Source: Candidatus Woesebacteria bacterium (GTDB lineage Bacteria; Patescibacteriota; Microgenomatia; UBA1400; UBA1396). Taken from it: a DNA stretch of 64,000 nucleotides. Position numbers and translations under genes: made by a program. The notes beneath the pieces were generated by a model. The model was not told where the DNA came from. It saw nothing but the letters and a program-made list of their open reading frames with translations, and ran no database searches. The DNA lies in assembly GCA_963749595.1 (NCBI GenBank), contig CAVVNJ010000010.1, positions 1,223 through 65,222 of the forward strand, written 5' to 3'. This document shows, piece by piece, positions 1-64,000 of the stretch (positions are counted from its first letter, which is position 1; each line of letters begins with the position of its first letter).

Positions 1-3000
1 AGAACATCGATTTGGCTGGCAATACCAGCGGACAAGTCAATGTGCTTAATCGCTCTGGATCAGTCTTTACCACCTTTGACACTGTAAACAGCAGAGTTGG
101 TATCGGCACCACTGCTCCCGCAACGGCCTTAACCCTTGACTCGGTCGCCGCATCCACCGGCATTCGTTTATACAATGTCGCGGACACTGCCAACTCAGTT
201 TATGGGAACATTGCCAGCGATAATACCAAAGGATTTCTCATTCAATCGGCTTCGGCTGGAACCTTTACCGGATCATCCAAAATCACTTTACAAGCCCGGG
301 GCGGCGGTTCTGATGCCAGCGGGGTGGTCATTAAATCTGGCACAATTTTAAGCGCAACCGCTAGCCAGCTCAACGTTGACAACTCGTCGACCAATACCAA
401 CGCCAACTTGACCAACGCTATTAATATTAATAGTACTTATAACCCCACTAGCGGCACCTCGCCCTTTAATGAACTTTATATCAACACCACCATTAACCAA
501 ACCGGCGGGGCCAGTGGCATTACGCGCGGAATTTATCTCAACCCAACAATCACGGCGGCAGCCGATTGGCGCTCAATTGAAGTGGTTAGAGGAAACGTCC
601 TTTTCAATACTACTTCAGGTAGCGTGGGCATCGGCACCACCGCTCCAAGTAACAAACTTGACGTTAATGGCGATGTTGGCGTCCTAGCTCAAGGTGATCT
701 TAGATTGTACGAAACGGATAATGGCAATTACACCGGTTTCCAGGCACCAGCAACCTTGGCCGCAGATCTGCTCTATACTTTACCTTCCACGCAAACTGCG
801 AGCTACATTCTCCAAACCAACGGTAGTGGAACTCTTTCCTGGGTGGATCCAGCGGTGGTTGCTGGCTCATCGAACTACTGGACTCAGGCTAGTGGCACCC
901 TCTACCCCAACAACAGCACGGTTGATCTCTTGATCGGCAGCAGCGCGACCGCCTCCGCCAAATTTGCCGTCCTCAACGTCAATTCCGGCGTCACCACCGC
1001 CACCGTGGCCGGCGCCCTCCGCGCCTTTGGCACTGATGCTTCGACAGTAACCAGCGTCTTCAAGGGCTTTACTGGTCAGTCTGCCAGCCTAACCGAGTGG
1101 CAAAACAGCGGCGGAACCGTGCGATCCTTCATGTCTTCCGATGGCCGCTTAAAATTGGCCGGATCTAGTTTTGGCACCTCCACTAATCTTTTTGAGCGTT
1201 GGCTCCAGCACCAACCGGGAATTTTTCATCGGCTCTACCGGAACTACCACTGCCTGGAATATTTACGCTTCTGGTGGCGGTGCGAGCCCCCTGGTTGGCC
1301 TTGCCCCAGGCGCTCTCGGCCAACATCTGGGCTCAACTATGAATCTAGTCTGGAGTAACTCATCCACCACAGCGTTCGGCGGTACTTATGACGTCCGGCT
1401 GAAGCGCGAATCAGCTGGCGTTCTTGGTATTGCCAACAACACTCCTACCACTGGAATCTTGCTGGGTGCGGACGGTTCGGCCATCTTCAATGAACCCAGT
1501 AATGACGTCGATTTCCGGATTGAAAGTAACGGCCAAACCCATATGTTCTTTGTGGACGGTACGGCTGACCGAATCGGTATTGGTAATTCGGCGCCGGCCA
1601 CGCTACTGCAACTGGGCACGGCTGGCTCCTTGGCCGGATCGTTGTCCCTGGCGGGCGGTACCTCCGGCCTGGTCACGGTGGATGTCGCCGCCGCCGCTGG
1701 CACTTGGGCGTTGACTCTGCCAACTTCCGGCGGCACCAGCGGCTACGTTCTCCCCACCGACGGCTCAGGTAATACTTCCTGGTCCAATCCAGCCTCCAGT
1801 GGCGCCTGGTACCAAAACGACACCCTCAAAGTCCTCCACCCCACCAACGTCACTTATGACGTCTTGATCGGCGGCAACACCACCGCTTCCGCCAAGTTTT
1901 CGGTTAACGCCACCGCCGGCAGCTTCTCGCTGGAAGCCAATGGCGATAAACACACCTTTTCTGATATTACCCGCGTCGTTAACTCCGTCACCTTCCACAA
2001 TCTGCACGTGGCGTCTCAGGGCTACGCGGTCGAGTTTGAACCGGACATCCAGATCAACGGCGGCGATATCGTTGACTTGAATGCCGAAACCCGGATCACC
2101 CTGATTCCCAGCAGCCTGCCCACCGCCGGCATTCTGGTTTCCGGCGTGACCGATTCCACGGGTTACTTCAACGGCCGCCGCGGCGCCACGCTGTCCGCCA
2201 CCCGGACCACGGATAAAGTCTTGACGATCAACGGCGTGACCAGCCAGACCGCTGACTTCTTCCAGATCAATAGCACTTCGGCGGTCACCACCGGGGACAT
2301 TATGATGGTTTCATCGGCCGGATTGGTCGGCATCGGCACCACCAATCCTCTCGCTATACTGGGAGTTCGTTCAACTTGGGACAGAACATCGCCACCGGTT
2401 CTTGAACCGCCGACTGACCTCCTCGGCACTACCGGCGACATTTTAGTCCGAACCGGCACCCGGATTTACGACGGCAATACCAATGGAAGCACCACTCAGG
2501 GTTTACGTATTACTTACACTACGCGGGAACGTGGAATTGGCGTCATCCTTTGGCTCGATCGCCACCCTGCCTCAATACACCGGAGTCGAGCACGGCCTCT
2601 TTGCTCGGCTTAAATAGCAGGGATCCAACTGTCGCCTCTTCAAAACTCGGAGTGAGTATATCGGCATTACGATCATGACTCCAACCGGCATCTGGATCGG
2701 TAACTACCAATTATCCCTTGGTGACCGACGCCGGAGCCGGTGAAGTGGGAATCGGTCACGACCGCGCCAGACGGCAGCCCTGGATGTTAGAGGCGACGCC
2801 ACCATTTCCGGTACCCTGGCTGTAGGCGTAATGAATGAGGTCAACGCTGGCACCTGTAACGCCGGCAGTGAAGGCGAGATGTTCTACGATAAAAAAGTCC
2901 GCTGGTACCGCGTCTGTTCCTTTAACGCCGGGGACAGCACCTATGCCTGGCGGCAAATGGGCGCCAGCGCCGACCAGCACCGGGAAGACAATGTTACCGA

Positions 3001-5310
3001 CTCCGTGGTCAACAACCAGGTCATCCGCAAGGGCTGGGGTTTTCAGAACGCCACCGCCATCCCGGCCATTTCCGAATCCATCAACTGGGGCATCACCTAC
3101 GATGACGTGCCGATTCTCCTGGTCCAAAATGCCGGCGGCCTAGCCGGGGCCGATCCGACCGTACTCTCCGACTGTACCGCCGCGGTCCTGACCGGTTTCG
3201 CTAAGGGGGTCCGATCACCACCACCGGGGCCAACGTTGTCACCCAAGACGTTTCCGGCAACCTGACCAACGGCACCCGTTACTGTTACACCTGGTTGGCC
3301 GTCGGCACCTACAACAACGGTTTCGGGGCGGACTTGGCCGAATGGTACGCCACCAATGACTCGACCCTGGCCGCCGGCGAGGTGGTCGCGATTGATCCGA
3401 GCGGGGAAATTAAGGTGGCGCGTTCGGACAAAGCGTACGATTCCGCTTCCCTGGGTATCGTCTCCACCAAACCGGGAATCACTCTCGGACCGGAATCCGG
3501 CCTTACGCCTGGTTACAGGAAGATGAACAGTCCCCCTCCGGCCAATCCGTCGCGGTGGCCCTGGCTGGCCGCGTGCCGGTCAAAGTATCGCTGGAAAACG
3601 GCCCGATTATGGCCGGCGACCGGCTGACTACGGCCTCGACCCCCGGTTATGCCATGAAGGCGACTAAGGCCGGTCCAGTCATCGGCCAGGCGTTGGAAAA
3701 CTTTGACGGCACCAGCACGATAGTCGCCGCGGTGGAGCCGGGAGTGGACACCGCTACCGCTTCCGGCCAACTCGATCCGAATGATCCGGAGTATGCCGCT
3801 TTGAACCAGGGTTTGGGCACGATCCTGGTCTTTGTCAGCCCCGGTTGGTATGACCCCGGCGCCGGCTTGACCACCGTCGATAATCTTCGCCTCCGCTGGG
3901 ACGAAGCTCACCAGTGGATCGTGGAAAATACGGCGACGGTCGTGGATCAGGTCGACGCCTACCGCGTTCTGGTCGCGGCCAGGCTGCAGGCTGGGCTGGT
4001 TGACGCTCAGGAACTGGTGGCTAACCGGGTCGAGATCAAGTCCGACTGCTGGTGCCGGTGATCGCGACCGACGTGATTCGGCCGACCGCTTCCGGATCGG
4101 GCGATCTGGTGATCGACTTGGAACGGCCGAATGTGGCTTCCGACTCGGCTGGCAGTCGATTCGGTACTCTGCTAGTTAAAGGCGACGCCTCGGTCAGCGG
4201 CACCCTGCACGCCAACAATCTCTCGGCCTACTCCGCCAGGTTGATCCAGCTGGAGAGCGCTCAGGCGGACGTCGTTGCACCTGACGGCGGAGGACGCCTC
4301 GGTGGCCGGGACGTTGCGCGCTGGCCGGTTGGAGGGTGAAGTGCGGTCCGATCAGATCTCGGATCTGGAAGAACGGGTCAGCAGTTTGATCGCTCGCCAG
4401 CGCGCACAGGAGATCGACGCTACGGCATCGGCTACCTGGCTATTGATCCGCAGATCCAGCAGCTCCTCGATCAGCTCAACGGCGATCCGGTGGCCACCAG
4501 CTCGGACCAGTGGGGCACGGTGGCGGGTAGTCAATATCACCTCGGATCAATCTGACCCAAATCGATCACGATCTGCAGATCAAGGGTCTGGTCGACGGCC
4601 CACTCTCTCTCCTTGCGCGACTCGCTGGCTCTGGGCACCACTCTCTGGAGCGCCAACACGTTGAGTTTTGCCGTCGACCAGACGTGCGACTCAGACGCGT
4701 CTGTTCTGCAACACTTTCGCGATCCAGCCTTCCGGCCAGGGACGGGTTTCAATCCTGGCCTCGACGATGGTCATCGCCCCGGATGGCATTCAGGTCAGCG
4801 TCGACTTGAATGCCAAGGGCAATGTCCGGGTCGGCCAGTCGCTCTACGCCGACGTGGTCCAACCCAACGCGGGACAGAACATCGAGGTCAAGCTGGCCTC
4901 GACCGAGCAAGCGGACAAGTTGGGCGAGTTGATTATTCGCGGTAAAAATGAGGAAGAGGTGGCGGCATTTTCGGCGTCAGGCTCGGCGCGGATCAAGAAA
5001 CTGATCATTGCCGCCGAAAATGCCGCCAGCACCCCGGAATCAGCTTCCGTCTCGGTCTTAACCAACACCACCGCCGGCACGGCCGTCCTGTCCGGCCAAC
5101 ACGGCCTCCTTTGTGATTCGCAACAGCCAGGTGCAAAATAATTCGCTGATTTATCTCACGCCCACCAGCTCGACCGGCAACCGCGTTCTATTCGTCCAAA
5201 CCAAAACCGCCGACAATCCAAGCACTCCGGAAAACGAGGGTCAATTTATCGTCACCCTCGATTCCCCCGCCGACCAAGACGTCCACTTCAACTGGTGGAT
5301 CATCAACTAA
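1..5310 (+). pseudogene. Giant tail-fibre-like surface protein, 5'-truncated by the window and split over at least 8 ORF fragments in all three frames
   Basis: ORFs 12-1358(f0), 1171-2613(f1), 2831-3265(f2), 3295-3627(f1), 3555-4061(f0), 4052-4339(f2), 4275-5141(f0, one in-frame stop) and 5113-5310(f1) read as one G/T/S/N-rich protein. The repeat VGIGTT(A/N)P..KLDV recurs. The C-terminus is ..FNWWIIN. The first frame switch sits at the T5 run 1189-1193. Confidence 0.6.
3295..4061 (+). other. Intramolecular-chaperone (peptidase S74-like) segment inside the fragmented giant gene
   Basis: The motif GADLAEWY...AAGEVVAIDPSG...VARSDKAYDSASLGIVSTKPG resembles the autoproteolytic chaperone domain of tail fibres and endosialidases. 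The segment is split between frames 1 and 0. Confidence 0.5.
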
Positions 5311-5314
5311 GGTT

Positions 5315-5362
5315 GAAGGTTAAACCTTCCAGAGGTGATTTTGTTGAAGGTCAAACCCTCCA
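5315..5362. repeat. REP-like palindromic unit pair (GAAGGTTAAACCTTC ... GAAGGTCAAACCCTCC)
   Basis: Two short self-complementary units lie between the stop of the giant gene and the 3' end of the toxin gene. Confidence 0.6.
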
Positions 5363-5369
5363 GGCTAAA

Positions 5370-5648
5370 TTATTTCTTCAAGGTTCGATACAGATCGTGG
5401 GCGCCAACCAAGAAAAAGATGGCTGTATCTTTTCCGTCTGCCCAAATAAAAAAGAGCCGGTTGCCCCGATCGACTCGGATCGTCCAGATCTCACCGCTGA
5501 CGAGTTTCTCAAGTTGCAGAGAAGGATGTTGGGGGTTAGAGGCAAATATTTCCAAAACTCGATCTATCGCCCGAACACGCTTGGGATTTCGTTTGGTGAA
5601 CTTGTGGTAGGTTGTTTCAAAATGTGGATCAAAGTGAATCTGGGGCAT
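5370..5648 (-). CDS. RelE/ParE-family type II toxin (92 aa)
   Basis: The size, the basic C-terminal half (..RVDRGNRLFFIW..IFFLVGAHDLY) and the small upstream partner 5 nt away fit a toxin-antitoxin pair. Confidence 0.7.
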   Translation of the reverse strand: MPQIHFDPHFETTYHKFTKRNPKRVRAIDRVLEIFASNPQHPSLQLEKLVSGEIWTIRVDRGNRLFFIWADGKDTAIFFLVGAHDLYRTLKK

Positions 5649-5653
5649 AAAAA

Positions 5654-5935
5654 TTAAAGCTCATGAAGATGCTTAATCGCCTCGGACACGCTGGAAAAGG
5701 TTTTTCCCTGACCATGGGCATAATTTTTTTTTGCCTGTTCAGCTAGCGTTAAAAATTCGGAAGATATATCGAAAGAGGGCCGAGCAATGCCAGTAACAAA
5801 AGCTCCGAAAAGCATTCGGCCCAACTCTGAAACCGTCATGCCATGCTCTTGGGCCTTTTTTTCGGCCATGAGCTTAAATTCGGGAGAAACATTGAACTTA
5901 ATGAAATCTGATTTGGTAATCTGGGCGGTGTTCAT
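5654..5935 (-). CDS. Cognate antitoxin (93 aa, probable RHH/RelB-like)
   Basis: The gene lies immediately upstream of the toxin in the same orientation. It contains GMTVSELGRMLF, a DNA-binding-type helix. Confidence 0.55.
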   Translation of the reverse strand: MNTAQITKSDFIKFNVSPEFKLMAEKKAQEHGMTVSELGRMLFGAFVTGIARPSFDISSEFLTLAEQAKKNYAHGQGKTFSSVSEAIKHLHEL

Positions 5936-6041
5936 AGGTACCTATTCTATATCTTTTTAAGTACCTGTCAACGCCGGACGTTGGACCCTGTTAACGGGGT
6001 TGCCAAACTCGATCGAAACTAGTACATTGATATCTGGAGCT

Positions 6042-7032
6042 ATGAACGAACTGCCCCCGGTAGAAACTCCAGTTTTAGTGACCGGACACCTACGGACACC
6101 GTCTTTAAACGACCGTCGTTGGCCGTCCTTTAGTTTCTCGCGCCGTCTATTGATTCTCCCCCTGGCCGTCATTATCCCGGCTACCCTGCTCTGGATGGGA
6201 CAACCCGCCCCACCACGGTTAACCGCTCAGGAAAAATTGCTGACTTCCGACTATCTGGCTCAATCCGGACGGACTCCGGACGCCGTCGCCCAAGTCGACA
6301 CTAATTCGGAAACTAGCCCTGGTCCGACTAGCCCCTCCCCCAGCCCTAATGCCCAACTCGCCAGCACGACCGGCAACTGACGGCTACTCCTATCAACTAA
6401 GTCTGTCGCAAGGATTTTTGAGCAAGGCGATCAGTCATTCCCAAGACTACCGCCGCTACCCAGACCGATGCCGATCGGCAGCAAATTTTGGCTTATCTGC
6501 AGCAGGCCTTGGAGGCCGCCAATCACGCTATTGAACAAGCGCCCAGTCAAGGAGCCGGGTTTTTGGCGCGCGCGCGAGTCTATAAAACCGCCGCCGTGAT
6601 CAAGCCGGAACTGGAAAAAAGGCCGAGCAGGATTTAACCATCGCGCGCGCGCTCGGCATTCGACGGTACCCGCTCGCCAACTCCCCCGAATACACTCCAG
6701 TAGTTCCCACCCAACAAGCTCAGGATTTGGCTAACGCCCCAGTGATCGCCGCGCCGGAAGACGGACAATCCGCCAGCGTCAGCAGCCAGACAGCGGCGAA
6801 TACTCAGTCCGGCACCGTGGTTATGCGAACCGGTGAGCGGCTGGCCACCGTTGACTTCCCTGGCCTAGCTAGTAACATGGCTTTACGCGTCGACCCGATC
6901 GATCCCGCCCAGAATAGACAAAATGCCATCTTCTCGATCGCAGTCACGCACCGACGGCCAGGGTTTCACCATTCAAAGCAACGTCGCCATTGGCTCAGGA
7001 AGTAAGTTGGAGTGGCGCGCGATCAGCGAATA
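6042..7032 (+). pseudogene. Secreted/anchored protein with an N-terminal TM helix and a P/S/T-rich linker, broken by several frameshifts
   Basis: Sense continues across ORFs 6000-6380, 6349-6534 and 6727-7005 in different frames. One switch is at the A6 run 6615-6620 (..ELEKKAEQDLTIARALG.. in the other frame). Confidence 0.4.
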
Positions 7033-7056
7033 AATCGAGACGAGGAAGGAAGACGC

Positions 7057-9171
7057 ATGAAAAATACGGTATCGCGCTTGGCTCATTGGCTTTTGTGGGG
7101 CGTCACCTTCGTTCTTCCGTTTTGGTTCTTGCCCTTTCTCGGCACGAACCTCGATCGCAAAAACAAATGTTGTTCGTGGTGACCGGACTCGATTTTGGCC
7201 GTTCTCTGGTCGATTCAATCCGTTCTCACCAAACGGGTCGTGCTGTCTTTTTCCCTGATCAATTTTTCACTGTTGGCTCTGACCGGCACAATGACGGTCT
7301 CGGCCGTGCTCTCCGGACCCAACGCACTGTCTTCAACTCTCCGGGCGCGTGATCACGCTTCGCCGGACTGGCCCTAATCGCCTTGTTCGGACCGACTTTG
7401 GCGCCCGAACTTCCGTTGGAAGCACGTCGTTCGCCTCTGGTCTTACTCCGGCGTGATTTTGAGTTTCGTTTCTTGGCTGCAATTCACTCCCTGGTCGCTG
7501 GGCATCCTGGTTGAATCGCTGGTATCCCAATACCTACGCCACCAACTTGATTTTTTCTCCGGCCGAGACTCCACTCGTGCTCCTGACTTTTCTGCTGCCG
7601 TTGGCTCAGCGGATTGCTTAGCTGGTTCATCGCCAAGGATCGGGCGCGAAAGACGCTCTGGCGGCCCGCTGGAGCGATCCCCTGCTCTACGCTAGCCTAA
7701 TCAACGCCCTGACCGCCGCGATGCTGGTCTACATGTTAGCCACTAAGACCGACTTGCGTCCCCTGTTGCTGCCGTTCCCGTACGGTTGGGAAATCGCGAT
7801 CGAAAACTTCAAGAATCTCAAGGCTTTGTTCCTCGGCATCGGACCGGAAAACTTCCTCCTCGCTTTCCATCGACTGCGCGCGGCCAGCTACAACCTGCTT
7901 CCCTTCTGGATGGTGCGGTTTGGCGCAGCAGCTCCGAGCTTTTGCAGACCCTGGTGACTGGTGGGTTATTGAGCTTGGCGGCTTGGGCGGGAGTATCTGC
8001 TGTCCTTGTTCCAGGTAGTGAAGAAAATTGGTCGGAAGGAACCGGGATTGGCGGCGAGCGCCGATCGCCCACCTGATTTTGTTCTTCGTCCTTCCGTTCA
8101 ACAATCTCCTCTGGGCCACACTTGGGCTGACGGCGCTCGCCGCCCTCAACGAACTACGTCAACTGGCCCCCGAAATGGTCAAGGAAGTAGTTGTTCTGTT
8201 GTCCGCCATTCGGGTGGTCTCGACCGAATAACATCAAGACCATTCGCACTCAAGCGGGTTTCTCGCTGGCGGTAGCAATTTCGGTGGTCGCGTTATCAGC
8301 TCTTTTGGCCTACGGGGCCGGTCGAGTCTGGGCGGCCAGTGTCTTCTTTGAATTCTCGCGCCAGAGTGCCCTGCGCAACGAAGCGGTCCCAACCTATTTA
8401 AATCTGCAGCGGGCCATCGCCTTGCAGCCAAACAACTCGTCCTATCGACGTTCGTATGCCTCCACTAACCTGGCCCTCGCTCAGTCACTGACTACTAAAA
8501 AGGATCTGACCGATCAGGAAAAACAGTCCCTGACCACCCTGGTTCAACAAGCCCTCCGCGAATCCCGGAACGCGGCCTCGCTCAATCCGGCGGAAACCGA
8601 AAACTGGGAAACCTTGGCTAATATTTATGCCAATTTGCTGGAAGTGGAAGGGGCCGATCAGTGGGCCACCGCGGCGAATATTCAAGCCATTCAAACCGAT
8701 CCTGTTTCGCCCGGATTGCGATTGTCTCTTGGCAATCTTTATCTGACCCTGGGCAATGTCGACCAGGCTCTCCGGGCTTATGAACAAACGGTGCAGCTGA
8801 AGCCGGACTGGGTCGATGCTTTCGGCAATTACGGCGTTGCTCTGGAGAAAAAACAGGAGCTGGCCCTGGCTCTTCAGGCATTCCAAAAAGCACGATCCCT
8901 AACTCCTGGCGATTCGGAGTTGGCTAAGGCACTGGACGAGCGGATTGCAGCTTTGCAAAAGCAGGTCGAGGCCAAGCAGGCCGCGGAGAAAAAAGCGGAC
9001 GCCACCGCTGACAAAAAACAAGTTCCGGCCCCGACCAAGCCCAGCGTCCCCTCCACTCCGGAGCAGGAAGCGGTCCCGGGCGGGTTTGAGGAAGTCGTGA
9101 GCGGCGAGCAGCCGGAGGCAACCCCCACCCCGGAAAGCAAAGTCGTTCTCCCCTCCGATGTCGGCTTCTAA
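7057..9171 (+). pseudogene. Polytopic membrane domain fused to C-terminal TPR repeats (architecture like O-antigen-ligase/TPR fusions); N-terminal two thirds frame-broken, last 326 codons (8191-9171) intact
   Basis: ATG at 7057 follows a GAGGAAGGA RBS. Hydrophobic fragments occur in three frames between 7057 and 8200. TPR-like repeats follow (..ALRAYEQTVQLKPDWVDAFGNYGVALEKKQELALALQAFQKA..). Confidence 0.45.
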
Positions 9172-9184
9172 CCGTGTTCAATGC

Positions 9185-9270
9185 AGGAATCATTCCTACC
9201 GAATCTCACCTCAGGAGGAATCAATCCGGATTGATTACTCCAGGCGTAGGGTGAGGTAGGAATGATTCCT
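9185..9270. repeat. 86-bp nested palindromic element, copy 1 (intergenic)
   Basis: Outer arms are AGGAATCATTCCTACC / GGTAGGAATGATTCCT. The inner hairpin core is CACCTCAGGAGGAATCAATCCGGATTGATT. A second copy lies at 32844-32929. Confidence 0.8.
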
Positions 9271-9757
9271 ATTGGTTGCAAACCATGTAGACGTTCGCCA
9301 CAATTTGGGCTTCGGCGATGCCGCAAGCACGTTGGCTGGCGGCCGCCTGTTGATCGGAACTGGTCTCAAGAACGGCGGTTAACCGAAAATCGTCATCGCT
9401 AATATTCTGGAAGGTATAAACATAGCTGCCGCTATTGATGGGATCCACCGGCAGGGTCATGTAGGTCGTGCTGGCACTGCCAAAAGCCGCTCCCCAGGCG
9501 CAAGCCGCATCGCCCGCGGCACCGCAACCGGCAATTTGCCCGGACGCGCTATTGTCGGGATAAGCTTGGTAGTCGTTGTAATACAGCCGCAACGCCGTCT
9601 TGATCGACTGAAGATCGCTCTTGCGCCGCGCGTCCCTCCCCCGCTCGCGAACACTGGCAAAATTGACAAACAAGAACCCGGCGAGAATGCCAATGATGGA
9701 AATCACCACCAGCAACTCGATTAGGGTAAAACCGGAAAAATTATTTTTGGCCTTCAT
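9269..9757 (-). CDS. Prepilin-type N-terminal cleavage/methylation protein (GspG/PilA-like pseudopilin)
   Basis: The N-terminus is MKAKNNFSG|FTLIELLVVISIIGILAG. Confidence 0.85.
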   Translation of the reverse strand: MKAKNNFSGFTLIELLVVISIIGILAGFLFVNFASVRERGRDARRKSDLQSIKTALRLYYNDYQAYPDNSASGQIAGCGAAGDAACAWGAAFGSASTTYMTLPVDPINSGSYVYTFQNISDDDFRLTAVLETSSDQQAAASQRACGIAEAQIVANVYMVCNQ

Positions 9758-9766
9758 ATAACCACT

Positions 9767-10267
9767 TTACCAAATTTCCGTCATGGTCGTATTGGGGGAA
9801 GAAACGCCATGATTACAAGACTTGGTGCCACAAGTCTTGCCGACATACACGTCCCCGGGCGTGCCATCCTTATCGATATCGGTCACACTATCCCGAGTAT
9901 TTTCCAGATTGGTGAACAGCCGATACTTCCGCAGATCAGCATCGGTTTCATAAAGATACTGCCGGGTCGGTTCCTGAGCATCGGACGGAATTTGTTGCAT
10001 AAAGGTAGTGCCGTCCTGCGAAAACGCCTCTCCCCAAGCCACTCCACTAATCTCACCAGTCGAACCGTCCGGATAAACGCCGTAGTCATTCAGATAAAGC
10101 TCCAAAGATTTTTGCATTTGGACCAAACTATTTTTCCGATCCGAGTCCCGCGCCCGCACCCGGGAGATAATAAAACTTCCGCCAACCACGCTGGCCAGCA
10201 CGCCGATGATCGCCATCACGACCAAAATTTCGATTAAAGTAAAACCACACCGCTCTGGTTGTTTCAT
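9767..10267 (-). CDS. Prepilin-type pseudopilin
   Basis: The internal ATG at 10267 gives MKQPERCG|FTLIEILVVMAIIGVLAS. The longer ORF to 10366 is probably an over-extension. Confidence 0.8.
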   Translation of the reverse strand: MKQPERCGFTLIEILVVMAIIGVLASVVGGSFIISRVRARDSDRKNSLVQMQKSLELYLNDYGVYPDGSTGEISGVAWGEAFSQDGTTFMQQIPSDAQEPTRQYLYETDADLRKYRLFTNLENTRDSVTDIDKDGTPGDVYVGKTCGTKSCNHGVSSPNTTMTEIW

Positions 10268-10277
10268 ATACGAGCCC

Positions 10278-10916
10278 CTAGGGACAGGTCCCCACAAAAC
10301 ACCCTGTGCCGGTGCTGTTACATTTGTAATTCGAGCCTGGGCAACACAAGCCACATTGATTGGCATAACAAAAAAAGTTGCCGGCCGTGCCGCAAGTTGG
10401 CTCCAGCAGCGGCGTCGGCGTCGGGGTGGGTTCTCCCCCGCCTACATTGACCACCGGATTGAGACCGTAGTTGTAATCTCCCCCGCCGTCGCCGGCGTCA
10501 TCCGGACCGCACCCCTGATCACAACTCAGGGAAGCGACAATTGGGTCGTCAGCATACTCCAGATCAGCATACAAACTGTAACTTAGCCGATCGGCGCTGG
10601 GAACATAGCGGTACGGAATTTTACGTATTGGATCACAATAAATCGAGTCCAGATAGGGCTGCAATTCGGTTCCGGAACAGTTGTCGAGGGCGGTCGAGTC
10701 CGGATAAACGCCGTAGTCCTCGCGGTACTCTTCCAGCACCACCCGATATTTTTCCAGATGGCTCTTGCGGACGCTATCCCGGCTTTTTTGCAAAAAGGGA
10801 ATAATAACAAACATCGTGATGAGCGACAAAAAGGCAATGATCGCCGTGACCACCAGCAACTCGATCAAGGTCAGACCTTCCAGAGAAAACTTTGTTAAAG
10901 GTCTGACCTTCCTCAT
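10278..10916 (-). CDS. Pilin-like protein with a Cys-rich C-terminal domain; the leader peptide is encoded by a REP element
   Basis: The N-terminus is MRKVRPLTKFSLEG|LTLIELLVVTAIIAF. The C-terminal 40 aa carry 9 Cys (..CGTAGNFFCYANQCGLCCPGSNYKCNSTGTGCFVGTCP). Confidence 0.7.
   Translation of the reverse strand: MRKVRPLTKFSLEGLTLIELLVVTAIIAFLSLITMFVIIPFLQKSRDSVRKSHLEKYRVVLEEYREDYGVYPDSTALDNCSGTELQPYLDSIYCDPIRKIPYRYVPSADRLSYSLYADLEYADDPIVASLSCDQGCGPDDAGDGGGDYNYGLNPVVNVGGGEPTPTPTPLLEPTCGTAGNFFCYANQCGLCCPGSNYKCNSTGTGCFVGTCP
10867..10912. repeat. REP-like inverted pair AAGGTCAGACCTTCC-N16-AAGGTCTGACCTTCC
   Basis: Seen directly. It overlaps codons 2-17 of the pilin-like gene and lies 38 nt from the RAYT gene. 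Confidence 0.8.
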
Positions 10917-10949
10917 AAAACCATAATAGCACTAAAGCTTATCTAGACC

Positions 10950-11387
10950 CTAAATCTTGGTTCCCACGTGTTTCCAACCAATCAACCCGGCCTCGATTGG
11001 GTTTCGGAGAATATACTCCCGTACCCGCTCACGCTCGGCTTCGGTCCGTAAATAGACGGCCCGGAAACTGCCCTCAAACTGCTGCCCCGTCAAGGAATAC
11101 TTCTTTCGGAGGTATAAACCATAGCGAATCATTATCGAGCGCATGAACTCGGTAATGTCCCGCTGCTGTTTTTGAAAATAACGAAAATGAAAGTGGGTAT
11201 CGAGCAGACAATAAGTATCGACCAATATCAGTCCCGCCATCTCCCGGATTTTCCGCCGCACAATTTTGCGAAAAACCCAATAGTCTTTGTCCTCGAAGAA
11301 AACCGGCTGTTTATTAACTCCCCTGGAGTAAATATGGTACCAACCGTTTTCGACGTATGGGAAAATGCGATTGATTCTTGGCATCAT
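10950..11387 (-). mobile_element. REP-associated tyrosine transposase (RAYT, IS200/Y1-like)
   Basis: It has the HUH-type motif (..LLDTHFHFRYF..) and the C-terminal ..REYILRNPIEAGLIGW.. typical of RAYT/Y1 transposases. REP units flank it on both sides. Confidence 0.75.
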
Positions 11388-11453
11388 TATCTTTTAGCAG
11401 AAAAAACTGACCAAAAACTTACAACTACCGGAAACTATTGGGCTATTTAGCCT

Positions 11454-11468
11454 GGAAGGTATGACCTT
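11454..11468. repeat. Single REP-like unit (GGAAGGTATGACCTT) on the other flank of the RAYT
   Basis: Seen directly. Confidence 0.5.
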
Positions 11469-11471
11469 AAA

Positions 11472-11714
11472 CTAGCGTAATAAGCCATAGGCATGGTCGC
11501 TGGATTGAATCAAGCCGATAATGCCGATCGGTATCTGGTAGAGAACAATTAAATTCACAAATGCCTCTACTGCGGCATCGTAACTTTCGGGACTATCTTC
11601 TTGTCGACTGAGAATAAAAGCTTCGCCATACTGGTGAACCGCCGCTTGCTGCTCCGGAGTCAAAACCTCGCCAAATTGGTCCAGGGCTGACAAATACTCT
11701 TCTTCACGATTCAT
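11472..11714 (-). CDS. Small acidic hypothetical protein (80 aa)
   Basis: This is the only sizeable ORF in the interval. No motif was recognised. Confidence 0.35.
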   Translation of the reverse strand: MNREEEYLSALDQFGEVLTPEQQAAVHQYGEAFILSRQEDSPESYDAAVEAFVNLIVLYQIPIGIIGLIQSSDHAYGLLR

Positions 11715-11734
11715 GATCCCCTTTTGTTTTTTTG

Positions 11735-11805
11735 TGGACCTACCGAGAATCGAACTCGGGACTCGGCAATGCGAATGCCGCGGTATACCGCTTACCTATA
11801 GGCCC
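11735..11805 (-). tRNA. tRNA-Ala (anticodon CGC)
   Basis: Hand fold: GGGCCTA TA GGTA AGCGGTA TACC G CGGCA TTCGCAT TGCCG AGTC CCGAG TTCGATT CTCGG TAGGTCC A. G3:U70 is present and no CCA is encoded. Confidence 0.85.
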
Positions 11806-11839
11806 CACAGTCTCACTCCGAGAGGTTTTGTTGCCGATG

Positions 11840-11913
11840 TGGACCCAAGGGGATTCGAACCCCTGACCTTCTGCATGCCATGCAGACGCGCTAGCCAACT
11901 GCGCTATGGGCCC
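11840..11913 (-). tRNA. tRNA-Ala (anticodon GGC)
   Basis: Hand fold: GGGCCCA TA GCGC AGTTGGCTA GCGC G TCTGC ATGGCAT GCAGA AGGTC AGGGG TTCGAAT CCCCT TGGGTCC A. Confidence 0.9.
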
Positions 11914-11950
11914 GGTCAGAGGAATATTATACCATCTGGAAGGTTTGACT

Positions 11951-13170
<1,220 letters not shown>

Positions 13171-13189
13171 TTATGTTTAGTGCTTTTTA

Positions 13190-14347
13190 CTAGCGCAAAT
13201 AACCACCTGGATTAAGTAACTGCCCGCCTACCCTAACCTCAAAGTGCAAGTGCGTACCAGTTGAGCGGCCGGTCGATCCCATGTCACCAATCACATCGCC
13301 CTTGTTAACGGTTTGACCAACCTGGACGCGAACCACTGAAAGGTGGCCATACAACGTCACCGTGCCGTTGCCGTGATCAATCATTACCCGATTGCCGTAA
13401 CCAGTGTTGTCAACCCAGCCGGCCACGATGATCTTGCCGGAATCCGCCGCCAAAATCTTGCCGCCGCCACGGTTGGCAATGTCCCAACCCTTGTGGTACC
13501 AGAAGTAGCCCTGGGAAAGATAGCCGGCGGCTGGCCAGACAAAAGCGCCGGTCGCCGAAACGGCACCGGCATTGGGAGTGGTCAAGCGCACCGCGACAAA
13601 TGGTGCCACTTCGCGCCGCACACCGCCCGGAACATAAACGTACTGCCCGGCAGTCAGGGAGAAAGTAGTATCGTCGGCAAAACTGTTAAAGGGAAAAGAG
13701 ATGATCGGCTGAGCGGCCACTTCGTCGTCGCCGAGACCGTATTTCTTGGCAATCGTGAAAATCGTTTCCCCACGCTGAACTTTATGGCGCACTCCGTCCA
13801 TGGGCAGAATCCGCAGGCGCTGTCCGGGCGTAAGTTTGGACTGGGATGTCAGATTATTTTCCATGAAAATTGAGTTTGGCTGGAGGTTATACTTTTGGGC
13901 GATCGCGGCAACTGTTTCACCAGGTTGCACCACGTGCTCGATCACCTCTCCCCCACGGAACTTGACTACTTCTTCGCTCAGCTCGGTCACGAAGGCGGTG
14001 TCACCAGTGGAGGTGCGGATCACGGCTGAAGGAATCGCCGGCGCGGTAAGTTCCTCGGCCGTCGCTCTCTGAACCAGGAGCGGGCCAAAAGTGATCCCGA
14101 CAAAAAAGATACTCATCAGGGCGGTGTGCAGGAACGGCCGGGCGAACTTACCGCGCCGCTTGTACAAAATCCCAACCACCAAATCTTTCAGTAGCTCAAG
14201 ATAGGAAAACAAAACGTAACCGCGCCGGTAGGTGTACTCGCGCCAAAAGGCCAAAAACCGCCACCAATCACCGGGAGTGGTCCGGCTCGAGCGGGTCGAG
14301 GTTTCGCCCACTGCCGCTGTCGATCCTTTTCGCCATTTGCCAAACAC
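13190..14347 (-). CDS. LysM-domain M23 family metallopeptidase
   Basis: There are two LysM-like segments (HVVQPGETVAAIAQKYNL, HKVQRGETIFTIAKKYGL). The M23 signature is ..GSTGRSTGTHLHFEV... Confidence 0.85.
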   Translation of the reverse strand: MFGKWRKGSTAAVGETSTRSSRTTPGDWWRFLAFWREYTYRRGYVLFSYLELLKDLVVGILYKRRGKFARPFLHTALMSIFFVGITFGPLLVQRATAEELTAPAIPSAVIRTSTGDTAFVTELSEEVVKFRGGEVIEHVVQPGETVAAIAQKYNLQPNSIFMENNLTSQSKLTPGQRLRILPMDGVRHKVQRGETIFTIAKKYGLGDDEVAAQPIISFPFNSFADDTTFSLTAGQYVYVPGGVRREVAPFVAVRLTTPNAGAVSATGAFVWPAAGYLSQGYFWYHKGWDIANRGGGKILAADSGKIIVAGWVDNTGYGNRVMIDHGNGTVTLYGHLSVVRVQVGQTVNKGDVIGDMGSTGRSTGTHLHFEVRVGGQLLNPGGYLR

Positions 14348-14360
14348 GCTGTACCTGGTT

Positions 14361-15716
14361 CTACCCTTCCTTCAGGCTGGCCAAGAATTGCTTATTCGTC
14401 TTGGTTTCCTTCAGTCGACGCACCACCATCTCGGTTCGTTCGTCTTCACCCAGCATATCAACCATGCGGTGCATTACCAAGATGCTCTGGTAATCCTGGC
14501 TAGAAAACAACAGATCATCGCGCCGAGTTCCCGAACGCTGCAGATTAATTGCCGGGTAGACCCGACGTTCAGCCATCCGGCGATCAAGGTGCAACTCCAT
14601 ATTGCCGGTACCCTTAAACTCCTCGAAAACCAAATCGTCCATTCGTGAGCCGGTGTCGACGAGAGCCGTACCGATAATCGTCAGCGATCCCGCCTCTTCA
14701 AAATTGCGGGCAGCGCCAAAAAAGCGCTTCGGCGGGTACAAGGCAGCCGGGTCAAAACCACCGGATAGAGTTCGGCCAGACGTAGGAATCGCTAAGTTGT
14801 AGGCCCGAGCTAGACGGGTAATCGAGTCCATGAGAATGACGACGTCTCTCCCCTCCTCCACCAAACGCTTGGCGCGCTCAAGAGCAACTTCCGCTACTCT
14901 AGTCTGCTCAACTGCCGGTTCGTCAAAGTTGGAAGCCGCGGTCTCGCCTTTACCCTTAGTAATCCGCTCAATATGACGGCGGATATCAGTCACCTCTTCC
15001 GGACGCTCGCCAATGAGCACCGCCATAACATGCATGTCGGGAAAGTTTTCGGCGACTCCAGTGGCGATGTCCTTCATGATGGTTGTCTTGCCAGCCTTGG
15101 GCGGCGAAACAATCATGCCGCGCTGACCCTTGCCGATTGGCGCTACCAGATCAATGAGGCGGGTAGAAATCGGTTCAGGACCGGTTTCCAAGGTTAATTT
15201 TTCGTCAGGATAAACCGGTACCAGGTCTTCAAAACGACGACGGCCGTGAACTTTCTCCGGTTCCTTGCCGTTCACTTTGGTGATCTCCACCATGCCCCAG
15301 TAACGATCGTTTTCGCGTGGCTCGCGAGCCGATCCTTCCAAAAAATCACCCGGACGCAATCGCAAACGACGTACCATGGCAATACTAAGGTAGGCATCGC
15401 GGCGGGATTGGGAAAAACCGGTCCGAACGACCGCATGGCCCTCAACGCCCAAATCTAGGTAGCCGGCAATGGGGTGAATTGGTAAATTACTCGCGCTTTC
15501 GGAGGGAGGGTTGTTGGGACGACGACCAAAATCGCGATCCCGACCACCGCGAAAACGGCCCCGACTCGGCTCGCTCTCTACTGCAACACTGGAGCGGCTC
15601 GATTTTTCGGGCGTAACTTTATCGATTTTAGGCTCAACCGGCACACTGGGTGCCGCTTCGGCAACTTTTACTTGAGGTTCAGCGTCAGCTTGACGCGCTG
15701 GGGCTTCATCAGCCAT
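14361..15716 (-). CDS. rho: Transcription termination factor Rho with a ~100-aa disordered R/G/P-rich N-terminal extension
   Basis: It has the Walker A motif [18 protein letters not shown] and the ..[24 protein letters not shown].. region. Confidence 0.95.
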
Positions 15717-15784
15717 GACTCTCCTTCTTACTTACGATTTTTACTATTTTTTGAATCAATTAAACATCGCGTGGGAATAAATGG

Positions 15785-15793
15785 ATTGTAACA
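15785..15793 (-). promoter_or_regulatory. Candidate extended -10 (TGT-TACAAT) for rho
   Basis: The minus strand reads ..gcttgTGtTACAATcc.. about 70 nt upstream of the rho ATG. No good -35 was seen. Confidence 0.35.
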
Positions 15794-15794
15794 C

Positions 15795-16014
15795 AAGCTA
15801 AGGTCCAAGACAGGGTGGAAGTTCGGAGGCCTGCCCAACGTCCGAACCTCCACGCTATCTTGGCAGCTTTGCGTATTCTTGGGGTTGACGCCCAAACACC
15901 GCGGTGTATGGTAGTCGCAGTGGTGTCCTCCTGCCTACTCGGACACTCCTAATCTTGAAGAAAGCATCGTTACTCGTGATCTTTGTATCAGCGGTGAGGA
16001 TGCTTTCTTTTTTT
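15795..16014 (+). ncRNA. Candidate structured small RNA of unknown class ending in an intrinsic terminator
   Basis: Nested helix: CCAAGA(15805-10)/TCTTGG(15858-63) plus GTGGAAGTTCGGA(15815-27)/TCCGAACCTCCAC(15841-53). Hairpins lie at 15879-15895, 15896-15907 and 15921-15948. The terminal hairpin is GAAAGCATC..GATGCTTTC followed by T7 (15957-16014). No ORF is present. Confidence 0.3.
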
Positions 16015-16221
16015 GTACCCCGTTGGCCGGATTATAACGCCCACCCTACCCCATTGCAAGACCTATAGCGCTCGATGTCGTTGCGATTTACTTAACCCAT
16101 ATTATATTTTTAAGACATCTACGCCTGGAGAATGCGAACTTATCAGGTTGAGAATAGAAATGTGGAAAACTTTTTCCCATTTCCCACCACCCATGAAGCC
16201 AGGTAGTCGAGTTTATGGCCA

Positions 16222-16693
16222 GGAATATACATCTCCCTGGCCAGTTGCGCCTCAAATGGGTGGGTAAAGGCACCGGGAAGATCCGCTTGGAGGAACATTT
16301 GGGTACCGTTGGCGTCCAGTCCGGCAATTTAGGGACTTTTTCTGAGCCATTGGGATGCCAATTTAAAACTGGGGACTTTTCGGGGACTATTTGAGTCCAG
16401 GGCGTCAAGTCGAGTAGGGTTGTGTCTGTGATTACCGCGTCGATTAACTATCGTTCCCAATATCCACCACTTTCTGCAGCCGACCGAGTTCTCTGAATTT
16501 GATGGTCCATAAAAGGTACGCATAAAGTCCCCGATTTAAAGTCGGCACACTAAAGGCACCTAAAAGCTCCTTATTCGACCAACCGGGGTTAAACCAGAAC
16601 CAATTGTGGACCATTAAGGGAACATCACTGGAACATTTACGGACTATTTCGGGCGCAAATCGCTGGGAGGATATAGATCCCAAACTCGTGAAG
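16222..16693. mobile_element. TIR-bounded repeat element, copy C (divergent, no RHH ORF)
   Basis: The left end is GGAATATACATCTCCCTGGCCAGTTGCGCC. The right end is GGCGCAAATCGCTGGGAGGATATAGATCCCAAACTCGTGAAG. The right end and the following ..TTGTGAAAAACCAAAA match copy B. Confidence 0.55.
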
Positions 16694-16716
16694 AGAATTG
16701 TGAAAAACCAAAAGAC

Positions 16717-18099
16717 TCACCCCCCGCTAGCCCGCGGAATCAAACCTGATACGTGTTTCAGGTCTTTCGCGCTGCGGACTGACTTGTAGCCAAGTCGCTG
16801 CGCCTCTTTAATCCTCTTTTCCAAACCAACTACCCGTCGCACCTCGCCCAATAAGCCGATTTCACCACAATACACGAGCTCGTCCCCAAGCGACTTCTCC
16901 TTTTTCGATGAGATCAGCGCCGCCCCTACCGCCAAATCAATGCCCGGATCGCGAAACTCTAAGTTGCCCACCACATTCACAAAAACATCATGGTCAGACA
17001 GATCCAACTTTGCATGCTTCTGTAAAACGGCCAGCAACAAATGTAGTTTGTTCACATTTATTCCTCGACTTACCCGCCGTGGCGAAGGCAGGTAGGAACG
17101 CACGACTAAAGCCTGGACCTCAACCACCACGGGCCGGGTTCCCTCCAGACAAACCGCCAGCGCCGATCCTGGTTTCCCCAGGGATTGTTCTTCCAAAAAG
17201 ATCTCTGCGGGATTGCTCACCTCTTGGGCGCCATCACCAGTCAGGCGGAACAAACCGACCTCATCGGTCGGGCCAAACCGGTTTTTTAAGGAGCGAACCA
17301 GGCGTATTTCTCCTGATCTATCACCCGTTATCTCGATTACTGCATCAACAATATGTTCAAGGATTTTTGGCCCGGCAATGTCGCCGTCTTTGGTGACATG
17401 GCCTACCAAGAAAATTGGCGTTCCACTCTGCTTGGCCCAGGAAATTAAGCGCAAAGTCGTCTCCCGTAGTTGCGCTACCGAGCCAACAATGCCCGTTAAG
17501 TCGCTGGTAAACATGCTCTGTATCGAGTCCACGATGACTAGTGTTGGCCGCTTGTCCCCCACCAAACCCAACAATTGATCAATGTCAGTGACGGCTGAAA
17601 AGGACAAACGGCTTAAATAATCGGTTTTAGCTTTGGCAGACGGACCGGTCATTCGTTCAATGCGGAGAGCAATTTGGGTCGGACTTTCCTCACCGGCCAC
17701 ATAAAGAATATTCTGCTTTGGTTGGTCCATAAGCATTTTAAGTATCATCTGAGTAAGGATTGTTGACTTACCAATTCCTGGCTGGCCGCCAACCAAAAAA
17801 ACCGAACCTTTCACGATACCACCACCAAAAACCCGATCCAGTTCGTAGAGGCCGGTGGGGAGGCGGCCAGCCGACTCTTCCTTCCGCGCCATCACGTCTA
17901 AGGCGGAAACATAGTCCTCGGCCGCAAGGCCGTAGAAAGCGGAATTTCGGCGCTTCTGCTCCGTGGCTGGCATTACCACTGACTCCACCAGCGTGTTCCA
18001 AGCCCCGCACTGCCCGCACTGCCCACCCCATTTGGGAAAGCTGGCGCCGCAAGCATCACAGGTATATTGAGTTTTGGGTTTCGCTGGGGTTTTAGGCAT
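16717..18099 (-). CDS. radA: DNA repair protein RadA/Sms
   Basis: It has the zinc ribbon CDACGASFPKWGGQCGQCGAWNT, the Walker A motif GGQPGIGKST, KNRFG, and a Lon-like C-terminal domain. Confidence 0.95.
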   Translation of the reverse strand: MPKTPAKPKTQYTCDACGASFPKWGGQCGQCGAWNTLVESVVMPATEQKRRNSAFYGLAAEDYVSALDVMARKEESAGRLPTGLYELDRVFGGGIVKGSVFLVGGQPGIGKSTILTQMILKMLMDQPKQNILYVAGEESPTQIALRIERMTGPSAKAKTDYLSRLSFSAVTDIDQLLGLVGDKRPTLVIVDSIQSMFTSDLTGIVGSVAQLRETTLRLISWAKQSGTPIFLVGHVTKDGDIAGPKILEHIVDAVIEITGDRSGEIRLVRSLKNRFGPTDEVGLFRLTGDGAQEVSNPAEIFLEEQSLGKPGSALAVCLEGTRPVVVEVQALVVRSYLPSPRRVSRGINVNKLHLLLAVLQKHAKLDLSDHDVFVNVVGNLEFRDPGIDLAVGAALISSKKEKSLGDELVYCGEIGLLGEVRRVVGLEKRIKEAQRLGYKSVRSAKDLKHVSGLIPRASGG

Positions 18100-18141
18100 G
18101 CCAAAAGTCTAACACGCGATTCTTACCGGAAACAAACCATT

Positions 18142-19044
18142 TTAGGTAAGCTTGGACTCATCAAGAAACTCAATTTGATAATTCATCGACGAATAATCGG
18201 TTTTACTCTCGGTCAAGAAATTTTGGACCACTTGATCAAATAGATCCTGATCGAATCCCTCATCCCTGGTTACCAGAAGAGTGAACGGATATTCCTGGTC
18301 TTTTCCAGCCAGAGTCGAGTGGCTACCACGAGCGATATTTAAGGCCAAAAAACCGTATTGGACCATTAGTCCGTAGGCAGTTTTTTTATCTTGGTTGCCC
18401 AGGAATTCGGTATTACTAATGATGAAGGTCCGCTCGCCAACCTTACCTGGGGTATCGCCCAAAAAACAACCGCCAGCGTCCATCACCGCCATCGTGGTGT
18501 AATGGTGACCATGATCGACGTCCAGATGTGCATATTCAGCCCCCACGGCTTCCGCCAGAGCCTTAGACCAGAGCTGGCCAATTTTGTCTTTATTGGGTGA
18601 ATTGAGAGCGAGATCGAGGGCGGCCTGACCAACAACCGCCGCCATTCTGGCTTGAAGCTCAGGGCTGGCGCGAAGCGCGTCGTGCACCAATCCGGCGGCA
18701 CCACAACTCTTGTGAGAGGTAATGAATCGACCGCCTTTTTTCGTGACCACCCGCTCGTCCATACAGCAGGCACAATATTCTTGAGCTTTGTCGGATTTGA
18801 GGAAATCAACTATTTGGTCAAAAGCCAAACCGTTAAAAACAAACTCGGCCAAAAAGGTTCCTGGCGTACGGAAAGTTTGCGGCGCTTCCCTGTGTGGGGC
18901 ATAGATTTCGCGGAGATACGCCAACCGCGACTGTGGATCTTCAAAGTGAACCGATTTCACCTCATGATGATCGGCGTGCAAATCAGGCATTTTCTCTCCT
19001 CTTTCCATGTTGTTCCAGATCTTAGCCCTGTTCCGCCGTTTCAA
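18142..19044 (-). CDS. Hypothetical protein (about 300 aa)
   Basis: This is a long ORF with coding-like composition. The start is uncertain. No reliable motif was found. Confidence 0.5.
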   Translation of the reverse strand: MKRRNRAKIWNNMERGEKMPDLHADHHEVKSVHFEDPQSRLAYLREIYAPHREAPQTFRTPGTFLAEFVFNGLAFDQIVDFLKSDKAQEYCACCMDERVVTKKGGRFITSHKSCGAAGLVHDALRASPELQARMAAVVGQAALDLALNSPNKDKIGQLWSKALAEAVGAEYAHLDVDHGHHYTTMAVMDAGGCFLGDTPGKVGERTFIISNTEFLGNQDKKTAYGLMVQYGFLALNIARGSHSTLAGKDQEYPFTLLVTRDEGFDQDLFDQVVQNFLTESKTDYSSMNYQIEFLDESKLT

Positions 19045-19189
19045 TCATTGATTGCAAGCCGGAAAGCATTCCCTTAAGATCGCCTTCCACTTGCTGCCAG
19101 TCACCCTTAGCCTCGCGAATCGCCGAGAAAATCAGGTTCATATCAACCAAAATTTGATCATCGTTGACCACCATGTACTGCTTGGACAT
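19022..19189 (-). CDS. Possible small protein (55 aa), below the ORF-track size cut-off
   Basis: ATG at 19189 follows a GGAGG RBS. The product is MSKQYMVVNDDQILVDMNLIFSAIREAKGDWQQVEGDLKGMLSGLQSMIETAEQG. It overlaps the next gene start by 23 nt. Confidence 0.3.
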   Translation of the reverse strand: MSKQYMVVNDDQILVDMNLIFSAIREAKGDWQQVEGDLKGMLSGLQSMIETAEQG

Positions 19190-19221
19190 AAGCCTCCGTC
19201 CGGGATTAAATCCCAGTTTTC

Positions 19222-20373
19222 TTATTTGTAGGTAACCGGCAACTCTTGAACCGTCGGCGAAAGCGAGACTCGGCGTTGTTGCGTGTCAACCGAATCGACC
19301 ACCACCGAAACTTTTTCACCTTCGAAATAGGTCTGGCCAGCCAACTTGCTCTCGTGAATCAAGCCGTCCACTCCGGACGCAATGGTCACGAAAACGCCGA
19401 AAGGCACCACTCGCGAAACCGTACCGGTGACCGTGGAACCAGGCTCAACTTCCGTAGCCAATTTTTCCCAAGGATCACCTTGTAATTGCTTGATGGACAG
19501 GGTTAATTTGCCCTGTTCTTTGTCCACCATCAACACCTTGGTCTCCACTTTTTGACCCTTTTTGTAGAGCGTGTTCAAGTCGTCCACTTTATCCCAGGCG
19601 ACTTCGGAAATGTGCACCAGACCTTCCAAGATGCCAATACCCTCGCCCACCGGAACTTCCACCGCCACGAAAATGCCGAACGGCTTAATGCCGGTAATAG
19701 TACCGGAAACCACATCGTTTTCCTTGATTGCGTCCATCGCTTGGCTGGAATTAGCAATCTCAGCGGCCTCAGAAACCAAACGCTCCGAGAAAATCAGGCG
19801 GTTCTTTTCCTTGTCGGTCTCGATAATCTTGACCTGTAGATCCGATCCCTTGAGGGCATTAAGCCGGCTGGACACGGCGCGACCAAACTGACTGGTCGGA
19901 ATAAAGCCGCGCACACCGTCTAAAACCACCACCATGCCGCCGCGGTTGACATCAATCGCCTTAGCCGTGATCGTGGTCTGATCTTCCATTAACTTGGTAA
20001 ATTCGTCCCATTTCTTGTCGAGGGCGGCCTTCTTGAGGGAAAGTAAAATTTGGCCCTGTTCGTTTTCACTGTCGAGCACGTAAACGTCAACGGTGTCGCC
20101 AACATTCAAAGTAGAGATGAAATCCTCGGCGATGGCGAATTCTTTATCCACCACCAAGCCTTCGGTTTTGCCACCAACGTCAACCAGGACCATTTTCTTG
20201 GTGATGCCGACGACTTTTCCCTGGATCACGTTGCCGGTCTTGGGAACTTTTAGTTGTTGGTCGGCCTGGGCGAGCAGGTCCTCCATGGTGAGCTTGGGGG
20301 CAGCTGGGGTCGCTTGAGGCTCGGAAGCCTGAGGCGTAATTGGTTGTTTTGTAGTCGCGGTGGTTTTAGCCAT
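19222..20373 (-). CDS. rpsA: 30S ribosomal protein S1 (multi-S1-domain)
   Basis: S1 domains repeat (..GNVIQGKVVGI.., ..GTITGIKPFGIFVAV.., ..GTVSRVVPFGVFVTI..). ATG at 20373 follows an AAGGAG RBS. The ORF-track start at 20481 is probably too long. Confidence 0.9.
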   Translation of the reverse strand: MAKTTATTKQPITPQASEPQATPAAPKLTMEDLLAQADQQLKVPKTGNVIQGKVVGITKKMVLVDVGGKTEGLVVDKEFAIAEDFISTLNVGDTVDVYVLDSENEQGQILLSLKKAALDKKWDEFTKLMEDQTTITAKAIDVNRGGMVVVLDGVRGFIPTSQFGRAVSSRLNALKGSDLQVKIIETDKEKNRLIFSERLVSEAAEIANSSQAMDAIKENDVVSGTITGIKPFGIFVAVEVPVGEGIGILEGLVHISEVAWDKVDDLNTLYKKGQKVETKVLMVDKEQGKLTLSIKQLQGDPWEKLATEVEPGSTVTGTVSRVVPFGVFVTIASGVDGLIHESKLAGQTYFEGEKVSVVVDSVDTQQRRVSLSPTVQELPVTYK

Positions 20374-20428
20374 GAACCGAGAATCTCCTTTCAAAAGACG
20401 AGTTATTATAACATGGCTAAAATGGGGT

Positions 20429-21229
20429 TTAGATAGCGCCCATCTCAAGAGCGGTAATCTGCGCTTTGGCAGCCAACTCAACCGCCGCTAGCTGCTCGTC
20501 GGATAAATCCCCACTCTGCTGGAGCGATCGGGCCAATTCCAAAGATTTGTTAACTTCCTCAACGCTATTTTGCCGGCCAAAATTTTTAATGAAGCTCAGC
20601 GCCAATTCCAGGGATAATTCTTGCAATCTAACCTTGGCACTGTTCTCAATCAGGGCAAATTGGTCTGGACGTACTTGCTGTGAATCACGATTTTCTTCGG
20701 CCGCTTTTAAGATTTGCCGAACCTCGCCTGAGGAGCCAGCCCTCTTGAATTGACTAATTAGCGTGCGATAAATCCGGTCTTGAGTCGTGAATTTAGCTTC
20801 TAGCGCGGAGTCGATTTTGGGCAATTTACCAACCTCCATATTCAATGCCGCTTGGAGAAGTGGATCTGATGTTTGGGTCAACTCCTGAAACTCTTTCTTC
20901 CCATCATTTTCCTTATCGGGAGCAAAGTGGCTGCGGAAGGTAGCTAGCTCTTCTGGCGTCTGAATCCGCTTCGCTTCATCTAAATAGGAAGAGCCCTCAT
21001 CGGCGATGCGCCTTGACTCGGGATAAATTTTTTCTTCCTTGGAATCGATCTGCTCTTTTCGCCTCTTCTCCCAATCAGCCTTCTGTTCAGGAGACCAATC
21101 AAGATTCATTGGGCTGGCCTCGTCATAAGCCTTGGCTGCCACCTCATCTGCCTGGTGAGCCTGATTAAGGTCCTCCAGCGTCGCTCCCTCGACCAGATTC
21201 GGTTCAAATTGCGAAATCTCTTCCGGCAT
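20429..21229 (-). CDS. Hypothetical helical/acidic protein (266 aa)
   Basis: ORF only; no motif was recognised. Confidence 0.45.
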   Translation of the reverse strand: MPEEISQFEPNLVEGATLEDLNQAHQADEVAAKAYDEASPMNLDWSPEQKADWEKRRKEQIDSKEEKIYPESRRIADEGSSYLDEAKRIQTPEELATFRSHFAPDKENDGKKEFQELTQTSDPLLQAALNMEVGKLPKIDSALEAKFTTQDRIYRTLISQFKRAGSSGEVRQILKAAEENRDSQQVRPDQFALIENSAKVRLQELSLELALSFIKNFGRQNSVEEVNKSLELARSLQQSGDLSDEQLAAVELAAKAQITALEMGAI

Positions 21230-21312
21230 AATTCCTTCCTGTTTCTGGCATCAGTATTACACTCGATTATCTCCCCGTCCAGTCTCTGACGGCATAAAAA
21301 AACGCCATTCAC

Positions 21313-21426
21313 CCGGCCCTGAGCTATTCTCCCACATCGTTGCCAATGCAGTACGTTCACCGCTGCGGCGTTTCAAGACTCTGTTCGGAAAGGGAAGAGT
21401 TGGGACCACCGCGCACTAAGGACCGG
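21313..21426 (-). rRNA. rrf: 5S rRNA
   Basis: The reverse complement reads CCGGTCCTTAGTGCGCGGTGGTCCCAACTCTTCCCTTTCCGAACAGAGTCTTGAAACGCCGCAGCGGTGAACG...GGGCCGG. The termini pair and a T7 run follows. Confidence 0.8.
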
Positions 21427-21444
21427 ATGAATGGCGTCTCTCTC

Positions 21445-21521
21445 GGGTCTGACCCTCAGGGTCAAACGGATCCATCATCAAATGTTCAAGTACAGGTCTT
21501 TACCCCCGGAGGGTCAGACCC
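21445..21521. repeat. REP-like palindromic units in the 23S-5S spacer
   Basis: The units are GGGTCTGACCC, AGGGTCAAAC, AGGTCTTTACCC and GAGGGTCAGACCC. Confidence 0.5.
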
Positions 21522-21538
21522 GTAGTGTTCACGAGCAC

Positions 21539-21562
21539 TTCGCTCGCAAACAAGTAGAGAGA
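21539..21562 (-). other. 3' half of the 23S processing stem
   Basis: TTCGCTCGCAAACAAGTAGAGAGA is the near-perfect inverted complement of 24714-24737. Confidence 0.7.
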
Positions 21563-21710
21563 CACCAGCTTTTTCCGAAGAAAAAGTCGGCTTTCAAAAA
21601 ACCTACACGCAATCATTTTTTCGCGTCTGTTTCCCGAAGGAAACGTTCGAATTTGTGGTCGATTTCTCGAGCCAGCATATGCTGACTCATTAACAACCAC
21701 GTGTATTCAA

Positions 21711-24621
<2,911 letters not shown>

Positions 24622-24713
24622 TGAATCAACATGAAATGACTGCGTGTCGATAATAACGAATTATTATCATTTGCGGAGCGGCGCGAACGCCGCTCCATGC
24701 GGTTTCTTGATTG

Positions 24714-24737
24714 TCTCTCTACTTGTTCACGAGCGAA
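24714..24737 (-). other. 5' half of the 23S processing stem
   Basis: TCTCTCTACTTGTTCACGAGCGAA pairs with 21539-21562, in the manner of an RNase III-type flanking helix. Confidence 0.7.
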
Positions 24738-24879
24738 AGGACGCGCGCAAGTCTTTCGACTCGGGCAACGCCCAATCTCCATTTCTGCGCCGGAAAACTA
24801 AGTAAAAATCACGGCCCGCTATGACTAGCAAAACCTGAAAAGTGATGTATGTACGAAGTTGTCTTTAGCAGAGGACTGT

Positions 24880-24908
24880 AATATACCATGCGACCCGCCG
24901 AGTGGCAA
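24880..24908 (-). promoter_or_regulatory. Sigma70-like promoter dedicated to 23S-5S
   Basis: The minus strand reads cccTTGCCA-N17-TATATTac. The -35 lies at 24903-24908 and the -10 at 24880-24885. Confidence 0.6.
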
Positions 24909-24971
24909 GGGGAAAGCGGATGCGTCTTTGTAGCATAATAAAACATCGATCTATAAATGGAGGGACAACGA

Positions 24972-25000
24972 TTGACGAGCTTCTAGCGACTGGTTAAACT
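24972..25000 (+). promoter_or_regulatory. Candidate promoter for the 25029 gene
   Basis: TTGACG-N17-TAAACT lies upstream, and an AAGGAG RBS precedes the ATG at 25029. Confidence 0.4.
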
Positions 25001-25028
25001 GATCTCAGCGCTATTATAAGGAGCATGC

Positions 25029-25931
25029 ATGAAAATCAAAAGGAAACAACGCCCAATTATTGCCATCTTAGCTTTGATCCTGATTGCCGGAGCAGGCGTC
25101 GTTGTTTATTTGACTTCCCAACGTGTTACCACCCAAACCAGCGATGAGCGAGCCGCCGCCAGCGCTACTTTAAAATGTGCTAAGGGCACGAAGAATTGTA
25201 TTTTGGGAGCCGTAAAAGCTGAAGGATGTACCATCATTGGTGGTGCGGCCGATACCGCCAAGCCTGGCGACTCACTACAGATTAAAGCCACTTATCAGGG
25301 TGAAACAATTGGCACAGCGACCGCTAATGAGCCAACCCAGTTCCCGCCAGCTATCAAAGGCACCCCCGGCAATCATGGTTTTACTATCGATCTGACCGAT
25401 AAGCTGCCTGTGGGAGTCAATAAAGTTGAGGTGGTTGCCTCACCCGCCACCGGCAGCTCATCAAAAGAAACCATTATTTCCGGAGCCCTAGAAGCAACCC
25501 GCAGATCCGGAACCAACTTTGCCCTGGTGAATTGCGGCGGCTTGGCCTGGAATGCAGTCTCCTCAAAACACCTTCCGGCTAAGACTGCTGCTCAACGCTC
25601 ATATCAATTCAGCATAACCGTAAAAAATACCGGAACTACTGACTGGCGCTTTGACGAAATTTATGGTCAGGTTTCCGTAGCGGTGTATGACCGCACCAAG
25701 AATCAGTATGTTGCTAGTTCCGGCATTGTTGTTGCTCCTAACAAAAATCACCTTGATGCTGATCAGGTGATAGCGACCGGACAAAGCAAGACTTTTAACT
25801 TTACGGTCGAAACCAAGAAAGCGGGCATGTATTTTCTAACTTTTGACCTAAAAACTACCGATGGCAATCGGCCTCTACGATTCACGGGTCAAAGCAAATC
25901 CGAAGGCTCTTTCCCGGTAACCGTTGAATAG
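25029..25931 (+). CDS. Secreted/anchored hypothetical protein (300 aa)
   Basis: The N-terminal signal/anchor is MKIKRKQRPIIAILALILIAGAGVVVYL. No catalytic motif was found. Confidence 0.55.
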   Translation: MKIKRKQRPIIAILALILIAGAGVVVYLTSQRVTTQTSDERAAASATLKCAKGTKNCILGAVKAEGCTIIGGAADTAKPGDSLQIKATYQGETIGTATANEPTQFPPAIKGTPGNHGFTIDLTDKLPVGVNKVEVVASPATGSSSKETIISGALEATRRSGTNFALVNCGGLAWNAVSSKHLPAKTAAQRSYQFSITVKNTGTTDWRFDEIYGQVSVAVYDRTKNQYVASSGIVVAPNKNHLDADQVIATGQSKTFNFTVETKKAGMYFLTFDLKTTDGNRPLRFTGQSKSEGSFPVTVE

Positions 25932-25955
25932 AGCATTTAGACGGACTAGCACGCT

Positions 25956-26032
25956 TGGTGGACCCTAGGAGATTCGAACTCCTGACCTCTTCATTGCAAA
26001 TGAAGCGCTCTAGCCAGCTGAGCTAAGGGCCC
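25956..26032 (-). tRNA. tRNA-Ala (anticodon TGC), CCA encoded
   Basis: Hand fold: GGGCCCT TA GCTC AGCTGGCTA GAGC G CTTCA TTTGCAA TGAAG AGGTC AGGAG TTCGAAT CTCCT AGGGTCC ACCA. Confidence 0.9.
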
Positions 26033-26078
26033 GCGATAGCAAATTATATCATTTCGGGTGTGCGATAATTTCCTGGCT

Positions 26079-27164
26079 ATGAATAAAAGAGTCTTGTCGT
26101 TTGACCTAATCCGCACCTTCGCTATCTTGGGCGTAGTTGCCACCCACACTGAAGCGATCACTGCTTCGACCACAAATTATCTCGGAGGGATTTCCTGGTG
26201 GTTAGCCAATACGCTCCATTCCCTGGCTGCAGTCAGCATTCCTCTATTCGTAATGTTAACTGGAGCGCTGGTGCTGACGAAGGCCAAAATCAGCTGGGGT
26301 TACATTGGGCCCAAGATCGTCCGGCTTTTCATAATCCCGTTATTGTTTTGGTGGCCGCTATATTACTGGTGGACCACGATTCGGCCAGGCGGATCGTTCC
26401 AGCTGGTCGATCTTGTTCGTCGATTTTTCATTGTAGACATCGGCCATCTATATTATCTGCCGGTAGTCATTGGCTTATATTTGATTCTCCCCTTCCTCTC
26501 GACACGCCTCCATAAAATGCAGAAGAAACATTTCCCGCTCCTGCTGGGAGTGGTCACGAGTGTTGTGCTGATTTATCGGCATTTAAGTTTCTTTGTTTTC
26601 CGATCAACTAGCTCAACCAACATCGCCCTTATTTTCCTTCCTTACCTGATGTATCTCCTTTGGGGGTTCTTCCTTTCCGGAATACGCATCAGCCGCAAAG
26701 CCTGCTTTATCCTCTTGGAGATAGCGATTATCTTGATCGGACTATCGTCACTGCTTACTTATCAAAATACTCTGGCCTACAATTTGGGTAATCGGTTTTT
26801 TTGGACCAATGGTGGCGGCAACTTCTTTTGGGACCCTTTTACGGTCCCACTGCTGATATTATCCGCCACCGTATTTCTCCTACTAATGAATATCGAAATC
26901 GTCCTCCCAACCATCTTCCGTTCCCGTTGGTTGAAGAACTCATTGGTCGTTATTTCCAGCGCCAGCTTTGGAATTTATCTTATCCACCCGATTGTGATGG
27001 AAGTCCTCGACAACTGGCTGAGGATATCGATCCAGTTCATCAGCTACCCGCTCTGGATTTGGTATTTCCAGCGAACCACTCTGGTGTTTCTTGCCTCGGC
27101 AGGACTATCCATCTTGGCAATAAAAATACCTGTTATCCGAAATGTTTTTGGCGCGAGAAATTGA
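26079..27164 (+). CDS. Membrane acyltransferase (acyltransferase-3/OafA-like family)
   Basis: It starts MNKRVLSFDLIRTFAILGVVATH and has about 10 hydrophobic helices. Confidence 0.75.
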   Translation: MNKRVLSFDLIRTFAILGVVATHTEAITASTTNYLGGISWWLANTLHSLAAVSIPLFVMLTGALVLTKAKISWGYIGPKIVRLFIIPLLFWWPLYYWWTTIRPGGSFQLVDLVRRFFIVDIGHLYYLPVVIGLYLILPFLSTRLHKMQKKHFPLLLGVVTSVVLIYRHLSFFVFRSTSSTNIALIFLPYLMYLLWGFFLSGIRISRKACFILLEIAIILIGLSSLLTYQNTLAYNLGNRFFWTNGGGNFFWDPFTVPLLILSATVFLLLMNIEIVLPTIFRSRWLKNSLVVISSASFGIYLIHPIVMEVLDNWLRISIQFISYPLWIWYFQRTTLVFLASAGLSILAIKIPVIRNVFGARN

Positions 27165-27170
27165 CTCGCC

Positions 27171-27521
27171 CTACTCGTCTTCATCATCTGGTTCGTCTGG
27201 TTCATCATGCGGCTCACCATCCGTTGTAAAGTCCAGCGGTGGCGAATAAAAAGCCGCCGCGTGTGGTTCGCTGGATAGAACCGGCTTGATTCCATGCTTG
27301 GCAAAACCATCCTCCAACCAGGACTGAGCCCGAAAATTGCTCACACTGACTTCCATTTCATCGACAAATCCAGAAGCGGCAAACGAAGTCAGCGGCAAAC
27401 CCTGTTTGACTTCGGCATCCCAAATTGTCTTCTGAATTTCTTTATATTTATCGATGTTCTCTCGACCCCTAATTGTGTAGAACCATTTCCTGGGTTGAGG
27501 TTCAGTTTCCCGACTTAGCAT
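27171..27521 (-). CDS. Hypothetical protein with an acidic C-terminal tail
   Basis: ORF only. The tail is ..DEPDEPDDEDE. Confidence 0.4.
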   Translation of the reverse strand: MLSRETEPQPRKWFYTIRGRENIDKYKEIQKTIWDAEVKQGLPLTSFAASGFVDEMEVSVSNFRAQSWLEDGFAKHGIKPVLSSEPHAAAFYSPPLDFTTDGEPHDEPDEPDDEDE

Positions 27522-27569
27522 AAAATCCTTTTTTCCAGGTTATTTATTAGTGATTATAGCAAAATTAGA

Positions 27570-28058
27570 TCAATTGCCTTTGCTCTTCCGGCGAATTTTT
27601 TCTGCGACCCTGGCCAACTCCTCATCCGGCACGCGCGGGCCGTTGTTCGAGCACAAATAGCCTGGATATTCCGGAAAAACCATTTCCTTGACATCACTGT
27701 CGATCGGCCGCCAACCCGCGCGATACTTAGCGGTACCGTGCATCGGGAACAGCTTGGCGTGCAGGTGGTCCACTCCGTAACCCTCGAAAAATAAACCCGT
27801 CCGCTCCACGTCATCGGCATAAGCCTGGTCGATTAGTTTGGCAACTTTTTTACTGGCGATCACCAAATCAGCGATCACCGAATCATCGTTATTGAAAGCA
27901 TAGCTATCGAGATGTTCTTTGGTCGCTACCACGGTAAAAGCTTCAGTATTGGGGAAAATCGTCAAAAACGCCAAGTGTTTCTCGTCTTCCCAAATTTTAT
28001 GGCAGGGAATCTCGCCGGAAACAAATTTGCAAAATAGACAATCGGGGTTAGCCTTCAT
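27570..28058 (-). CDS. HIT-family nucleotide hydrolase/transferase (variant HxHxK motif)
   Basis: It has the N-terminal CLFCKFVSGEIPCHKIWEDEKHLAFL and ..GVDHLHAKLFP... Confidence 0.75.
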   Translation of the reverse strand: MKANPDCLFCKFVSGEIPCHKIWEDEKHLAFLTIFPNTEAFTVVATKEHLDSYAFNNDDSVIADLVIASKKVAKLIDQAYADDVERTGLFFEGYGVDHLHAKLFPMHGTAKYRAGWRPIDSDVKEMVFPEYPGYLCSNNGPRVPDEELARVAEKIRRKSKGN

Positions 28059-28103
28059 GGAGCAATTTTAGCATTTGCTAGAATCGATTCAGAAAGGCCA
28101 AAT

Positions 28104-28532
28104 ATGCGTTGGCTTAAGCGGATGGAAACACTAAGCGGCCGGTTTCAAAAACCTGAGACCGGCAACGAAATCTGGCAGTATGGGGGCGAAGATCTGCGCG
28201 AATTGTTCTCTGTCTGGCTGCTCGACTCCATTGTCCGGACCATGAGTGTTTACCACCGGAAGAAACAGCTGCCGATTGCGTCCGAAATTGCCAATCTGCG
28301 CGAACAAGCGGCGGAAGTTGAACGGCGCCTGAGAACCAACGGCTGGTTTTTCGGGCGGGATAGTTCGATTATCAGCGATTACAAAACCATGATCGTCCGA
28401 TCCGGATCATATGGTCAACTTTTCCATGAACAATTCCGACCAGAAATGTCGACTGCCGAAGCTTTGGAATTAATGAAAAGAAATGTTGCCCTGTGGGACT
28501 GGCGCTGGTTTTGGAAGCATCACCAGCGGTAA
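28104..28532 (+). CDS. Hypothetical protein (142 aa)
   Basis: ORF only. Confidence 0.4.
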   Translation: MRWLKRMETLSGRFQKPETGNEIWQYGGEDLRELFSVWLLDSIVRTMSVYHRKKQLPIASEIANLREQAAEVERRLRTNGWFFGRDSSIISDYKTMIVRSGSYGQLFHEQFRPEMSTAEALELMKRNVALWDWRWFWKHHQR

Positions 28533-28535
28533 AAG

Positions 28536-28609
28536 TGAGGGTACTTGGACTTGAACCAAGGACCTCTGTCTTATCAGGACAGCGCTCTAGCCAACTGAGC
28601 TATACCCTC
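28536..28609 (-). tRNA. tRNA-Ile (anticodon GAT)
   Basis: Hand fold: GAGGGTA TA GCTC AGTTGGCTA GAGC G CTGTC CTGATAA GACAG AGGTC CTTGG TTCAAGT CCAAG TACCCTC A. Confidence 0.9.
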
Positions 28610-28656
28610 GATAAATCGAGTTCCAATTGTATCATAAACTGCTACAATGGCCGAGT

Positions 28657-29191
28657 ATGTCCTTCGATCGATCGACTGCTCTCAATCTCCTCGACCAATA
28701 CGTCAAAAACCCTTCCCTGCGGCGCCATTGCGAAATGGTCTCCCAGGCAATGGGCGCCTACGCCGACAAACTCGGAAAGGATCATGAACTTTGGTCGTTG
28801 ACCGGTCTGTTGCACGATCTGGATTGGGAACAATTCCCGGACGAACACCCCATGAAGGCGGTGACGGAAATTTTACCGACGGCCGGTGCCCCGGCGGAAA
28901 TGATCGAGGCGATCGCCGCCCACGCCCCTGCATCGATCCGGCAAAGAGCCGCACACCTTAATGGAACGTTATTTGTTTGCTTGCGACGAAGCCTGTGGTT
29001 TTCTGGACGCCATCGCCAAAATTCGGCCCAACGGCTATGCCGATCTGGAATGGCCATCGGTGCATAAAAAAATGAAGGATAAGCGTTTTGCCGCCAACGT
29101 TTCGCGCGAGGATATTATTAAGGGTGCCGAGTTAATCGAGTTAACCCTGGACGACCATATTTCTTTCCTGATCGACATTTTCCGGAAGTAG
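28657..29191 (+). pseudogene. HD-domain phosphohydrolase with one frameshift
   Basis: Sense switches from ..LTGLLHDLDWEQF..IEAIAAHA to ..RSGKEPHTLMERYLFACDEACGFLDAI.. in the next frame. The switch is at or near the C4 run 28925-28928. Confidence 0.65.
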
Positions 29192-29217
29192 ACACAAAAA
29201 AAGCGCCTAAGGCGCTA

Positions 29218-29270
29218 TTGGGGTCTAACCCTCTTGAAGTCAACTTGTGACCTCCGAAGGTTAGACCCCA
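29218..29270. repeat. REP-like palindromic units downstream of 16S
   Basis: GGGGTCTAACCCTC ... GAAGGTTAGACCCC. A further unit, GAGGGTTAAACCCTC, lies at about 29362-29376. Confidence 0.5.
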
Positions 29271-29377
29271 GCCCCGTCCCCATTCTCCATATTTCGCCAA
29301 TCAATCTAACGGAGCAGAAACCGATTGGTTACTTAAAGAGCGCGGGGCACTCTTAGTTTTTGAGAGGGTTAAACCCT

Positions 29378-29408
29378 CAGATAAACAGCACACGGACTGA
29401 CAGGAAGG
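29378..29408 (-). other. 3' half of the 16S processing stem
   Basis: CAGATAAACAGCACACGGACTGACAGGAAGG is the inverted complement of 31055-31084, about 28 of 30 positions by eye. Confidence 0.7.
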
Positions 29409-29499
29409 CCTGGACACTGAGATCACAGGACTTCTGGAGTTTTACTAACATTACTGTTAGAAGGGAAGAGGCGTGAGGCCCTTACCTTGAACTCCTTAG

Positions 29500-31001
<1,502 letters not shown>

Positions 31002-31054
31002 TAGAATGTAACGGAAAATTACTGTCTCACGGAGAGACAAAAGATTCCGTAAAA

Positions 31055-31084
31055 CCTCCTGTCAGTCCGTGTACTGTCTTATCT
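31055..31084 (-). other. 5' half of the 16S processing stem
   Basis: CCTCCTGTCAGTCCGTGTACTGTCTTATCT pairs with 29378-29408. Confidence 0.7.
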
Positions 31085-31163
31085 TAGAGATCGATCTGGA
31101 GAGATCGATCTCACTCAAATTGTTCACGAGCAAACTCGGCCACGATCTGCGGTCGAGAGTTGT

Positions 31164-31191
31164 ATAGTATCAAAAATCCGCCAGGCGTCAA
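31164..31191 (-). promoter_or_regulatory. Sigma70-like promoter for 16S
   Basis: The minus strand reads ccccTTGACG-N16-TACTATac. The upstream context (cccTTG) resembles the 23S promoter. Confidence 0.55.
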
Positions 31192-31247
31192 GGGGAAACC
31201 ACCGAAAAAAAGCTCTTCCGACTAGTAAATAGACCGGCAAATTACTT

Positions 31248-32153
31248 TTAGGAGAAAAGTTGCTTTAACTTTGGGTGCTCAACCAAACTCGATTGATAGT
31301 TGCCCGCGTCAGTTTTGGTTTGAACCAAAGAAGTATAAAGATACTGCCGATCGGGTACTAATTGGTCAATCCACTCGAGCGGATAACGACCCAAATAATC
31401 AAGAAGTGTCGACCGGCCGCTCTGAAAATAAAATGGTTGGGAAGTATGGCCTTTGCCAAAAATTATATTGTGATCCTGTTCCCGATCTAAGGTTTTGTAG
31501 GCTACCAGGGCATTGCGAAAGGTCGAGATAAAACTTTGCGGATTGGCCAGCTCAATAAAATAATTTAACCGAGCCAGTTCTTTAGCCATGGCCGGAGAAA
31601 AATCGAGTAGGGACAGAAGAGGTTTCGCCCCAGAAATTCCGGCCAAAACAGCGCCTAACCCGGCGCCTTTTCGCAAAAAATCCCGCCGCTTCAAAAGCGG
31701 CTGCGTAATGGTGAGTCCGACGGCAACCAACAGTGGTGAAACTTCGCTAACGTAACCTGGCAGGTGATTGAAAGGACAATCATTCAACACAATGCCCAAA
31801 GAATTATCCCGGATTGATCGGCGGTCATCTGGGGAGTAAGCCGAAGATAATTCAAAATGAGGGTCCAGATATTCAAAGGAAGACTCGAGAATGGTAAACC
31901 TTCCCGGGACCACATCTTCCGGCCGGATCTCACCATTGGCATAACCACCTTGACCGTGCGCCCAATAAACGGCGCGATAATTGTGCCCCTCGGCGGTAAA
32001 ATCCATCACCCGCTTGTGTAACAGAGCTTCAATGGCCGCTGAACTGGCTGCCTTGGGATCAGAACTAATCTCGGCCCCCAGATAAGCCCCGAGTGCGCCG
32101 GCGCCGATCTTCCCTCCCAAACCGATAGCCTCCCGGCGATTTAATTTAGGCAA
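31248..32153 (-). CDS. Hypothetical protein with two twin-arginine-like segments
   Basis: The N-terminus is MPKLNRREAIGLGGKIGAGALGAYLGA. An internal segment reads ..LLKRRDFLRKGAGLGAVLAGISGA... Confidence 0.5.
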   Translation of the reverse strand: MPKLNRREAIGLGGKIGAGALGAYLGAEISSDPKAASSAAIEALLHKRVMDFTAEGHNYRAVYWAHGQGGYANGEIRPEDVVPGRFTILESSFEYLDPHFELSSAYSPDDRRSIRDNSLGIVLNDCPFNHLPGYVSEVSPLLVAVGLTITQPLLKRRDFLRKGAGLGAVLAGISGAKPLLSLLDFSPAMAKELARLNYFIELANPQSFISTFRNALVAYKTLDREQDHNIIFGKGHTSQPFYFQSGRSTLLDYLGRYPLEWIDQLVPDRQYLYTSLVQTKTDAGNYQSSLVEHPKLKQLFS

Positions 32154-33303
32154 TTACTCCCCCTCCCCAGCAAATCCGGGTATCGATCGGGTCATAAAAA
32201 ACCACCGATTGTCCGGGGGCAATGCCGCGTTGAGATTCGTTCAAAATTAATTCACCCTGATCGCGGTTGATTTTTAACTCAGCGGGAAGCAGGGCGCCGC
32301 CATGACGCAAACGGGCTAGTACCGAAACAACTAGATTATCACCGGGAAAAATCTCTGGATCGCGCCAAAACAGATCGTTTAATTTAACTTTCGCGCTTTC
32401 GGTTTCCGTGCCGAAGCCGACCGTGATCGTGTTGGCCGTTGCGTCTTTGGCAATTACATAGAGCGGCGGCAAAACGTGTTTCCATTCTTGATGGTTGATG
32501 TGAACCATAGGAAATAACTCAAAACCATGGCGCTGGCCGATGGTGTACAACCATACTCCCTGGTGTCGACCAATGATGTTGCCATCCGGATCAAGGACGT
32601 CGCCAGGTTTTTCACCGAGACGCGCGCGCAAAAATTCGCGGACATCAATGTCGCCGATAAAACAAATTCCTTGCGAGTCCGGCTTGTCCGCCACCGGAAT
32701 ACCCTTTTCTTTCGCCAGGCGGCGCACTTCGGCTTTGGTCAGGTGACCGATCGGAAAAACCACGTGATCAAGCTGGTCCTGGCGCAAGCGGTACAAGAAA
32801 TACGTTTGATCCTTTTTCTCGTCCATCCCGCGCGCCAATACCAAGGAATGATTCCTACCCGACCCCACCTCAGGAGGAATCAATCCGGAATCAATCCTCT
32901 CGGGAAAGGGTCGGGTAGGAATCATTCCTGTCAACAGGATTTGGGCGTAATGGCCGGTGGCGATCGCGTCAAAACCTTGCTTGATGGCCCAGTCGTAGAA
33001 CAGGCCAAACTTGATCTCGGTGTTGCACCAAATATCCGGATTGGGGGTAAGACCGCGCTCGTAGGCGCGGAAAAATTCTTCCACCACCCGCTCGCGGTAG
33101 GCATCCCGAAAATCGAGTACGCGGAACGGCAATCCCAAATCCAACGCCACAGCCAAGGCATCTTTGCGATCCTCTTCCGCTCGGCAGCCTGGCGCCCGCC
33201 AACACTCCAAAAAGACCCCGGTCACTTCATGACCAGCGTCTTTAAGCAAGGCCGCGGAAAGCGACGAATCGACTCCGCCCGACATGCCAAGGGCTATTTT
33301 CAT
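32146..33303 (-). CDS. mnmA: tRNA-specific 2-thiouridylase MnmA carrying an in-frame ~29-codon repeat-element insertion
   Basis: It has the PP-loop KIALGMSGGVDSS, ..IATGHYA.. and ..KDQTYFLY... The extra segment MIPTRPFPERIDSGLIPPEVGSGRNHS maps onto the 86-bp element. Confidence 0.9.
   Translation of the reverse strand: MKIALGMSGGVDSSLSAALLKDAGHEVTGVFLECWRAPGCRAEEDRKDALAVALDLGLPFRVLDFRDAYRERVVEEFFRAYERGLTPNPDIWCNTEIKFGLFYDWAIKQGFDAIATGHYAQILLTGMIPTRPFPERIDSGLIPPEVGSGRNHSLVLARGMDEKKDQTYFLYRLRQDQLDHVVFPIGHLTKAEVRRLAKEKGIPVADKPDSQGICFIGDIDVREFLRARLGEKPGDVLDPDGNIIGRHQGVWLYTIGQRHGFELFPMVHINHQEWKHVLPPLYVIAKDATANTITVGFGTETESAKVKLNDLFWRDPEIFPGDNLVVSVLARLRHGGALLPAELKINRDQGELILNESQRGIAPGQSVVFYDPIDTRICWGGGVIA
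32844..32929. repeat. 86-bp nested palindromic element, copy 2 (inside mnmA)
   Basis: AGGAATGATTCCTACC...CACCTCAGGAGGAATCAATCCGGAATCAATCC...GGTAGGAATCATTCCT has the same architecture and core as 9185-9270. Confidence 0.85.
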
Positions 33304-33310
33304 GGGCGTA

Positions 33311-33709
33311 TTATACTATTTCGCTCATTTGAACCAGAAAACCCGCCAAATCATTGCCGCCAATAACCACTGGAAAAGTCAAAGCGGCGCGGTCCATCAC
33401 CGCCCAGCGCGAACGCTTGGATTTCCCGCCTAAATTAAAAGAGACCATTATTAACGAGCGTTTTTTGGCACCAAGCTCCGGAATCACTAATTCTTCCACC
33501 ACCGCATCTTCACCCAAAAGACCCAGTCGGCGCGCCAATTTCTCATCGATGACCGAATAGTCCCAAGTCGTGTTCACCTCGGCCCGAACATCCTCTTCCG
33601 GAGTGCCGTCCGGTTGGAAGAGATCGACCGAAGTTTGCGGGGGCAAGATAATTACCCCGTTCAGACGTAAAATTTGCCGTTGCAACCAATTCTTGAATTG
33701 AGTGAACAT
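33311..33709 (-). CDS. Hypothetical protein (132 aa)
   Basis: ORF only. It lies 8 nt upstream of mnmA. Confidence 0.4.
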   Translation of the reverse strand: MFTQFKNWLQRQILRLNGVIILPPQTSVDLFQPDGTPEEDVRAEVNTTWDYSVIDEKLARRLGLLGEDAVVEELVIPELGAKKRSLIMVSFNLGGKSKRSRWAVMDRAALTFPVVIGGNDLAGFLVQMSEIV

Positions 33710-33741
33710 AAGTCGATTGTAAGCGTTAGCGGAAAACTTGG

Positions 33742-36700
33742 CTATGACCGGCAGTTGCCGATCCGCTGACGTAAAAGCACCGCGTCATCACGCAACTGCT
33801 GCTGGGCCGCTTCAACCTCCGCGTCGTAGGTCCCGGTGGCTTTGGCCGCACGCGTCACTTGGGTTGCCAGTTCATCGAGCAAATCGAGTTGGGCGCGAAT
33901 GTATGCACCATGAGTGGAACTGGCTCCATAGCCGTTAAACATTTGGACATCATTGTTGCCGAGAACATATGAACCCTGGGAATAAGCGATAAAGCAAGCC
34001 AGACCGTCTTCCGGAGTGTTGTTGGTACTGGTTGTCCGGCCGGCTCGCTCGTCAATACAGGTGTCGGCCACGACTGCTCCAGTTTGATAAGCCGGTCCAT
34101 ACTTGGCTGCAAAAACCGGATGCAAAACCTCTGCGCCACCAGCCGTTTCCACCGTACAAGCCACACCGTCCAGAGTGGCGGCGGGTTTATAGGTATCAAA
34201 GGCCGGAATACCGCAACCATAAGCAAAACCTAAGCCACCGGTCGGCCCGCCTTCACTATGAGCAATAACGTAGGCGACTAAGGGGTTGATATACAAACTG
34301 CCGGCGCCAACCGGGACCGAAGTCGTGGTTTGGACAATAAACTCCGGACAAGTCAGACCACCACAATCACCAAACGGGTTGGCGCCGGTATAGGTTTCCT
34401 TAAGCCAGTCCCAAATTTCCGGTTTACGAATCGCCGCCAAAAGATGTTGACCAAAGCGCGTCGCCTCTTCCTGCGAAACATAGAGCAAGTCACAAGTCTG
34501 CACCGGCTTGGCCGAGGCGTAGGTAAGATTGATATTTTCGACCAAAGCCTGGAAGTAGGCGCTTAGATCTTTGAGCGCTTGTTCTAAATCACGCGTCAGC
34601 CCCCTCACTCCAGGCTTGGGCCCGGTCGCGCCCACACCCTGATAGTACTTCTCCAATCCGGGATAAACTTGGAAATTCTGCAAATAACCAGGGGTGAATA
34701 CTTGGCGGCGCAAAAATTCGTTTAGAGCCGCCAACTGACCCGGAGTTTGCGGATTGGCGTTGGGCGATTTTCCGGGCTCGGCACCCTGTAGATCCACCAA
34801 GCTGGTCTGGATGTATTCTTCCTTGCGACAGCCGTTGGCCGGGGTTGGTTGCATGCTGGCAAAATTCGGATCGTACTCCACCCAAGGTGGATCGACGTCT
34901 TGATAAATAATAGTGCTGCTACAGGTACAGCCGGTATGGATCAGCGGTGAAACACATGCGGCGGCATAGATGGTCGTCATTTTCTGGGCGTAGCCCTCCA
35001 GATTATCGCTTTTAACTTTGCGGGTTAATCCCAACGTCCGCAAAAATGCCGAGAGTGGCTGCTGATCCTCCGTCGGCTTAGGATTACCGTCTTCATCCAG
35101 ATTAAAAGGATAAATCGGGTTTTCGCCCTTCATAATGCTGGCGTACATTTCCGGACTTAAAAACATCGGCGTGACGTAGGCCTGCTCGATATCGATATTC
35201 AGGGCCTCATCTGGCAGAACCAAATAAGCTCGCTGCTGCCTTTCTTCAATGGGAGGATTGTAGTTTTGGACCATAATTTTTCCGGAAATACGGGTAATTA
35301 CCTCGGTAATCGCTTTTTTGGCGCCCTCGACCGACGGCTCTGCCACTACTTCGCTCAGCTGCTGGAGAGCATAACTAACAATGTCCTGCGCCTCCTCAAC
35401 CTGGCCAAATTTTTTATTCTCTGGATCGACTTCACAACGGTTAAAAGAACGCTCGGAAAGCGGCCCCGCCTCTGGATTGGTACCGTTGATTGTCTCCTGG
35501 GCGGTCGGGTAAGGGACCGACTCCTGAATACCCGCGTTTACGCGGGCCACTAACTGCAGCTTCAATTGCTCCAAGTAAGCATTGTCCGGCTCAAAGCCCT
35601 CTGGAAAGGCTTTTTGCAAATCCTCATAGGTTTCATTCTGGCAAGTTTTATCCTCCTTATCCTTCTTCAGACAAAGACAATCGGAGGGGGTGGAACATTC
35701 GGTAATCGGAGGCGTGCTTGCGTCTTTCACCACCTCGTCGTCATAAGTCAGAGAATAAGCCGGTTGACCGATTAAATTTCCACCAACTATTTGTTGGGTC
35801 AGTTCATAGTTCTCATCGACGGTCTTCAACCGATCGGTGGCGATACTTTTTTGAACGTAATCTGGCAATAGTTGGGCATAGGTCCGCCAGACCGAGCCGG
35901 CAAAGTTCGTCGGTTGTTCTTTAACCTGGATCGGATCCTTAATCGTGGTTGGGTCGATACTATAGGGACGGAATTGAGTTTGATCATACTCATTGGGCGT
36001 CAAGCCGGAGTTGTACCAGACCGGAACCACGACTAGTTTTTCGCCGCCTGACACTCCAAATCCGGGCTGATCTTCCGTTCCACTAAACCAGGCAGCGATC
36101 TGTTGCGTTAAAAACTGGCCGAGCAATGGATATTTAGCACCATATAACCAAATGTGTTGAACAATGAAACCCATTTTGAAAACCTTGGGCGTAAAAGGTT
36201 GAATGCTGCTCACAATCTGGGCGCGCCGGGTATTCCGGGCGGCCTCATCCGAAAATTTTCGGCAAACCGCTTCACTGCCCAGGGTTCCAGCCAACTCAAA
36301 CAGACGCTGCTCACTGCCATCCGGCAAGGTCACTAAGGCGTTAGCAGAACACGCGGCGGGATCGGCGCCTGGATTCCACTCGCTGCATAAACGCTGGACA
36401 TACTTGATATATCGCACCGCGCTTAAACACTGGATTTCCGGGCTGGATAAATAGAACCGCGGCGCGTAATTGGGGCGGCCGCCTTTTTGCAAAGCCGTCA
36501 AAATTGTTTCTTCCGGGTCGGTTTTGGAAAGATCGGCCTCGATGCTGACCCCACCAAAATCGCTCCGAAACAGCGGAAAAGACATATCAAAAAGATCGAG
36601 CGTTTCTTTGGCATGAATGGTTGGATATTGAGTTTCGTTGCACTGGCCGGCCACGCGAACAATCTTGGCATCATATTCCGGTCCCGGTGCCTGATCGCCG

Positions 36701-37701
36701 GCTTCAAAACAATTGGGCAGAATCGGCTTGATTGCTGGCTCAATCGGTTGATAAATTTGCGGCGGCGCGCAATAAACCTGGGCATTGGCGACATATTTTT
36801 CAATTTCCTCTGTGGTGCGCGGGTAAATAAATACCGGCTTCTCGCTCAACTCGGCTTCCTCCTCACAAAGCAGATCGGTTACCTCATCACCATCGGCATA
36901 GACCTGATGAAAAACCACCTTGCCGCCAGGACCACCTTGCTCGACCATAAAGCCAGTCATTCCTTTGCCCTTGGTAAAGAACATCGTTTCCCCAGTGCCG
37001 GCTCCACCGGTGGTGGTTACGGCGATGACATCGCCACCCGTCCCTTTGGGCGCGCCGCGGAAAGTATCCGGATCAACACTGCGTACAGTTTTGGTAACCA
37101 CGCTCTCGCCGCTATAGGGGGTTTGACAAGGAACCAGCTCGCCTGAGGTAAGATAAGGGTCTTTTTCGTAAGTTACCGCCGCTTCCGGGCTGGAAAAACT
37201 CCCCCCATCAGCGACGCAGCGGGGATAAACCGCTCCCCAGGGACCACTCGCCGATCCTAGGTGGGGCCGGTAGAACGCCGCTGCCCCATTAGTACATTGG
37301 CCGTCCCAAACCTGGTCCTCTAAAAAATAAACGTGTTCGGCATCATAGGAATAAATAAAGTAGGTTCGCCGACCTTCCGCATCCACGCCGCCGCCGATTT
37401 TGTAGGCTTGATCGCCCGGCGCCCCCTGGGCTTTCATTTTGGCCCACTCTTCCGGCGTCAGAGGAATAACATCAACCACTGCGTTGCCCGCCGGCAGAGT
37501 AAACTCGGTGGCACAAACCAAAACGTTGAAACTAACGGCTTTTCCCGGAAACCAATACTCAGCCAAGTCGATTTGCCCAGAACCACAGGCACCAGACGGC
37601 GGGGCCTGAGCCTTGACCGGGTTGAACCGCGGCAACCAGACTGCCAGCCAAGCCAGCACCGCCACCAAAGCGCCGAGAAAAATTGTTTTCCACTGCCGCA
37701 T
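33742..37701 (-). CDS. Giant secreted ORFan protein (1319 aa)
   Basis: The frame is uninterrupted. The signal/anchor is MRQWKTIFLGALVAVLAWLAVWLPRFNPVKAQA. There are many Cys and no catalytic motif was recognised. Confidence 0.6.
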   Translation of the reverse strand: MRQWKTIFLGALVAVLAWLAVWLPRFNPVKAQAPPSGACGSGQIDLAEYWFPGKAVSFNVLVCATEFTLPAGNAVVDVIPLTPEEWAKMKAQGAPGDQAYKIGGGVDAEGRRTYFIYSYDAEHVYFLEDQVWDGQCTNGAAAFYRPHLGSASGPWGAVYPRCVADGGSFSSPEAAVTYEKDPYLTSGELVPCQTPYSGESVVTKTVRSVDPDTFRGAPKGTGGDVIAVTTTGGAGTGETMFFTKGKGMTGFMVEQGGPGGKVVFHQVYADGDEVTDLLCEEEAELSEKPVFIYPRTTEEIEKYVANAQVYCAPPQIYQPIEPAIKPILPNCFEAGDQAPGPEYDAKIVRVAGQCNETQYPTIHAKETLDLFDMSFPLFRSDFGGVSIEADLSKTDPEETILTALQKGGRPNYAPRFYLSSPEIQCLSAVRYIKYVQRLCSEWNPGADPAACSANALVTLPDGSEQRLFELAGTLGSEAVCRKFSDEAARNTRRAQIVSSIQPFTPKVFKMGFIVQHIWLYGAKYPLLGQFLTQQIAAWFSGTEDQPGFGVSGGEKLVVVPVWYNSGLTPNEYDQTQFRPYSIDPTTIKDPIQVKEQPTNFAGSVWRTYAQLLPDYVQKSIATDRLKTVDENYELTQQIVGGNLIGQPAYSLTYDDEVVKDASTPPITECSTPSDCLCLKKDKEDKTCQNETYEDLQKAFPEGFEPDNAYLEQLKLQLVARVNAGIQESVPYPTAQETINGTNPEAGPLSERSFNRCEVDPENKKFGQVEEAQDIVSYALQQLSEVVAEPSVEGAKKAITEVITRISGKIMVQNYNPPIEERQQRAYLVLPDEALNIDIEQAYVTPMFLSPEMYASIMKGENPIYPFNLDEDGNPKPTEDQQPLSAFLRTLGLTRKVKSDNLEGYAQKMTTIYAAACVSPLIHTGCTCSSTIIYQDVDPPWVEYDPNFASMQPTPANGCRKEEYIQTSLVDLQGAEPGKSPNANPQTPGQLAALNEFLRRQVFTPGYLQNFQVYPGLEKYYQGVGATGPKPGVRGLTRDLEQALKDLSAYFQALVENINLTYASAKPVQTCDLLYVSQEEATRFGQHLLAAIRKPEIWDWLKETYTGANPFGDCGGLTCPEFIVQTTTSVPVGAGSLYINPLVAYVIAHSEGGPTGGLGFAYGCGIPAFDTYKPAATLDGVACTVETAGGAEVLHPVFAAKYGPAYQTGAVVADTCIDERAGRTTSTNNTPEDGLACFIAYSQGSYVLGNNDVQMFNGYGASSTHGAYIRAQLDLLDELATQVTRAAKATGTYDAEVEAAQQQLRDDAVLLRQRIGNCRS

Positions 37702-37735
37702 GTATCGCTATTGTAACCTGGATTGCCGAATAACT

Positions 37736-40700
37736 TTAGATCGGACAGGCCCCGCTGGCACACTTCAGGGCTTCAAGATCAATGTCCTCCAGCAATTCTT
37801 CATCCTCTTCAATTTCGTTGAGAACGCGGACAAATTCCCCCGTCGTCATCGGTTGTTCCGGCTGGTACTCGTAGGCGGTGGTGTCTTGCTGCGGCATGAC
37901 CGAGCAACATTTCACCTGACTCTGGTACTGTTTGATCATAGCCGCGTACTGGGTAAAAGCCACTTTCGTCGGATTGTACTTGAGGGTGTAGGAAACTTGA
38001 TTGCCGGTGTCGGGTAAGGGTTGACCACTTTCGTCCACGCCTACAATCCAGTATTTTTCCAACAACATCAACCATTTATACTGCTCCTCAGGAGTAGCTT
38101 CCGCCGCGGTAACCAATCCACCATTCATACCCAGACGACAAATCTCGGGTTGAGTGGGAAAGCCCACGATGGCGGTCCCGGCGTAGCTTTTCAATTCTTT
38201 GACCGGATAACCTTTTTTCTCGTAGCGCTTGACCAAAGGATCATCAACGCGAAACTGCACCCAGCGCAAATATTCGCGCATGCTGGGCAGGTGTGCCCCC
38301 TCCGTCAGAGCAAACAACTTTGACGTTGTTCCAGCTGGTTTAATAGTAGTATTGGTGTGTGGCACCGGCACACCGAGCTGTTGGGCATATTTCGCTGCTT
38401 CTTCCACTACCGCCCGCTTAAAACGAGACAGGCTTAGCCAGAAATCTTGGGCCTTCTCTTCGTCGATCAGATCGCGAAAAGACAAGCCGAAATAATTCCA
38501 AGCAAACTCATGCACTCCGGTCATGCCGACACCAATCCGGTTGGTTCGCTTTACCTCGCGGTTATATAAGGAATCCATGGTGTTAACCCGGATTAGGGCG
38601 CGCGTCGCCGCGCGGAAAGCTTCCTCAGCGTCGTCCAGAGTGGGAGCAAAATACGGCACCACATCCGCGATGACGCAGTAACCGCCCAACATGTTCAGCG
38701 AAATTTCACCACAGGGGTTGACGATTTGGCTATAAACCTTGGACGAAGCATTTTTAGCCAGATGTGCCAACATTTTTTCCGTCCGCTTCATTGGCTGATA
38801 CTTAGCGCTAGCGGCATATTTACCGTCCAAATAGCCATCGTAATTGTCGTCGTTTTGCACTAAGCGATGCTGGTTGATAAAGCCCGGTTCGCCGGTGCCA
38901 TCCTCGTAGCTGGCCCGCAAAATGGCGTCCAAAAGTTTTTGGGAGTGCTGAGTGCGCTGCTTCCAAAACTTTTCGTCCACCGCGACTGAGTTGTTGGCAC
39001 TCCAGAGAAAACCGCCGCGCTTAATGTTAACGAAATCGACAATCTCCGGATCGGTCCAAACCTTAGTGGCAATCCGAGCACTGCGCCGGGCGCCGCCAAC
39101 CAGGACGCATTCCGCCAGATAATGATCCACGTACATCGTTTGCTTCCACGGCGACATGCCGGAACCACGAACCGAGGTCAGGCGTTCAATCGCCCGCATC
39201 AAAGGTTTGGGTCCGGAGGCGGGACGATCCTGCATACCGTGAATCGGCGCGCCCTTGGGCCGGACTTGGGAAAAATCCAAGATCAACAAATCATCTTTGT
39301 GCTTCTTTTCGTAGGCCATGGTTTCGATCATCTCCACTGCCTGAGACCAACCCTCCCGGTGGTCGGGAACGGTAAACCAGATGGAAGAATCACCGTATTT
39401 GTGCCGCGCATCGCGCACGCTCTCATCAATTCCCCAGACGAAATCGGGATGATTCTCGTCAATGACACAGCGCACATTGGGCATAAAATCCCAGTTGACC
39501 ACGCACATGTCGTCGTCATAGGCCCGGCCAACGCCGGAACCGTTCATCAATAAATAGAACATGATGTAGGACGATGAGGCCGTCGAACAGTTGCCGGTTA
39601 GTAACCCATTGGCTAACACAAAACCAGTGGTTACCGGCTCCTCAACACAGAAAACCTCGTCTTTTCCAGCCGGCTCAATGCTTAGTACTTTCCTGGCCTT
39701 GTTTTGGGCCAACCTGATCGAAAATAGAGGCTTCCCGTTCGCATACGAACCGTCCCCGCTCTTCCGGTCGTGGGAAGAAAAACCAGTAATAATAAAGCCG
39801 GCGTAGGGCGCAAATTCTTTTAGCCACTCCGCTGCCTCCGAATTGCTAGTGCTGATCTCCAAACCCTTGGTGGTGGGGTAGGTTTTGGATCCATCAGCCA
39901 ACCACCAGCCAAAAATAAAACCAGCAATGTACGTTGGATCATGGGTAAAAGGTAAATCCTTCCAATCTTTGGCGCCCACATAAACTACCGGATCTCCGCC
40001 GGCATGCTTTGGGTAAGTGGTGGTATAACCACCAAAATACTGTAAAAAGTTCTTATCATCGCCACACAGACGAATCGAGTTGTACTGCTTTCCTTGAGAA
40101 TGGATTCTGCCGCCATAGTCACTGCGCGATTTATGTCCGGTTCCGTCGCCGAAGATTAATCCGTGACGAATGCCTTCTTCATCCCGATTTTCTTCCGATT
40201 TGGCCGACTCTAAAATATCGCCCACCTGCAAATTATCGGTGATGGTGTCATCAGCCAAGAACCAGCGGTGATTCCTGGTGGCCAGAACTTCAGGATGATA
40301 GTTGGTAGCCGCATTATTAACCGGACCAAAAACAATTTTAAACAACTCTTGCTGTCCATAGCTTTTAACTTTGGCTGACCGCCATTGACCATCACGGCTT
40401 TTCACCGTCATTGTCTTTCCAACAACTTCGCCAATCGTTACCGAACCATGCTCTTGTGTCAGAATTTTTGTTGATTTATCAAAACAATTCGTAAAAACTT
40501 CCATGTTGCGCTCGGGCTGGGTTTCATCACCATGTTGCAGATGACGGCCGGACATTAATAAAGTGGCGTTGGCAATGTGTTTTTTGAGCAGTTCGTACTC
40601 GGTCTGACGGTGCTTACGCTGCTTGGCCGGAATAAGACGGGTATTTCCCAGAGCCACCCGCTCCGCCACGTCTTCCCAGGTCTCCATTTGGCCATTAGTC

Positions 40701-40786
40701 TTGGTCCGTAAAATTGTCCGTCGCGCCACGGCGAGGCCCATACCCCGATCCAGACGCCGAACCACAAACTTCATCTTTTTTTTCAC
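37736..40786 (-). CDS. nrdJ: Class II (adenosylcobalamin-type) ribonucleotide reductase NrdJ interrupted by an intein
   Basis: It has ..VNPCGEISL.. and the C-terminal ..KCASGACPI Cys pair. An intein occupies aa 101-399. The 4-nt overlap with the nrdR stop indicates an operon. Confidence 0.9.
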   Translation of the reverse strand: MKKKMKFVVRRLDRGMGLAVARRTILRTKTNGQMETWEDVAERVALGNTRLIPAKQRKHRQTEYELLKKHIANATLLMSGRHLQHGDETQPERNMEVFTNCFDKSTKILTQEHGSVTIGEVVGKTMTVKSRDGQWRSAKVKSYGQQELFKIVFGPVNNAATNYHPEVLATRNHRWFLADDTITDNLQVGDILESAKSEENRDEEGIRHGLIFGDGTGHKSRSDYGGRIHSQGKQYNSIRLCGDDKNFLQYFGGYTTTYPKHAGGDPVVYVGAKDWKDLPFTHDPTYIAGFIFGWWLADGSKTYPTTKGLEISTSNSEAAEWLKEFAPYAGFIITGFSSHDRKSGDGSYANGKPLFSIRLAQNKARKVLSIEPAGKDEVFCVEEPVTTGFVLANGLLTGNCSTASSSYIMFYLLMNGSGVGRAYDDDMCVVNWDFMPNVRCVIDENHPDFVWGIDESVRDARHKYGDSSIWFTVPDHREGWSQAVEMIETMAYEKKHKDDLLILDFSQVRPKGAPIHGMQDRPASGPKPLMRAIERLTSVRGSGMSPWKQTMYVDHYLAECVLVGGARRSARIATKVWTDPEIVDFVNIKRGGFLWSANNSVAVDEKFWKQRTQHSQKLLDAILRASYEDGTGEPGFINQHRLVQNDDNYDGYLDGKYAASAKYQPMKRTEKMLAHLAKNASSKVYSQIVNPCGEISLNMLGGYCVIADVVPYFAPTLDDAEEAFRAATRALIRVNTMDSLYNREVKRTNRIGVGMTGVHEFAWNYFGLSFRDLIDEEKAQDFWLSLSRFKRAVVEEAAKYAQQLGVPVPHTNTTIKPAGTTSKLFALTEGAHLPSMREYLRWVQFRVDDPLVKRYEKKGYPVKELKSYAGTAIVGFPTQPEICRLGMNGGLVTAAEATPEEQYKWLMLLEKYWIVGVDESGQPLPDTGNQVSYTLKYNPTKVAFTQYAAMIKQYQSQVKCCSVMPQQDTTAYEYQPEQPMTTGEFVRVLNEIEEDEELLEDIDLEALKCASGACPI
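39590..40486 (-). mobile_element. Intein (299 aa) with a LAGLIDADG-type homing endonuclease domain
   Basis: The junctions are ..EVFTN|CFDKSTKILT... and ...VLANGLLTGN|CSTASS... The N-terminal residue is Cys, the C-terminal residue is Asn and the +1 residue is Cys. The two dodecapeptide motifs are HGLIFGDGTG and AGFIFGWWLADGS. Confidence 0.8.
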
Positions 40787-41265
40787 GCTTCCTCCTTATC
40801 AGTCACTACCGCCGGCACTTCCTGCAGGCGGGCAATCTCGTCGGCAAAATCCTCCAACGACCGAAAGTCCTTGTAGACCGAAGCAAATAATAGAAAAGCC
40901 ACTTTATCCATTTTTTTCAGCCGATTCATCACCATGTTGCCGATTTCCCAACTCTTGATGGTGGTTGAGGTACGCAGACGCAGGCGCTTTTCGACGTCGT
41001 TCATGAGATCGTCGATGTCCGCCATGGAAACGGGACGCTTCCAAGTAGCTTTAACGATTCCTTTGCGCAACTTTTCCCGATCGAATGGCTCGGCGGCACC
41101 GTCCTTTTTAATGACGGTCAAGTCGACACCCTCAATCCGCTCATAAGTAGTAAAGCGCTTACCACAGTGTTCGCAAACCCGGCGGCGACGGATTGCCGAT
41201 TGATCTTCGGCCACACGGCTCTCTAAAACCGAGATATCAGGATTTTGGCAGTACGGACAGCGCAT
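40783..41265 (-). CDS. nrdR: Transcriptional repressor NrdR
   Basis: MRCPYCQ...CEHCGKRFTTYE is the zinc ribbon, followed by an ATP-cone. ATG at 41265 is preferred over the track start at 41331. Confidence 0.9.
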   Translation of the reverse strand: MRCPYCQNPDISVLESRVAEDQSAIRRRRVCEHCGKRFTTYERIEGVDLTVIKKDGAAEPFDREKLRKGIVKATWKRPVSMADIDDLMNDVEKRLRLRTSTTIKSWEIGNMVMNRLKKMDKVAFLLFASVYKDFRSLEDFADEIARLQEVPAVVTDKEEA

Positions 41266-41290
41266 AAATTGTGTTCTGTTTTTAGTATTT

Positions 41291-41343
41291 TGTGGACCAC
41301 ACCAACTCTTGTCGGTTGAGCGCCCAAACACTACCAGTAGTGG
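41291..41343. promoter_or_regulatory. Two palindromes upstream of nrdR, candidate NrdR boxes
   Basis: They are TGTGGACCACA (41291-41301) and CACTACCAGTAGTG (41330-41343). The arms resemble the ACAC..GTGT NrdR-box arms. Centre spacing is about 40 bp, which is atypical. Confidence 0.3.
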
Positions 41344-41435
41344 CAGGTGTTTCAGTAAAGCACTACATAAGGGGCTTGTAAAGGGATCAGTTTTGGGCCG
41401 TCTTGGGGAGTCGGAGCCAGCTTTTTACCACGTGT

Positions 41436-41895
41436 TTCACGAGTTTGGGATATATACCCTCCCAGCGTTTTGCCTCCCAAATTATCCCTTAAAGTAACCT
41501 TAAACTGCTCCCTAAACTAACCGGTTTGTGGTTACTCTGGGGACTTTTGGACAGATGTGGTCCACTAGTGGTCCATCTTTGGCCAGAGTGGGCAAATAGG
41601 GGTCAAGAATGGGCGAATGGATTCCAATTACTTTCGAGCTTGATTAGCATTGGGAGCAACTACTTATCGACTACTACGCAATCAAGTTCATTCTGACAGC
41701 ATCTTTGGTTTTTAAGTAGTCGATTGGTCCCCAAATTACCCCCTGCTTGCCCGGATGGACTCAAACTAACCCAGTAATGGACCCCTACTGCCCGAAAGGT
41801 CTGATTAAGGACCCTGTTTAGGGTCACCTTTGGGAGTAATTAGAGGCCTCCGGAGGGGACAGTTTGGGAGGCAAAACGCCAGGAGGGTATATATT
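41436..41895. mobile_element. TIR-bounded repeat element, copy A (inverted relative to copy B; RHH ORF deleted/decayed)
   Basis: The ends are TTTCACGAGTTTGGGATATATACCCTCCCAGCGTTTTGCCTCCCAAATTATCCC and GGGGACAGTTTGGGAGGCAAAACGCCAGGAGGGTATATAT. The arms align by eye with 49499-50120. Confidence 0.75.
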
Positions 41896-41933
41896 TCTCC
41901 AGCGGTTGTTAGGGATCACAACGTCTTATTTCT

Positions 41934-41955
41934 ATGTACTAGTATACTAGTACAT
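41934..41955. repeat. Perfect 22-bp palindrome ATGTACTAGTATACTAGTACAT
   Basis: Seen directly. It is intergenic, between the sufT-like stop and TIR element A. Confidence 0.9.
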
Positions 41956-42010
41956 GAAAATGGGAGAAGTGTTTTTCCTGACCATGCTTGATTGGTGAGA
42001 AAGCCAATTT

Positions 42011-42331
42011 TTAGAAACCCAGCTCGGCCTTGGCGGATTCGCTTAAACGATCAATATTCCAGGGCGGATCAAAGGTGAGCTCCAACCGCAGGTCGCGCTC
42101 CGGCAAAAAATCCGGCAAATTGGCTAAAGATTTCTCAATCGATTCCAAAATGGTATCGGCCAGAGGACAAGCGGGTGTGGTGAGAGTGTAGCGAATCACC
42201 ACCAGTGGTGGATTGGTGGGATCCGTCGCCACAATTACCTCATAGATCAAACCCAAATCGACAATATTAATCCCCAATTCCGGATCTATTACCTGGCGCA
42301 AACGCTCCCGGATTTCCGATTCGGTTACCAC
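42011..42331 (-). CDS. DUF59/SufT-like Fe-S cluster assembly factor
   Basis: It contains ..VIDPELGINIVDLGLIYEV...TLTTPACPLADTI... Confidence 0.75.
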   Translation of the reverse strand: MVTESEIRERLRQVIDPELGINIVDLGLIYEVIVATDPTNPPLVVIRYTLTTPACPLADTILESIEKSLANLPDFLPERDLRLELTFDPPWNIDRLSESAKAELGF

Positions 42332-44104
42332 TTAGGCCACCCGGATCTTCGCCAGTTCTTGAGTGGTGGTAATGTCCGCCACGCTTTTGTCATCCCGAAA
42401 CCGCACCAGACGGGGAAAACGCAACGCCACCCCCGCCGTATGCAGTGGCGATTTGGTAATCTCGTCCGCCGCCACTTCAACCACTAACTCCGGCGTCAGG
42501 AGCACATCCGGTTGTAACGCCTCCGGAATATCAATTTGCCAAGCGGATTTTTTCTGACCTTTGGCCGCAATTTGGTTAGCCCGCTCTTTGAACTCCCGCC
42601 ACTGTTCATCCGAAAGACCGGTGCCGATCTTGGCCAGAGTCACAATTGCGTCGCGTTTGGGATCAAGAACGCCGACCAAAAAAGCGCCGACACCAAAGGC
42701 GGTTCGTTTGCCCCGACCGGCATACGTTCCCAACACCACCGCGTCGACGGTGTCGGTCAGCTTGGCCGTGGTCCCCTCCACTTCTTTCATCTTGACCCAG
42801 TTAAAATCCTGGCGTCCGGGTTGATAGAAACCGTCGACGCGCTTAATCACTACCCCTTCCAGCCCGGCGCCCAACTGCTTTTGGTGGAATTCACGAAAAG
42901 CTTCGGGGTCGGTAGTTCGCAAATGCGGGGCCAGGGTCAAATCGCGTTTGGCCGGCGCCAGTACCTTTTCCAGCTGAGCCCGGCGCTCGGCCATCGGCAC
43001 CCGCAGCAACGACCGGCCGTTGTAATAAAGCAGATCGAAAACAAAGAAACGCAGTGGAATGCTGGCGGCCGCGGCCTCAATGCCGTGCTTGCGTTTGCGC
43101 TTGATGGTTTGCTGAAAAGTCACCAGCTCGCCACTTTCCGGATCATAGCCCACGGCTTCGGCGTCAAAAATGACTGTCTGGGCGTCGACTTCCGCCACGA
43201 ACTTGGGCAGCTCGGGAAACATCGGGGTGTTTTCTTCCAGATTGCGGGTATAAGAATGTAGCTCTCCGGTCTGGGAGTTCCAGTGAATTTGCAACCGGGT
43301 GCCATCATATTTGGGCTCAACGAAGACCTCACCCATCTTGGCGATCACTTCAGTGGGACTTTTAATCCGGTCGCATAGTGCGGCCAAGATCGGCACACTC
43401 AAGGCCGCGTCCAACTTCTGGGCCGCCGTCAAACCGCCGCGCAAAACTTGAGCCGCGATTTCCCCGATGTCAGGGTGGCGTTGATAAATGTCATCTAGTT
43501 CCGGACGAACCGACTTGTCTCCCTTGAGAAACCAAGACAGGGCATCCAAAATAGTACGGTCGGAAAAACCGAGCCGCAGGTGTCCCATCACCATTCGCGC
43601 CACATACCGAGCCGACAGCGGATCGAGTTCCTTAAACAGCGCTGCCACCGCGCGGATCTTTTCGTCCTGACTCCCCTGTCCGCCCAGCTCGGTAATTTCC
43701 AGCAGTCGAGCATACAAATCTTTGACCGTTAGCGAACCCTGGCCACCAAACTTACGCACGACCTCCTCGGCCAATAGACCAATGTCACCCAGTTTCTTGA
43801 ACCGCTTCTTCATTTGTTGCTTGGCTTCTTCATCACGCAACCCTACCGCTCCACCAAATAAATCGGTTTTGTGTTCCCCGCCCTCGATCGACGTTAGGGA
43901 ATAAAGCATGAACTGCAAGCCAAAGTTATATTCCCGATTGGCATAAATTGGCCCCGTTTGACCGAGCACCAGATAAAGAAACGGCGCCACCTCGTCGGCC
44001 GTGACCGAATGCAAAAACTCCGCCAGAAGACGGGTCTGCTCTAGTTTTTTACTAGTAACTTCCAGCGGCTGCAAAACTTTTTGGGTGAAATCGGCGACTT
44101 TCAT
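42332..44104 (-). CDS. ATP-dependent DNA ligase, three-domain Lig1/archaeal-like (590 aa)
   Basis: The adenylation motif is VEPKYDGTRLQIHW (KxDG). It also has ..EGVVIKR.. and ..WVKMK.. motifs, and a long N-terminal DNA-binding-domain-sized region. Confidence 0.9.
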   Translation of the reverse strand: MKVADFTQKVLQPLEVTSKKLEQTRLLAEFLHSVTADEVAPFLYLVLGQTGPIYANREYNFGLQFMLYSLTSIEGGEHKTDLFGGAVGLRDEEAKQQMKKRFKKLGDIGLLAEEVVRKFGGQGSLTVKDLYARLLEITELGGQGSQDEKIRAVAALFKELDPLSARYVARMVMGHLRLGFSDRTILDALSWFLKGDKSVRPELDDIYQRHPDIGEIAAQVLRGGLTAAQKLDAALSVPILAALCDRIKSPTEVIAKMGEVFVEPKYDGTRLQIHWNSQTGELHSYTRNLEENTPMFPELPKFVAEVDAQTVIFDAEAVGYDPESGELVTFQQTIKRKRKHGIEAAAASIPLRFFVFDLLYYNGRSLLRVPMAERRAQLEKVLAPAKRDLTLAPHLRTTDPEAFREFHQKQLGAGLEGVVIKRVDGFYQPGRQDFNWVKMKEVEGTTAKLTDTVDAVVLGTYAGRGKRTAFGVGAFLVGVLDPKRDAIVTLAKIGTGLSDEQWREFKERANQIAAKGQKKSAWQIDIPEALQPDVLLTPELVVEVAADEITKSPLHTAGVALRFPRLVRFRDDKSVADITTTQELAKIRVA

Positions 44105-44123
44105 AACTGTAGATTACCAGAGC

Positions 44124-45233
44124 TTAGACCAAGGTGTAATTCACGCCCTTGGTGACACCGTGCTTGCGAATGATGCCCTTGGCGATTAGGTCTTTCAGAT
44201 CGCGCAAAATGGTATCGGTAGAAATCAGTGGCAGAATTTCGTTCAAGTCTAGCGAGCTAACCTTGCCCCGCTCCTGCAAGTATTCCATGATAATTAACTG
44301 GCGCTCGGTCAGGGCCACCTGTTGACCGAGCTTTTTCTGCAGGCGAAAATCTTGGGACAGTTTGAGCACGGCTTGCTTGATCCGGTCCAACTCGATTGCC
44401 AAGCCGTAAGAAAAATATTCCAACCAGTAGGTTAGATCAGAATTGGGGCTATCCTGCACCGATTTGATGGCCCGGTAGTAACCCTCAATGTCATTGTCAA
44501 AATACTGTTCGAGTGAGAAAAAGCGCTTGACGTCAAATCCCTCGGCGTACATCAGGGCGAGCGCGGCCGCGCGGGCGGTCCGACCGTTGCCCTCGATAAA
44601 CGGATGGATGTGCACTAGCTGATAATGCGTCGCGGCCGCGCGAAAAATGGTGTGCAATCCTGAAGATTCGGGACCGTTCAACCAGGCAAAAAACTCTTTC
44701 AGGAGCAGCGGCACTTCTTCCGGAATCGGCGGGCGGTAAGCGATTTGTCCGCTTTCCACGCTGCGCACCACGACGCGCTGAGTACGGTACTGACCACAAT
44801 TTTCCGGCGGAATGATCCGGTGTACGCACAGCGAGTGCCAGGTACGCAACATATCCTCGGTATAAAGCGGGCGCGCTCCAGGCGAAATTTTACGGCCCCA
44901 ATCATTAATCCAGTCCAGAACGGCACGATAGTTAATCACCTCCTGAATGTCGCGCGCCCGGCCCACAATGCCAGCCTGACGGGCTACCTCATCGGTCTGG
45001 GTTCCAGGGGTCGCGATCACCCGCTCCGCTTGCTCGGCGCTTAATTCATTACCCTCCAGACGGGTGCCGTGATAAACCGTGCGCACCCGCGCTTCCTGCT
45101 GAAACTTGGCCTCCCAGGCCGGTACCATTGGCGCATTACGGATAACCTCCCGCGACGCCTCAATGCTGGCAATATATTGGAGTAAGTTATTACTGATTCG
45201 AAAATTGGGCTGAAACATATCGCTACCAAACAC
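44124..45233 (-). CDS. Fic-family protein with a C-terminal winged-helix domain
   Basis: It carries the Fic motif HPFIEGNGRTAR. Confidence 0.85.
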   Translation of the reverse strand: MFGSDMFQPNFRISNNLLQYIASIEASREVIRNAPMVPAWEAKFQQEARVRTVYHGTRLEGNELSAEQAERVIATPGTQTDEVARQAGIVGRARDIQEVINYRAVLDWINDWGRKISPGARPLYTEDMLRTWHSLCVHRIIPPENCGQYRTQRVVVRSVESGQIAYRPPIPEEVPLLLKEFFAWLNGPESSGLHTIFRAAATHYQLVHIHPFIEGNGRTARAAALALMYAEGFDVKRFFSLEQYFDNDIEGYYRAIKSVQDSPNSDLTYWLEYFSYGLAIELDRIKQAVLKLSQDFRLQKKLGQQVALTERQLIIMEYLQERGKVSSLDLNEILPLISTDTILRDLKDLIAKGIIRKHGVTKGVNYTLV

Positions 45234-45273
45234 ACTGTATCACTATTTCGGCATCTTTTGCAACAATCAGACT

Positions 45274-45282
45274 TGCTATAAT
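45274..45282 (+). promoter_or_regulatory. Extended -10 promoter (TGC-TATAAT) for the 45292 gene
   Basis: The + strand reads ..gactTGcTATAATgtatggttcATG. Confidence 0.45.
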
Positions 45283-45291
45283 GTATGGTTC

Positions 45292-45597
45292 ATGCCAAAA
45301 ACACCGCGCAACTTCCAAGAACTTCCCTTGGCCTTCGTCCAGGAATCCATCGCTCTCGCCACCTCTGGTTTTGGCCTGGTGGTTGCCCTCGCCTGGAACG
45401 AACTGGTCAAGGATTTAATCAGCCATTACGTTGAACCCTACCTCGGTGCCTCCAGCGGGACGATCTCAAAATTAATCTATGCCCTCGTGATGACCTTCCT
45501 GGCGATTTTCGTGACCATGCAGTTGGTGAGAGTCGAGCAAACTTTGCAGCATCTGGCTGATCGGAAAAAAAAATCGACTAGGAAAAAAACAACTTGA
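45292..45597 (+). CDS. Small two-TM membrane protein (101 aa)
   Basis: It has two hydrophobic helices and a basic tail (..DRKKKSTRKKTT). Confidence 0.55.
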   Translation: MPKTPRNFQELPLAFVQESIALATSGFGLVVALAWNELVKDLISHYVEPYLGASSGTISKLIYALVMTFLAIFVTMQLVRVEQTLQHLADRKKKSTRKKTT

Positions 45598-45672
45598 CAT
45601 AAAAGATGATTTAGATTATAAGTAAACTTGCTAAATCCAATGTGTCTATCAACTAGCACAATTGAGCAATTA

Positions 45673-45696
45673 ATCCCTCTCGCAGAGGGATTTTTT
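45673..45696 (+). terminator. Intrinsic terminator
   Basis: ATCCCTCT-CGC-AGAGGGAT is followed by T6. Confidence 0.75.
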
Positions 45697-45749
45697 GTGG
45701 TTTTTGTAACTATCTGGTAAGAATTATTTGCTATAAAGCGAGTGTGGTC

Positions 45750-45821
45750 AGGCCCGGCTACTGGTAGCAAATTGGATTTAGCATCTCAATTACGGGGGTT
45801 CGATGCCCCTCGGGTCCACCA
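45750..45821 (+). ncRNA. tRNA-Ala-like RNA #3 (acceptor stem + T-arm + ACCA, no anticodon arm found)
   Basis: AGGCCCG | 37 nt | GGGGG TTCGATG CCCCT | CGGGTCC | ACCA. The pairs are A1.C72, G2:C71, G3:U70, then 4 G:C pairs. Confidence 0.4.
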
Positions 45822-46832
45822 CTATTGAGTGACCAGCATCCAAGCAATTGGTATCTGCTCGATCAGATCCGAGGTATTAAACATGACACCCTGTTTTAGA
45901 TATAGCTCGTGTCCAGCTTGTTTATTCAGCCACGCCCCCACCACCGCCGAAGCAAAAGCCGGAGATGTAGCCCGGAAACCCAAGATCAAACCAGCTAACG
46001 CATCGCCGGTGCCACCTTTGCTTAGTCCTGCGTTGCCACCAGCTAGAATCACCAGCTCCGCGTCGTTCCAAATTAAATCAACCGTTCCCTTCAGCAAAAA
46101 GGTCGCTCCCCGGCAATCTTGAGAAAGATGATGTAGTTGATCCCGCAACCGACCGTCGATAAAATTCTGCCAGATATGTTCGGAAACAAACTGCGCCGGC
46201 AAAGAATCGGGGTTTCCCAAAGGATGGTGAACCGAGTGGGCCAAATCCTGCTGCGCTGACAGTAATTTTTCCAACCAGCCGGGAGTGCCACCAGGCAGCT
46301 TGGCCAAAAATTGCCTTAGTTCAACCAGGTGCGGCGTTAACACTGCCTCCGCCGGCGTCCAAGTTGGGTCCATTACCTGTAACGCGCCGGCATCGATTAT
46401 CCAACGCTTACTCGGCCAACCCAGCAGCAACGCCGCCGTGACCGCCCGCGTATCGGTTTCCCAATCCAACGGTAATAATTCTTCGGCCCGGAGTTGATTT
46501 AATTGTTCGTCGGTAAAACGGGTAACCACGTCACGCCGCATGCCCGGCCCAATCAAAATCGCGTCGGCTTCTCCCAAATAATGCGGCAACTCAGCCCGGG
46601 GCACCACCACACCATCATGGGCATAAAACTTGGCGTCACGCAGTAGCTCGTTATTCTCTGCCACCGAGGCATAAAAAGTCATGTCGACCAAGCGGGAACA
46701 AATTTTAAAACTCCACTGGCTGGCGGCGTGAAATAAATCGCTGCCGCCGACAATCAGCGCCTTGCCATTCTGACCTTTGTGGGACAGGGGTTGAGGCTGG
46801 TGAATTTGCGCCAGAAAGCCGGAAAGCATCAT
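45822..46832 (-). CDS. NAD(P)H-hydrate dehydratase / YjeF C-terminal carbohydrate-kinase-like protein
   Basis: It contains ..GGNAGLSKGGTGDALAGLILG... Confidence 0.75.
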   Translation of the reverse strand: MMLSGFLAQIHQPQPLSHKGQNGKALIVGGSDLFHAASQWSFKICSRLVDMTFYASVAENNELLRDAKFYAHDGVVVPRAELPHYLGEADAILIGPGMRRDVVTRFTDEQLNQLRAEELLPLDWETDTRAVTAALLLGWPSKRWIIDAGALQVMDPTWTPAEAVLTPHLVELRQFLAKLPGGTPGWLEKLLSAQQDLAHSVHHPLGNPDSLPAQFVSEHIWQNFIDGRLRDQLHHLSQDCRGATFLLKGTVDLIWNDAELVILAGGNAGLSKGGTGDALAGLILGFRATSPAFASAVVGAWLNKQAGHELYLKQGVMFNTSDLIEQIPIAWMLVTQ

Positions 46833-46849
46833 TGACTCGAGTATAGCAG

Positions 46850-47470
46850 CTAGCGCGACGTCTCCGCCGACGTGACGCCGATTTGATAAGCGGCTACGAT
46901 TTGCACCAGAGTGTCACGCGGCAAACCAACCAAACTAAGGACATAAGGCAAACGATTTCCCTCCTCGACTAGCTTATCCAGCGAAAAGGCCCCGGTGGTT
47001 GGATCAAACAACTTGGCTAAATGCTGAAGCGCAGCAATCGAGTGTTCGGTTTTAAGCGCTGCCGTCTGATTCCCATTAACTAAACCTGGCTGGCTAACTT
47101 TAATGAGCTGTTGCGTTTTGGCGTGGGCCAAATTAAGTAAACCAACCACTTTAATCCGCATGGCCGCCCGCAAGCGGAGTTCGTTGCGCTTAAGTTCTTC
47201 GTCGGTTGAGGGTTCAAAAATCCGCCAAGCGGCCGATTTGGTGGCGACTTGGTAGTTATTTTTTTGGAGCTGGAGCCAAATCGAGCCAATAACCACGATC
47301 TCGGTCATCTCCCAAGCAATATCCCAGAGCAATACTTGGACTGGCGTACCGACTTCCCGGAAGCGCTGATAAAACTCTTCCTGAGTTTGGGTTTGTGGAT
47401 CGAAGTGGAATAAATCCGAGTGCTTATTGGTGCTGGGCAGAACCTCGGTCTCGGGTGGCTTCCTGATCAT
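46850..47470 (-). CDS. Hypothetical protein (about 206 aa)
   Basis: ATG at 47470 forms an ATGA overlap with the recF stop. No motif was recognised. Confidence 0.45.
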   Translation of the reverse strand: MIRKPPETEVLPSTNKHSDLFHFDPQTQTQEEFYQRFREVGTPVQVLLWDIAWEMTEIVVIGSIWLQLQKNNYQVATKSAAWRIFEPSTDEELKRNELRLRAAMRIKVVGLLNLAHAKTQQLIKVSQPGLVNGNQTAALKTEHSIAALQHLAKLFDPTTGAFSLDKLVEEGNRLPYVLSLVGLPRDTLVQIVAAYQIGVTSAETSR

Positions 47471-48513
47471 AGGAGGGTAGTATACGTCATGGTCAAAGTG
47501 GGTGGAATCTCGATACAAGTGAGGATGACTTGTTGACCTTTGACCGCTCTTAAAAGGAACGATTGATTGTCGGCGTCCAGTTCAGAAAAAACGTCATCGA
47601 GCAATAAAACCGGCGCCTCGGCTGAGCGGGAACGCAAGTACGCCAACTCGCTCAATTTCCACCAGACGAGGGCTAAACGCTGTTCACCACGGGAACCAAA
47701 ATGTTCAATGTCACGCCAATCGCCACCGCGGGAAAACTCAATTTTCCAATCGTCCTTGTGCGGGCCGACCAGCGTATGACCCGCCCCCACCTCGGCTTGG
47801 GCATAATGATGTAAGCGTTCTTCGGAAATAACCGAGTGATCATAAGTCACACGGTATGGTTCGCGAATTCCGTCTTGTTGACTGAGCCACTGGAGAAATT
47901 CGGCGCGGGCGGTATGGAGCACTGTACCGTGTTCGATCAGGAGCCGGTCCCAGGCAAAAAAATCATAGCGATCAGCCTGACCAGTGCGTAGCTGAACGAT
48001 GAGTTTGTTGCGGCGGCGCAGGGCTTGTTCGTAGCCACGCCGGGAACGGCGATAATCGGGCCAAACTTGATCCAACAGCCGGTCCAACAAGCGCCGCCGC
48101 GCACTCGGACCCGCCTGAAAAACATTCATGTCTTCCGGCGTGAACAAAACGGTTTGCAACTGGCCCGCCGCCTCGCTGGAGCGCCGCCCCACCCCGTTCA
48201 CCCGGTACAAACGCTTATTGGTTCGTTTGCCTTGGATTGAACCGGCGGTAAAAATTTGCTCCAAATCGATTATTTCGCCGCTGTCTAACTCGACTTTGCC
48301 TTTAATTCGCCCCAATTCACTTTGCCAGCGGATTAATTCTTCGGTCCGATCGGCGCGCCAGGACTCGCCGGTGGCCAATAACTGAATGGCTTCAATCAAA
48401 TTGGACTTGCCGCTGCCGTTGGGGGCGGCCAAAACATTGAGTCCTGGCGCAAAGACCCAATGCTTTTCGGCAAAAGAGCGAAAATTTTGCAACCACAGAC
48501 CGTCGATTCTCAT
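47467..48513 (-). CDS. recF: DNA replication/repair protein RecF
   Basis: It starts MRIDGLWLQNFRSF..., has the Walker A motif APNGSGKSN and the ..LLLDDVFSELD.. signature. Confidence 0.9.
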   Translation of the reverse strand: MRIDGLWLQNFRSFAEKHWVFAPGLNVLAAPNGSGKSNLIEAIQLLATGESWRADRTEELIRWQSELGRIKGKVELDSGEIIDLEQIFTAGSIQGKRTNKRLYRVNGVGRRSSEAAGQLQTVLFTPEDMNVFQAGPSARRRLLDRLLDQVWPDYRRSRRGYEQALRRRNKLIVQLRTGQADRYDFFAWDRLLIEHGTVLHTARAEFLQWLSQQDGIREPYRVTYDHSVISEERLHHYAQAEVGAGHTLVGPHKDDWKIEFSRGGDWRDIEHFGSRGEQRLALVWWKLSELAYLRSRSAEAPVLLLDDVFSELDADNQSFLLRAVKGQQVILTCIEIPPTLTMTYTTLL

Positions 48514-48584
48514 TTGGCGCTAGCGTACCACACGCCTGCTAGCTAATAATGCTGCTTGATCGACTGAAAAAAAATATGTTATAA

Positions 48585-49169
48585 ATGAGGTCTATGTTTA
48601 AGTCACTGAAGAAGTATTTGTTTCTCCTCGTCCTGGCCATGTTTGCCGTCCCGGCTCTGGCCCAAAGACCCTCACCCCGACCCACTCCCCGGGCGACCAA
48701 CAAGCCGGTGACTGCCCGGATGAATGCCTGTTTGGCCAAGGAAAGGGCGATTGAAACCCGCATGTCCAGTTTGGTCCGCTTCACCGACAATATGATCGAA
48801 AAATTCACGGCGATTACGCTGCGGGTCCAAGAGTTTTACACCACGAAGGTGCTGCCAACCGGGGAGGTAGTGCCTAATTATGACGCGATGATCGCTAATA
48901 TCGAGGCCAAGAAGCTGGCGATTCAGCCACTGGTCACCAAGGCCCAGAGTGACGTCACGGCTTTTTCTTGTGAAGGCGACACGAGAGTAATTTTCAACAC
49001 TTTCCGCCAGGATATGCAGGCGGTGAAGCAGGCGCTTCATGAATACCGGACGGCGATCAAAAGCTTGATCGTCGCGGTGAGCGGCGTGGTTGAGGAAGCT
49101 GAAGCCACTCCAACCCCGACTCCGTCCCCTACCCCGACGCCAACTCCCACCACCACCCCAGAAACTTAA
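48585..49169 (+). CDS. Secreted helical protein with a Pro/Thr-rich C-terminal tail
   Basis: The signal peptide is ..LVLAMFAVPALAQ. The tail is ..ATPTPTPSPTPTPTPTTTPET. Confidence 0.5.
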   Translation: MRSMFKSLKKYLFLLVLAMFAVPALAQRPSPRPTPRATNKPVTARMNACLAKERAIETRMSSLVRFTDNMIEKFTAITLRVQEFYTTKVLPTGEVVPNYDAMIANIEAKKLAIQPLVTKAQSDVTAFSCEGDTRVIFNTFRQDMQAVKQALHEYRTAIKSLIVAVSGVVEEAEATPTPTPSPTPTPTPTTTPET

Positions 49170-49447
49170 TGAGGAATAACATGAAACAAAACTCCGGCGA
49201 ATTACAACTAACTTCCACCGCGGTCGGCTTGGTCCTGGGCGGACTGCTGGTCGGCGTCTATTTCTGGCTAATGAATTCTCAGCCAACGCCTCCTTTAATG
49301 GGTAATGAAGCGGCCACGGTCGTTGAACGGGCTTCGGAAATTGAAAGCCGGGCTCAACTGGAGGCGGTCAATCGCGAACTGGACGCCACCAATTTGAACG
49401 AAATCGATTCCGAATTGACGCGGATTCAAACGCAGGTTAATTACTAG
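49169..49447 (+). CDS. Small single-TM protein (92 aa)
   Basis: Its start overlaps the previous stop. The TM segment is AVGLVLGGLLVGVYFWL. Confidence 0.4.
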   Translation: MRNNMKQNSGELQLTSTAVGLVLGGLLVGVYFWLMNSQPTPPLMGNEAATVVERASEIESRAQLEAVNRELDATNLNEIDSELTRIQTQVNY

Positions 49448-49498
49448 CCAAGCGGGTTAGCCACTTTTTCAAAACAGTCGAGCTGATTGCCCGCCCCA

Positions 49499-50120
49499 GG
49501 ATATATATCCTCCCAGCGTTTTGCCTCCCAAACTGTCCCCTAGGGAGACCTCAAATTGCTCCCAAGGGTGACCCTAAACATGCCCTAATTCAGACCTTGC
49601 GGGCAATAGGGGTCCATTACTGGGTTAGTTTCAGTCCATCCGGGCAAACAGAGGGTAATTTGGAGACAGATCGACTAGTTAAAAACCAAAGATACTATCG
49701 GCATGCTCTTTTCTAGCCGGTGTCGATTTAGGTAGCGCTCCAGCTTGGCCAAGCTCCTGATAAATCAAATAACGAATAAAATTAGGTACAGTTAATTCTA
49801 ATAACTTGGCTCGATCTTTCAATAATCGGTAAGTAGTTGGTCCTAAGGTTAATCGAACTCGAGTATCAGCCATGAGTCTGTTTATACACTTCGATTCTTA
49901 CCCAATACTAACCGATAGCAGTTTATCGGCGGATCCACTCGCCCATTCTTGACCCTTATTTGCCCGCCATGGCCACAGATGGACCGCTGGTAGACCCCAT
50001 CTGCCCAAAAGTCCCTAGAGTAACCACAAACTGCTCCTAAAACTAACCTATCTGGGGTCACTTTCGGGGGTAATTTAGGAGGCAAAACACTGGGAGGGTA
50101 TAGATCCCAAACTCGTGAAG
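49499..50120. mobile_element. TIR-bounded repeat element, copy B (longest; carries the RHH ORF)
   Basis: The left TIR is GGATATATATCCTCCCAGCGTTTTGCCTCCCAAACTGTCCCC. The reverse complement of the right TIR is GGATCTATACCCTCCCAGTGTTTTGCCTCCTAAATTACCCC, about 36 of 42 matches by eye. Arms of about 180 nt on each side are conserved with copy A. Confidence 0.8.
49679..49873 (-). CDS. Ribbon-helix-helix (CopG/Arc-like) small protein inside TIR element B
   Basis: MADTRVRLTLGPTTYRLLKDRAKLLELTVPNFIRYLIYQELGQ... follows a beta-strand, helix, helix pattern. Confidence 0.5.
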   Translation of the reverse strand: MADTRVRLTLGPTTYRLLKDRAKLLELTVPNFIRYLIYQELGQAGALPKSTPARKEHADSIFGF

Positions 50121-50143
50121 CCATTCGTGAAAAACCAAAAATC

Positions 50144-64000: not shown

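Follow-up and report, generated by a model that had tools for sequence, protein, structure and literature searches.

Palindromic repeats lying in frame within essential genes have mostly been regarded as an oddity of Rickettsia. The Rickettsia palindromic elements (RPE; Ogata et al. 2000, reviewed in PMC10969869) are short dispersed palindromic repeats of about 100-150 nt in a small, host-dependent genome, which lie between genes as well as in frame in housekeeping genes, including those for tRNA modification. Such copies leave the host ORF unbroken and place the additional peptide at a position acceptable to the fold, and the RPE families are said to encode a conserved peptide (PMC10969869). 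REPs are GC-rich stem-loops of 20-40 nt with a terminal GTAG or CGTC, often linked to a RAYT transposase; their palindromic units often pair head to head to give larger hairpins and occur mostly after convergent or co-directional genes, with some being intragenic, and different REPs were found at about the same recB site in two Xanthomonas species (PMC3733652). In-frame fusions are also known for MITEs (Coxiella QMITE, ERIC and Nezha; PMC5896051, PMC10969869). Palindromic repeats read in frame thus have precedents (PMC10969869, PMC3733652).

The stretch of DNA analysed here (the window) is 64 kb long and comes from a patescibacterium near Woesebacteria/Microgenomates. It contains two 86-nt near-palindromes, copy A between convergent genes and copy B within mnmA (Table 1). 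We consider it likely that the mnmA element is a selfish non-coding palindromic repeat of the MITE/REP/RPE type, tolerated as a translated passenger loop. It would represent a new family, in a new phylum, of a known kind, namely RPE-like or intragenic REP/MITE-like selfish palindromes.

The likeness to RPEs lies in dispersed palindromes that are both intergenic and in frame in a housekeeping gene whose ORF is intact. The repeat is present at more than one unrelated locus (two copies in the 64-kb window), its mnmA copy is in frame and free of stops in a conserved ORF of which insert-free orthologues exist (P0005 and P0006), and the fold and catalytic residues are predicted to be kept with the insert at the surface, judging from the AlphaFold model, the conserved columns and the dN/dS values given below. 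The differences are the host (Patescibacteria), the length (86 nt versus about 100-150 nt), the number of copies (two here) and the lack of a CGTC tag in either copy, the end tag and the host setting the element apart from the RPE families proper. In addition, orthologous inserts here (L130 and L131) are conserved at the nucleotide and not at the peptide level.

With REPs, the element shares paired units, a copy past convergent genes (copy A) and an intragenic copy (copy B), and the recB case is a precedent for the repeated occupancy of one site. The units are paired in opposite orientation. However, GTAG is found here only within each arm, inside GGTAGGAAT, two bases within the terminal 13-mer and not at the end; this 13-mer, with its 1-nt centre, cannot form a stem-loop, and no RAYT was seen in the window. 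As in MITEs, the repeat is non-coding, shorter than 300 bp, bounded by terminal inverted repeats of 16-22 bp (perfect over 16 nt in copy A and 22 nt in copy B) and strongly structured as RNA, and MITEs too occasionally extend or interrupt an ORF. The whole element is nevertheless one palindrome, whereas MITEs have inverted repeats around a unique core, and neither a target-site duplication, nor a partner insertion sequence or cognate transposase with the same ends, nor a high copy number was found in the 64-kb window.

Table 1. Coordinates in the window of the element copies, their parts and the host gene.
Feature	Position	Strand	Description	Basis
Element copy A	9185..9270	.	near-palindrome between convergent genes	
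Element copy B	32844..32929	.	nested near-palindrome in mnmA	
mnmA	32146..33303	-	tRNA 2-thiouridine(34) synthase, 385 aa, ORF intact with the element	PDB, Pfam, AlphaFold
Insert codons	32845..32925	-	27 codons M127-S153 (MIPTRPFPERIDSGLIPPEVGSGRNHS) from the element	translation, six-frame table
Copy B, left outer arm	32844..32865	.	22 nt, AGGAATGATTCCTACCCGACCC, starting with the 13-mer AGGAATGATTCCT	
Copy B, central inner-motif pair	32875..32898	.	tandem direct repeat, (A)GGAATCAATCC GGAATCAATCC(T)	
Copy B, right outer arm	32908..32929	.	22 nt, ending with AGGAATCATTCCT	
Copy B, part 1		+	terminal self-palindromic 13-mer, AGGAATGATTCCT	
Copy B, part 2		+	18-nt linker, ACCCGACCCCACCTCAGG	
Copy B, part 3		+	inner motif, AGGAATCAATCC	
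Copy B, part 4		+	inner motif, GGAATCAATCCT	
Copy B, part 5		+	mirrored linker, CTCGGGAAAGGGTCGGGT	
Copy B, part 6		+	terminal 13-mer, AGGAATCATTCCT	

Structure of the element and of its two copies

The two copies lie where the first-pass annotation had placed them, 23.6 kb apart in unrelated contexts, and align without gaps over 86 nt with 80% identity (69/86). A window-wide inverted-repeat scan returned them as by far the longest local palindromes, with arms of 43-44 nt that are 79-80% complementary. The outer arms are shared, as had been claimed: the arm pattern AGGAATSATTCCTACC has four exact matches, one per end of each copy and nowhere else in the window, against 0.06 expected from shuffles, and seven matches when up to two mismatches are allowed. 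Each end is a self-palindromic 13-mer (AGGAAT-S-ATTCCT). An 18-nt linker separates it from an inner motif that is related to it, and the halves of the element are mirror images. In copy B the right outer arm is the perfect reverse complement of the left one over 22 nt. The inner motifs are inverted in copy A, while in copy B the right one is flipped, which makes the pair a direct repeat. The 28-nt central hairpin quoted in the first-pass annotation proved to be an idealised consensus that neither copy carries exactly, the centre of copy A (GATTACTCC) having one mismatch. Each terminal 13-mer has its centre of symmetry on a single base, is unable to fold alone and looks like a two-fold symmetric duplex site.

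Fold z-scores are strong for both strands of the element. The mnmA-sense RNA of copy B has a predicted energy of -56.5 kcal/mol (z = -7.5, equalled by 0 of 200 shuffles), and copy A one of -45.4 kcal/mol (z = -6.6, equalled by no shuffle). The covariation between the two copies amounts to a single compensatory pair and is uninformative. Neither copy matches any family in Rfam 15 at the gathering score, the matches in the window being rRNAs and tRNAs only. Copy A is intergenic between convergent gene ends, as first described: it starts 13 nt past the stop of a TPR-repeat ORF (8191-9171, plus), and it ends on two bases shared with the TAG of a pilin-like ORF (9269-9757, minus). It was inspected for a T-run terminator and a promoter consensus, neither of which is present, and a canonical intrinsic terminator was rejected because there is no T-run.

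The mnmA gene and its insert

The product of the mnmA ORF matches MnmA structures in the PDB (E = 5e-74) and the Pfam families PF03054, PF20259 and PF20258, and reads ...ATGHYAQILLTG-MIPTRPFPERIDSGLIPPEVGSGRNHS-LVLARGMDEKKDQTYFL across the element. Copy B extends from the last base of the T125 codon through G126 and M127-S153 to the first base of L154, spanning 28 whole and two partial codons, and is read in the sole stop-free frame of that orientation according to the six-frame table. The in-frame read-through from TG to LVLARG noticed in the first pass holds, with its length corrected to 27 aa, as does the location between the ATGHYA and KDQTYFL motifs, where the insert forms the tip of a beta-hairpin. 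The normal length of this loop had been put at about 20-25 aa; it is 14-22 aa in 89 of 119 homologues, versus 43 aa here. Since the nearest insert-free orthologues have an 18-aa loop, the net gain of the window MnmA is 25 aa. The length of 86 nt is not a multiple of 3, and a plain 86-nt insertion alone therefore cannot account for the intact frame, which requires either that the element overlaps native bases or that an additional event, such as a small secondary change, took place.

Inteins have splicing motifs and at least about 130 aa, and translational bypass involves a take-off and landing codon pair with a stop, the downstream frame being restored. The insert has 27 aa and no in-frame stop, and a direct reading of the sequence indicates that a ribosome hopping from one GGA triplet of the arms to the other would be out of frame for the rest of mnmA. 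An intein, an intron and translational bypass were rejected on size, the lack of stops and frame.

All columns that are invariant among 71 homologues are kept in the window MnmA, including the PP-loop SGGVDS, D90 and C93 in PNPDIWCN and C214 in GICFIG; we take D90, C93 and C214 to be Asp99, Cys102 and Cys199 of E. coli MnmA. Outside the loop, dN/dS is 0.037 between the window and its closest orthologue, which has an insert of its own (L121), 0.073 between the window and L123, and 0.030 between L130 and L132, with dS of at least 1.3-2 in the mnmA comparisons, meaning that synonymous sites are saturated. The AlphaFold model has a mean pLDDT of 86.6 and a pTM of 0.85, and agrees with the crystal structures 2HMA and 2DET (TM 0.82-0.88). 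Its only low-confidence part is the insert, modelled as a coil (pLDDT 48-56) between strands 121-124 and 154-157. By sequence and model, mnmA looks alive with its insert, which is predicted to be a flexible surface loop of 27 residues that does no evident harm.

The first-pass annotation had also considered that the insertion inactivated mnmA without breaking the frame, which would make it a recent pseudogene. The 27 extra residues do lie within the catalytic domain, and obg carries two frameshifts, so damaged genes or assembly indels occur in the window. This reading is nonetheless very unlikely, as the full-length ORF keeps each invariant MnmA column, the lineages carrying inserts have dN/dS values of 0.03-0.07 (0.037 for the window and its closest orthologue), the insert is at a hairpin tip within a fold that is otherwise modelled with confidence, and a quarter of the homologues tolerate an expansion at that position. 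An assembly artefact, by foldback or a chimeric join, is hardly credible. Palindromes are a known trouble spot for assemblers and the obg frameshifts appear to be indel errors, but a Logan contig from an independent assembly codes for an identical protein of 385 aa, for which three contig-size classes are on record, and this is evidence against a chimera. A second, diverged copy in the same window and analogous inserts in orthologues from unrelated samples speak against it as well.

The same loop in other Patescibacteria

A loop of at least 23 aa is found at the insert site in 30 of the 119 MnmA homologues, in Patescibacteria. Two orthologues with 70% identity to the window MnmA (P0005 and P0006) have no insert, and three others (P0002, P0003 and P0004; 80, 71 and 69% identity) have inserts in the same loop that differ in sequence and length. 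All eight insert-bearing mnmA loci for which DNA was retrieved, the window included, fold better than shuffles (z = -2.4 to -11.8), compared with z = +1.0 for the empty locus L125, and strong near-perfect palindromes are present in three of the eight, among them the window copy. Insert sequences are lineage-specific, vary widely in sequence and length among lineages, and are patchy on a rough tree. P0029 and P0035, which share 93% protein and 83% DNA identity, differ by 120 bp exactly at the loop, and the empty L132 allele retains GAACCTTCTCC, with which the L130 palindrome ends on its outer side. A significant alignment (z = 9.4) links the L123 insert to the window element, the arms being swapped relative to mnmA; on this alignment the insert is a relative that was inserted or flipped independently.

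These comparisons revise the proposal that the insertion is specific to a lineage or strain: it is not a one-off of the strain, its sequences are lineage-specific, and the loop has been occupied repeatedly across Patescibacteria. The orthologues carry different peptides from different palindromic DNA, or nothing, with no homologous peptide occurring without a palindrome. The first proposal, in which the protein tolerates a miniature palindromic element as an insertion, agrees with all of the evidence. As a site, the hairpin-tip loop is permissive and may even be preferred; judging from the loci compared, other palindromic repeats are gained, remodelled and lost there in related bacteria. What is newly seen here is that one MnmA loop is the recurrent home of genome-specific palindromes.

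Conservation of nucleotides and peptides

The inserts of L130 and L131 align colinearly and without gaps. An 11-nt perfect palindrome is present four times in each (AGGTT-S-AACCT in L130, AGGTG-W-CACCT in L131), with identical motif flanks (ACCTCCAGGGGTG and CCCCTGGAGGT) and a randomised central loop, and the four motif cores have all switched together between the two. Conservation is about 90% in the stems and motif flanks and shows no codon-position periodicity: identity at codon positions 1, 2 and 3 is 0.62, 0.70 and 0.62 in the insert versus 0.83, 0.89 and 0.40 in the rest of the gene, and identical residues use the same codon in 17 of 21 cases in the insert versus 119 of 281 in the rest of the gene. 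L131 has its own motif twice more directly past the mnmA stop, at a spacing of 29 nt, which means that the mnmA insert matches a repeat family particular to this genome. The L130 and L131 inserts must either be younger than the split of their hosts and delivered from the family of their own genome, or have been homogenised or selected at the nucleotide level. On these figures, the conserved entity in such inserts is the nucleotide palindrome, not the peptide, and a peptide-level alignment of such loops is meaningless because the conservation lies in the DNA.

A rival reading is that the palindrome is a selected cis-acting RNA or DNA structure, for instance a hairpin that pauses the ribosome or is cut by RNase III and so sets the MnmA level, or a protein-binding or recombination site; on either view it would be kept in place in many Patescibacteria rather than being junk. 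The persistence of palindromy at the same loop in lineages with saturated synonymous sites would agree with this, as would the conserved stems and flanks around a randomised loop in L130 and L131, and the 22-bp perfect stem of the window copy would be long enough for RNase III. We regard a selected structure as unlikely, since close relatives (P0035, P0005 and P0006) lack an insert in a gene under equally strong constraint, insert sequence and length differ widely among lineages, the same element is also intergenic (copy A), and the concerted switch of four motif cores exceeds what stem pairing needs.

A second palindrome family in the window

The window contains 11 copies of the motif AAGGTNNNACCTTCCAG, against 0.46 expected. 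An inverted pair at 12238-12281, in the GTPase domain of obg, adds 13 in-frame residues which are missing in all ten closest Obg homologues and in the solved Obg structures; obg has two frameshifts in this assembly, apparently indel errors, and its state is therefore uncertain. In a pilin-like leader, MRKVRPLTKFSLEG|LTLIELL, codons 3-17 consist of another pair of this family. A model built from the L130 and L131 mnmA inserts alone matches the window at 5316-5357 (E = 1e-4), and the second family is therefore the occupant of mnmA in the L130 and L131 lineages. Cross-searches between the models of the window element and of the L130/L131 inserts gave no significant match either way (E = 3-7 and 0.7-3), the control set of the window model being biased towards loci chosen for carrying the arm 16-mer. 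For this reason, only a shared architecture is claimed for the window family and the L130/L131 family. The generic module GG-N5-7-CC-YYCCWG has 9 matches in the window against 4.2 expected, with no enrichment beyond the second family.

Further copies and mobility

In genome contigs, none of the at least 120 stretches listed for the arm 16-mer has a second arm or the central motif nearby, and these matches are taken as chance for that reason. The both-arm pattern had no match in metagenome contigs, a pattern scan of viral contigs gave no match either, and the single match of the central 20-mer in metagenome contigs, inside a nadC-like ORF, was rejected as chance. A profile of the three stop-free element peptides searched against 1.84 billion representatives returned only Ig-repeat proteins with SGxLPPG, and the peptide-level searches yielded no other protein with an element peptide; a query of concatenated six-frame peptides had no match either, which is only a weak negative because the source protein was also missed. 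Full-text searches of the literature turned up no description of elements of this kind, whether in Patescibacteria or in MnmA.

The two copies are the one line of evidence that suggests mobility. None of the 49 ORFs of the window has a transposase Pfam domain, and no target-site duplication was found for either palindrome family. The flanks of copies A and B have a weak similarity only (TGTT.. and ATTGG) and no direct repeat, and the ATTGG at the mnmA copy belongs to the native gene, since L121 has it too. The lack of duplications and transposases, together with a length that is not a multiple of three, would suit an in-situ origin of the palindromes, through slippage or template switching primed by a hairpin at a sequence prone to such events, with second copies made by rare recombination. 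This origin would also fit the outer palindrome end left in the empty L132 allele, the inner 11-mer of the mnmA copy that was flipped into a direct repeat, as template switching can yield, and the fact that every lineage has its own insert sequence. It is, however, improbable in view of the 80% identical 86-nt copy in an unrelated context 23.6 kb away, the same motif pair outside the gene in L131, and the match of the L130/L131 model elsewhere in the window, which disperses that family across genomes and loci.

A probable selfish repeat as passenger of MnmA

Under the preferred explanation of a selfish repeat, the element would be a member of a small dispersed family of nested palindromic repeats, spread by transposition or recombination, and one copy would have reached a structurally permissive hairpin tip in the PP-loop domain of MnmA. 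The version of mnmA that survived would be the one in frame, and the copy would persist because it uses the only stop-free frame of the element in that orientation. The ribosome would read through it and produce a Pro/Gly-rich, probably disordered loop of 27 residues, leaving the fold and catalytic residues undisturbed, the peptide being a passenger. The insert would be translated and harmless in vivo. The mRNA hairpin with its 22-bp perfect stem may in addition have an effect on mRNA stability or ribosome passage. The lasting perfection of the arms and the repeated occupancy of the loop, while synonymous sites are saturated, are not what the passive decay of a single old insertion would leave, and they count against this reading.

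A more speculative view, which we hold to be doubtful, is that a superfamily of modular palindromic repeats found throughout Patescibacteria uses the MnmA hairpin-tip loop as a specific site for landing or conversion. The repeats have the symmetric recognition half-sites AGGTT, AGGTG, AGGTC and AGGAAT. If such a site exists, half-sites changing in concert per genome would imply an unknown sequence-specific machinery for mobilisation or gene conversion, and selfish hairpins would have a regular route for remodelling the loops of essential proteins, namely MnmA, Obg and pilin leaders, in reduced genomes.

Here the same phenomenon as in Rickettsia appears in a bacterium of the candidate phyla radiation (CPR), in two normally essential genes within one 64-kb window. 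That roughly one in four of the relatives examined has such repeats in this MnmA loop suggests a recurring role of selfish hairpins as the origin of protein loop variation in small symbiotic genomes. Insert-bearing CPR proteins should accordingly not be dismissed as misassemblies or pseudogenes, and the gain, loss and perfect preservation of palindromes can be studied in the natural series that the MnmA loop provides.

The second palindrome family and its insert in obg

The window holds a second family of palindromes, distinct from the 86-nt element found in mnmA, whose motif AAGGTNNNACCTTCCAG occurs 11 times against 0.46 matches expected. One hairpin of this family lies in the part of obg that codes for the GTPase domain and is translated in frame, adding 13 residues which have no counterpart in the ten closest homologues or in solved Obg structures. 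The reading frame of obg is itself split into two overlapping ORFs (12027-13143, minus strand), with a first frameshift near 12686, due to an extra T within AACTTTGAC, and a second near 12110; the conserved C-terminus carries on in another frame. The split stems either from indels in the assembly or from decay of the gene.

Coding sequence is also formed by the family in a pilin-like gene, in which one pair of AAGGTNNNACCTTCCAG motifs makes the leader codons (MRKVRPLTKFSLEG followed by LTLIELL). Single copies of the motif lie upstream of the ORF at 10950-11387 and between obg and tRNA-Ala. A model derived from mnmA inserts at two loci of other lineages (L130 and L131) matches the stretch at 5316-5357 (E = 1e-4).

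Coordinates of the features discussed (window positions)
Feature	Position	Details
Second-family motif sites	5316-5363, 10867-10914, 11452-11468, 11936-11952, 12238-12281	
Second-family hairpin	12238-12281	44 nt, AAGGTCAGACCTTCC..GGAAGGTCTGACCTT; within obg (minus strand)
Solo end of large repeat	16633-16721	just 3' of radA
5S rRNA gene	21311-21427	after 23S
23S rRNA gene	21698-24610	
16S rRNA gene	29500-31004	
Antisense ORF	32527-33366	279 aa; across mnmA (plus strand)
Large non-coding repeat	41422-41894 and 49499-50133	470-635 bp; two inverted copies, 87-89% identical

Inserts and loops in MnmA of relatives

Immediately 3' of the mnmA stop codon in L131 (1678-1733), CTGGAGGTGTCACCTT is present twice in direct orientation, 29 nt apart. 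The mnmA insert of this locus has the same motif, which indicates that both direct and inverted arrays of the ~29-nt unit are possible. In the closest orthologue (P0002, locus L121, 3404-3469), a perfect direct repeat of 25 nt, GGAGAAACATTCCGGAAGCGATCTC, occurs within the mnmA insert at 41-nt spacing, and the first half of this repeat is present once more in inverted orientation; the palindrome here is remodelled and not simply decayed. At the protein level, the loop of homologue P0104 reaches 92 aa and seems to include the LLRGxDxKKD segment in duplicate, while the large inserts of P0034 and P0026 occupy another site, which is C-terminal, so that more than one loop of Patescibacteria MnmA is prone to expansion.

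In the window, the antisense ORF can extend across mnmA since the 86-nt element lacks stops on the other strand too, in the same phase (QGMIPTRPHLRRNQSGINPLGKGSGRNHSC). This ORF is probably spurious, and could mislead gene callers.

Other features of the window

Each copy of the large non-coding repeat is bordered by inverted ends of ~60-73 nt (GGATATATACCCTCCCAGCG...), and the 7.6-kb block between the copies contains DNA ligase, Fic, RecF-like and other genes. A larger MITE-like element is one possible reading of the repeat, a composite structure another.

The rRNA genes are dispersed over 21311-31004, with protein genes in between. The interval from 16S to 23S contains HD- and HIT-domain ORFs, an acyltransferase, tRNA-Ile, tRNA-Ala and three ORFs without a Pfam match, two of them small (27171-27521 and 28104-28532) and one of 300 aa. 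The mnmA gene shares its strand with the 16S gene and is located ~1.1 kb upstream of it.

Follow-up and report, generated by a model that had tools for sequence, protein, structure and literature searches.

Results

A perfect complementarity beside a tRNA-shaped RNA

What does it mean that the variable core of a small tRNA-like RNA is perfectly complementary to a segment lying just downstream from the neighboring protein-coding gene? The question is raised by a locus near 45.6 kb of the window, the 64-kb stretch of DNA analyzed here. At this locus, the 13-mer TGCTAAATCCAAT (45629-45641) is the exact reverse complement of ATTGGATTTAGCA (45771-45783), and AATTGAG (45660-45666) is the exact reverse complement of CTCAATT (45785-45791). 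The upstream 13-mer lies 3' of the stop codon TGA (45595-45597) of the ORF at 45292-45597 and 5' of a terminator-like hairpin, the stem of which (45672-45692) is followed by a T run. The two matches and the placement between stop codon and terminator had been claimed in the initial annotation of this DNA, and they are exact; its description of the two pairings as collinear rather than nested is also correct, and the same order recurs across the family described below.

We searched the window for the 13-mer or its complement, allowing up to one mismatch, and found two sites and no others; the expectation is 0.10 matches per window, and 0 of 100 shuffles gave two matches. When the arm was shuffled and compared with the flanks of its own locus, a 13-nt match arose in 1 of 2000 trials. 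These shuffles, together with the covariation seen in an ortholog, rule out chance as the origin of the 13-nt complementarity.

The downstream element, which had been proposed to be tRNA-like, does adopt a cloverleaf as its minimum free energy (MFE) structure, though ARAGORN makes no call. The cloverleaf measures ~69 nt, with a tRNA-Ala-type acceptor containing G3:U70, a miniature D arm, and a normal T arm (Table 1); its 3' portion (45794-45821) reads GGGGGTTCGATGCCCCTCGGGTCCACCA. Upstream of family members we observed the same arrangement as here, namely 'TTTGCTATAAT', then 6-8 nt, then the leader. We considered whether the 'TGGTAAGAATT' box upstream of the tRNA-like genes is specific to the module and rejected this idea, since the box also precedes an unrelated ORF in a related contig (L130); it is probably a general promoter element of the lineage.

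Table 1. Features of the three modules in the window and examples of family members elsewhere
Feature	Position	Strand	Details
Partner sRNA promoter, 45.6 kb	45594-45622	+	-35 TTGACA 45594-45599, 17-nt spacer, -10 TATAAG 45617-45622
Partner sRNA, 45.6 kb	45629-45698	+	~70 nt; ends predicted from promoter and terminator
Parts of this partner sRNA		+	X' 45629-45641; hairpin loop CTATCA 45646-45651; Z' AATTGAG 45660-45666; terminator stem 45672-45692; U tract
Putative promoter of tRNA-shaped RNA	45729-45737	+	extended -10 type, TGCTATAAA; start expected near 45744
tRNA-shaped RNA, 45.6 kb	45750-45821	+	covariance model 54.9 bits at 45750-45818; cloverleaf MFE fold; weak tmRNA match
Acceptor stem	45750-45756 with 45811-45817	+	A1.C72 mismatch, G3.U70
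Mini D arm	45757-45768	+	
Anticodon-like arm	45770-45791	+	5' strand 45770-45776, loop TTTAGCA 45777-45783, 3' strand 45784-45791
X (arm 5' strand and loop)	45771-45783	+	pairs with X' (45629-45641); exact complement, covariation with L121
Z (arm 3' strand)	45785-45791	+	complementary in sequence to Z' (45660-45666)
T arm	45794-45810	+	A73 at 45818, then CCA
Paralogous tRNA-shaped RNA, 52.0 kb	52078-52145	-	covariance model 56.0 bits
Partner sRNA, 52 kb	51955-52030	-	-10 TTTAAT 52030-52025; terminator stem 51976-51959
Paralogous tRNA-shaped RNA, 62.4 kb	62435-62501	-	covariance model 53.6 bits; acceptor GGGCGTG/CACGTCC; CCA not encoded
Arm, 62.4 kb		-	X 62482-62471; Z 62470-62465
Partner sRNA gene, 62.4 kb	62312-62413	-	promoter TTGAAA, 16 nt, TAGGAT (62413-62386)
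Partner terminator, 62.4 kb	near 62337-62312	-	
L008, Patescibacteria			19 nt complement, behind TTGACT, 16 nt, TATAAT
L010, Sungiibacteriota			~16 of 18 complement; partner upstream with own terminator
L055, MAG labelled Gammaproteobacteria			~20 nt complement
L013, Pacebacteria			12 nt complement
L072, Peribacteria			no partner found

The 13-mer marks the predicted start of a probable separate small RNA

The ORF at 45292-45597 encodes a 101-amino-acid DUF5654 protein (PF18898), and the initial annotation assigned the 13-mer to the 3' UTR of this gene. The 13-mer does follow the DUF5654 stop codon, but the segment also possesses a near-consensus promoter of its own. The -35 hexamer TTGACA overlaps the stop codon, the promoter agrees with the consensus at 11 of 12 positions, and its -10 element ends 6 nt upstream of the 13-mer. 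At the equivalent place, the orthologous locus L121 reads TTGACA, 17 nt, TATAAA. A promoter scan that demands T at the last position of the -10 element misses the TATAAG promoter, and our own consensus scoring was used instead. Having both its own promoter and its own terminator, the partner segment is therefore most likely a separate sRNA of ~70 nt, with the 13-mer as its predicted 5' end. Transcription of DUF5654 probably stops at this terminator as well, so that the mRNA may carry the 13-mer as a passenger.

Compensatory changes in the orthologous module

Ortholog loci were located through homologs of DUF5654, in the syntenic series ligase, Fic, DUF5654, Carb_kinase, SMC_N (the Carb_kinase protein itself gave no relatives by metagenome search and no exact protein match). 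The relatives closest to the window are metagenome contigs, and only the closest of all, L121/L131, carries the module between DUF5654 and Carb_kinase; its DUF5654 protein is 82% identical to that of the window, and the DNA ~75%. In L121 the arm 13-mer is GCCGGACTTGGTA and its partner TACCAAGTCCGGC, so that 6 of 13 positions differ on each side. All of these changes are transitions, and all six are compensated, always by a Watson-Crick pair. Three of the six fall in the arm loop, and thus the arm's own stem cannot explain the covariation. The three stem positions show threefold covariation between the window and L121, matching changes being seen in the arm 3' strand, in the partner, and inside the hairpin that the partner itself forms. 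The promoters, D arm, acceptor stem, and terminator are conserved in L121, as are the T arm and acceptor 3' strand (28/28 nt). The module at 52 kb (see below) also has an ortholog, in L131, whose loop reads GGATTGGC and whose partner, downstream from TATAAT, opens with the matching GCCAATCC; its flanks are conserved, and loop and sRNA 5' end have both been replaced while 9 nt of complementarity were kept. Co-variation in related genomes, which had been proposed as a check on the pairing, is thus present at L121, where the complementarity is maintained; these comparisons rely on one ortholog per module.

The whole module is absent from the seven more distant DUF5654 ortholog loci. DUF5654 and the downstream flanking gene overlap directly in L123, L127/L128, and L129, and in L124/L125, L126, and L130 other sequence, with no tRNA-like RNA, lies between the flanking genes.

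Two further modules in the window

A relaxed T-arm search found two more elements in the window, both on the minus strand. Using a covariance model built from 39 family members, we detected exactly three elements in the window (45750-45818 on the plus strand, 52078-52145 and 62435-62501 on the minus strand); the three genuine tRNA-Ala genes reach 28-38 bits on the same model. All three copies have a 7-bp acceptor stem with G3:U70 and A73, and hence an acceptor of tRNA-Ala type. The acceptor 5' strand leads, without a U8 linker, into a D hairpin of 3-4 bp whose loop contains GG; the long arm and a normal T arm come next. In the 52-kb copy, the acceptor (GGGCCCA/TGGGTCC) is identical to the acceptor stem of the genome's tRNA-Ala(GGC).

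At 62.4 kb, the partner segment X' TCTCGGGCCGAG (62378-62367) is the exact 12-nt complement of X (62482-62471), and a second, collinear match joins Z' CTCAGT (62348-62343) with ACTGAG (62470-62465). The order of the genes is reversed with respect to the 45.6-kb locus: The tRNA-like RNA comes first, followed by the partner promoter, X', Z', and the terminator, and no gene lies downstream from the partner on its strand. The 52-kb module has this same layout, tRNA-like RNA first and partner second. Its pairing is degenerate, at 6+2 nt (AGTCTC 52018-52013 with GAGACT 52123-52118), and cofolding brings no gain; thus, either the long pairing is dispensable or this copy is decaying. According to Pfam, the neighbors of the modules in the window are lepA, a T4SS-pilin-like ORF, SMC_N, and unknowns.

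A family of modules in genomes and metagenomes

Scanning a genome collection returned, among the matches listed, mostly genuine tRNA-Ala genes and tmRNA 3' ends, but also the loci L008, L010, L013, L055, and L072 (Table 1). A second pattern, which excluded U8, removed most true tRNAs and yielded 66 viral-contig loci and at least 120 metagenome loci. After deduplication, the matches listed contain 80 'mini' metagenome elements of up to 72 nt. The scan patterns fixed acceptor pairs 1-4 and the T stem, so that conservation of these, including G3:U70, can be judged independently of the pattern in five copies only: the three of the window and two more (L199 446-512 and L253 1959-2026), both of which have G3:U70. 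Covariation in the family is seen at acceptor pairs 5-7, the first T-stem pair, and the arm base, and family members also fold into cloverleaf MFE structures. The module-bearing genomes with names are Patescibacteria, with one MAG (L055) labelled Gammaproteobacteria (Table 1).

We quantified complementarity as the longest exact complement; RNAduplex energies were dropped because G+C-rich flanks give strong spurious duplexes. Among the matches listed, 30 'mini' elements have an exact complement of at least 10 nt within 250 nt, the longest being 19 nt, compared with 2 of 31 ordinary tRNAs in the same scan. At a further locus, L141, 14 of 15 positions are complementary. The excess over foreign flanks is ~38-fold (30/78 with own flanks versus 60/6006 with foreign flanks, among the matches listed). 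The exact complement is shorter than 10 nt in 48 of these 78 elements; some of these have a pairing interrupted by wobbles, and others may have no partner, as in L072.

The matches listed thus include dozens of modules from Patescibacteria genomes and metagenomes. All agree in layout, and every module has a pairing sequence of its own. In the metagenome units, the first half consists of an extended -10 promoter, a leader of 4-6 nt, and the cloverleaf, with no terminator; the second half consists of TTGACA, 16-18 nt, TATAAT, the complementarity (13-19 nt in the units shown), 30-40 nt more of sRNA, and a terminator. The complementarity begins 5-9 nt downstream from the -10 element. Among the matches listed, a promoter score of at least 10/12 is attained by 63% of modules, against 0.3% of control positions, a run of at least five T residues follows 35-130 nt downstream in 33 of 43 modules, and partner starts cluster 40-59 nt 3' of the end of the tRNA-like RNA. 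The commoner order is the one with the tRNA-like RNA first, the sRNA second, and no terminator between them; four loci (45.6 kb, L121, L010, and L312) show the opposite order, with a partner that precedes the tRNA-like RNA and is closed by its own terminator.

The arm loop follows the motif Y-U-N-N-C-A, which resembles an anticodon loop, but most loops have 8-10 nt, which argues against decoding. Leader and trailer can pair outward from -1:A73 over at least 4 bp in 45% of modules, versus 8% of mismatched controls, position -1 is T in 38/44, and CCA is encoded in 8/44 only (all among the matches listed). T at -1 is the leader base preferred by bacterial RNase P. We found no protein family common to all modules, or even to most of them, either with Pfam among the window neighbors or by all-against-all BLAST of ORFs flanking 44 modules at distances of up to 2.5 kb. 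In one subfamily, the module is antisense to an ORF of zinc-finger plus PD-(D/E)XK type.

Pairing at the RNA level and a second helix

The way in which the complementarity ends indicates which molecules pair. Among the modules in the matches listed, the first mismatch at the partner's 3' side is G.U in 23/43 and A.C in 6/43, and Watson-Crick pairing resumes past the mismatch in 29/43 and 26/43. This asymmetry points to RNA from the annotated strand; it is unexpected for a DNA repeat or for transcripts of the opposite strand. A second collinear segment of at least 6 nt accompanies the first in 35% of cognate pairs, versus 5% of non-cognate pairs and 7% when sequence upstream of the partner is used (again among the matches listed). 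Since the first segment complements the arm 5' strand and the second its 3' strand, X' and Z' also pair with each other and thereby form the partner's own hairpin. As modeled, the two hairpins share the same stem but with inverted polarity, and the loop of one RNA touches the tail of the other. This arrangement has the geometry of strand exchange through a four-way junction, which would explain the collinear order of the two pairings. The net gain predicted on cofolding is -8.1 kcal/mol at the 45.6-kb locus, -15.2 in L121, -9.9 at 62.4 kb, -9.1 in L131, and 0 at 52 kb. Moreover, the conserved loop CTATCA of the partner's internal hairpin is complementary to the D arm of the tRNA-shaped RNA; in the window and in L121, pairing of this loop (CUAYCA) with the D arm (UGGUAG) can extend the duplex to ~21 bp.

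Relation to known RNA classes

The module matches no Rfam family above threshold. In the window, ARAGORN calls four genuine tRNAs only, and neither the 45.6-kb element nor any tmRNA; at 45750-45821, RF00005 gives no match, the best match within the clan being tmRNA at 15.8 bits. We therefore do not regard the element as a tRNA: Despite the tRNA-Ala-type acceptor, it does not pass the detectors, its D arm is miniature, U8 and any linker between acceptor and D hairpin are missing, and the loop, of 8-10 nt in most members, departs from the 7 nt of a tRNA. Nor is it a tmRNA. Scores against RF00023 (15.8 bits here, 21-32 in relatives) stay below the gathering score of 47 and involve the ends of the model only, pseudoknots are lacking, and the partners have no conserved tag frame. 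A tmRNA in two pieces was rejected as well, given that the three frames past the pairing region in the window, L121, L008, L250, and L307 share no conserved frame, stop, or tag ending. At one locus, L138, a family-like tRNA-shaped RNA adjoins sequence resembling the 5' end of a tmRNA gene.

Elsewhere in Rfam, mascRNA-menRNA is matched below threshold, at 30-34 bits. The C4 model (RF01695) has no match in 44000-47500 at E≤10, nor in seven family loci at E≤0.05; the T at -1 and the leader-trailer pairing would fit an RNase P-made 5' end, and what the arm has as its conserved partner is the start of an sRNA and not a ribosome-binding site. We also discarded a type I toxin-antitoxin system, there being no conserved ORF in either RNA and DUF5654 being conserved in relatives that have no module. 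The same holds for a leaderless small ORF in the partner: Many partners start with (A/G)UG, but the reading frames opened there are anywhere between 1 and more than 30 codons long, are unconserved, and have the terminator inside. T-box-like antitermination, which would call for a conserved UGGN bulge pairing with the NCCA 3' end of the tRNA, was rejected too: GTGG follows the terminator in the window but GTAAG in L121, CCA is rarely encoded, and the 62.4-kb partner has no gene downstream on its strand. The traits of a generic trans-encoded antisense pair are all observed, namely compensatory change, cognate specificity, and pairing at the RNA level. Full-text literature searches returned nothing relevant on tRNA-like RNAs in combination with Patescibacteria, Saccharibacteria, candidate phyla radiation, RNA antitoxin, or U-turn.

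Discussion

Sequence comparison establishes two genes, their fold, their promoter and terminator signals, and a co-varying, module-specific complementarity at the RNA level. We consider it probable, though far from certain, that the complementarity at the 45.6-kb locus is one helix of a two-gene, RNA-only module, a cognate trans-antisense pair in which an sRNA unfolds a tRNA mimic. The first gene would produce a ~69-nt cloverleaf that copies the acceptor (G3:U70) and T arm of the host tRNA-Ala and combines a miniature D arm with a long anticodon-like arm, the loop of which has 8-10 nt. The second, adjoining and on the same strand, would produce from its near-consensus promoter an sRNA of ~70 nt, ended by a terminator, whose first 10-19 nt are complementary to the loop and 5' strand of the arm, and in which a second segment, 15-45 nt further on, is often complementary to the arm 3' strand. 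In the proposed mechanism, the sRNA first contacts the arm loop through its single-stranded 5' end, strand exchange carries the pairing down the arm, and the arm hairpin and the sRNA hairpin open and re-pair with each other, which would explain why the pairings are collinear. The tRNA mimic would thereby be unfolded, leaving a duplex of 13-21 bp as a possible RNase III substrate. Since each module has its own pairing sequence, the partners would recognize only each other.

By analogy with antisense immunity and addiction pairs, the strongly transcribed sRNA would most likely keep a stable tRNA mimic inactive. We infer that the sRNA is the controller from its near-consensus promoter, its single-stranded 5' pairing region, and the likely greater stability of the cloverleaf; Sok-type antisense RNAs likewise have their pairing region at a single-stranded 5' end. 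It is conceivable, and we propose it only tentatively, that the module serves addiction or immunity by means of RNA alone, with the alanine-accepting tRNA mimic as a possibly toxic effector and the private antisense sRNA restraining it. A free mimic might tie up AlaRS, EF-Tu, RNase P, or the ribosome, and the sRNA would open its anticodon-like arm by loop docking and four-way strand exchange; many specificities that do not cross-react, several of them per genome, would then be spread across the small-genome Patescibacteria and perhaps their phages.

Several other explanations compete with the antisense pair. The most plausible of these, though we deem it rather unlikely, takes the tRNA-shaped RNA for a regulator like the C4 RNA of phage P1, the loop of which would target mRNAs of the genome or of an invader, with the neighboring sRNA as decoy or anti-sRNA. 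C4 is cut by RNase P and has loop-set specificity, and C4-like sRNAs of Acinetobacter have antisense sRNAs (PMC5320573); the T at -1 and a loop motif resembling an anticodon loop, suited to fast pairing, would agree with such a role. However, no mRNA target is known, the window holds no further match to the 13-mer at up to one mismatch, Rfam's C4 model is not matched, and the pairing also spans a stem strand, which fits dedicated unfolding better than a loop seed for multiple targets. Less likely again is a single read-through structured RNA, or processing switch, whose distal segment pairs in cis and controls folding or processing by RNase P or RNase Z. Such a transcript could pair with itself in most of the family members in the matches listed, which have no terminator between the tRNA-like gene and the partner, and the leader-trailer extension of the acceptor helix would provide a defined precursor structure. 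Against it, where the partner lies upstream and is closed by its own terminator (45.6 kb, L121, L010, and L312), pairing must be in trans, and an internal near-consensus promoter exactly at the complementarity would be purposeless. The larger structured RNA that the initial annotation offered as an alternative is thus unlikely at the 45.6-kb locus, where a terminator separates the parts, and possible for the commoner order, with the tRNA-like RNA first and no intervening terminator.

Regulation or processing of the DUF5654 membrane-protein mRNA by the tRNA-like RNA, with the 3' UTR as the site of contact, is the explanation closest to what was first suggested and now appears very improbable. 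The 13-mer does sit between the stop codon and the only downstream terminator, so that the mRNA probably carries it, and covariation in L121 upholds the idea of RNA-RNA pairing as such; the mRNA 3' end as the partner finds no such support, as the module is missing from seven DUF5654 ortholog loci, recurs as two paralogs in the window and beside unrelated genes at dozens of loci that have no DUF5654, and has a partner with its own promoter. Hardly credible is a split version of tmRNA-like ribosome rescue, composed of an alanine-charged tRNA-like domain and a separate message RNA. It would account for G3:U70, for a tmRNA-like T loop in two copies, and for the ends of the tmRNA model being the best Rfam matches, but these matches are below the gathering score, the partner frames differ between loci with no tag-like peptide, and the strand polarity would put the remaining sRNA at the tRNA core and not at the decoding end. 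As to a chance match, or a DNA-level inverted repeat with no RNA role, one inverted 13-nt match whose halves lie less than 200 nt apart is no extreme rarity in a 64-kb sequence; the compensatory changes, the excess in own flanks among the matches listed, the prevalence of G.U over A.C, and the fixed spacing to the promoter nevertheless make its probability practically negligible.

The antisense pair that we favor has relatives in logic, if not in structure. By analogy, the nearest described system is the C4 RNA of phages P1 and P7, a structured RNA of ~77 nt that is cut out by RNase P and whose target specificity is set by the variable loops a' and b'; in Acinetobacter, C4-like sRNAs are multi-copy and accompanied by antisense sRNAs (PMC5320573). 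Both systems have a structured RNA of ~70-77 nt with two complementarity segments, specificity through few variable bases, and multi-copy families, and the excision by RNase P may have its likeness in the tRNA-shaped RNA, where the T at -1 and the leader-trailer pairing would fit it. In contrast, C4 has three stem-loops, whereas here we find a cloverleaf with a GTTCRA T loop and G3:U70; and the target of C4 is an mRNA ribosome-binding site, while the tRNA-shaped RNA has a single conserved partner, namely the 5' end of the dedicated sRNA encoded beside it. The module thus belongs with the structured antisense RNA pairs and differs from C4 in structure, family membership, and type of target.

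The antisense pairs of plasmids and type I toxin-antitoxin systems, such as CopA/CopT and Sok/hok, also offer a mechanistic parallel. In these, first contact is made between a single-stranded tail or loop and a U-turn loop resembling that of an anticodon, and pairing spreads via a four-way junction; the antisense RNA comes from a strong promoter, specificity is private to the pair, and RNase III cleaves the duplex. Their RNAs derive from opposite strands of the same DNA, whereas here the genes are arranged in tandem on one strand, and complementarity must therefore be kept by selection; moreover, the target there is the mRNA of a toxic peptide, and here a tRNA mimic. tmRNA shares with the tRNA-shaped RNA an acceptor of tRNA-Ala type with G3:U70, a T arm, and the lack of a decoding anticodon, and is its best sub-threshold Rfam match, but it measures ~350 nt and has pseudoknots and a tag frame, while the ~70-nt RNA has neither and has a miniature D hairpin; the D-loop motif of tmRNA is of the GGAUUCGAC type. 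mascRNA/menRNA and the bacterial YrlA are likewise cloverleaf-like mimics, in which the D arm is reduced and the anticodon arm does not decode. mascRNA differs in being eukaryotic and cut from a long non-coding RNA; in YrlA, the two RNA ends reportedly lie at the opposite pole, and an Rsr (Ro60) gene accompanies the RNA; and neither is known to have a cognate antisense partner.

Genomes of the Patescibacteria (candidate phyla radiation, CPR) are tiny, and hardly any regulatory RNAs have been described from them; this single 64-kb window contains three copies of a two-RNA module, with dozens more among the metagenome matches listed. A tRNA mimic with a dedicated sRNA as its only conserved partner is an arrangement not known to have been described. 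It provides a natural example of tandem antisense partners that are kept complementary purely by co-evolution, apparently via strand exchange. If the mimic is charged with alanine, or bound by enzymes that handle tRNAs, the module would provide a connection between antisense control and the translation machinery. The family covariance model (R1) can be used for annotating further members.

Upstream box and arrangement of modules

All three tRNA-like genes of the window are preceded by a box reading TGGTAAGAATT or GTAAGGATT, which is sometimes doubled with an 11-nt spacing. Because the box also precedes an unrelated 70-aa ORF at L130, a relative's DUF5654 ortholog locus without a tRNA-like RNA, it probably serves as a promoter or operator element specific to this lineage.

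Among the matches listed, short contigs often carry modules (a tRNA-shaped RNA with its antisense partner) at distances of two to a few hundred bases from each other. Since the closely spaced modules (L199, L303, L312 and L253) differ in their arms and each has its own partner, their sequences suggest that modules were duplicated locally and then diverged in specificity.

In one subfamily (L055, L253, L254, L224 and L207), the entire module is antisense within, or directly adjoining, a long ORF that carries an IS1-like zinc-finger motif (CPYC...CNDC) and whose reading frame continues across the complement of the tRNA-like RNA. This ORF gave a weak match to PD-(D/E)XK nucleases (E 0.0003, below the cut-off).

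Coordinates of the features discussed (window positions unless a locus is named)
Feature	Position	Strand	Context
Upstream box	45716-45726		5' of tRNA-like gene 45750-45821
Upstream box	52180-52170	-	5' of 52-kb tRNA-like gene
Upstream box	62530-62522	-	5' of 62.4-kb tRNA-like gene
Upstream box	L130, about 934-944		5' of unrelated 70-aa ORF
Paired tRNA-like copies	L199, 446-512 and 737-804
Paired tRNA-like copies	L253, 904-971 and 1959-2026
Paired tRNA-like copies	L303, two copies
Paired tRNA-like copies	L312, two copies
tRNA-shaped RNA and tmRNA-like sequence	L138, about 547-700		viral contig
AsrC match	51861-51916	+	within 5' part of lepA
rRNA operon	21311-31004	-
16S	29500-31004	-	rRNA operon
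tRNA-Ile	28535-28609	-	between 16S and tRNA-Ala
tRNA-Ala	25956-26032	-	between tRNA-Ile and 23S
23S	21698-24610	-	rRNA operon, followed by 5S
300-aa ORF	25029-25931	opposite to operon	inside rRNA spacer
368-aa ORF	26058-27164	opposite to operon	inside rRNA spacer

Related tRNA-like and tmRNA-like RNAs

A proper 7-nt anticodon loop is found in some RNAs that have the mini D arm and lack U8 (L132, L136, L151, L155, L168, L295 and others), with no antisense partner seen in the neighbouring sequence. Such RNAs from viral contigs and metagenomes carry a UGC (Ala) anticodon; in one case among the matches listed, L295, a CUA anticodon (amber-suppressor-like) is combined with a G3:U70 acceptor stem.

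An element of ~79 nt, resembling an isolated tmRNA tRNA-like domain, recurs in IMG/VR contigs (L133, L139, L142-L144, L146, L149, L160, L162-L164, L173, L175, L177, L179, L186 and L197). It consists of GGGCCTGGAATGGTTTCGAC, a short hairpin and GGACAGGGGTTCGAATCCCCTCAGGTCCA; it was not called by ARAGORN, and no complement was found in the neighbouring sequence. On the viral contig IMGVR_UViG_3300028800_002381 (L138), a family-like tRNA-shaped RNA lies directly 5' of a sequence (GGGCCTGACCAGGTTTCGAC...) that resembles the beginning of a tmRNA gene and has a promoter of its own (TTGACT, 17 nt, TATAGT).

Other features of the window

Adjoining the 52-kb module, on the strand opposite to lepA, a segment weakly matches Rfam AsrC (29.5 bits versus a gathering score of 111; E 5.8e-05). 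Spacers in the rRNA operon are unusually long, at about 2.5 kb from tRNA-Ile to tRNA-Ala and about 1.35 kb from tRNA-Ala to 23S, and the window's rRNAs score low relative to their length.

Follow-up and report, generated by a model that had tools for sequence, protein, structure and literature searches.

Long, imperfectly palindromic intergenic repeats carrying a small, possibly ribbon-helix-helix gene in a Patescibacteria genome

At the 3' end of lepA in a Patescibacteria (CPR) genome, of which 64 kb was analysed here (the window), lies a repeat with a single small gene at its centre. What kind of element this is, and how related copies came to stand beside other genes, is the question addressed here. 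Patescibacteria have small genomes and are usually considered repeat-poor. Elsewhere, bacterial MITEs and large palindromic repeats such as ERIC/IRU, Correia/NEMIS and the Rickettsia palindromic elements are familiar, and repeats of the REP/REPIN and MITE types are seen as non-coding passengers that depend wholly on an enzyme acting in trans. The element described below appears to be related to these bacterial REP/MITE repeats, but is oversized and carries a gene.

Copies, ends and folding

The positions given for three copies in the first-pass annotation proved correct: B at 49499-50120, A at 41436-41895 in inverted orientation, and a decayed copy C at 16222-16693. Together with a member found outside the window on the metagenome locus L005, the family covers a size range of 0.46-0.67 kb. 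Copy B is of full length and, with its right-end extension and tail, occupies 49499-50140 (642 nt; minus strand, taken as that of its gene) flanked by two stop codons, that of a 92-aa ORF (49447, plus strand) and that of lepA (50144, minus strand). Copy A (460 nt), whose sense strand for the gene is the plus strand of the window, has the FeS_assembly_P stop (42011) on one side and the start of nrdR on the other. Copy C extends over 16222-16713 on the minus strand (about 490 nt, tail included), in the gap that separates the radA stop (16717) from the leader region of rho, which is conserved. The identities of LepA, RadA, NrdR, Rho and FeS_assembly_P are backed by Pfam or by homologues. Every copy is intergenic and located beside stop codons, and in the three window copies the boundaries are sharp and the flanks unrelated. 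Compared in opposite orientation, A and B match in segments of 127, 99, 80 and 78 nt (83-89% identical); over about 400 nt their identity is 87%, although the genes around them are unrelated. Copy C is divergent from B and close to it only at the right end (76 nt, 83%); its inverted repeat and right end are still recognisable, and no ORF remnant is present. Past the left end, the flanks of B and C display a short likeness, AGTCGAG..AT.GCC, to which no weight was given. A possible further copy of the gene was indicated on another contig by word-indexed protein search; the count in the window is three in 64 kb.

Terminal inverted repeats are present as had been claimed, while the length of about 42 bp ascribed to them was too short: they are imperfect and span 58-73 nt, that of A being 73 nt at 74% and that of B 58 nt at 78%. 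In B, the arm downstream of the gene (49499-49556), delimited by inverted-repeat alignment, is 78% complementary to the arm upstream of it (50050-50107). The repeat core CCTCCCAGCGTTTTGCCTCCCAAA occurs four times at up to three mismatches, against none expected by chance. The left end of B opens with a perfect 14-nt palindromic head, AGGATATATATCCT, at 49498-49511, followed by CCCAGCGTTTTGCC. At the right end, an asymmetric extension (50108-50140) reaches past the inverted repeat and consists of CAAACTCGTGAA, a short spacer and GTGAAAAACCAAAA, which abuts the lepA stop; it is near-identical in C and partly retained in A. The common right end noted earlier, GATCCCAAACTCGTGAA, was recovered in each of the three copies, the expected number being 0.15, as was the tail GTGAAAAACCAAAA shared by B and C after the stops of lepA (ORF end 50144) and radA (ORF end 16717). 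Regarding the sub-repeats, GGGAC/GTCCC and GGTCC/GGACC words are indeed enriched, but modestly and more weakly than had been reported; the repeats actually present in the arms are units of about 22-23 nt and head-like palindromes, for example AGGGTGACCCT at 49565. Copies A, B and C and the L005 element together provide eight ends, which can be aligned and which a single profile recovers at E 1e-11 to 1e-15. A grouping of the C ends with L005 instead of A and B was dropped, since pairwise identities disagree with it.

It can be observed that A and B are imperfect palindromes almost from end to end, each giving one long hairpin, and that C is not, its arms having ceased to pair (folding z about -1). 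For A, RNA folding gave z-scores of -9.5 and -6.7 and folding with DNA parameters -6.8; for B, the RNA values were -6.2 and -4.3. The L005 element also forms a long hairpin, so that values for A, B and L005 lie between -4.3 and -9.5. In the profile alignment, where A and B differ in one arm, no matching change is seen in the other, and there is thus no sign of selection on pairing. In the Rfam check that had been proposed, no family was matched by the elements: no covariance model reached its gathering score, and nothing meaningful appeared at E up to 10. Promoter and terminator scans within the elements gave background level only.

The central gene and its surroundings

The sole conserved ORF of the family, P0001, encodes 64 amino acids at 49679-49873 on the minus strand of copy B. 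A HMMER search of 1.84 billion representative proteins returned a single homologue, P0122 (E 1e-6, 48% identity), which stands at the centre of the L005 element; word-indexed protein searches, run once with the ORF and once with the alignment of both sequences, returned these two known members and nothing else. Over the first 58 codons the pair has 10 identical, 17 synonymous but different and 31 non-synonymous codons, and the conserved residues are encoded by different codons at 17 of 27 positions. Judged from this comparison and from the central homologue in a second element, the ORF of copy B, which the first-pass annotation had taken to encode a protein, is a real gene under purifying selection.

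Its assignment to the ribbon-helix-helix (RHH) fold is held less firmly, being carried by weak matches that all point in one direction and of which none is significant. The best PDB match of the two-sequence profile was AvtR (4hv0; E 0.0084), which is below significance; Pfam gave RHH_5 (E 0.062) and a NikA-like family (E 0.055), both for P0122 only and under the curated cut-offs; NCBIfam gave MobA (E 0.037); and the best plasmid match was annotated as a CopG-family regulator. P0001 alone as query gave no match. In the AlphaFold2 monomer, helices were predicted at residues 12-24 and 29-43, with pLDDT 85-90 for the helix-loop-helix and with the N-terminus modelled as helix, not strand; prediction from the single sequence was uninformative (pLDDT 64). 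The top Foldseek matches were AvtR, Arc, CopG and RHH antitoxins, all with E above 1. The proteins thus resemble RHH proteins of the MetJ/Arc/CopG, AvtR, NikA and MobA types in their length of 64-66 aa and in an alternating N-terminal motif, RVRLTLGP, followed by two helices; they differ in the lack of a significant match and in forming a family of two members in the databases searched.

A -10-like hexamer, TATAAA, is located at 49881-49886 on the minus strand, exactly 7 nt upstream of the ATG, and its counterpart in L005, TATAAC, has equal spacing. This spacing suggests that the mRNA is leaderless and that the gene probably possesses its own promoter. Outside the termini, the only island conserved between B and L005 in either arm is a non-coding box, GGCGGGCAAATAAGGGTC (in L005, AGCGGGCAAATTAGGATC), at 49951-49969 on the minus strand, with at least 15 of 20 matches; it is a candidate protein-binding site, the arms having been proposed earlier as possible arrays of such sites. 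Copy A is a deletion derivative of a B-like copy. It lacks two segments of B, 49706-49807 (codons 23-56, in frame) and 49871-49929 (the ATG and 56 nt upstream), and is without the promoter of the gene. The remnant in A (41629-41715, plus strand) otherwise stays in frame, has an in-frame TGA and keeps the last eight codons and the stop; the internal deletion described earlier was therefore borne out, with the ATG missing as well.

A toxin-antitoxin pair was rejected, since B and L005 have no further conserved ORF in common: a 57-aa ORF on L005 differs in frame from the ORF at the matching place, upstream of the RHH-like gene, in B. A locus obtained from a JGI metagenome (L006) by scanning with the back-translated RHH alignment was a false positive, antisense within a 441-aa gene.

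Distribution, occupancy and palindromic heads

Confinement of the repeats to the window had been set beforehand as the outcome that would speak against a family. The L005 element, a homologue with its own RHH-like gene, places the family outside the window as well. It is 0.67 kb long, with a 53-nt inverted repeat at 85%, and derives from the same metagenome as the closest relative found. In addition, a mini element of 105 nt at locus L001 keeps the ends. Five members are therefore known, from one genome and one metagenome sample, a low number for a mobile family that is active. Scanned for exact matches to the degenerate repeat ATMTATAYCCTCCYRGYGWTTTGC, IMG/VR, the GTDB representative genomes and JGI metagenomes yielded none, and no element was matched in plasmid and phage collections. 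On 1.4 Mb of fetched RadA and LepA loci, the profile of the ends detected nothing beyond those eight ends, and tblastn of the RHH-like proteins added no members; BLAST of the elements against the relatives' loci returned chance matches only.

At the equivalent gene ends of relatives, either small head elements or compact junctions are found, and occupancy varies. The lepA 3' end bears copy B in the window and the 105-nt mini element with AT-rich heads in L001; heads of other types stand there in L002 and L003, and in L087 and L088 the junctions are compact. The radA 3' end bears copy C in the window and a three-head element of the AT type in L007. At the FeS_assembly_P 3' end, where the window has copy A, L088 has a single AGGATAATCCT and L003 two heads forming a pair. 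No direct repeat that could represent a target-site duplication flanks A, B, C or L005 under any choice of boundary. Neither was a clean empty site found at nucleotide resolution among the close relatives, whose flanks are unalignable; this includes the orthologous intergenic DNA of the relative with 93% LepA identity.

The ends of the elements follow the pattern of the small three-headed palindromes of the lineage, in which AGG-N5-8-CCT forms the palindromic head and (T)CC(C)AG comes after it. Heads at 31-nt spacing with CCAG on the inner side occur in the window and at L002, L003 and L007, the L007 head reading AGGATAATCCTCCCAGG against AGGATATATATCCTCCCAGCG in B, and small elements with AT-rich heads of the AGGATAATCCTCCCAGG type stand at the same gene ends in a relative. 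Of particular relevance as context is a RAYT-like Y1 (HUH) transposase gene at 10950-11387 on the minus strand (Y1_Tnp, E 1.8e-4; REP_Tyr_transpos, E 1e-6), surrounded by heads of the AGGTCAGACCT type at 10868, 10899 and 11457; a homologue at L009 (41% identity) is likewise flanked by heads. The earlier statement that the repeats of this nearby RAYT are unrelated to the family does not hold, since its heads (AAGGTCAGACCTT followed by CCAG) and the element ends (AGGATATATATCCT followed by CCCAG) conform to one pattern. It should be noted that this gene, the only one of its kind in the window, bears AGGTCAGACCT heads and not those of the AGGATATATATCCT type, and that no transposase with matching ends was found in the window and the loci examined. 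The head pattern is also not universal in the RHH family, since the L005 ends read CCCCGCGCC in place of CCCAG. Within the elements themselves no transposase gene was found, in agreement with the earlier observation; only the small RHH-like ORF is held there.

Possible origin and significance

We consider it about an even chance that these are lineage-restricted, long, imperfectly palindromic (foldback) intergenic repeats with an RHH cargo, non-autonomous and probably mobilised in trans. In the full-length layout, kept in both B and L005, a palindromic head is followed by an arm of about 180 nt, the central gene of 64-66 codons, the mirrored arm and the inverted head; copies A and C and the L001 mini element would represent internal-deletion or decay derivatives that retained the ends. 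The REP/REPIN-like end pattern, one type of which flanks the RAYT-like gene, suggests that the elements most likely spread or were exchanged among head-marked sites at gene 3' ends. Either recombination between heads or a RAYT/IS200-like enzyme that works in trans on the terminal hairpins may have been responsible for movement. Lacking a catalytic domain, the RHH-like protein is excluded as the transposase. Its most likely targets are a box of the GCGGGCAAAT type, the heads, or the two together, and its role would be that of an autoregulator or of an accessory factor that binds DNA.

The designation as a MITE-like, non-autonomous family was appropriate in part. Repeats bounded by terminal inverted repeats and devoid of a transposase gene were found, but with neither a target-site duplication nor an autonomous partner the name MITE expresses analogy and not membership. 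An ordinary MITE family, mobilised by the DDE-type transposase of a full-length IS elsewhere and carrying the RHH gene as passenger or regulatory cargo in some deletion derivatives, appears unlikely, while deserving some weight. It would account for the long inverted repeats, the size below 0.7 kb, the deletion derivatives and the missing transposase gene, and the analysis covered 64 kb, while the contig measures at least 177 kb; against it stand the absence of target-site duplications at every copy, the asymmetric right end, the empty scans of GTDB representatives, JGI metagenomes and IMG/VR, the end pattern common to RAYT-associated heads, and the fact that both longest members, at two loci, carry the RHH gene and nothing more. 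The intergenic position of all copies next to stop codons, the long hairpins between convergent genes and the presence of heads at the same gene ends in relatives with protein identities of only 69-75% could alternatively indicate immobile host cis-elements (terminators, insulators or nucleoid-protein sites) with an embedded RHH regulator, copied by recombination or gene conversion between heads. This is rather improbable: the likeness between A and B far exceeds that of the unalignable intergenic DNA in the relative with 93% LepA identity, implying recent movement of sequence between loci, and the compact junctions in L087 and L088 imply that the elements are dispensable.

The matches to NikA-like, MobA, CopG and AvtR proteins, albeit weak, the repeated units of about 22 nt on both sides of the gene and the T4SS-pilin-like genes that adjoin lepA in relatives are what might be expected from a remnant of a plasmid, virus or conjugation system, such as an RHH copy-control or partition protein with iterons (CopG, ParR/parC), an RHH antitoxin left without its toxin, or an RHH accessory protein of the relaxosome together with an inverted repeat that resembles oriT. 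A small RHH gene between such units does recall ParR/parC- and CopG-type systems, whereas the elements have no partition NTPase or replication gene, are chromosomal and multi-copy with deletion derivatives, and arrange their degenerate, weakly regular repeats as one long inverted repeat. With no conserved partner (toxin, ParA/ParM, relaxase or Rep) beside the ORF in B or L005 and no match in the phage and plasmid collections, such a remnant is improbable. Least credible, and dropped, is a large structured non-coding RNA whose closing helix mimics an inverted repeat. The strongly negative z-scores of A and B would favour it, but neither strand folds much better than the other, and the better one is not the same in A as in B. 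DNA parameters lead to the same outcome, the fold is lost in C, A and B do not differ in a compensatory manner, Rfam offers no match, and purifying selection acts on a protein-coding gene at the centre.

The closest known system is that of REP sequences and REPINs, which are mobilised by RAYTs, the REP-associated tyrosine transposases (Bertels & Rainey 2011, PMC3116915; PMC3337134). As in a REPIN, two inverted end units capable of forming a hairpin are present (the 58-73-nt repeats; A, B and L005), the location is intergenic at gene 3' ends, an own transposase is absent, and the palindromic head with CCAG is common to the small palindromes at the RAYT-like gene in the window and at L009. REPINs are, however, non-coding and about 70-150 nt long, whereas the elements measure 460-670 nt, 5-8 times longer, with a conserved ORF in B and L005; REPINs number tens to hundreds per genome against the handful of elements known; and the cognate single-copy RAYT of a REPIN bears the same REP type, whereas no RAYT with AT-rich heads was found. 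The heads of the elements, palindromes of 11-14 nt, are also shorter than classical REP hairpins, and neither a GTAG nor a CGTC tag is present. With MITEs and repeats of the ERIC type, the elements have in common the terminal inverted repeats, the sub-kilobase size, the whole-element hairpin, the internal-deletion variants and the position next to genes; they differ in the missing target-site duplication and known parent IS, in the asymmetric end, and in that the longest members encode a DNA-binding protein and not a transposase remnant.

RHH accessory proteins are known to prepare oriT for HUH relaxases. By analogy, the elements could be a previously undescribed kind of two-part selfish system, in which a REP-like palindromic replicator has acquired its own RHH "handler" and a host-encoded, RAYT-like HUH tyrosine transposase favours it over hundreds of plain heads. 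The protein, acting on arms or heads, would then promote extrusion of a hairpin or cruciform, or shield the DNA, so that specificity but not catalysis would be encoded. We regard this extension as a speculative one, to which only a small probability is given.

On the preferred reading of foldback repeats mobilised in trans, the significance of the family lies in its cargo. The conserved full-length repeat carries one gene, for a DNA-binding protein that is neither nuclease nor recombinase, and we know of no prior description of an RHH gene so placed, in the middle of a palindromic repeat. If the protein acts on the arms or heads of its own element, the family would occupy an intermediate degree of autonomy, in which recognition or regulation is encoded but catalysis is not. 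In the library searched, no paper was found that joins REPINs or RAYTs with Patescibacteria, and the elements would offer a first view of REP-like repeat biology in this group. Furthermore, the family marks hypervariable sites at gene 3' ends and provides a short, testable pair of protein and DNA.

Copies of the element and their ends

Copies B (49499-50120), A (41436-41895, inverted) and C (16222-16693, decayed) were all recovered at the coordinates first reported for this repeat family. Copies A and B, in opposite orientation, share four matching blocks, each 78-127 nt long and 83-89% identical, and the terminal inverted repeats attributed to the family were found in each copy, in imperfect form (73 nt at 74% in A, 58 nt at 78% in B); the inverted-repeat core occurs four times, none being expected from shuffles. 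The right-end extension GATCCCAAACTCGTGAA is indeed common to all three copies (0.15 expected), and the tail GTGAAAAACCAAAA lies directly after the stop codons of lepA and radA, as had been described. The identities of the neighbouring genes were checked (LepA, RadA, Rho, NrdR and FeS_assembly_P). Multiple alignment bore out the internal deletion ascribed to A, which lacks two segments of B, namely 49706-49807, an in-frame loss of codons 23-56, and 49871-49929, comprising the ATG and the 56 nt upstream of it; copy C aligns well to the others at its ends only. Regarding the GGGAC- and GGTCC-type sub-repeats said to fill the arms, such words are enriched only modestly, and the arms do hold repeated units of ~22-23 nt together with head-like palindromes. 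The motif TYTTTGGTTTTTMAC (- strand reading) is located after the lepA stop (50127-50140), after the radA stop (16700-16713) and over the last codons and stop of the RHH ORF (49678-49691), forming a direct repeat that brackets the upstream arm plus ORF; it also occurs in copy A (41702-41716). Just outside copy A, at 41934-41955, lies the perfect 22-nt palindrome ATGTACTAGTATACTAGTACAT.

The RHH-like gene

Searches of Pfam and a word-indexed protein collection with the 64-aa protein of copy B (P0001; ORF 49679..49873, -) returned nothing beyond itself. When 1.84 billion representatives were scanned in full with HMMER, a single homologue emerged: P0122, a 66-aa protein with 48% identity (E 1e-6). 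Its gene lies on the 2.5-kb contig L005, which comes from JGI sample 3300037424. That sample is also the source of L001, a contig whose LepA is 93% identical to that of the window. The P0122 gene occupies the middle of a 0.67-kb element set between two convergent genes; the inverted repeat at the element's borders is 53 nt long, at 85% (ATATATCCCCGCGCCATTTTGCGCC...), more inverted repeats lie inside, and the hairpin folding z is -4.8. The repeats, for which the first-pass annotation had allowed a local segmental duplication, thus extend beyond the window, gene and arms being conserved together. Copy B and the L005 element are 51% identical overall, with conserved islands at the termini, in the ORF (its first 12 codons and those of helix 2) and in one non-coding box (GCGGGCAAATWAGGRTC, window 49951-49969); no second ORF conserved between them was found. 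Comparison of the first 58 codons gave 10 unchanged, 17 altered synonymously and 31 altered non-synonymously, indicating that the protein sequence is under purifying selection with saturated silent sites. In both genes a TATAA(A/C) hexamer stands exactly 7 nt ahead of the ATG and a Shine-Dalgarno sequence is absent, implying a probable leaderless start. The 64-aa ORF is a real gene belonging to the element. Furthermore, P0001 is recorded on two contigs, compared with one for the window LepA, which hints at a second intact copy.

The RHH identity proposed for this ORF is probably correct, on the basis of weak but mutually agreeing matches. A two-sequence profile matches the RHH regulator AvtR (4hv0) at E 0.0084, P0122 matches RHH_5 and NikA-like in Pfam (E about 0.06) and MobA in NCBIfam (E 0.037), and the top plasmid tblastn match (E 0.2) carries the annotation of a CopG-family regulator. 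An AlphaFold2 model built with two sequences contains two confident helices (residues 12-24 and 29-43, pLDDT 85-90), the N-terminal strand not being confirmable in the monomer model; the best Foldseek matches to this model were AvtR, Arc, CopG and RHH antitoxins, every E being above 1.

Heads, RAYT-like gene and host sites

In the window as well as in its relatives there are small palindromic elements made up of heads, which are short palindromes of 11-13 nt with the form AGG-N5-7-CCT. The heads recur at intervals of exactly 31 nt, and (T)CCAG(R) stands on the inner side of each terminal head. The elements mostly begin a few bases from a stop codon and are located at 5309-5375, 10860-10912, 11445-11475 and 12231-12282 in the window, and on the relatives' contigs L002 (11844-11918), L003 (11807-11881, 15569-15649, 17782-17825) and L007 (11347-11419). 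The RAYT-like gene (10950-11387, -) has AGGTCAGACCT-type heads on both sides, and its product matches Y1_Tnp (E 1.8e-4) and REP_Tyr_transpos (E 1e-6, nearly full length, below curated cut-offs); the gene's homologue on L009, 41% identical, likewise has heads on its flanks. Copy B opens with AGGATATATATCCT, a perfect palindrome of 14 nt, and continues with CCCAGCG. This match between the element ends and the pattern of the small head elements indicates that REP-like units of the AT-rich head type form the borders of the large A/B/C-type elements, and the former statement that the RAYT has unrelated REPs fails, the ends sharing the pattern of the heads that flank it. Judged from the ends of the L005 element, which read CCCCGCGCC in place of the CCCAG of the window copies, the head plus CCAG pattern is not universal in the family. 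As far as we know, no REP/RAYT-like system has been described for Patescibacteria.

Other head arrangements were observed. The lepA of L002 (10001-11845) contains a small palindromic element (10539-10635) inside its reading frame, recalling the Rickettsia palindromic elements, and its product has 614 aa, compared with 593-599 aa for the other LepA proteins. At window 10868-10909, two heads overlap the first codons of a prepilin-like ORF (10278-10916, -). A third repeat family consists of 86-nt palindromes (window 9185-9270 and 32844-32929) that have a AGGAATCATTCCT head at each end and a double head mid-way; TCCAGGCGTAG is present in this family and in that of L003.

Occupancy of the gene 3' ends varies among relatives. 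After lepA, where the window has copy B, L001 carries a mini element of 105 nt that shares the AT-rich ends and has a comparable hairpin and A-run extension, L002 and L003 carry small elements with other head types, and L087 and L088 have compact junctions, with about 30 nt to recF and no element. After radA, copy C corresponds to an AT-head three-head element, AGGATAATCCTCCCAGG, lying immediately after the gene in L007 (RadA 69%), both being upstream of the same conserved host box (AAAAGTTWTCCACATTT). After FeS_assembly_P, copy A corresponds to a solitary AGGATAATCCT overlapping the stop codon in L088 and to a head pair in L003. L007 and L088 belong to one assembly, and its two AT-head sites both fall where the window has A or C. 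The elements are dispensable, with a preference for sites that bear heads in relatives.

The order lepA-recF-carbohydrate kinase-Fic-DNA ligase-FeS_assembly_P (window 42011-50144) is kept in L001, L003, L087 and L088, and in relatives some 7-9 kb separate this block from dnaA and dnaN. Two additional small genes (92/88 aa and 194/200 aa) stand between lepA and recF in the window and in L001; TGTACA palindromes are abundant in the L001 mini element and its flank (L001 10330-10460). In the window alone, nrdR and a reductase gene follow FeS_assembly_P; this ribonucleotide reductase ORF (37736-40786, -), downstream of nrdR, encodes 1016 aa with a putative intein-like insertion, judged by eye. Hairpins conserved among relatives lie upstream of rho (window 15958-16009, L007 11600-11790, L008 11780-11990), for example GTGTGGAGGTTCGG...CCGAACTTCCACA in L007 and L008, with a similar AAGAAAGCATC...GATGCTTTCTT hairpin in all three; these hairpins may be a rho leader element. 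The rRNA genes (window 21311-31004) are separated by protein-coding genes, in the order 16S (29500-31004), HD-domain ORF, tRNA-Ile (28535-28609), HIT and acyltransferase ORFs, tRNA-Ala (25956-26032), 300-aa ORF, 23S (21698-24610) and 5S. Three paralogous tRNA-like loci (45739-45822, +; 52074-52150, -; 62434-62510, -) comprise a conserved promoter-like block, TTGTAACTATnTnGTAAGRATT..., then about 70-85 nt ending in a canonical T-arm and the 3' strand of an acceptor stem, with CCA in two of the three; they were not called by ARAGORN or by Rfam at gathering score, and gave weak tRNA-like or tmRNA-like matches only in Rfam E-value mode.

Proposed mobilisation and alternative explanations

Copies A and B are imperfect palindromes across nearly their full length, with RNA folding z-scores on the two strands of -9.5 and -6.7 for A and -6.2 and -4.3 for B, and a DNA folding z-score of -6.8 for A. 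The better-folding strand is not the same in A and B, differences in one arm of their alignment have no mirror change in the other, and the fold is lost in C (z about -1); the pattern therefore fits a decaying DNA-level inverted duplication, not a conserved RNA structure. Since the elements also have no match in the Rfam comparison, a structured RNA is highly improbable. PLSDB plasmids and INPHARED phages likewise gave no match, and an origin as the relic of a plasmid, virus or oriT module is improbable. Copies A and B are 87% identical while the orthologous intergenic DNA of the relative with 93% LepA identity is unalignable, indicating that sequence moved between loci recently; immobile host cis-elements spread by recombination are a decidedly unlikely account.

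The MITE-like, non-autonomous character put forward in the first-pass annotation holds as to manner of working, which is that of a REPIN or MITE, but not as to membership: the elements are too long and protein-coding by comparison with either, within the window and the collections searched, no cognate RAYT was found for them as REPINs, and neither a target-site duplication nor a parent IS as MITEs. An ordinary DDE-type MITE is unlikely. The literature search gave no description of a MITE carrying an RHH gene, the two papers in which both terms occur being on other topics, and the papers listed on REPIN and RAYT make no mention of Patescibacteria. With about an even chance, the elements are a non-autonomous palindromic repeat family with REP-like bounds, mobilised or exchanged in trans, with the RHH protein as DNA-binding cargo. 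The likeliest agent would be an enzyme of the RAYT/IS200 kind, an HUH tyrosine transposase that acts on the hairpins at the termini, or alternatively recombination between heads, and the element-encoded RHH protein, at its putative binding sites, may serve as autoregulator, accessory factor, or both. The known members number only five, drawn from a single genome and a single metagenome sample.
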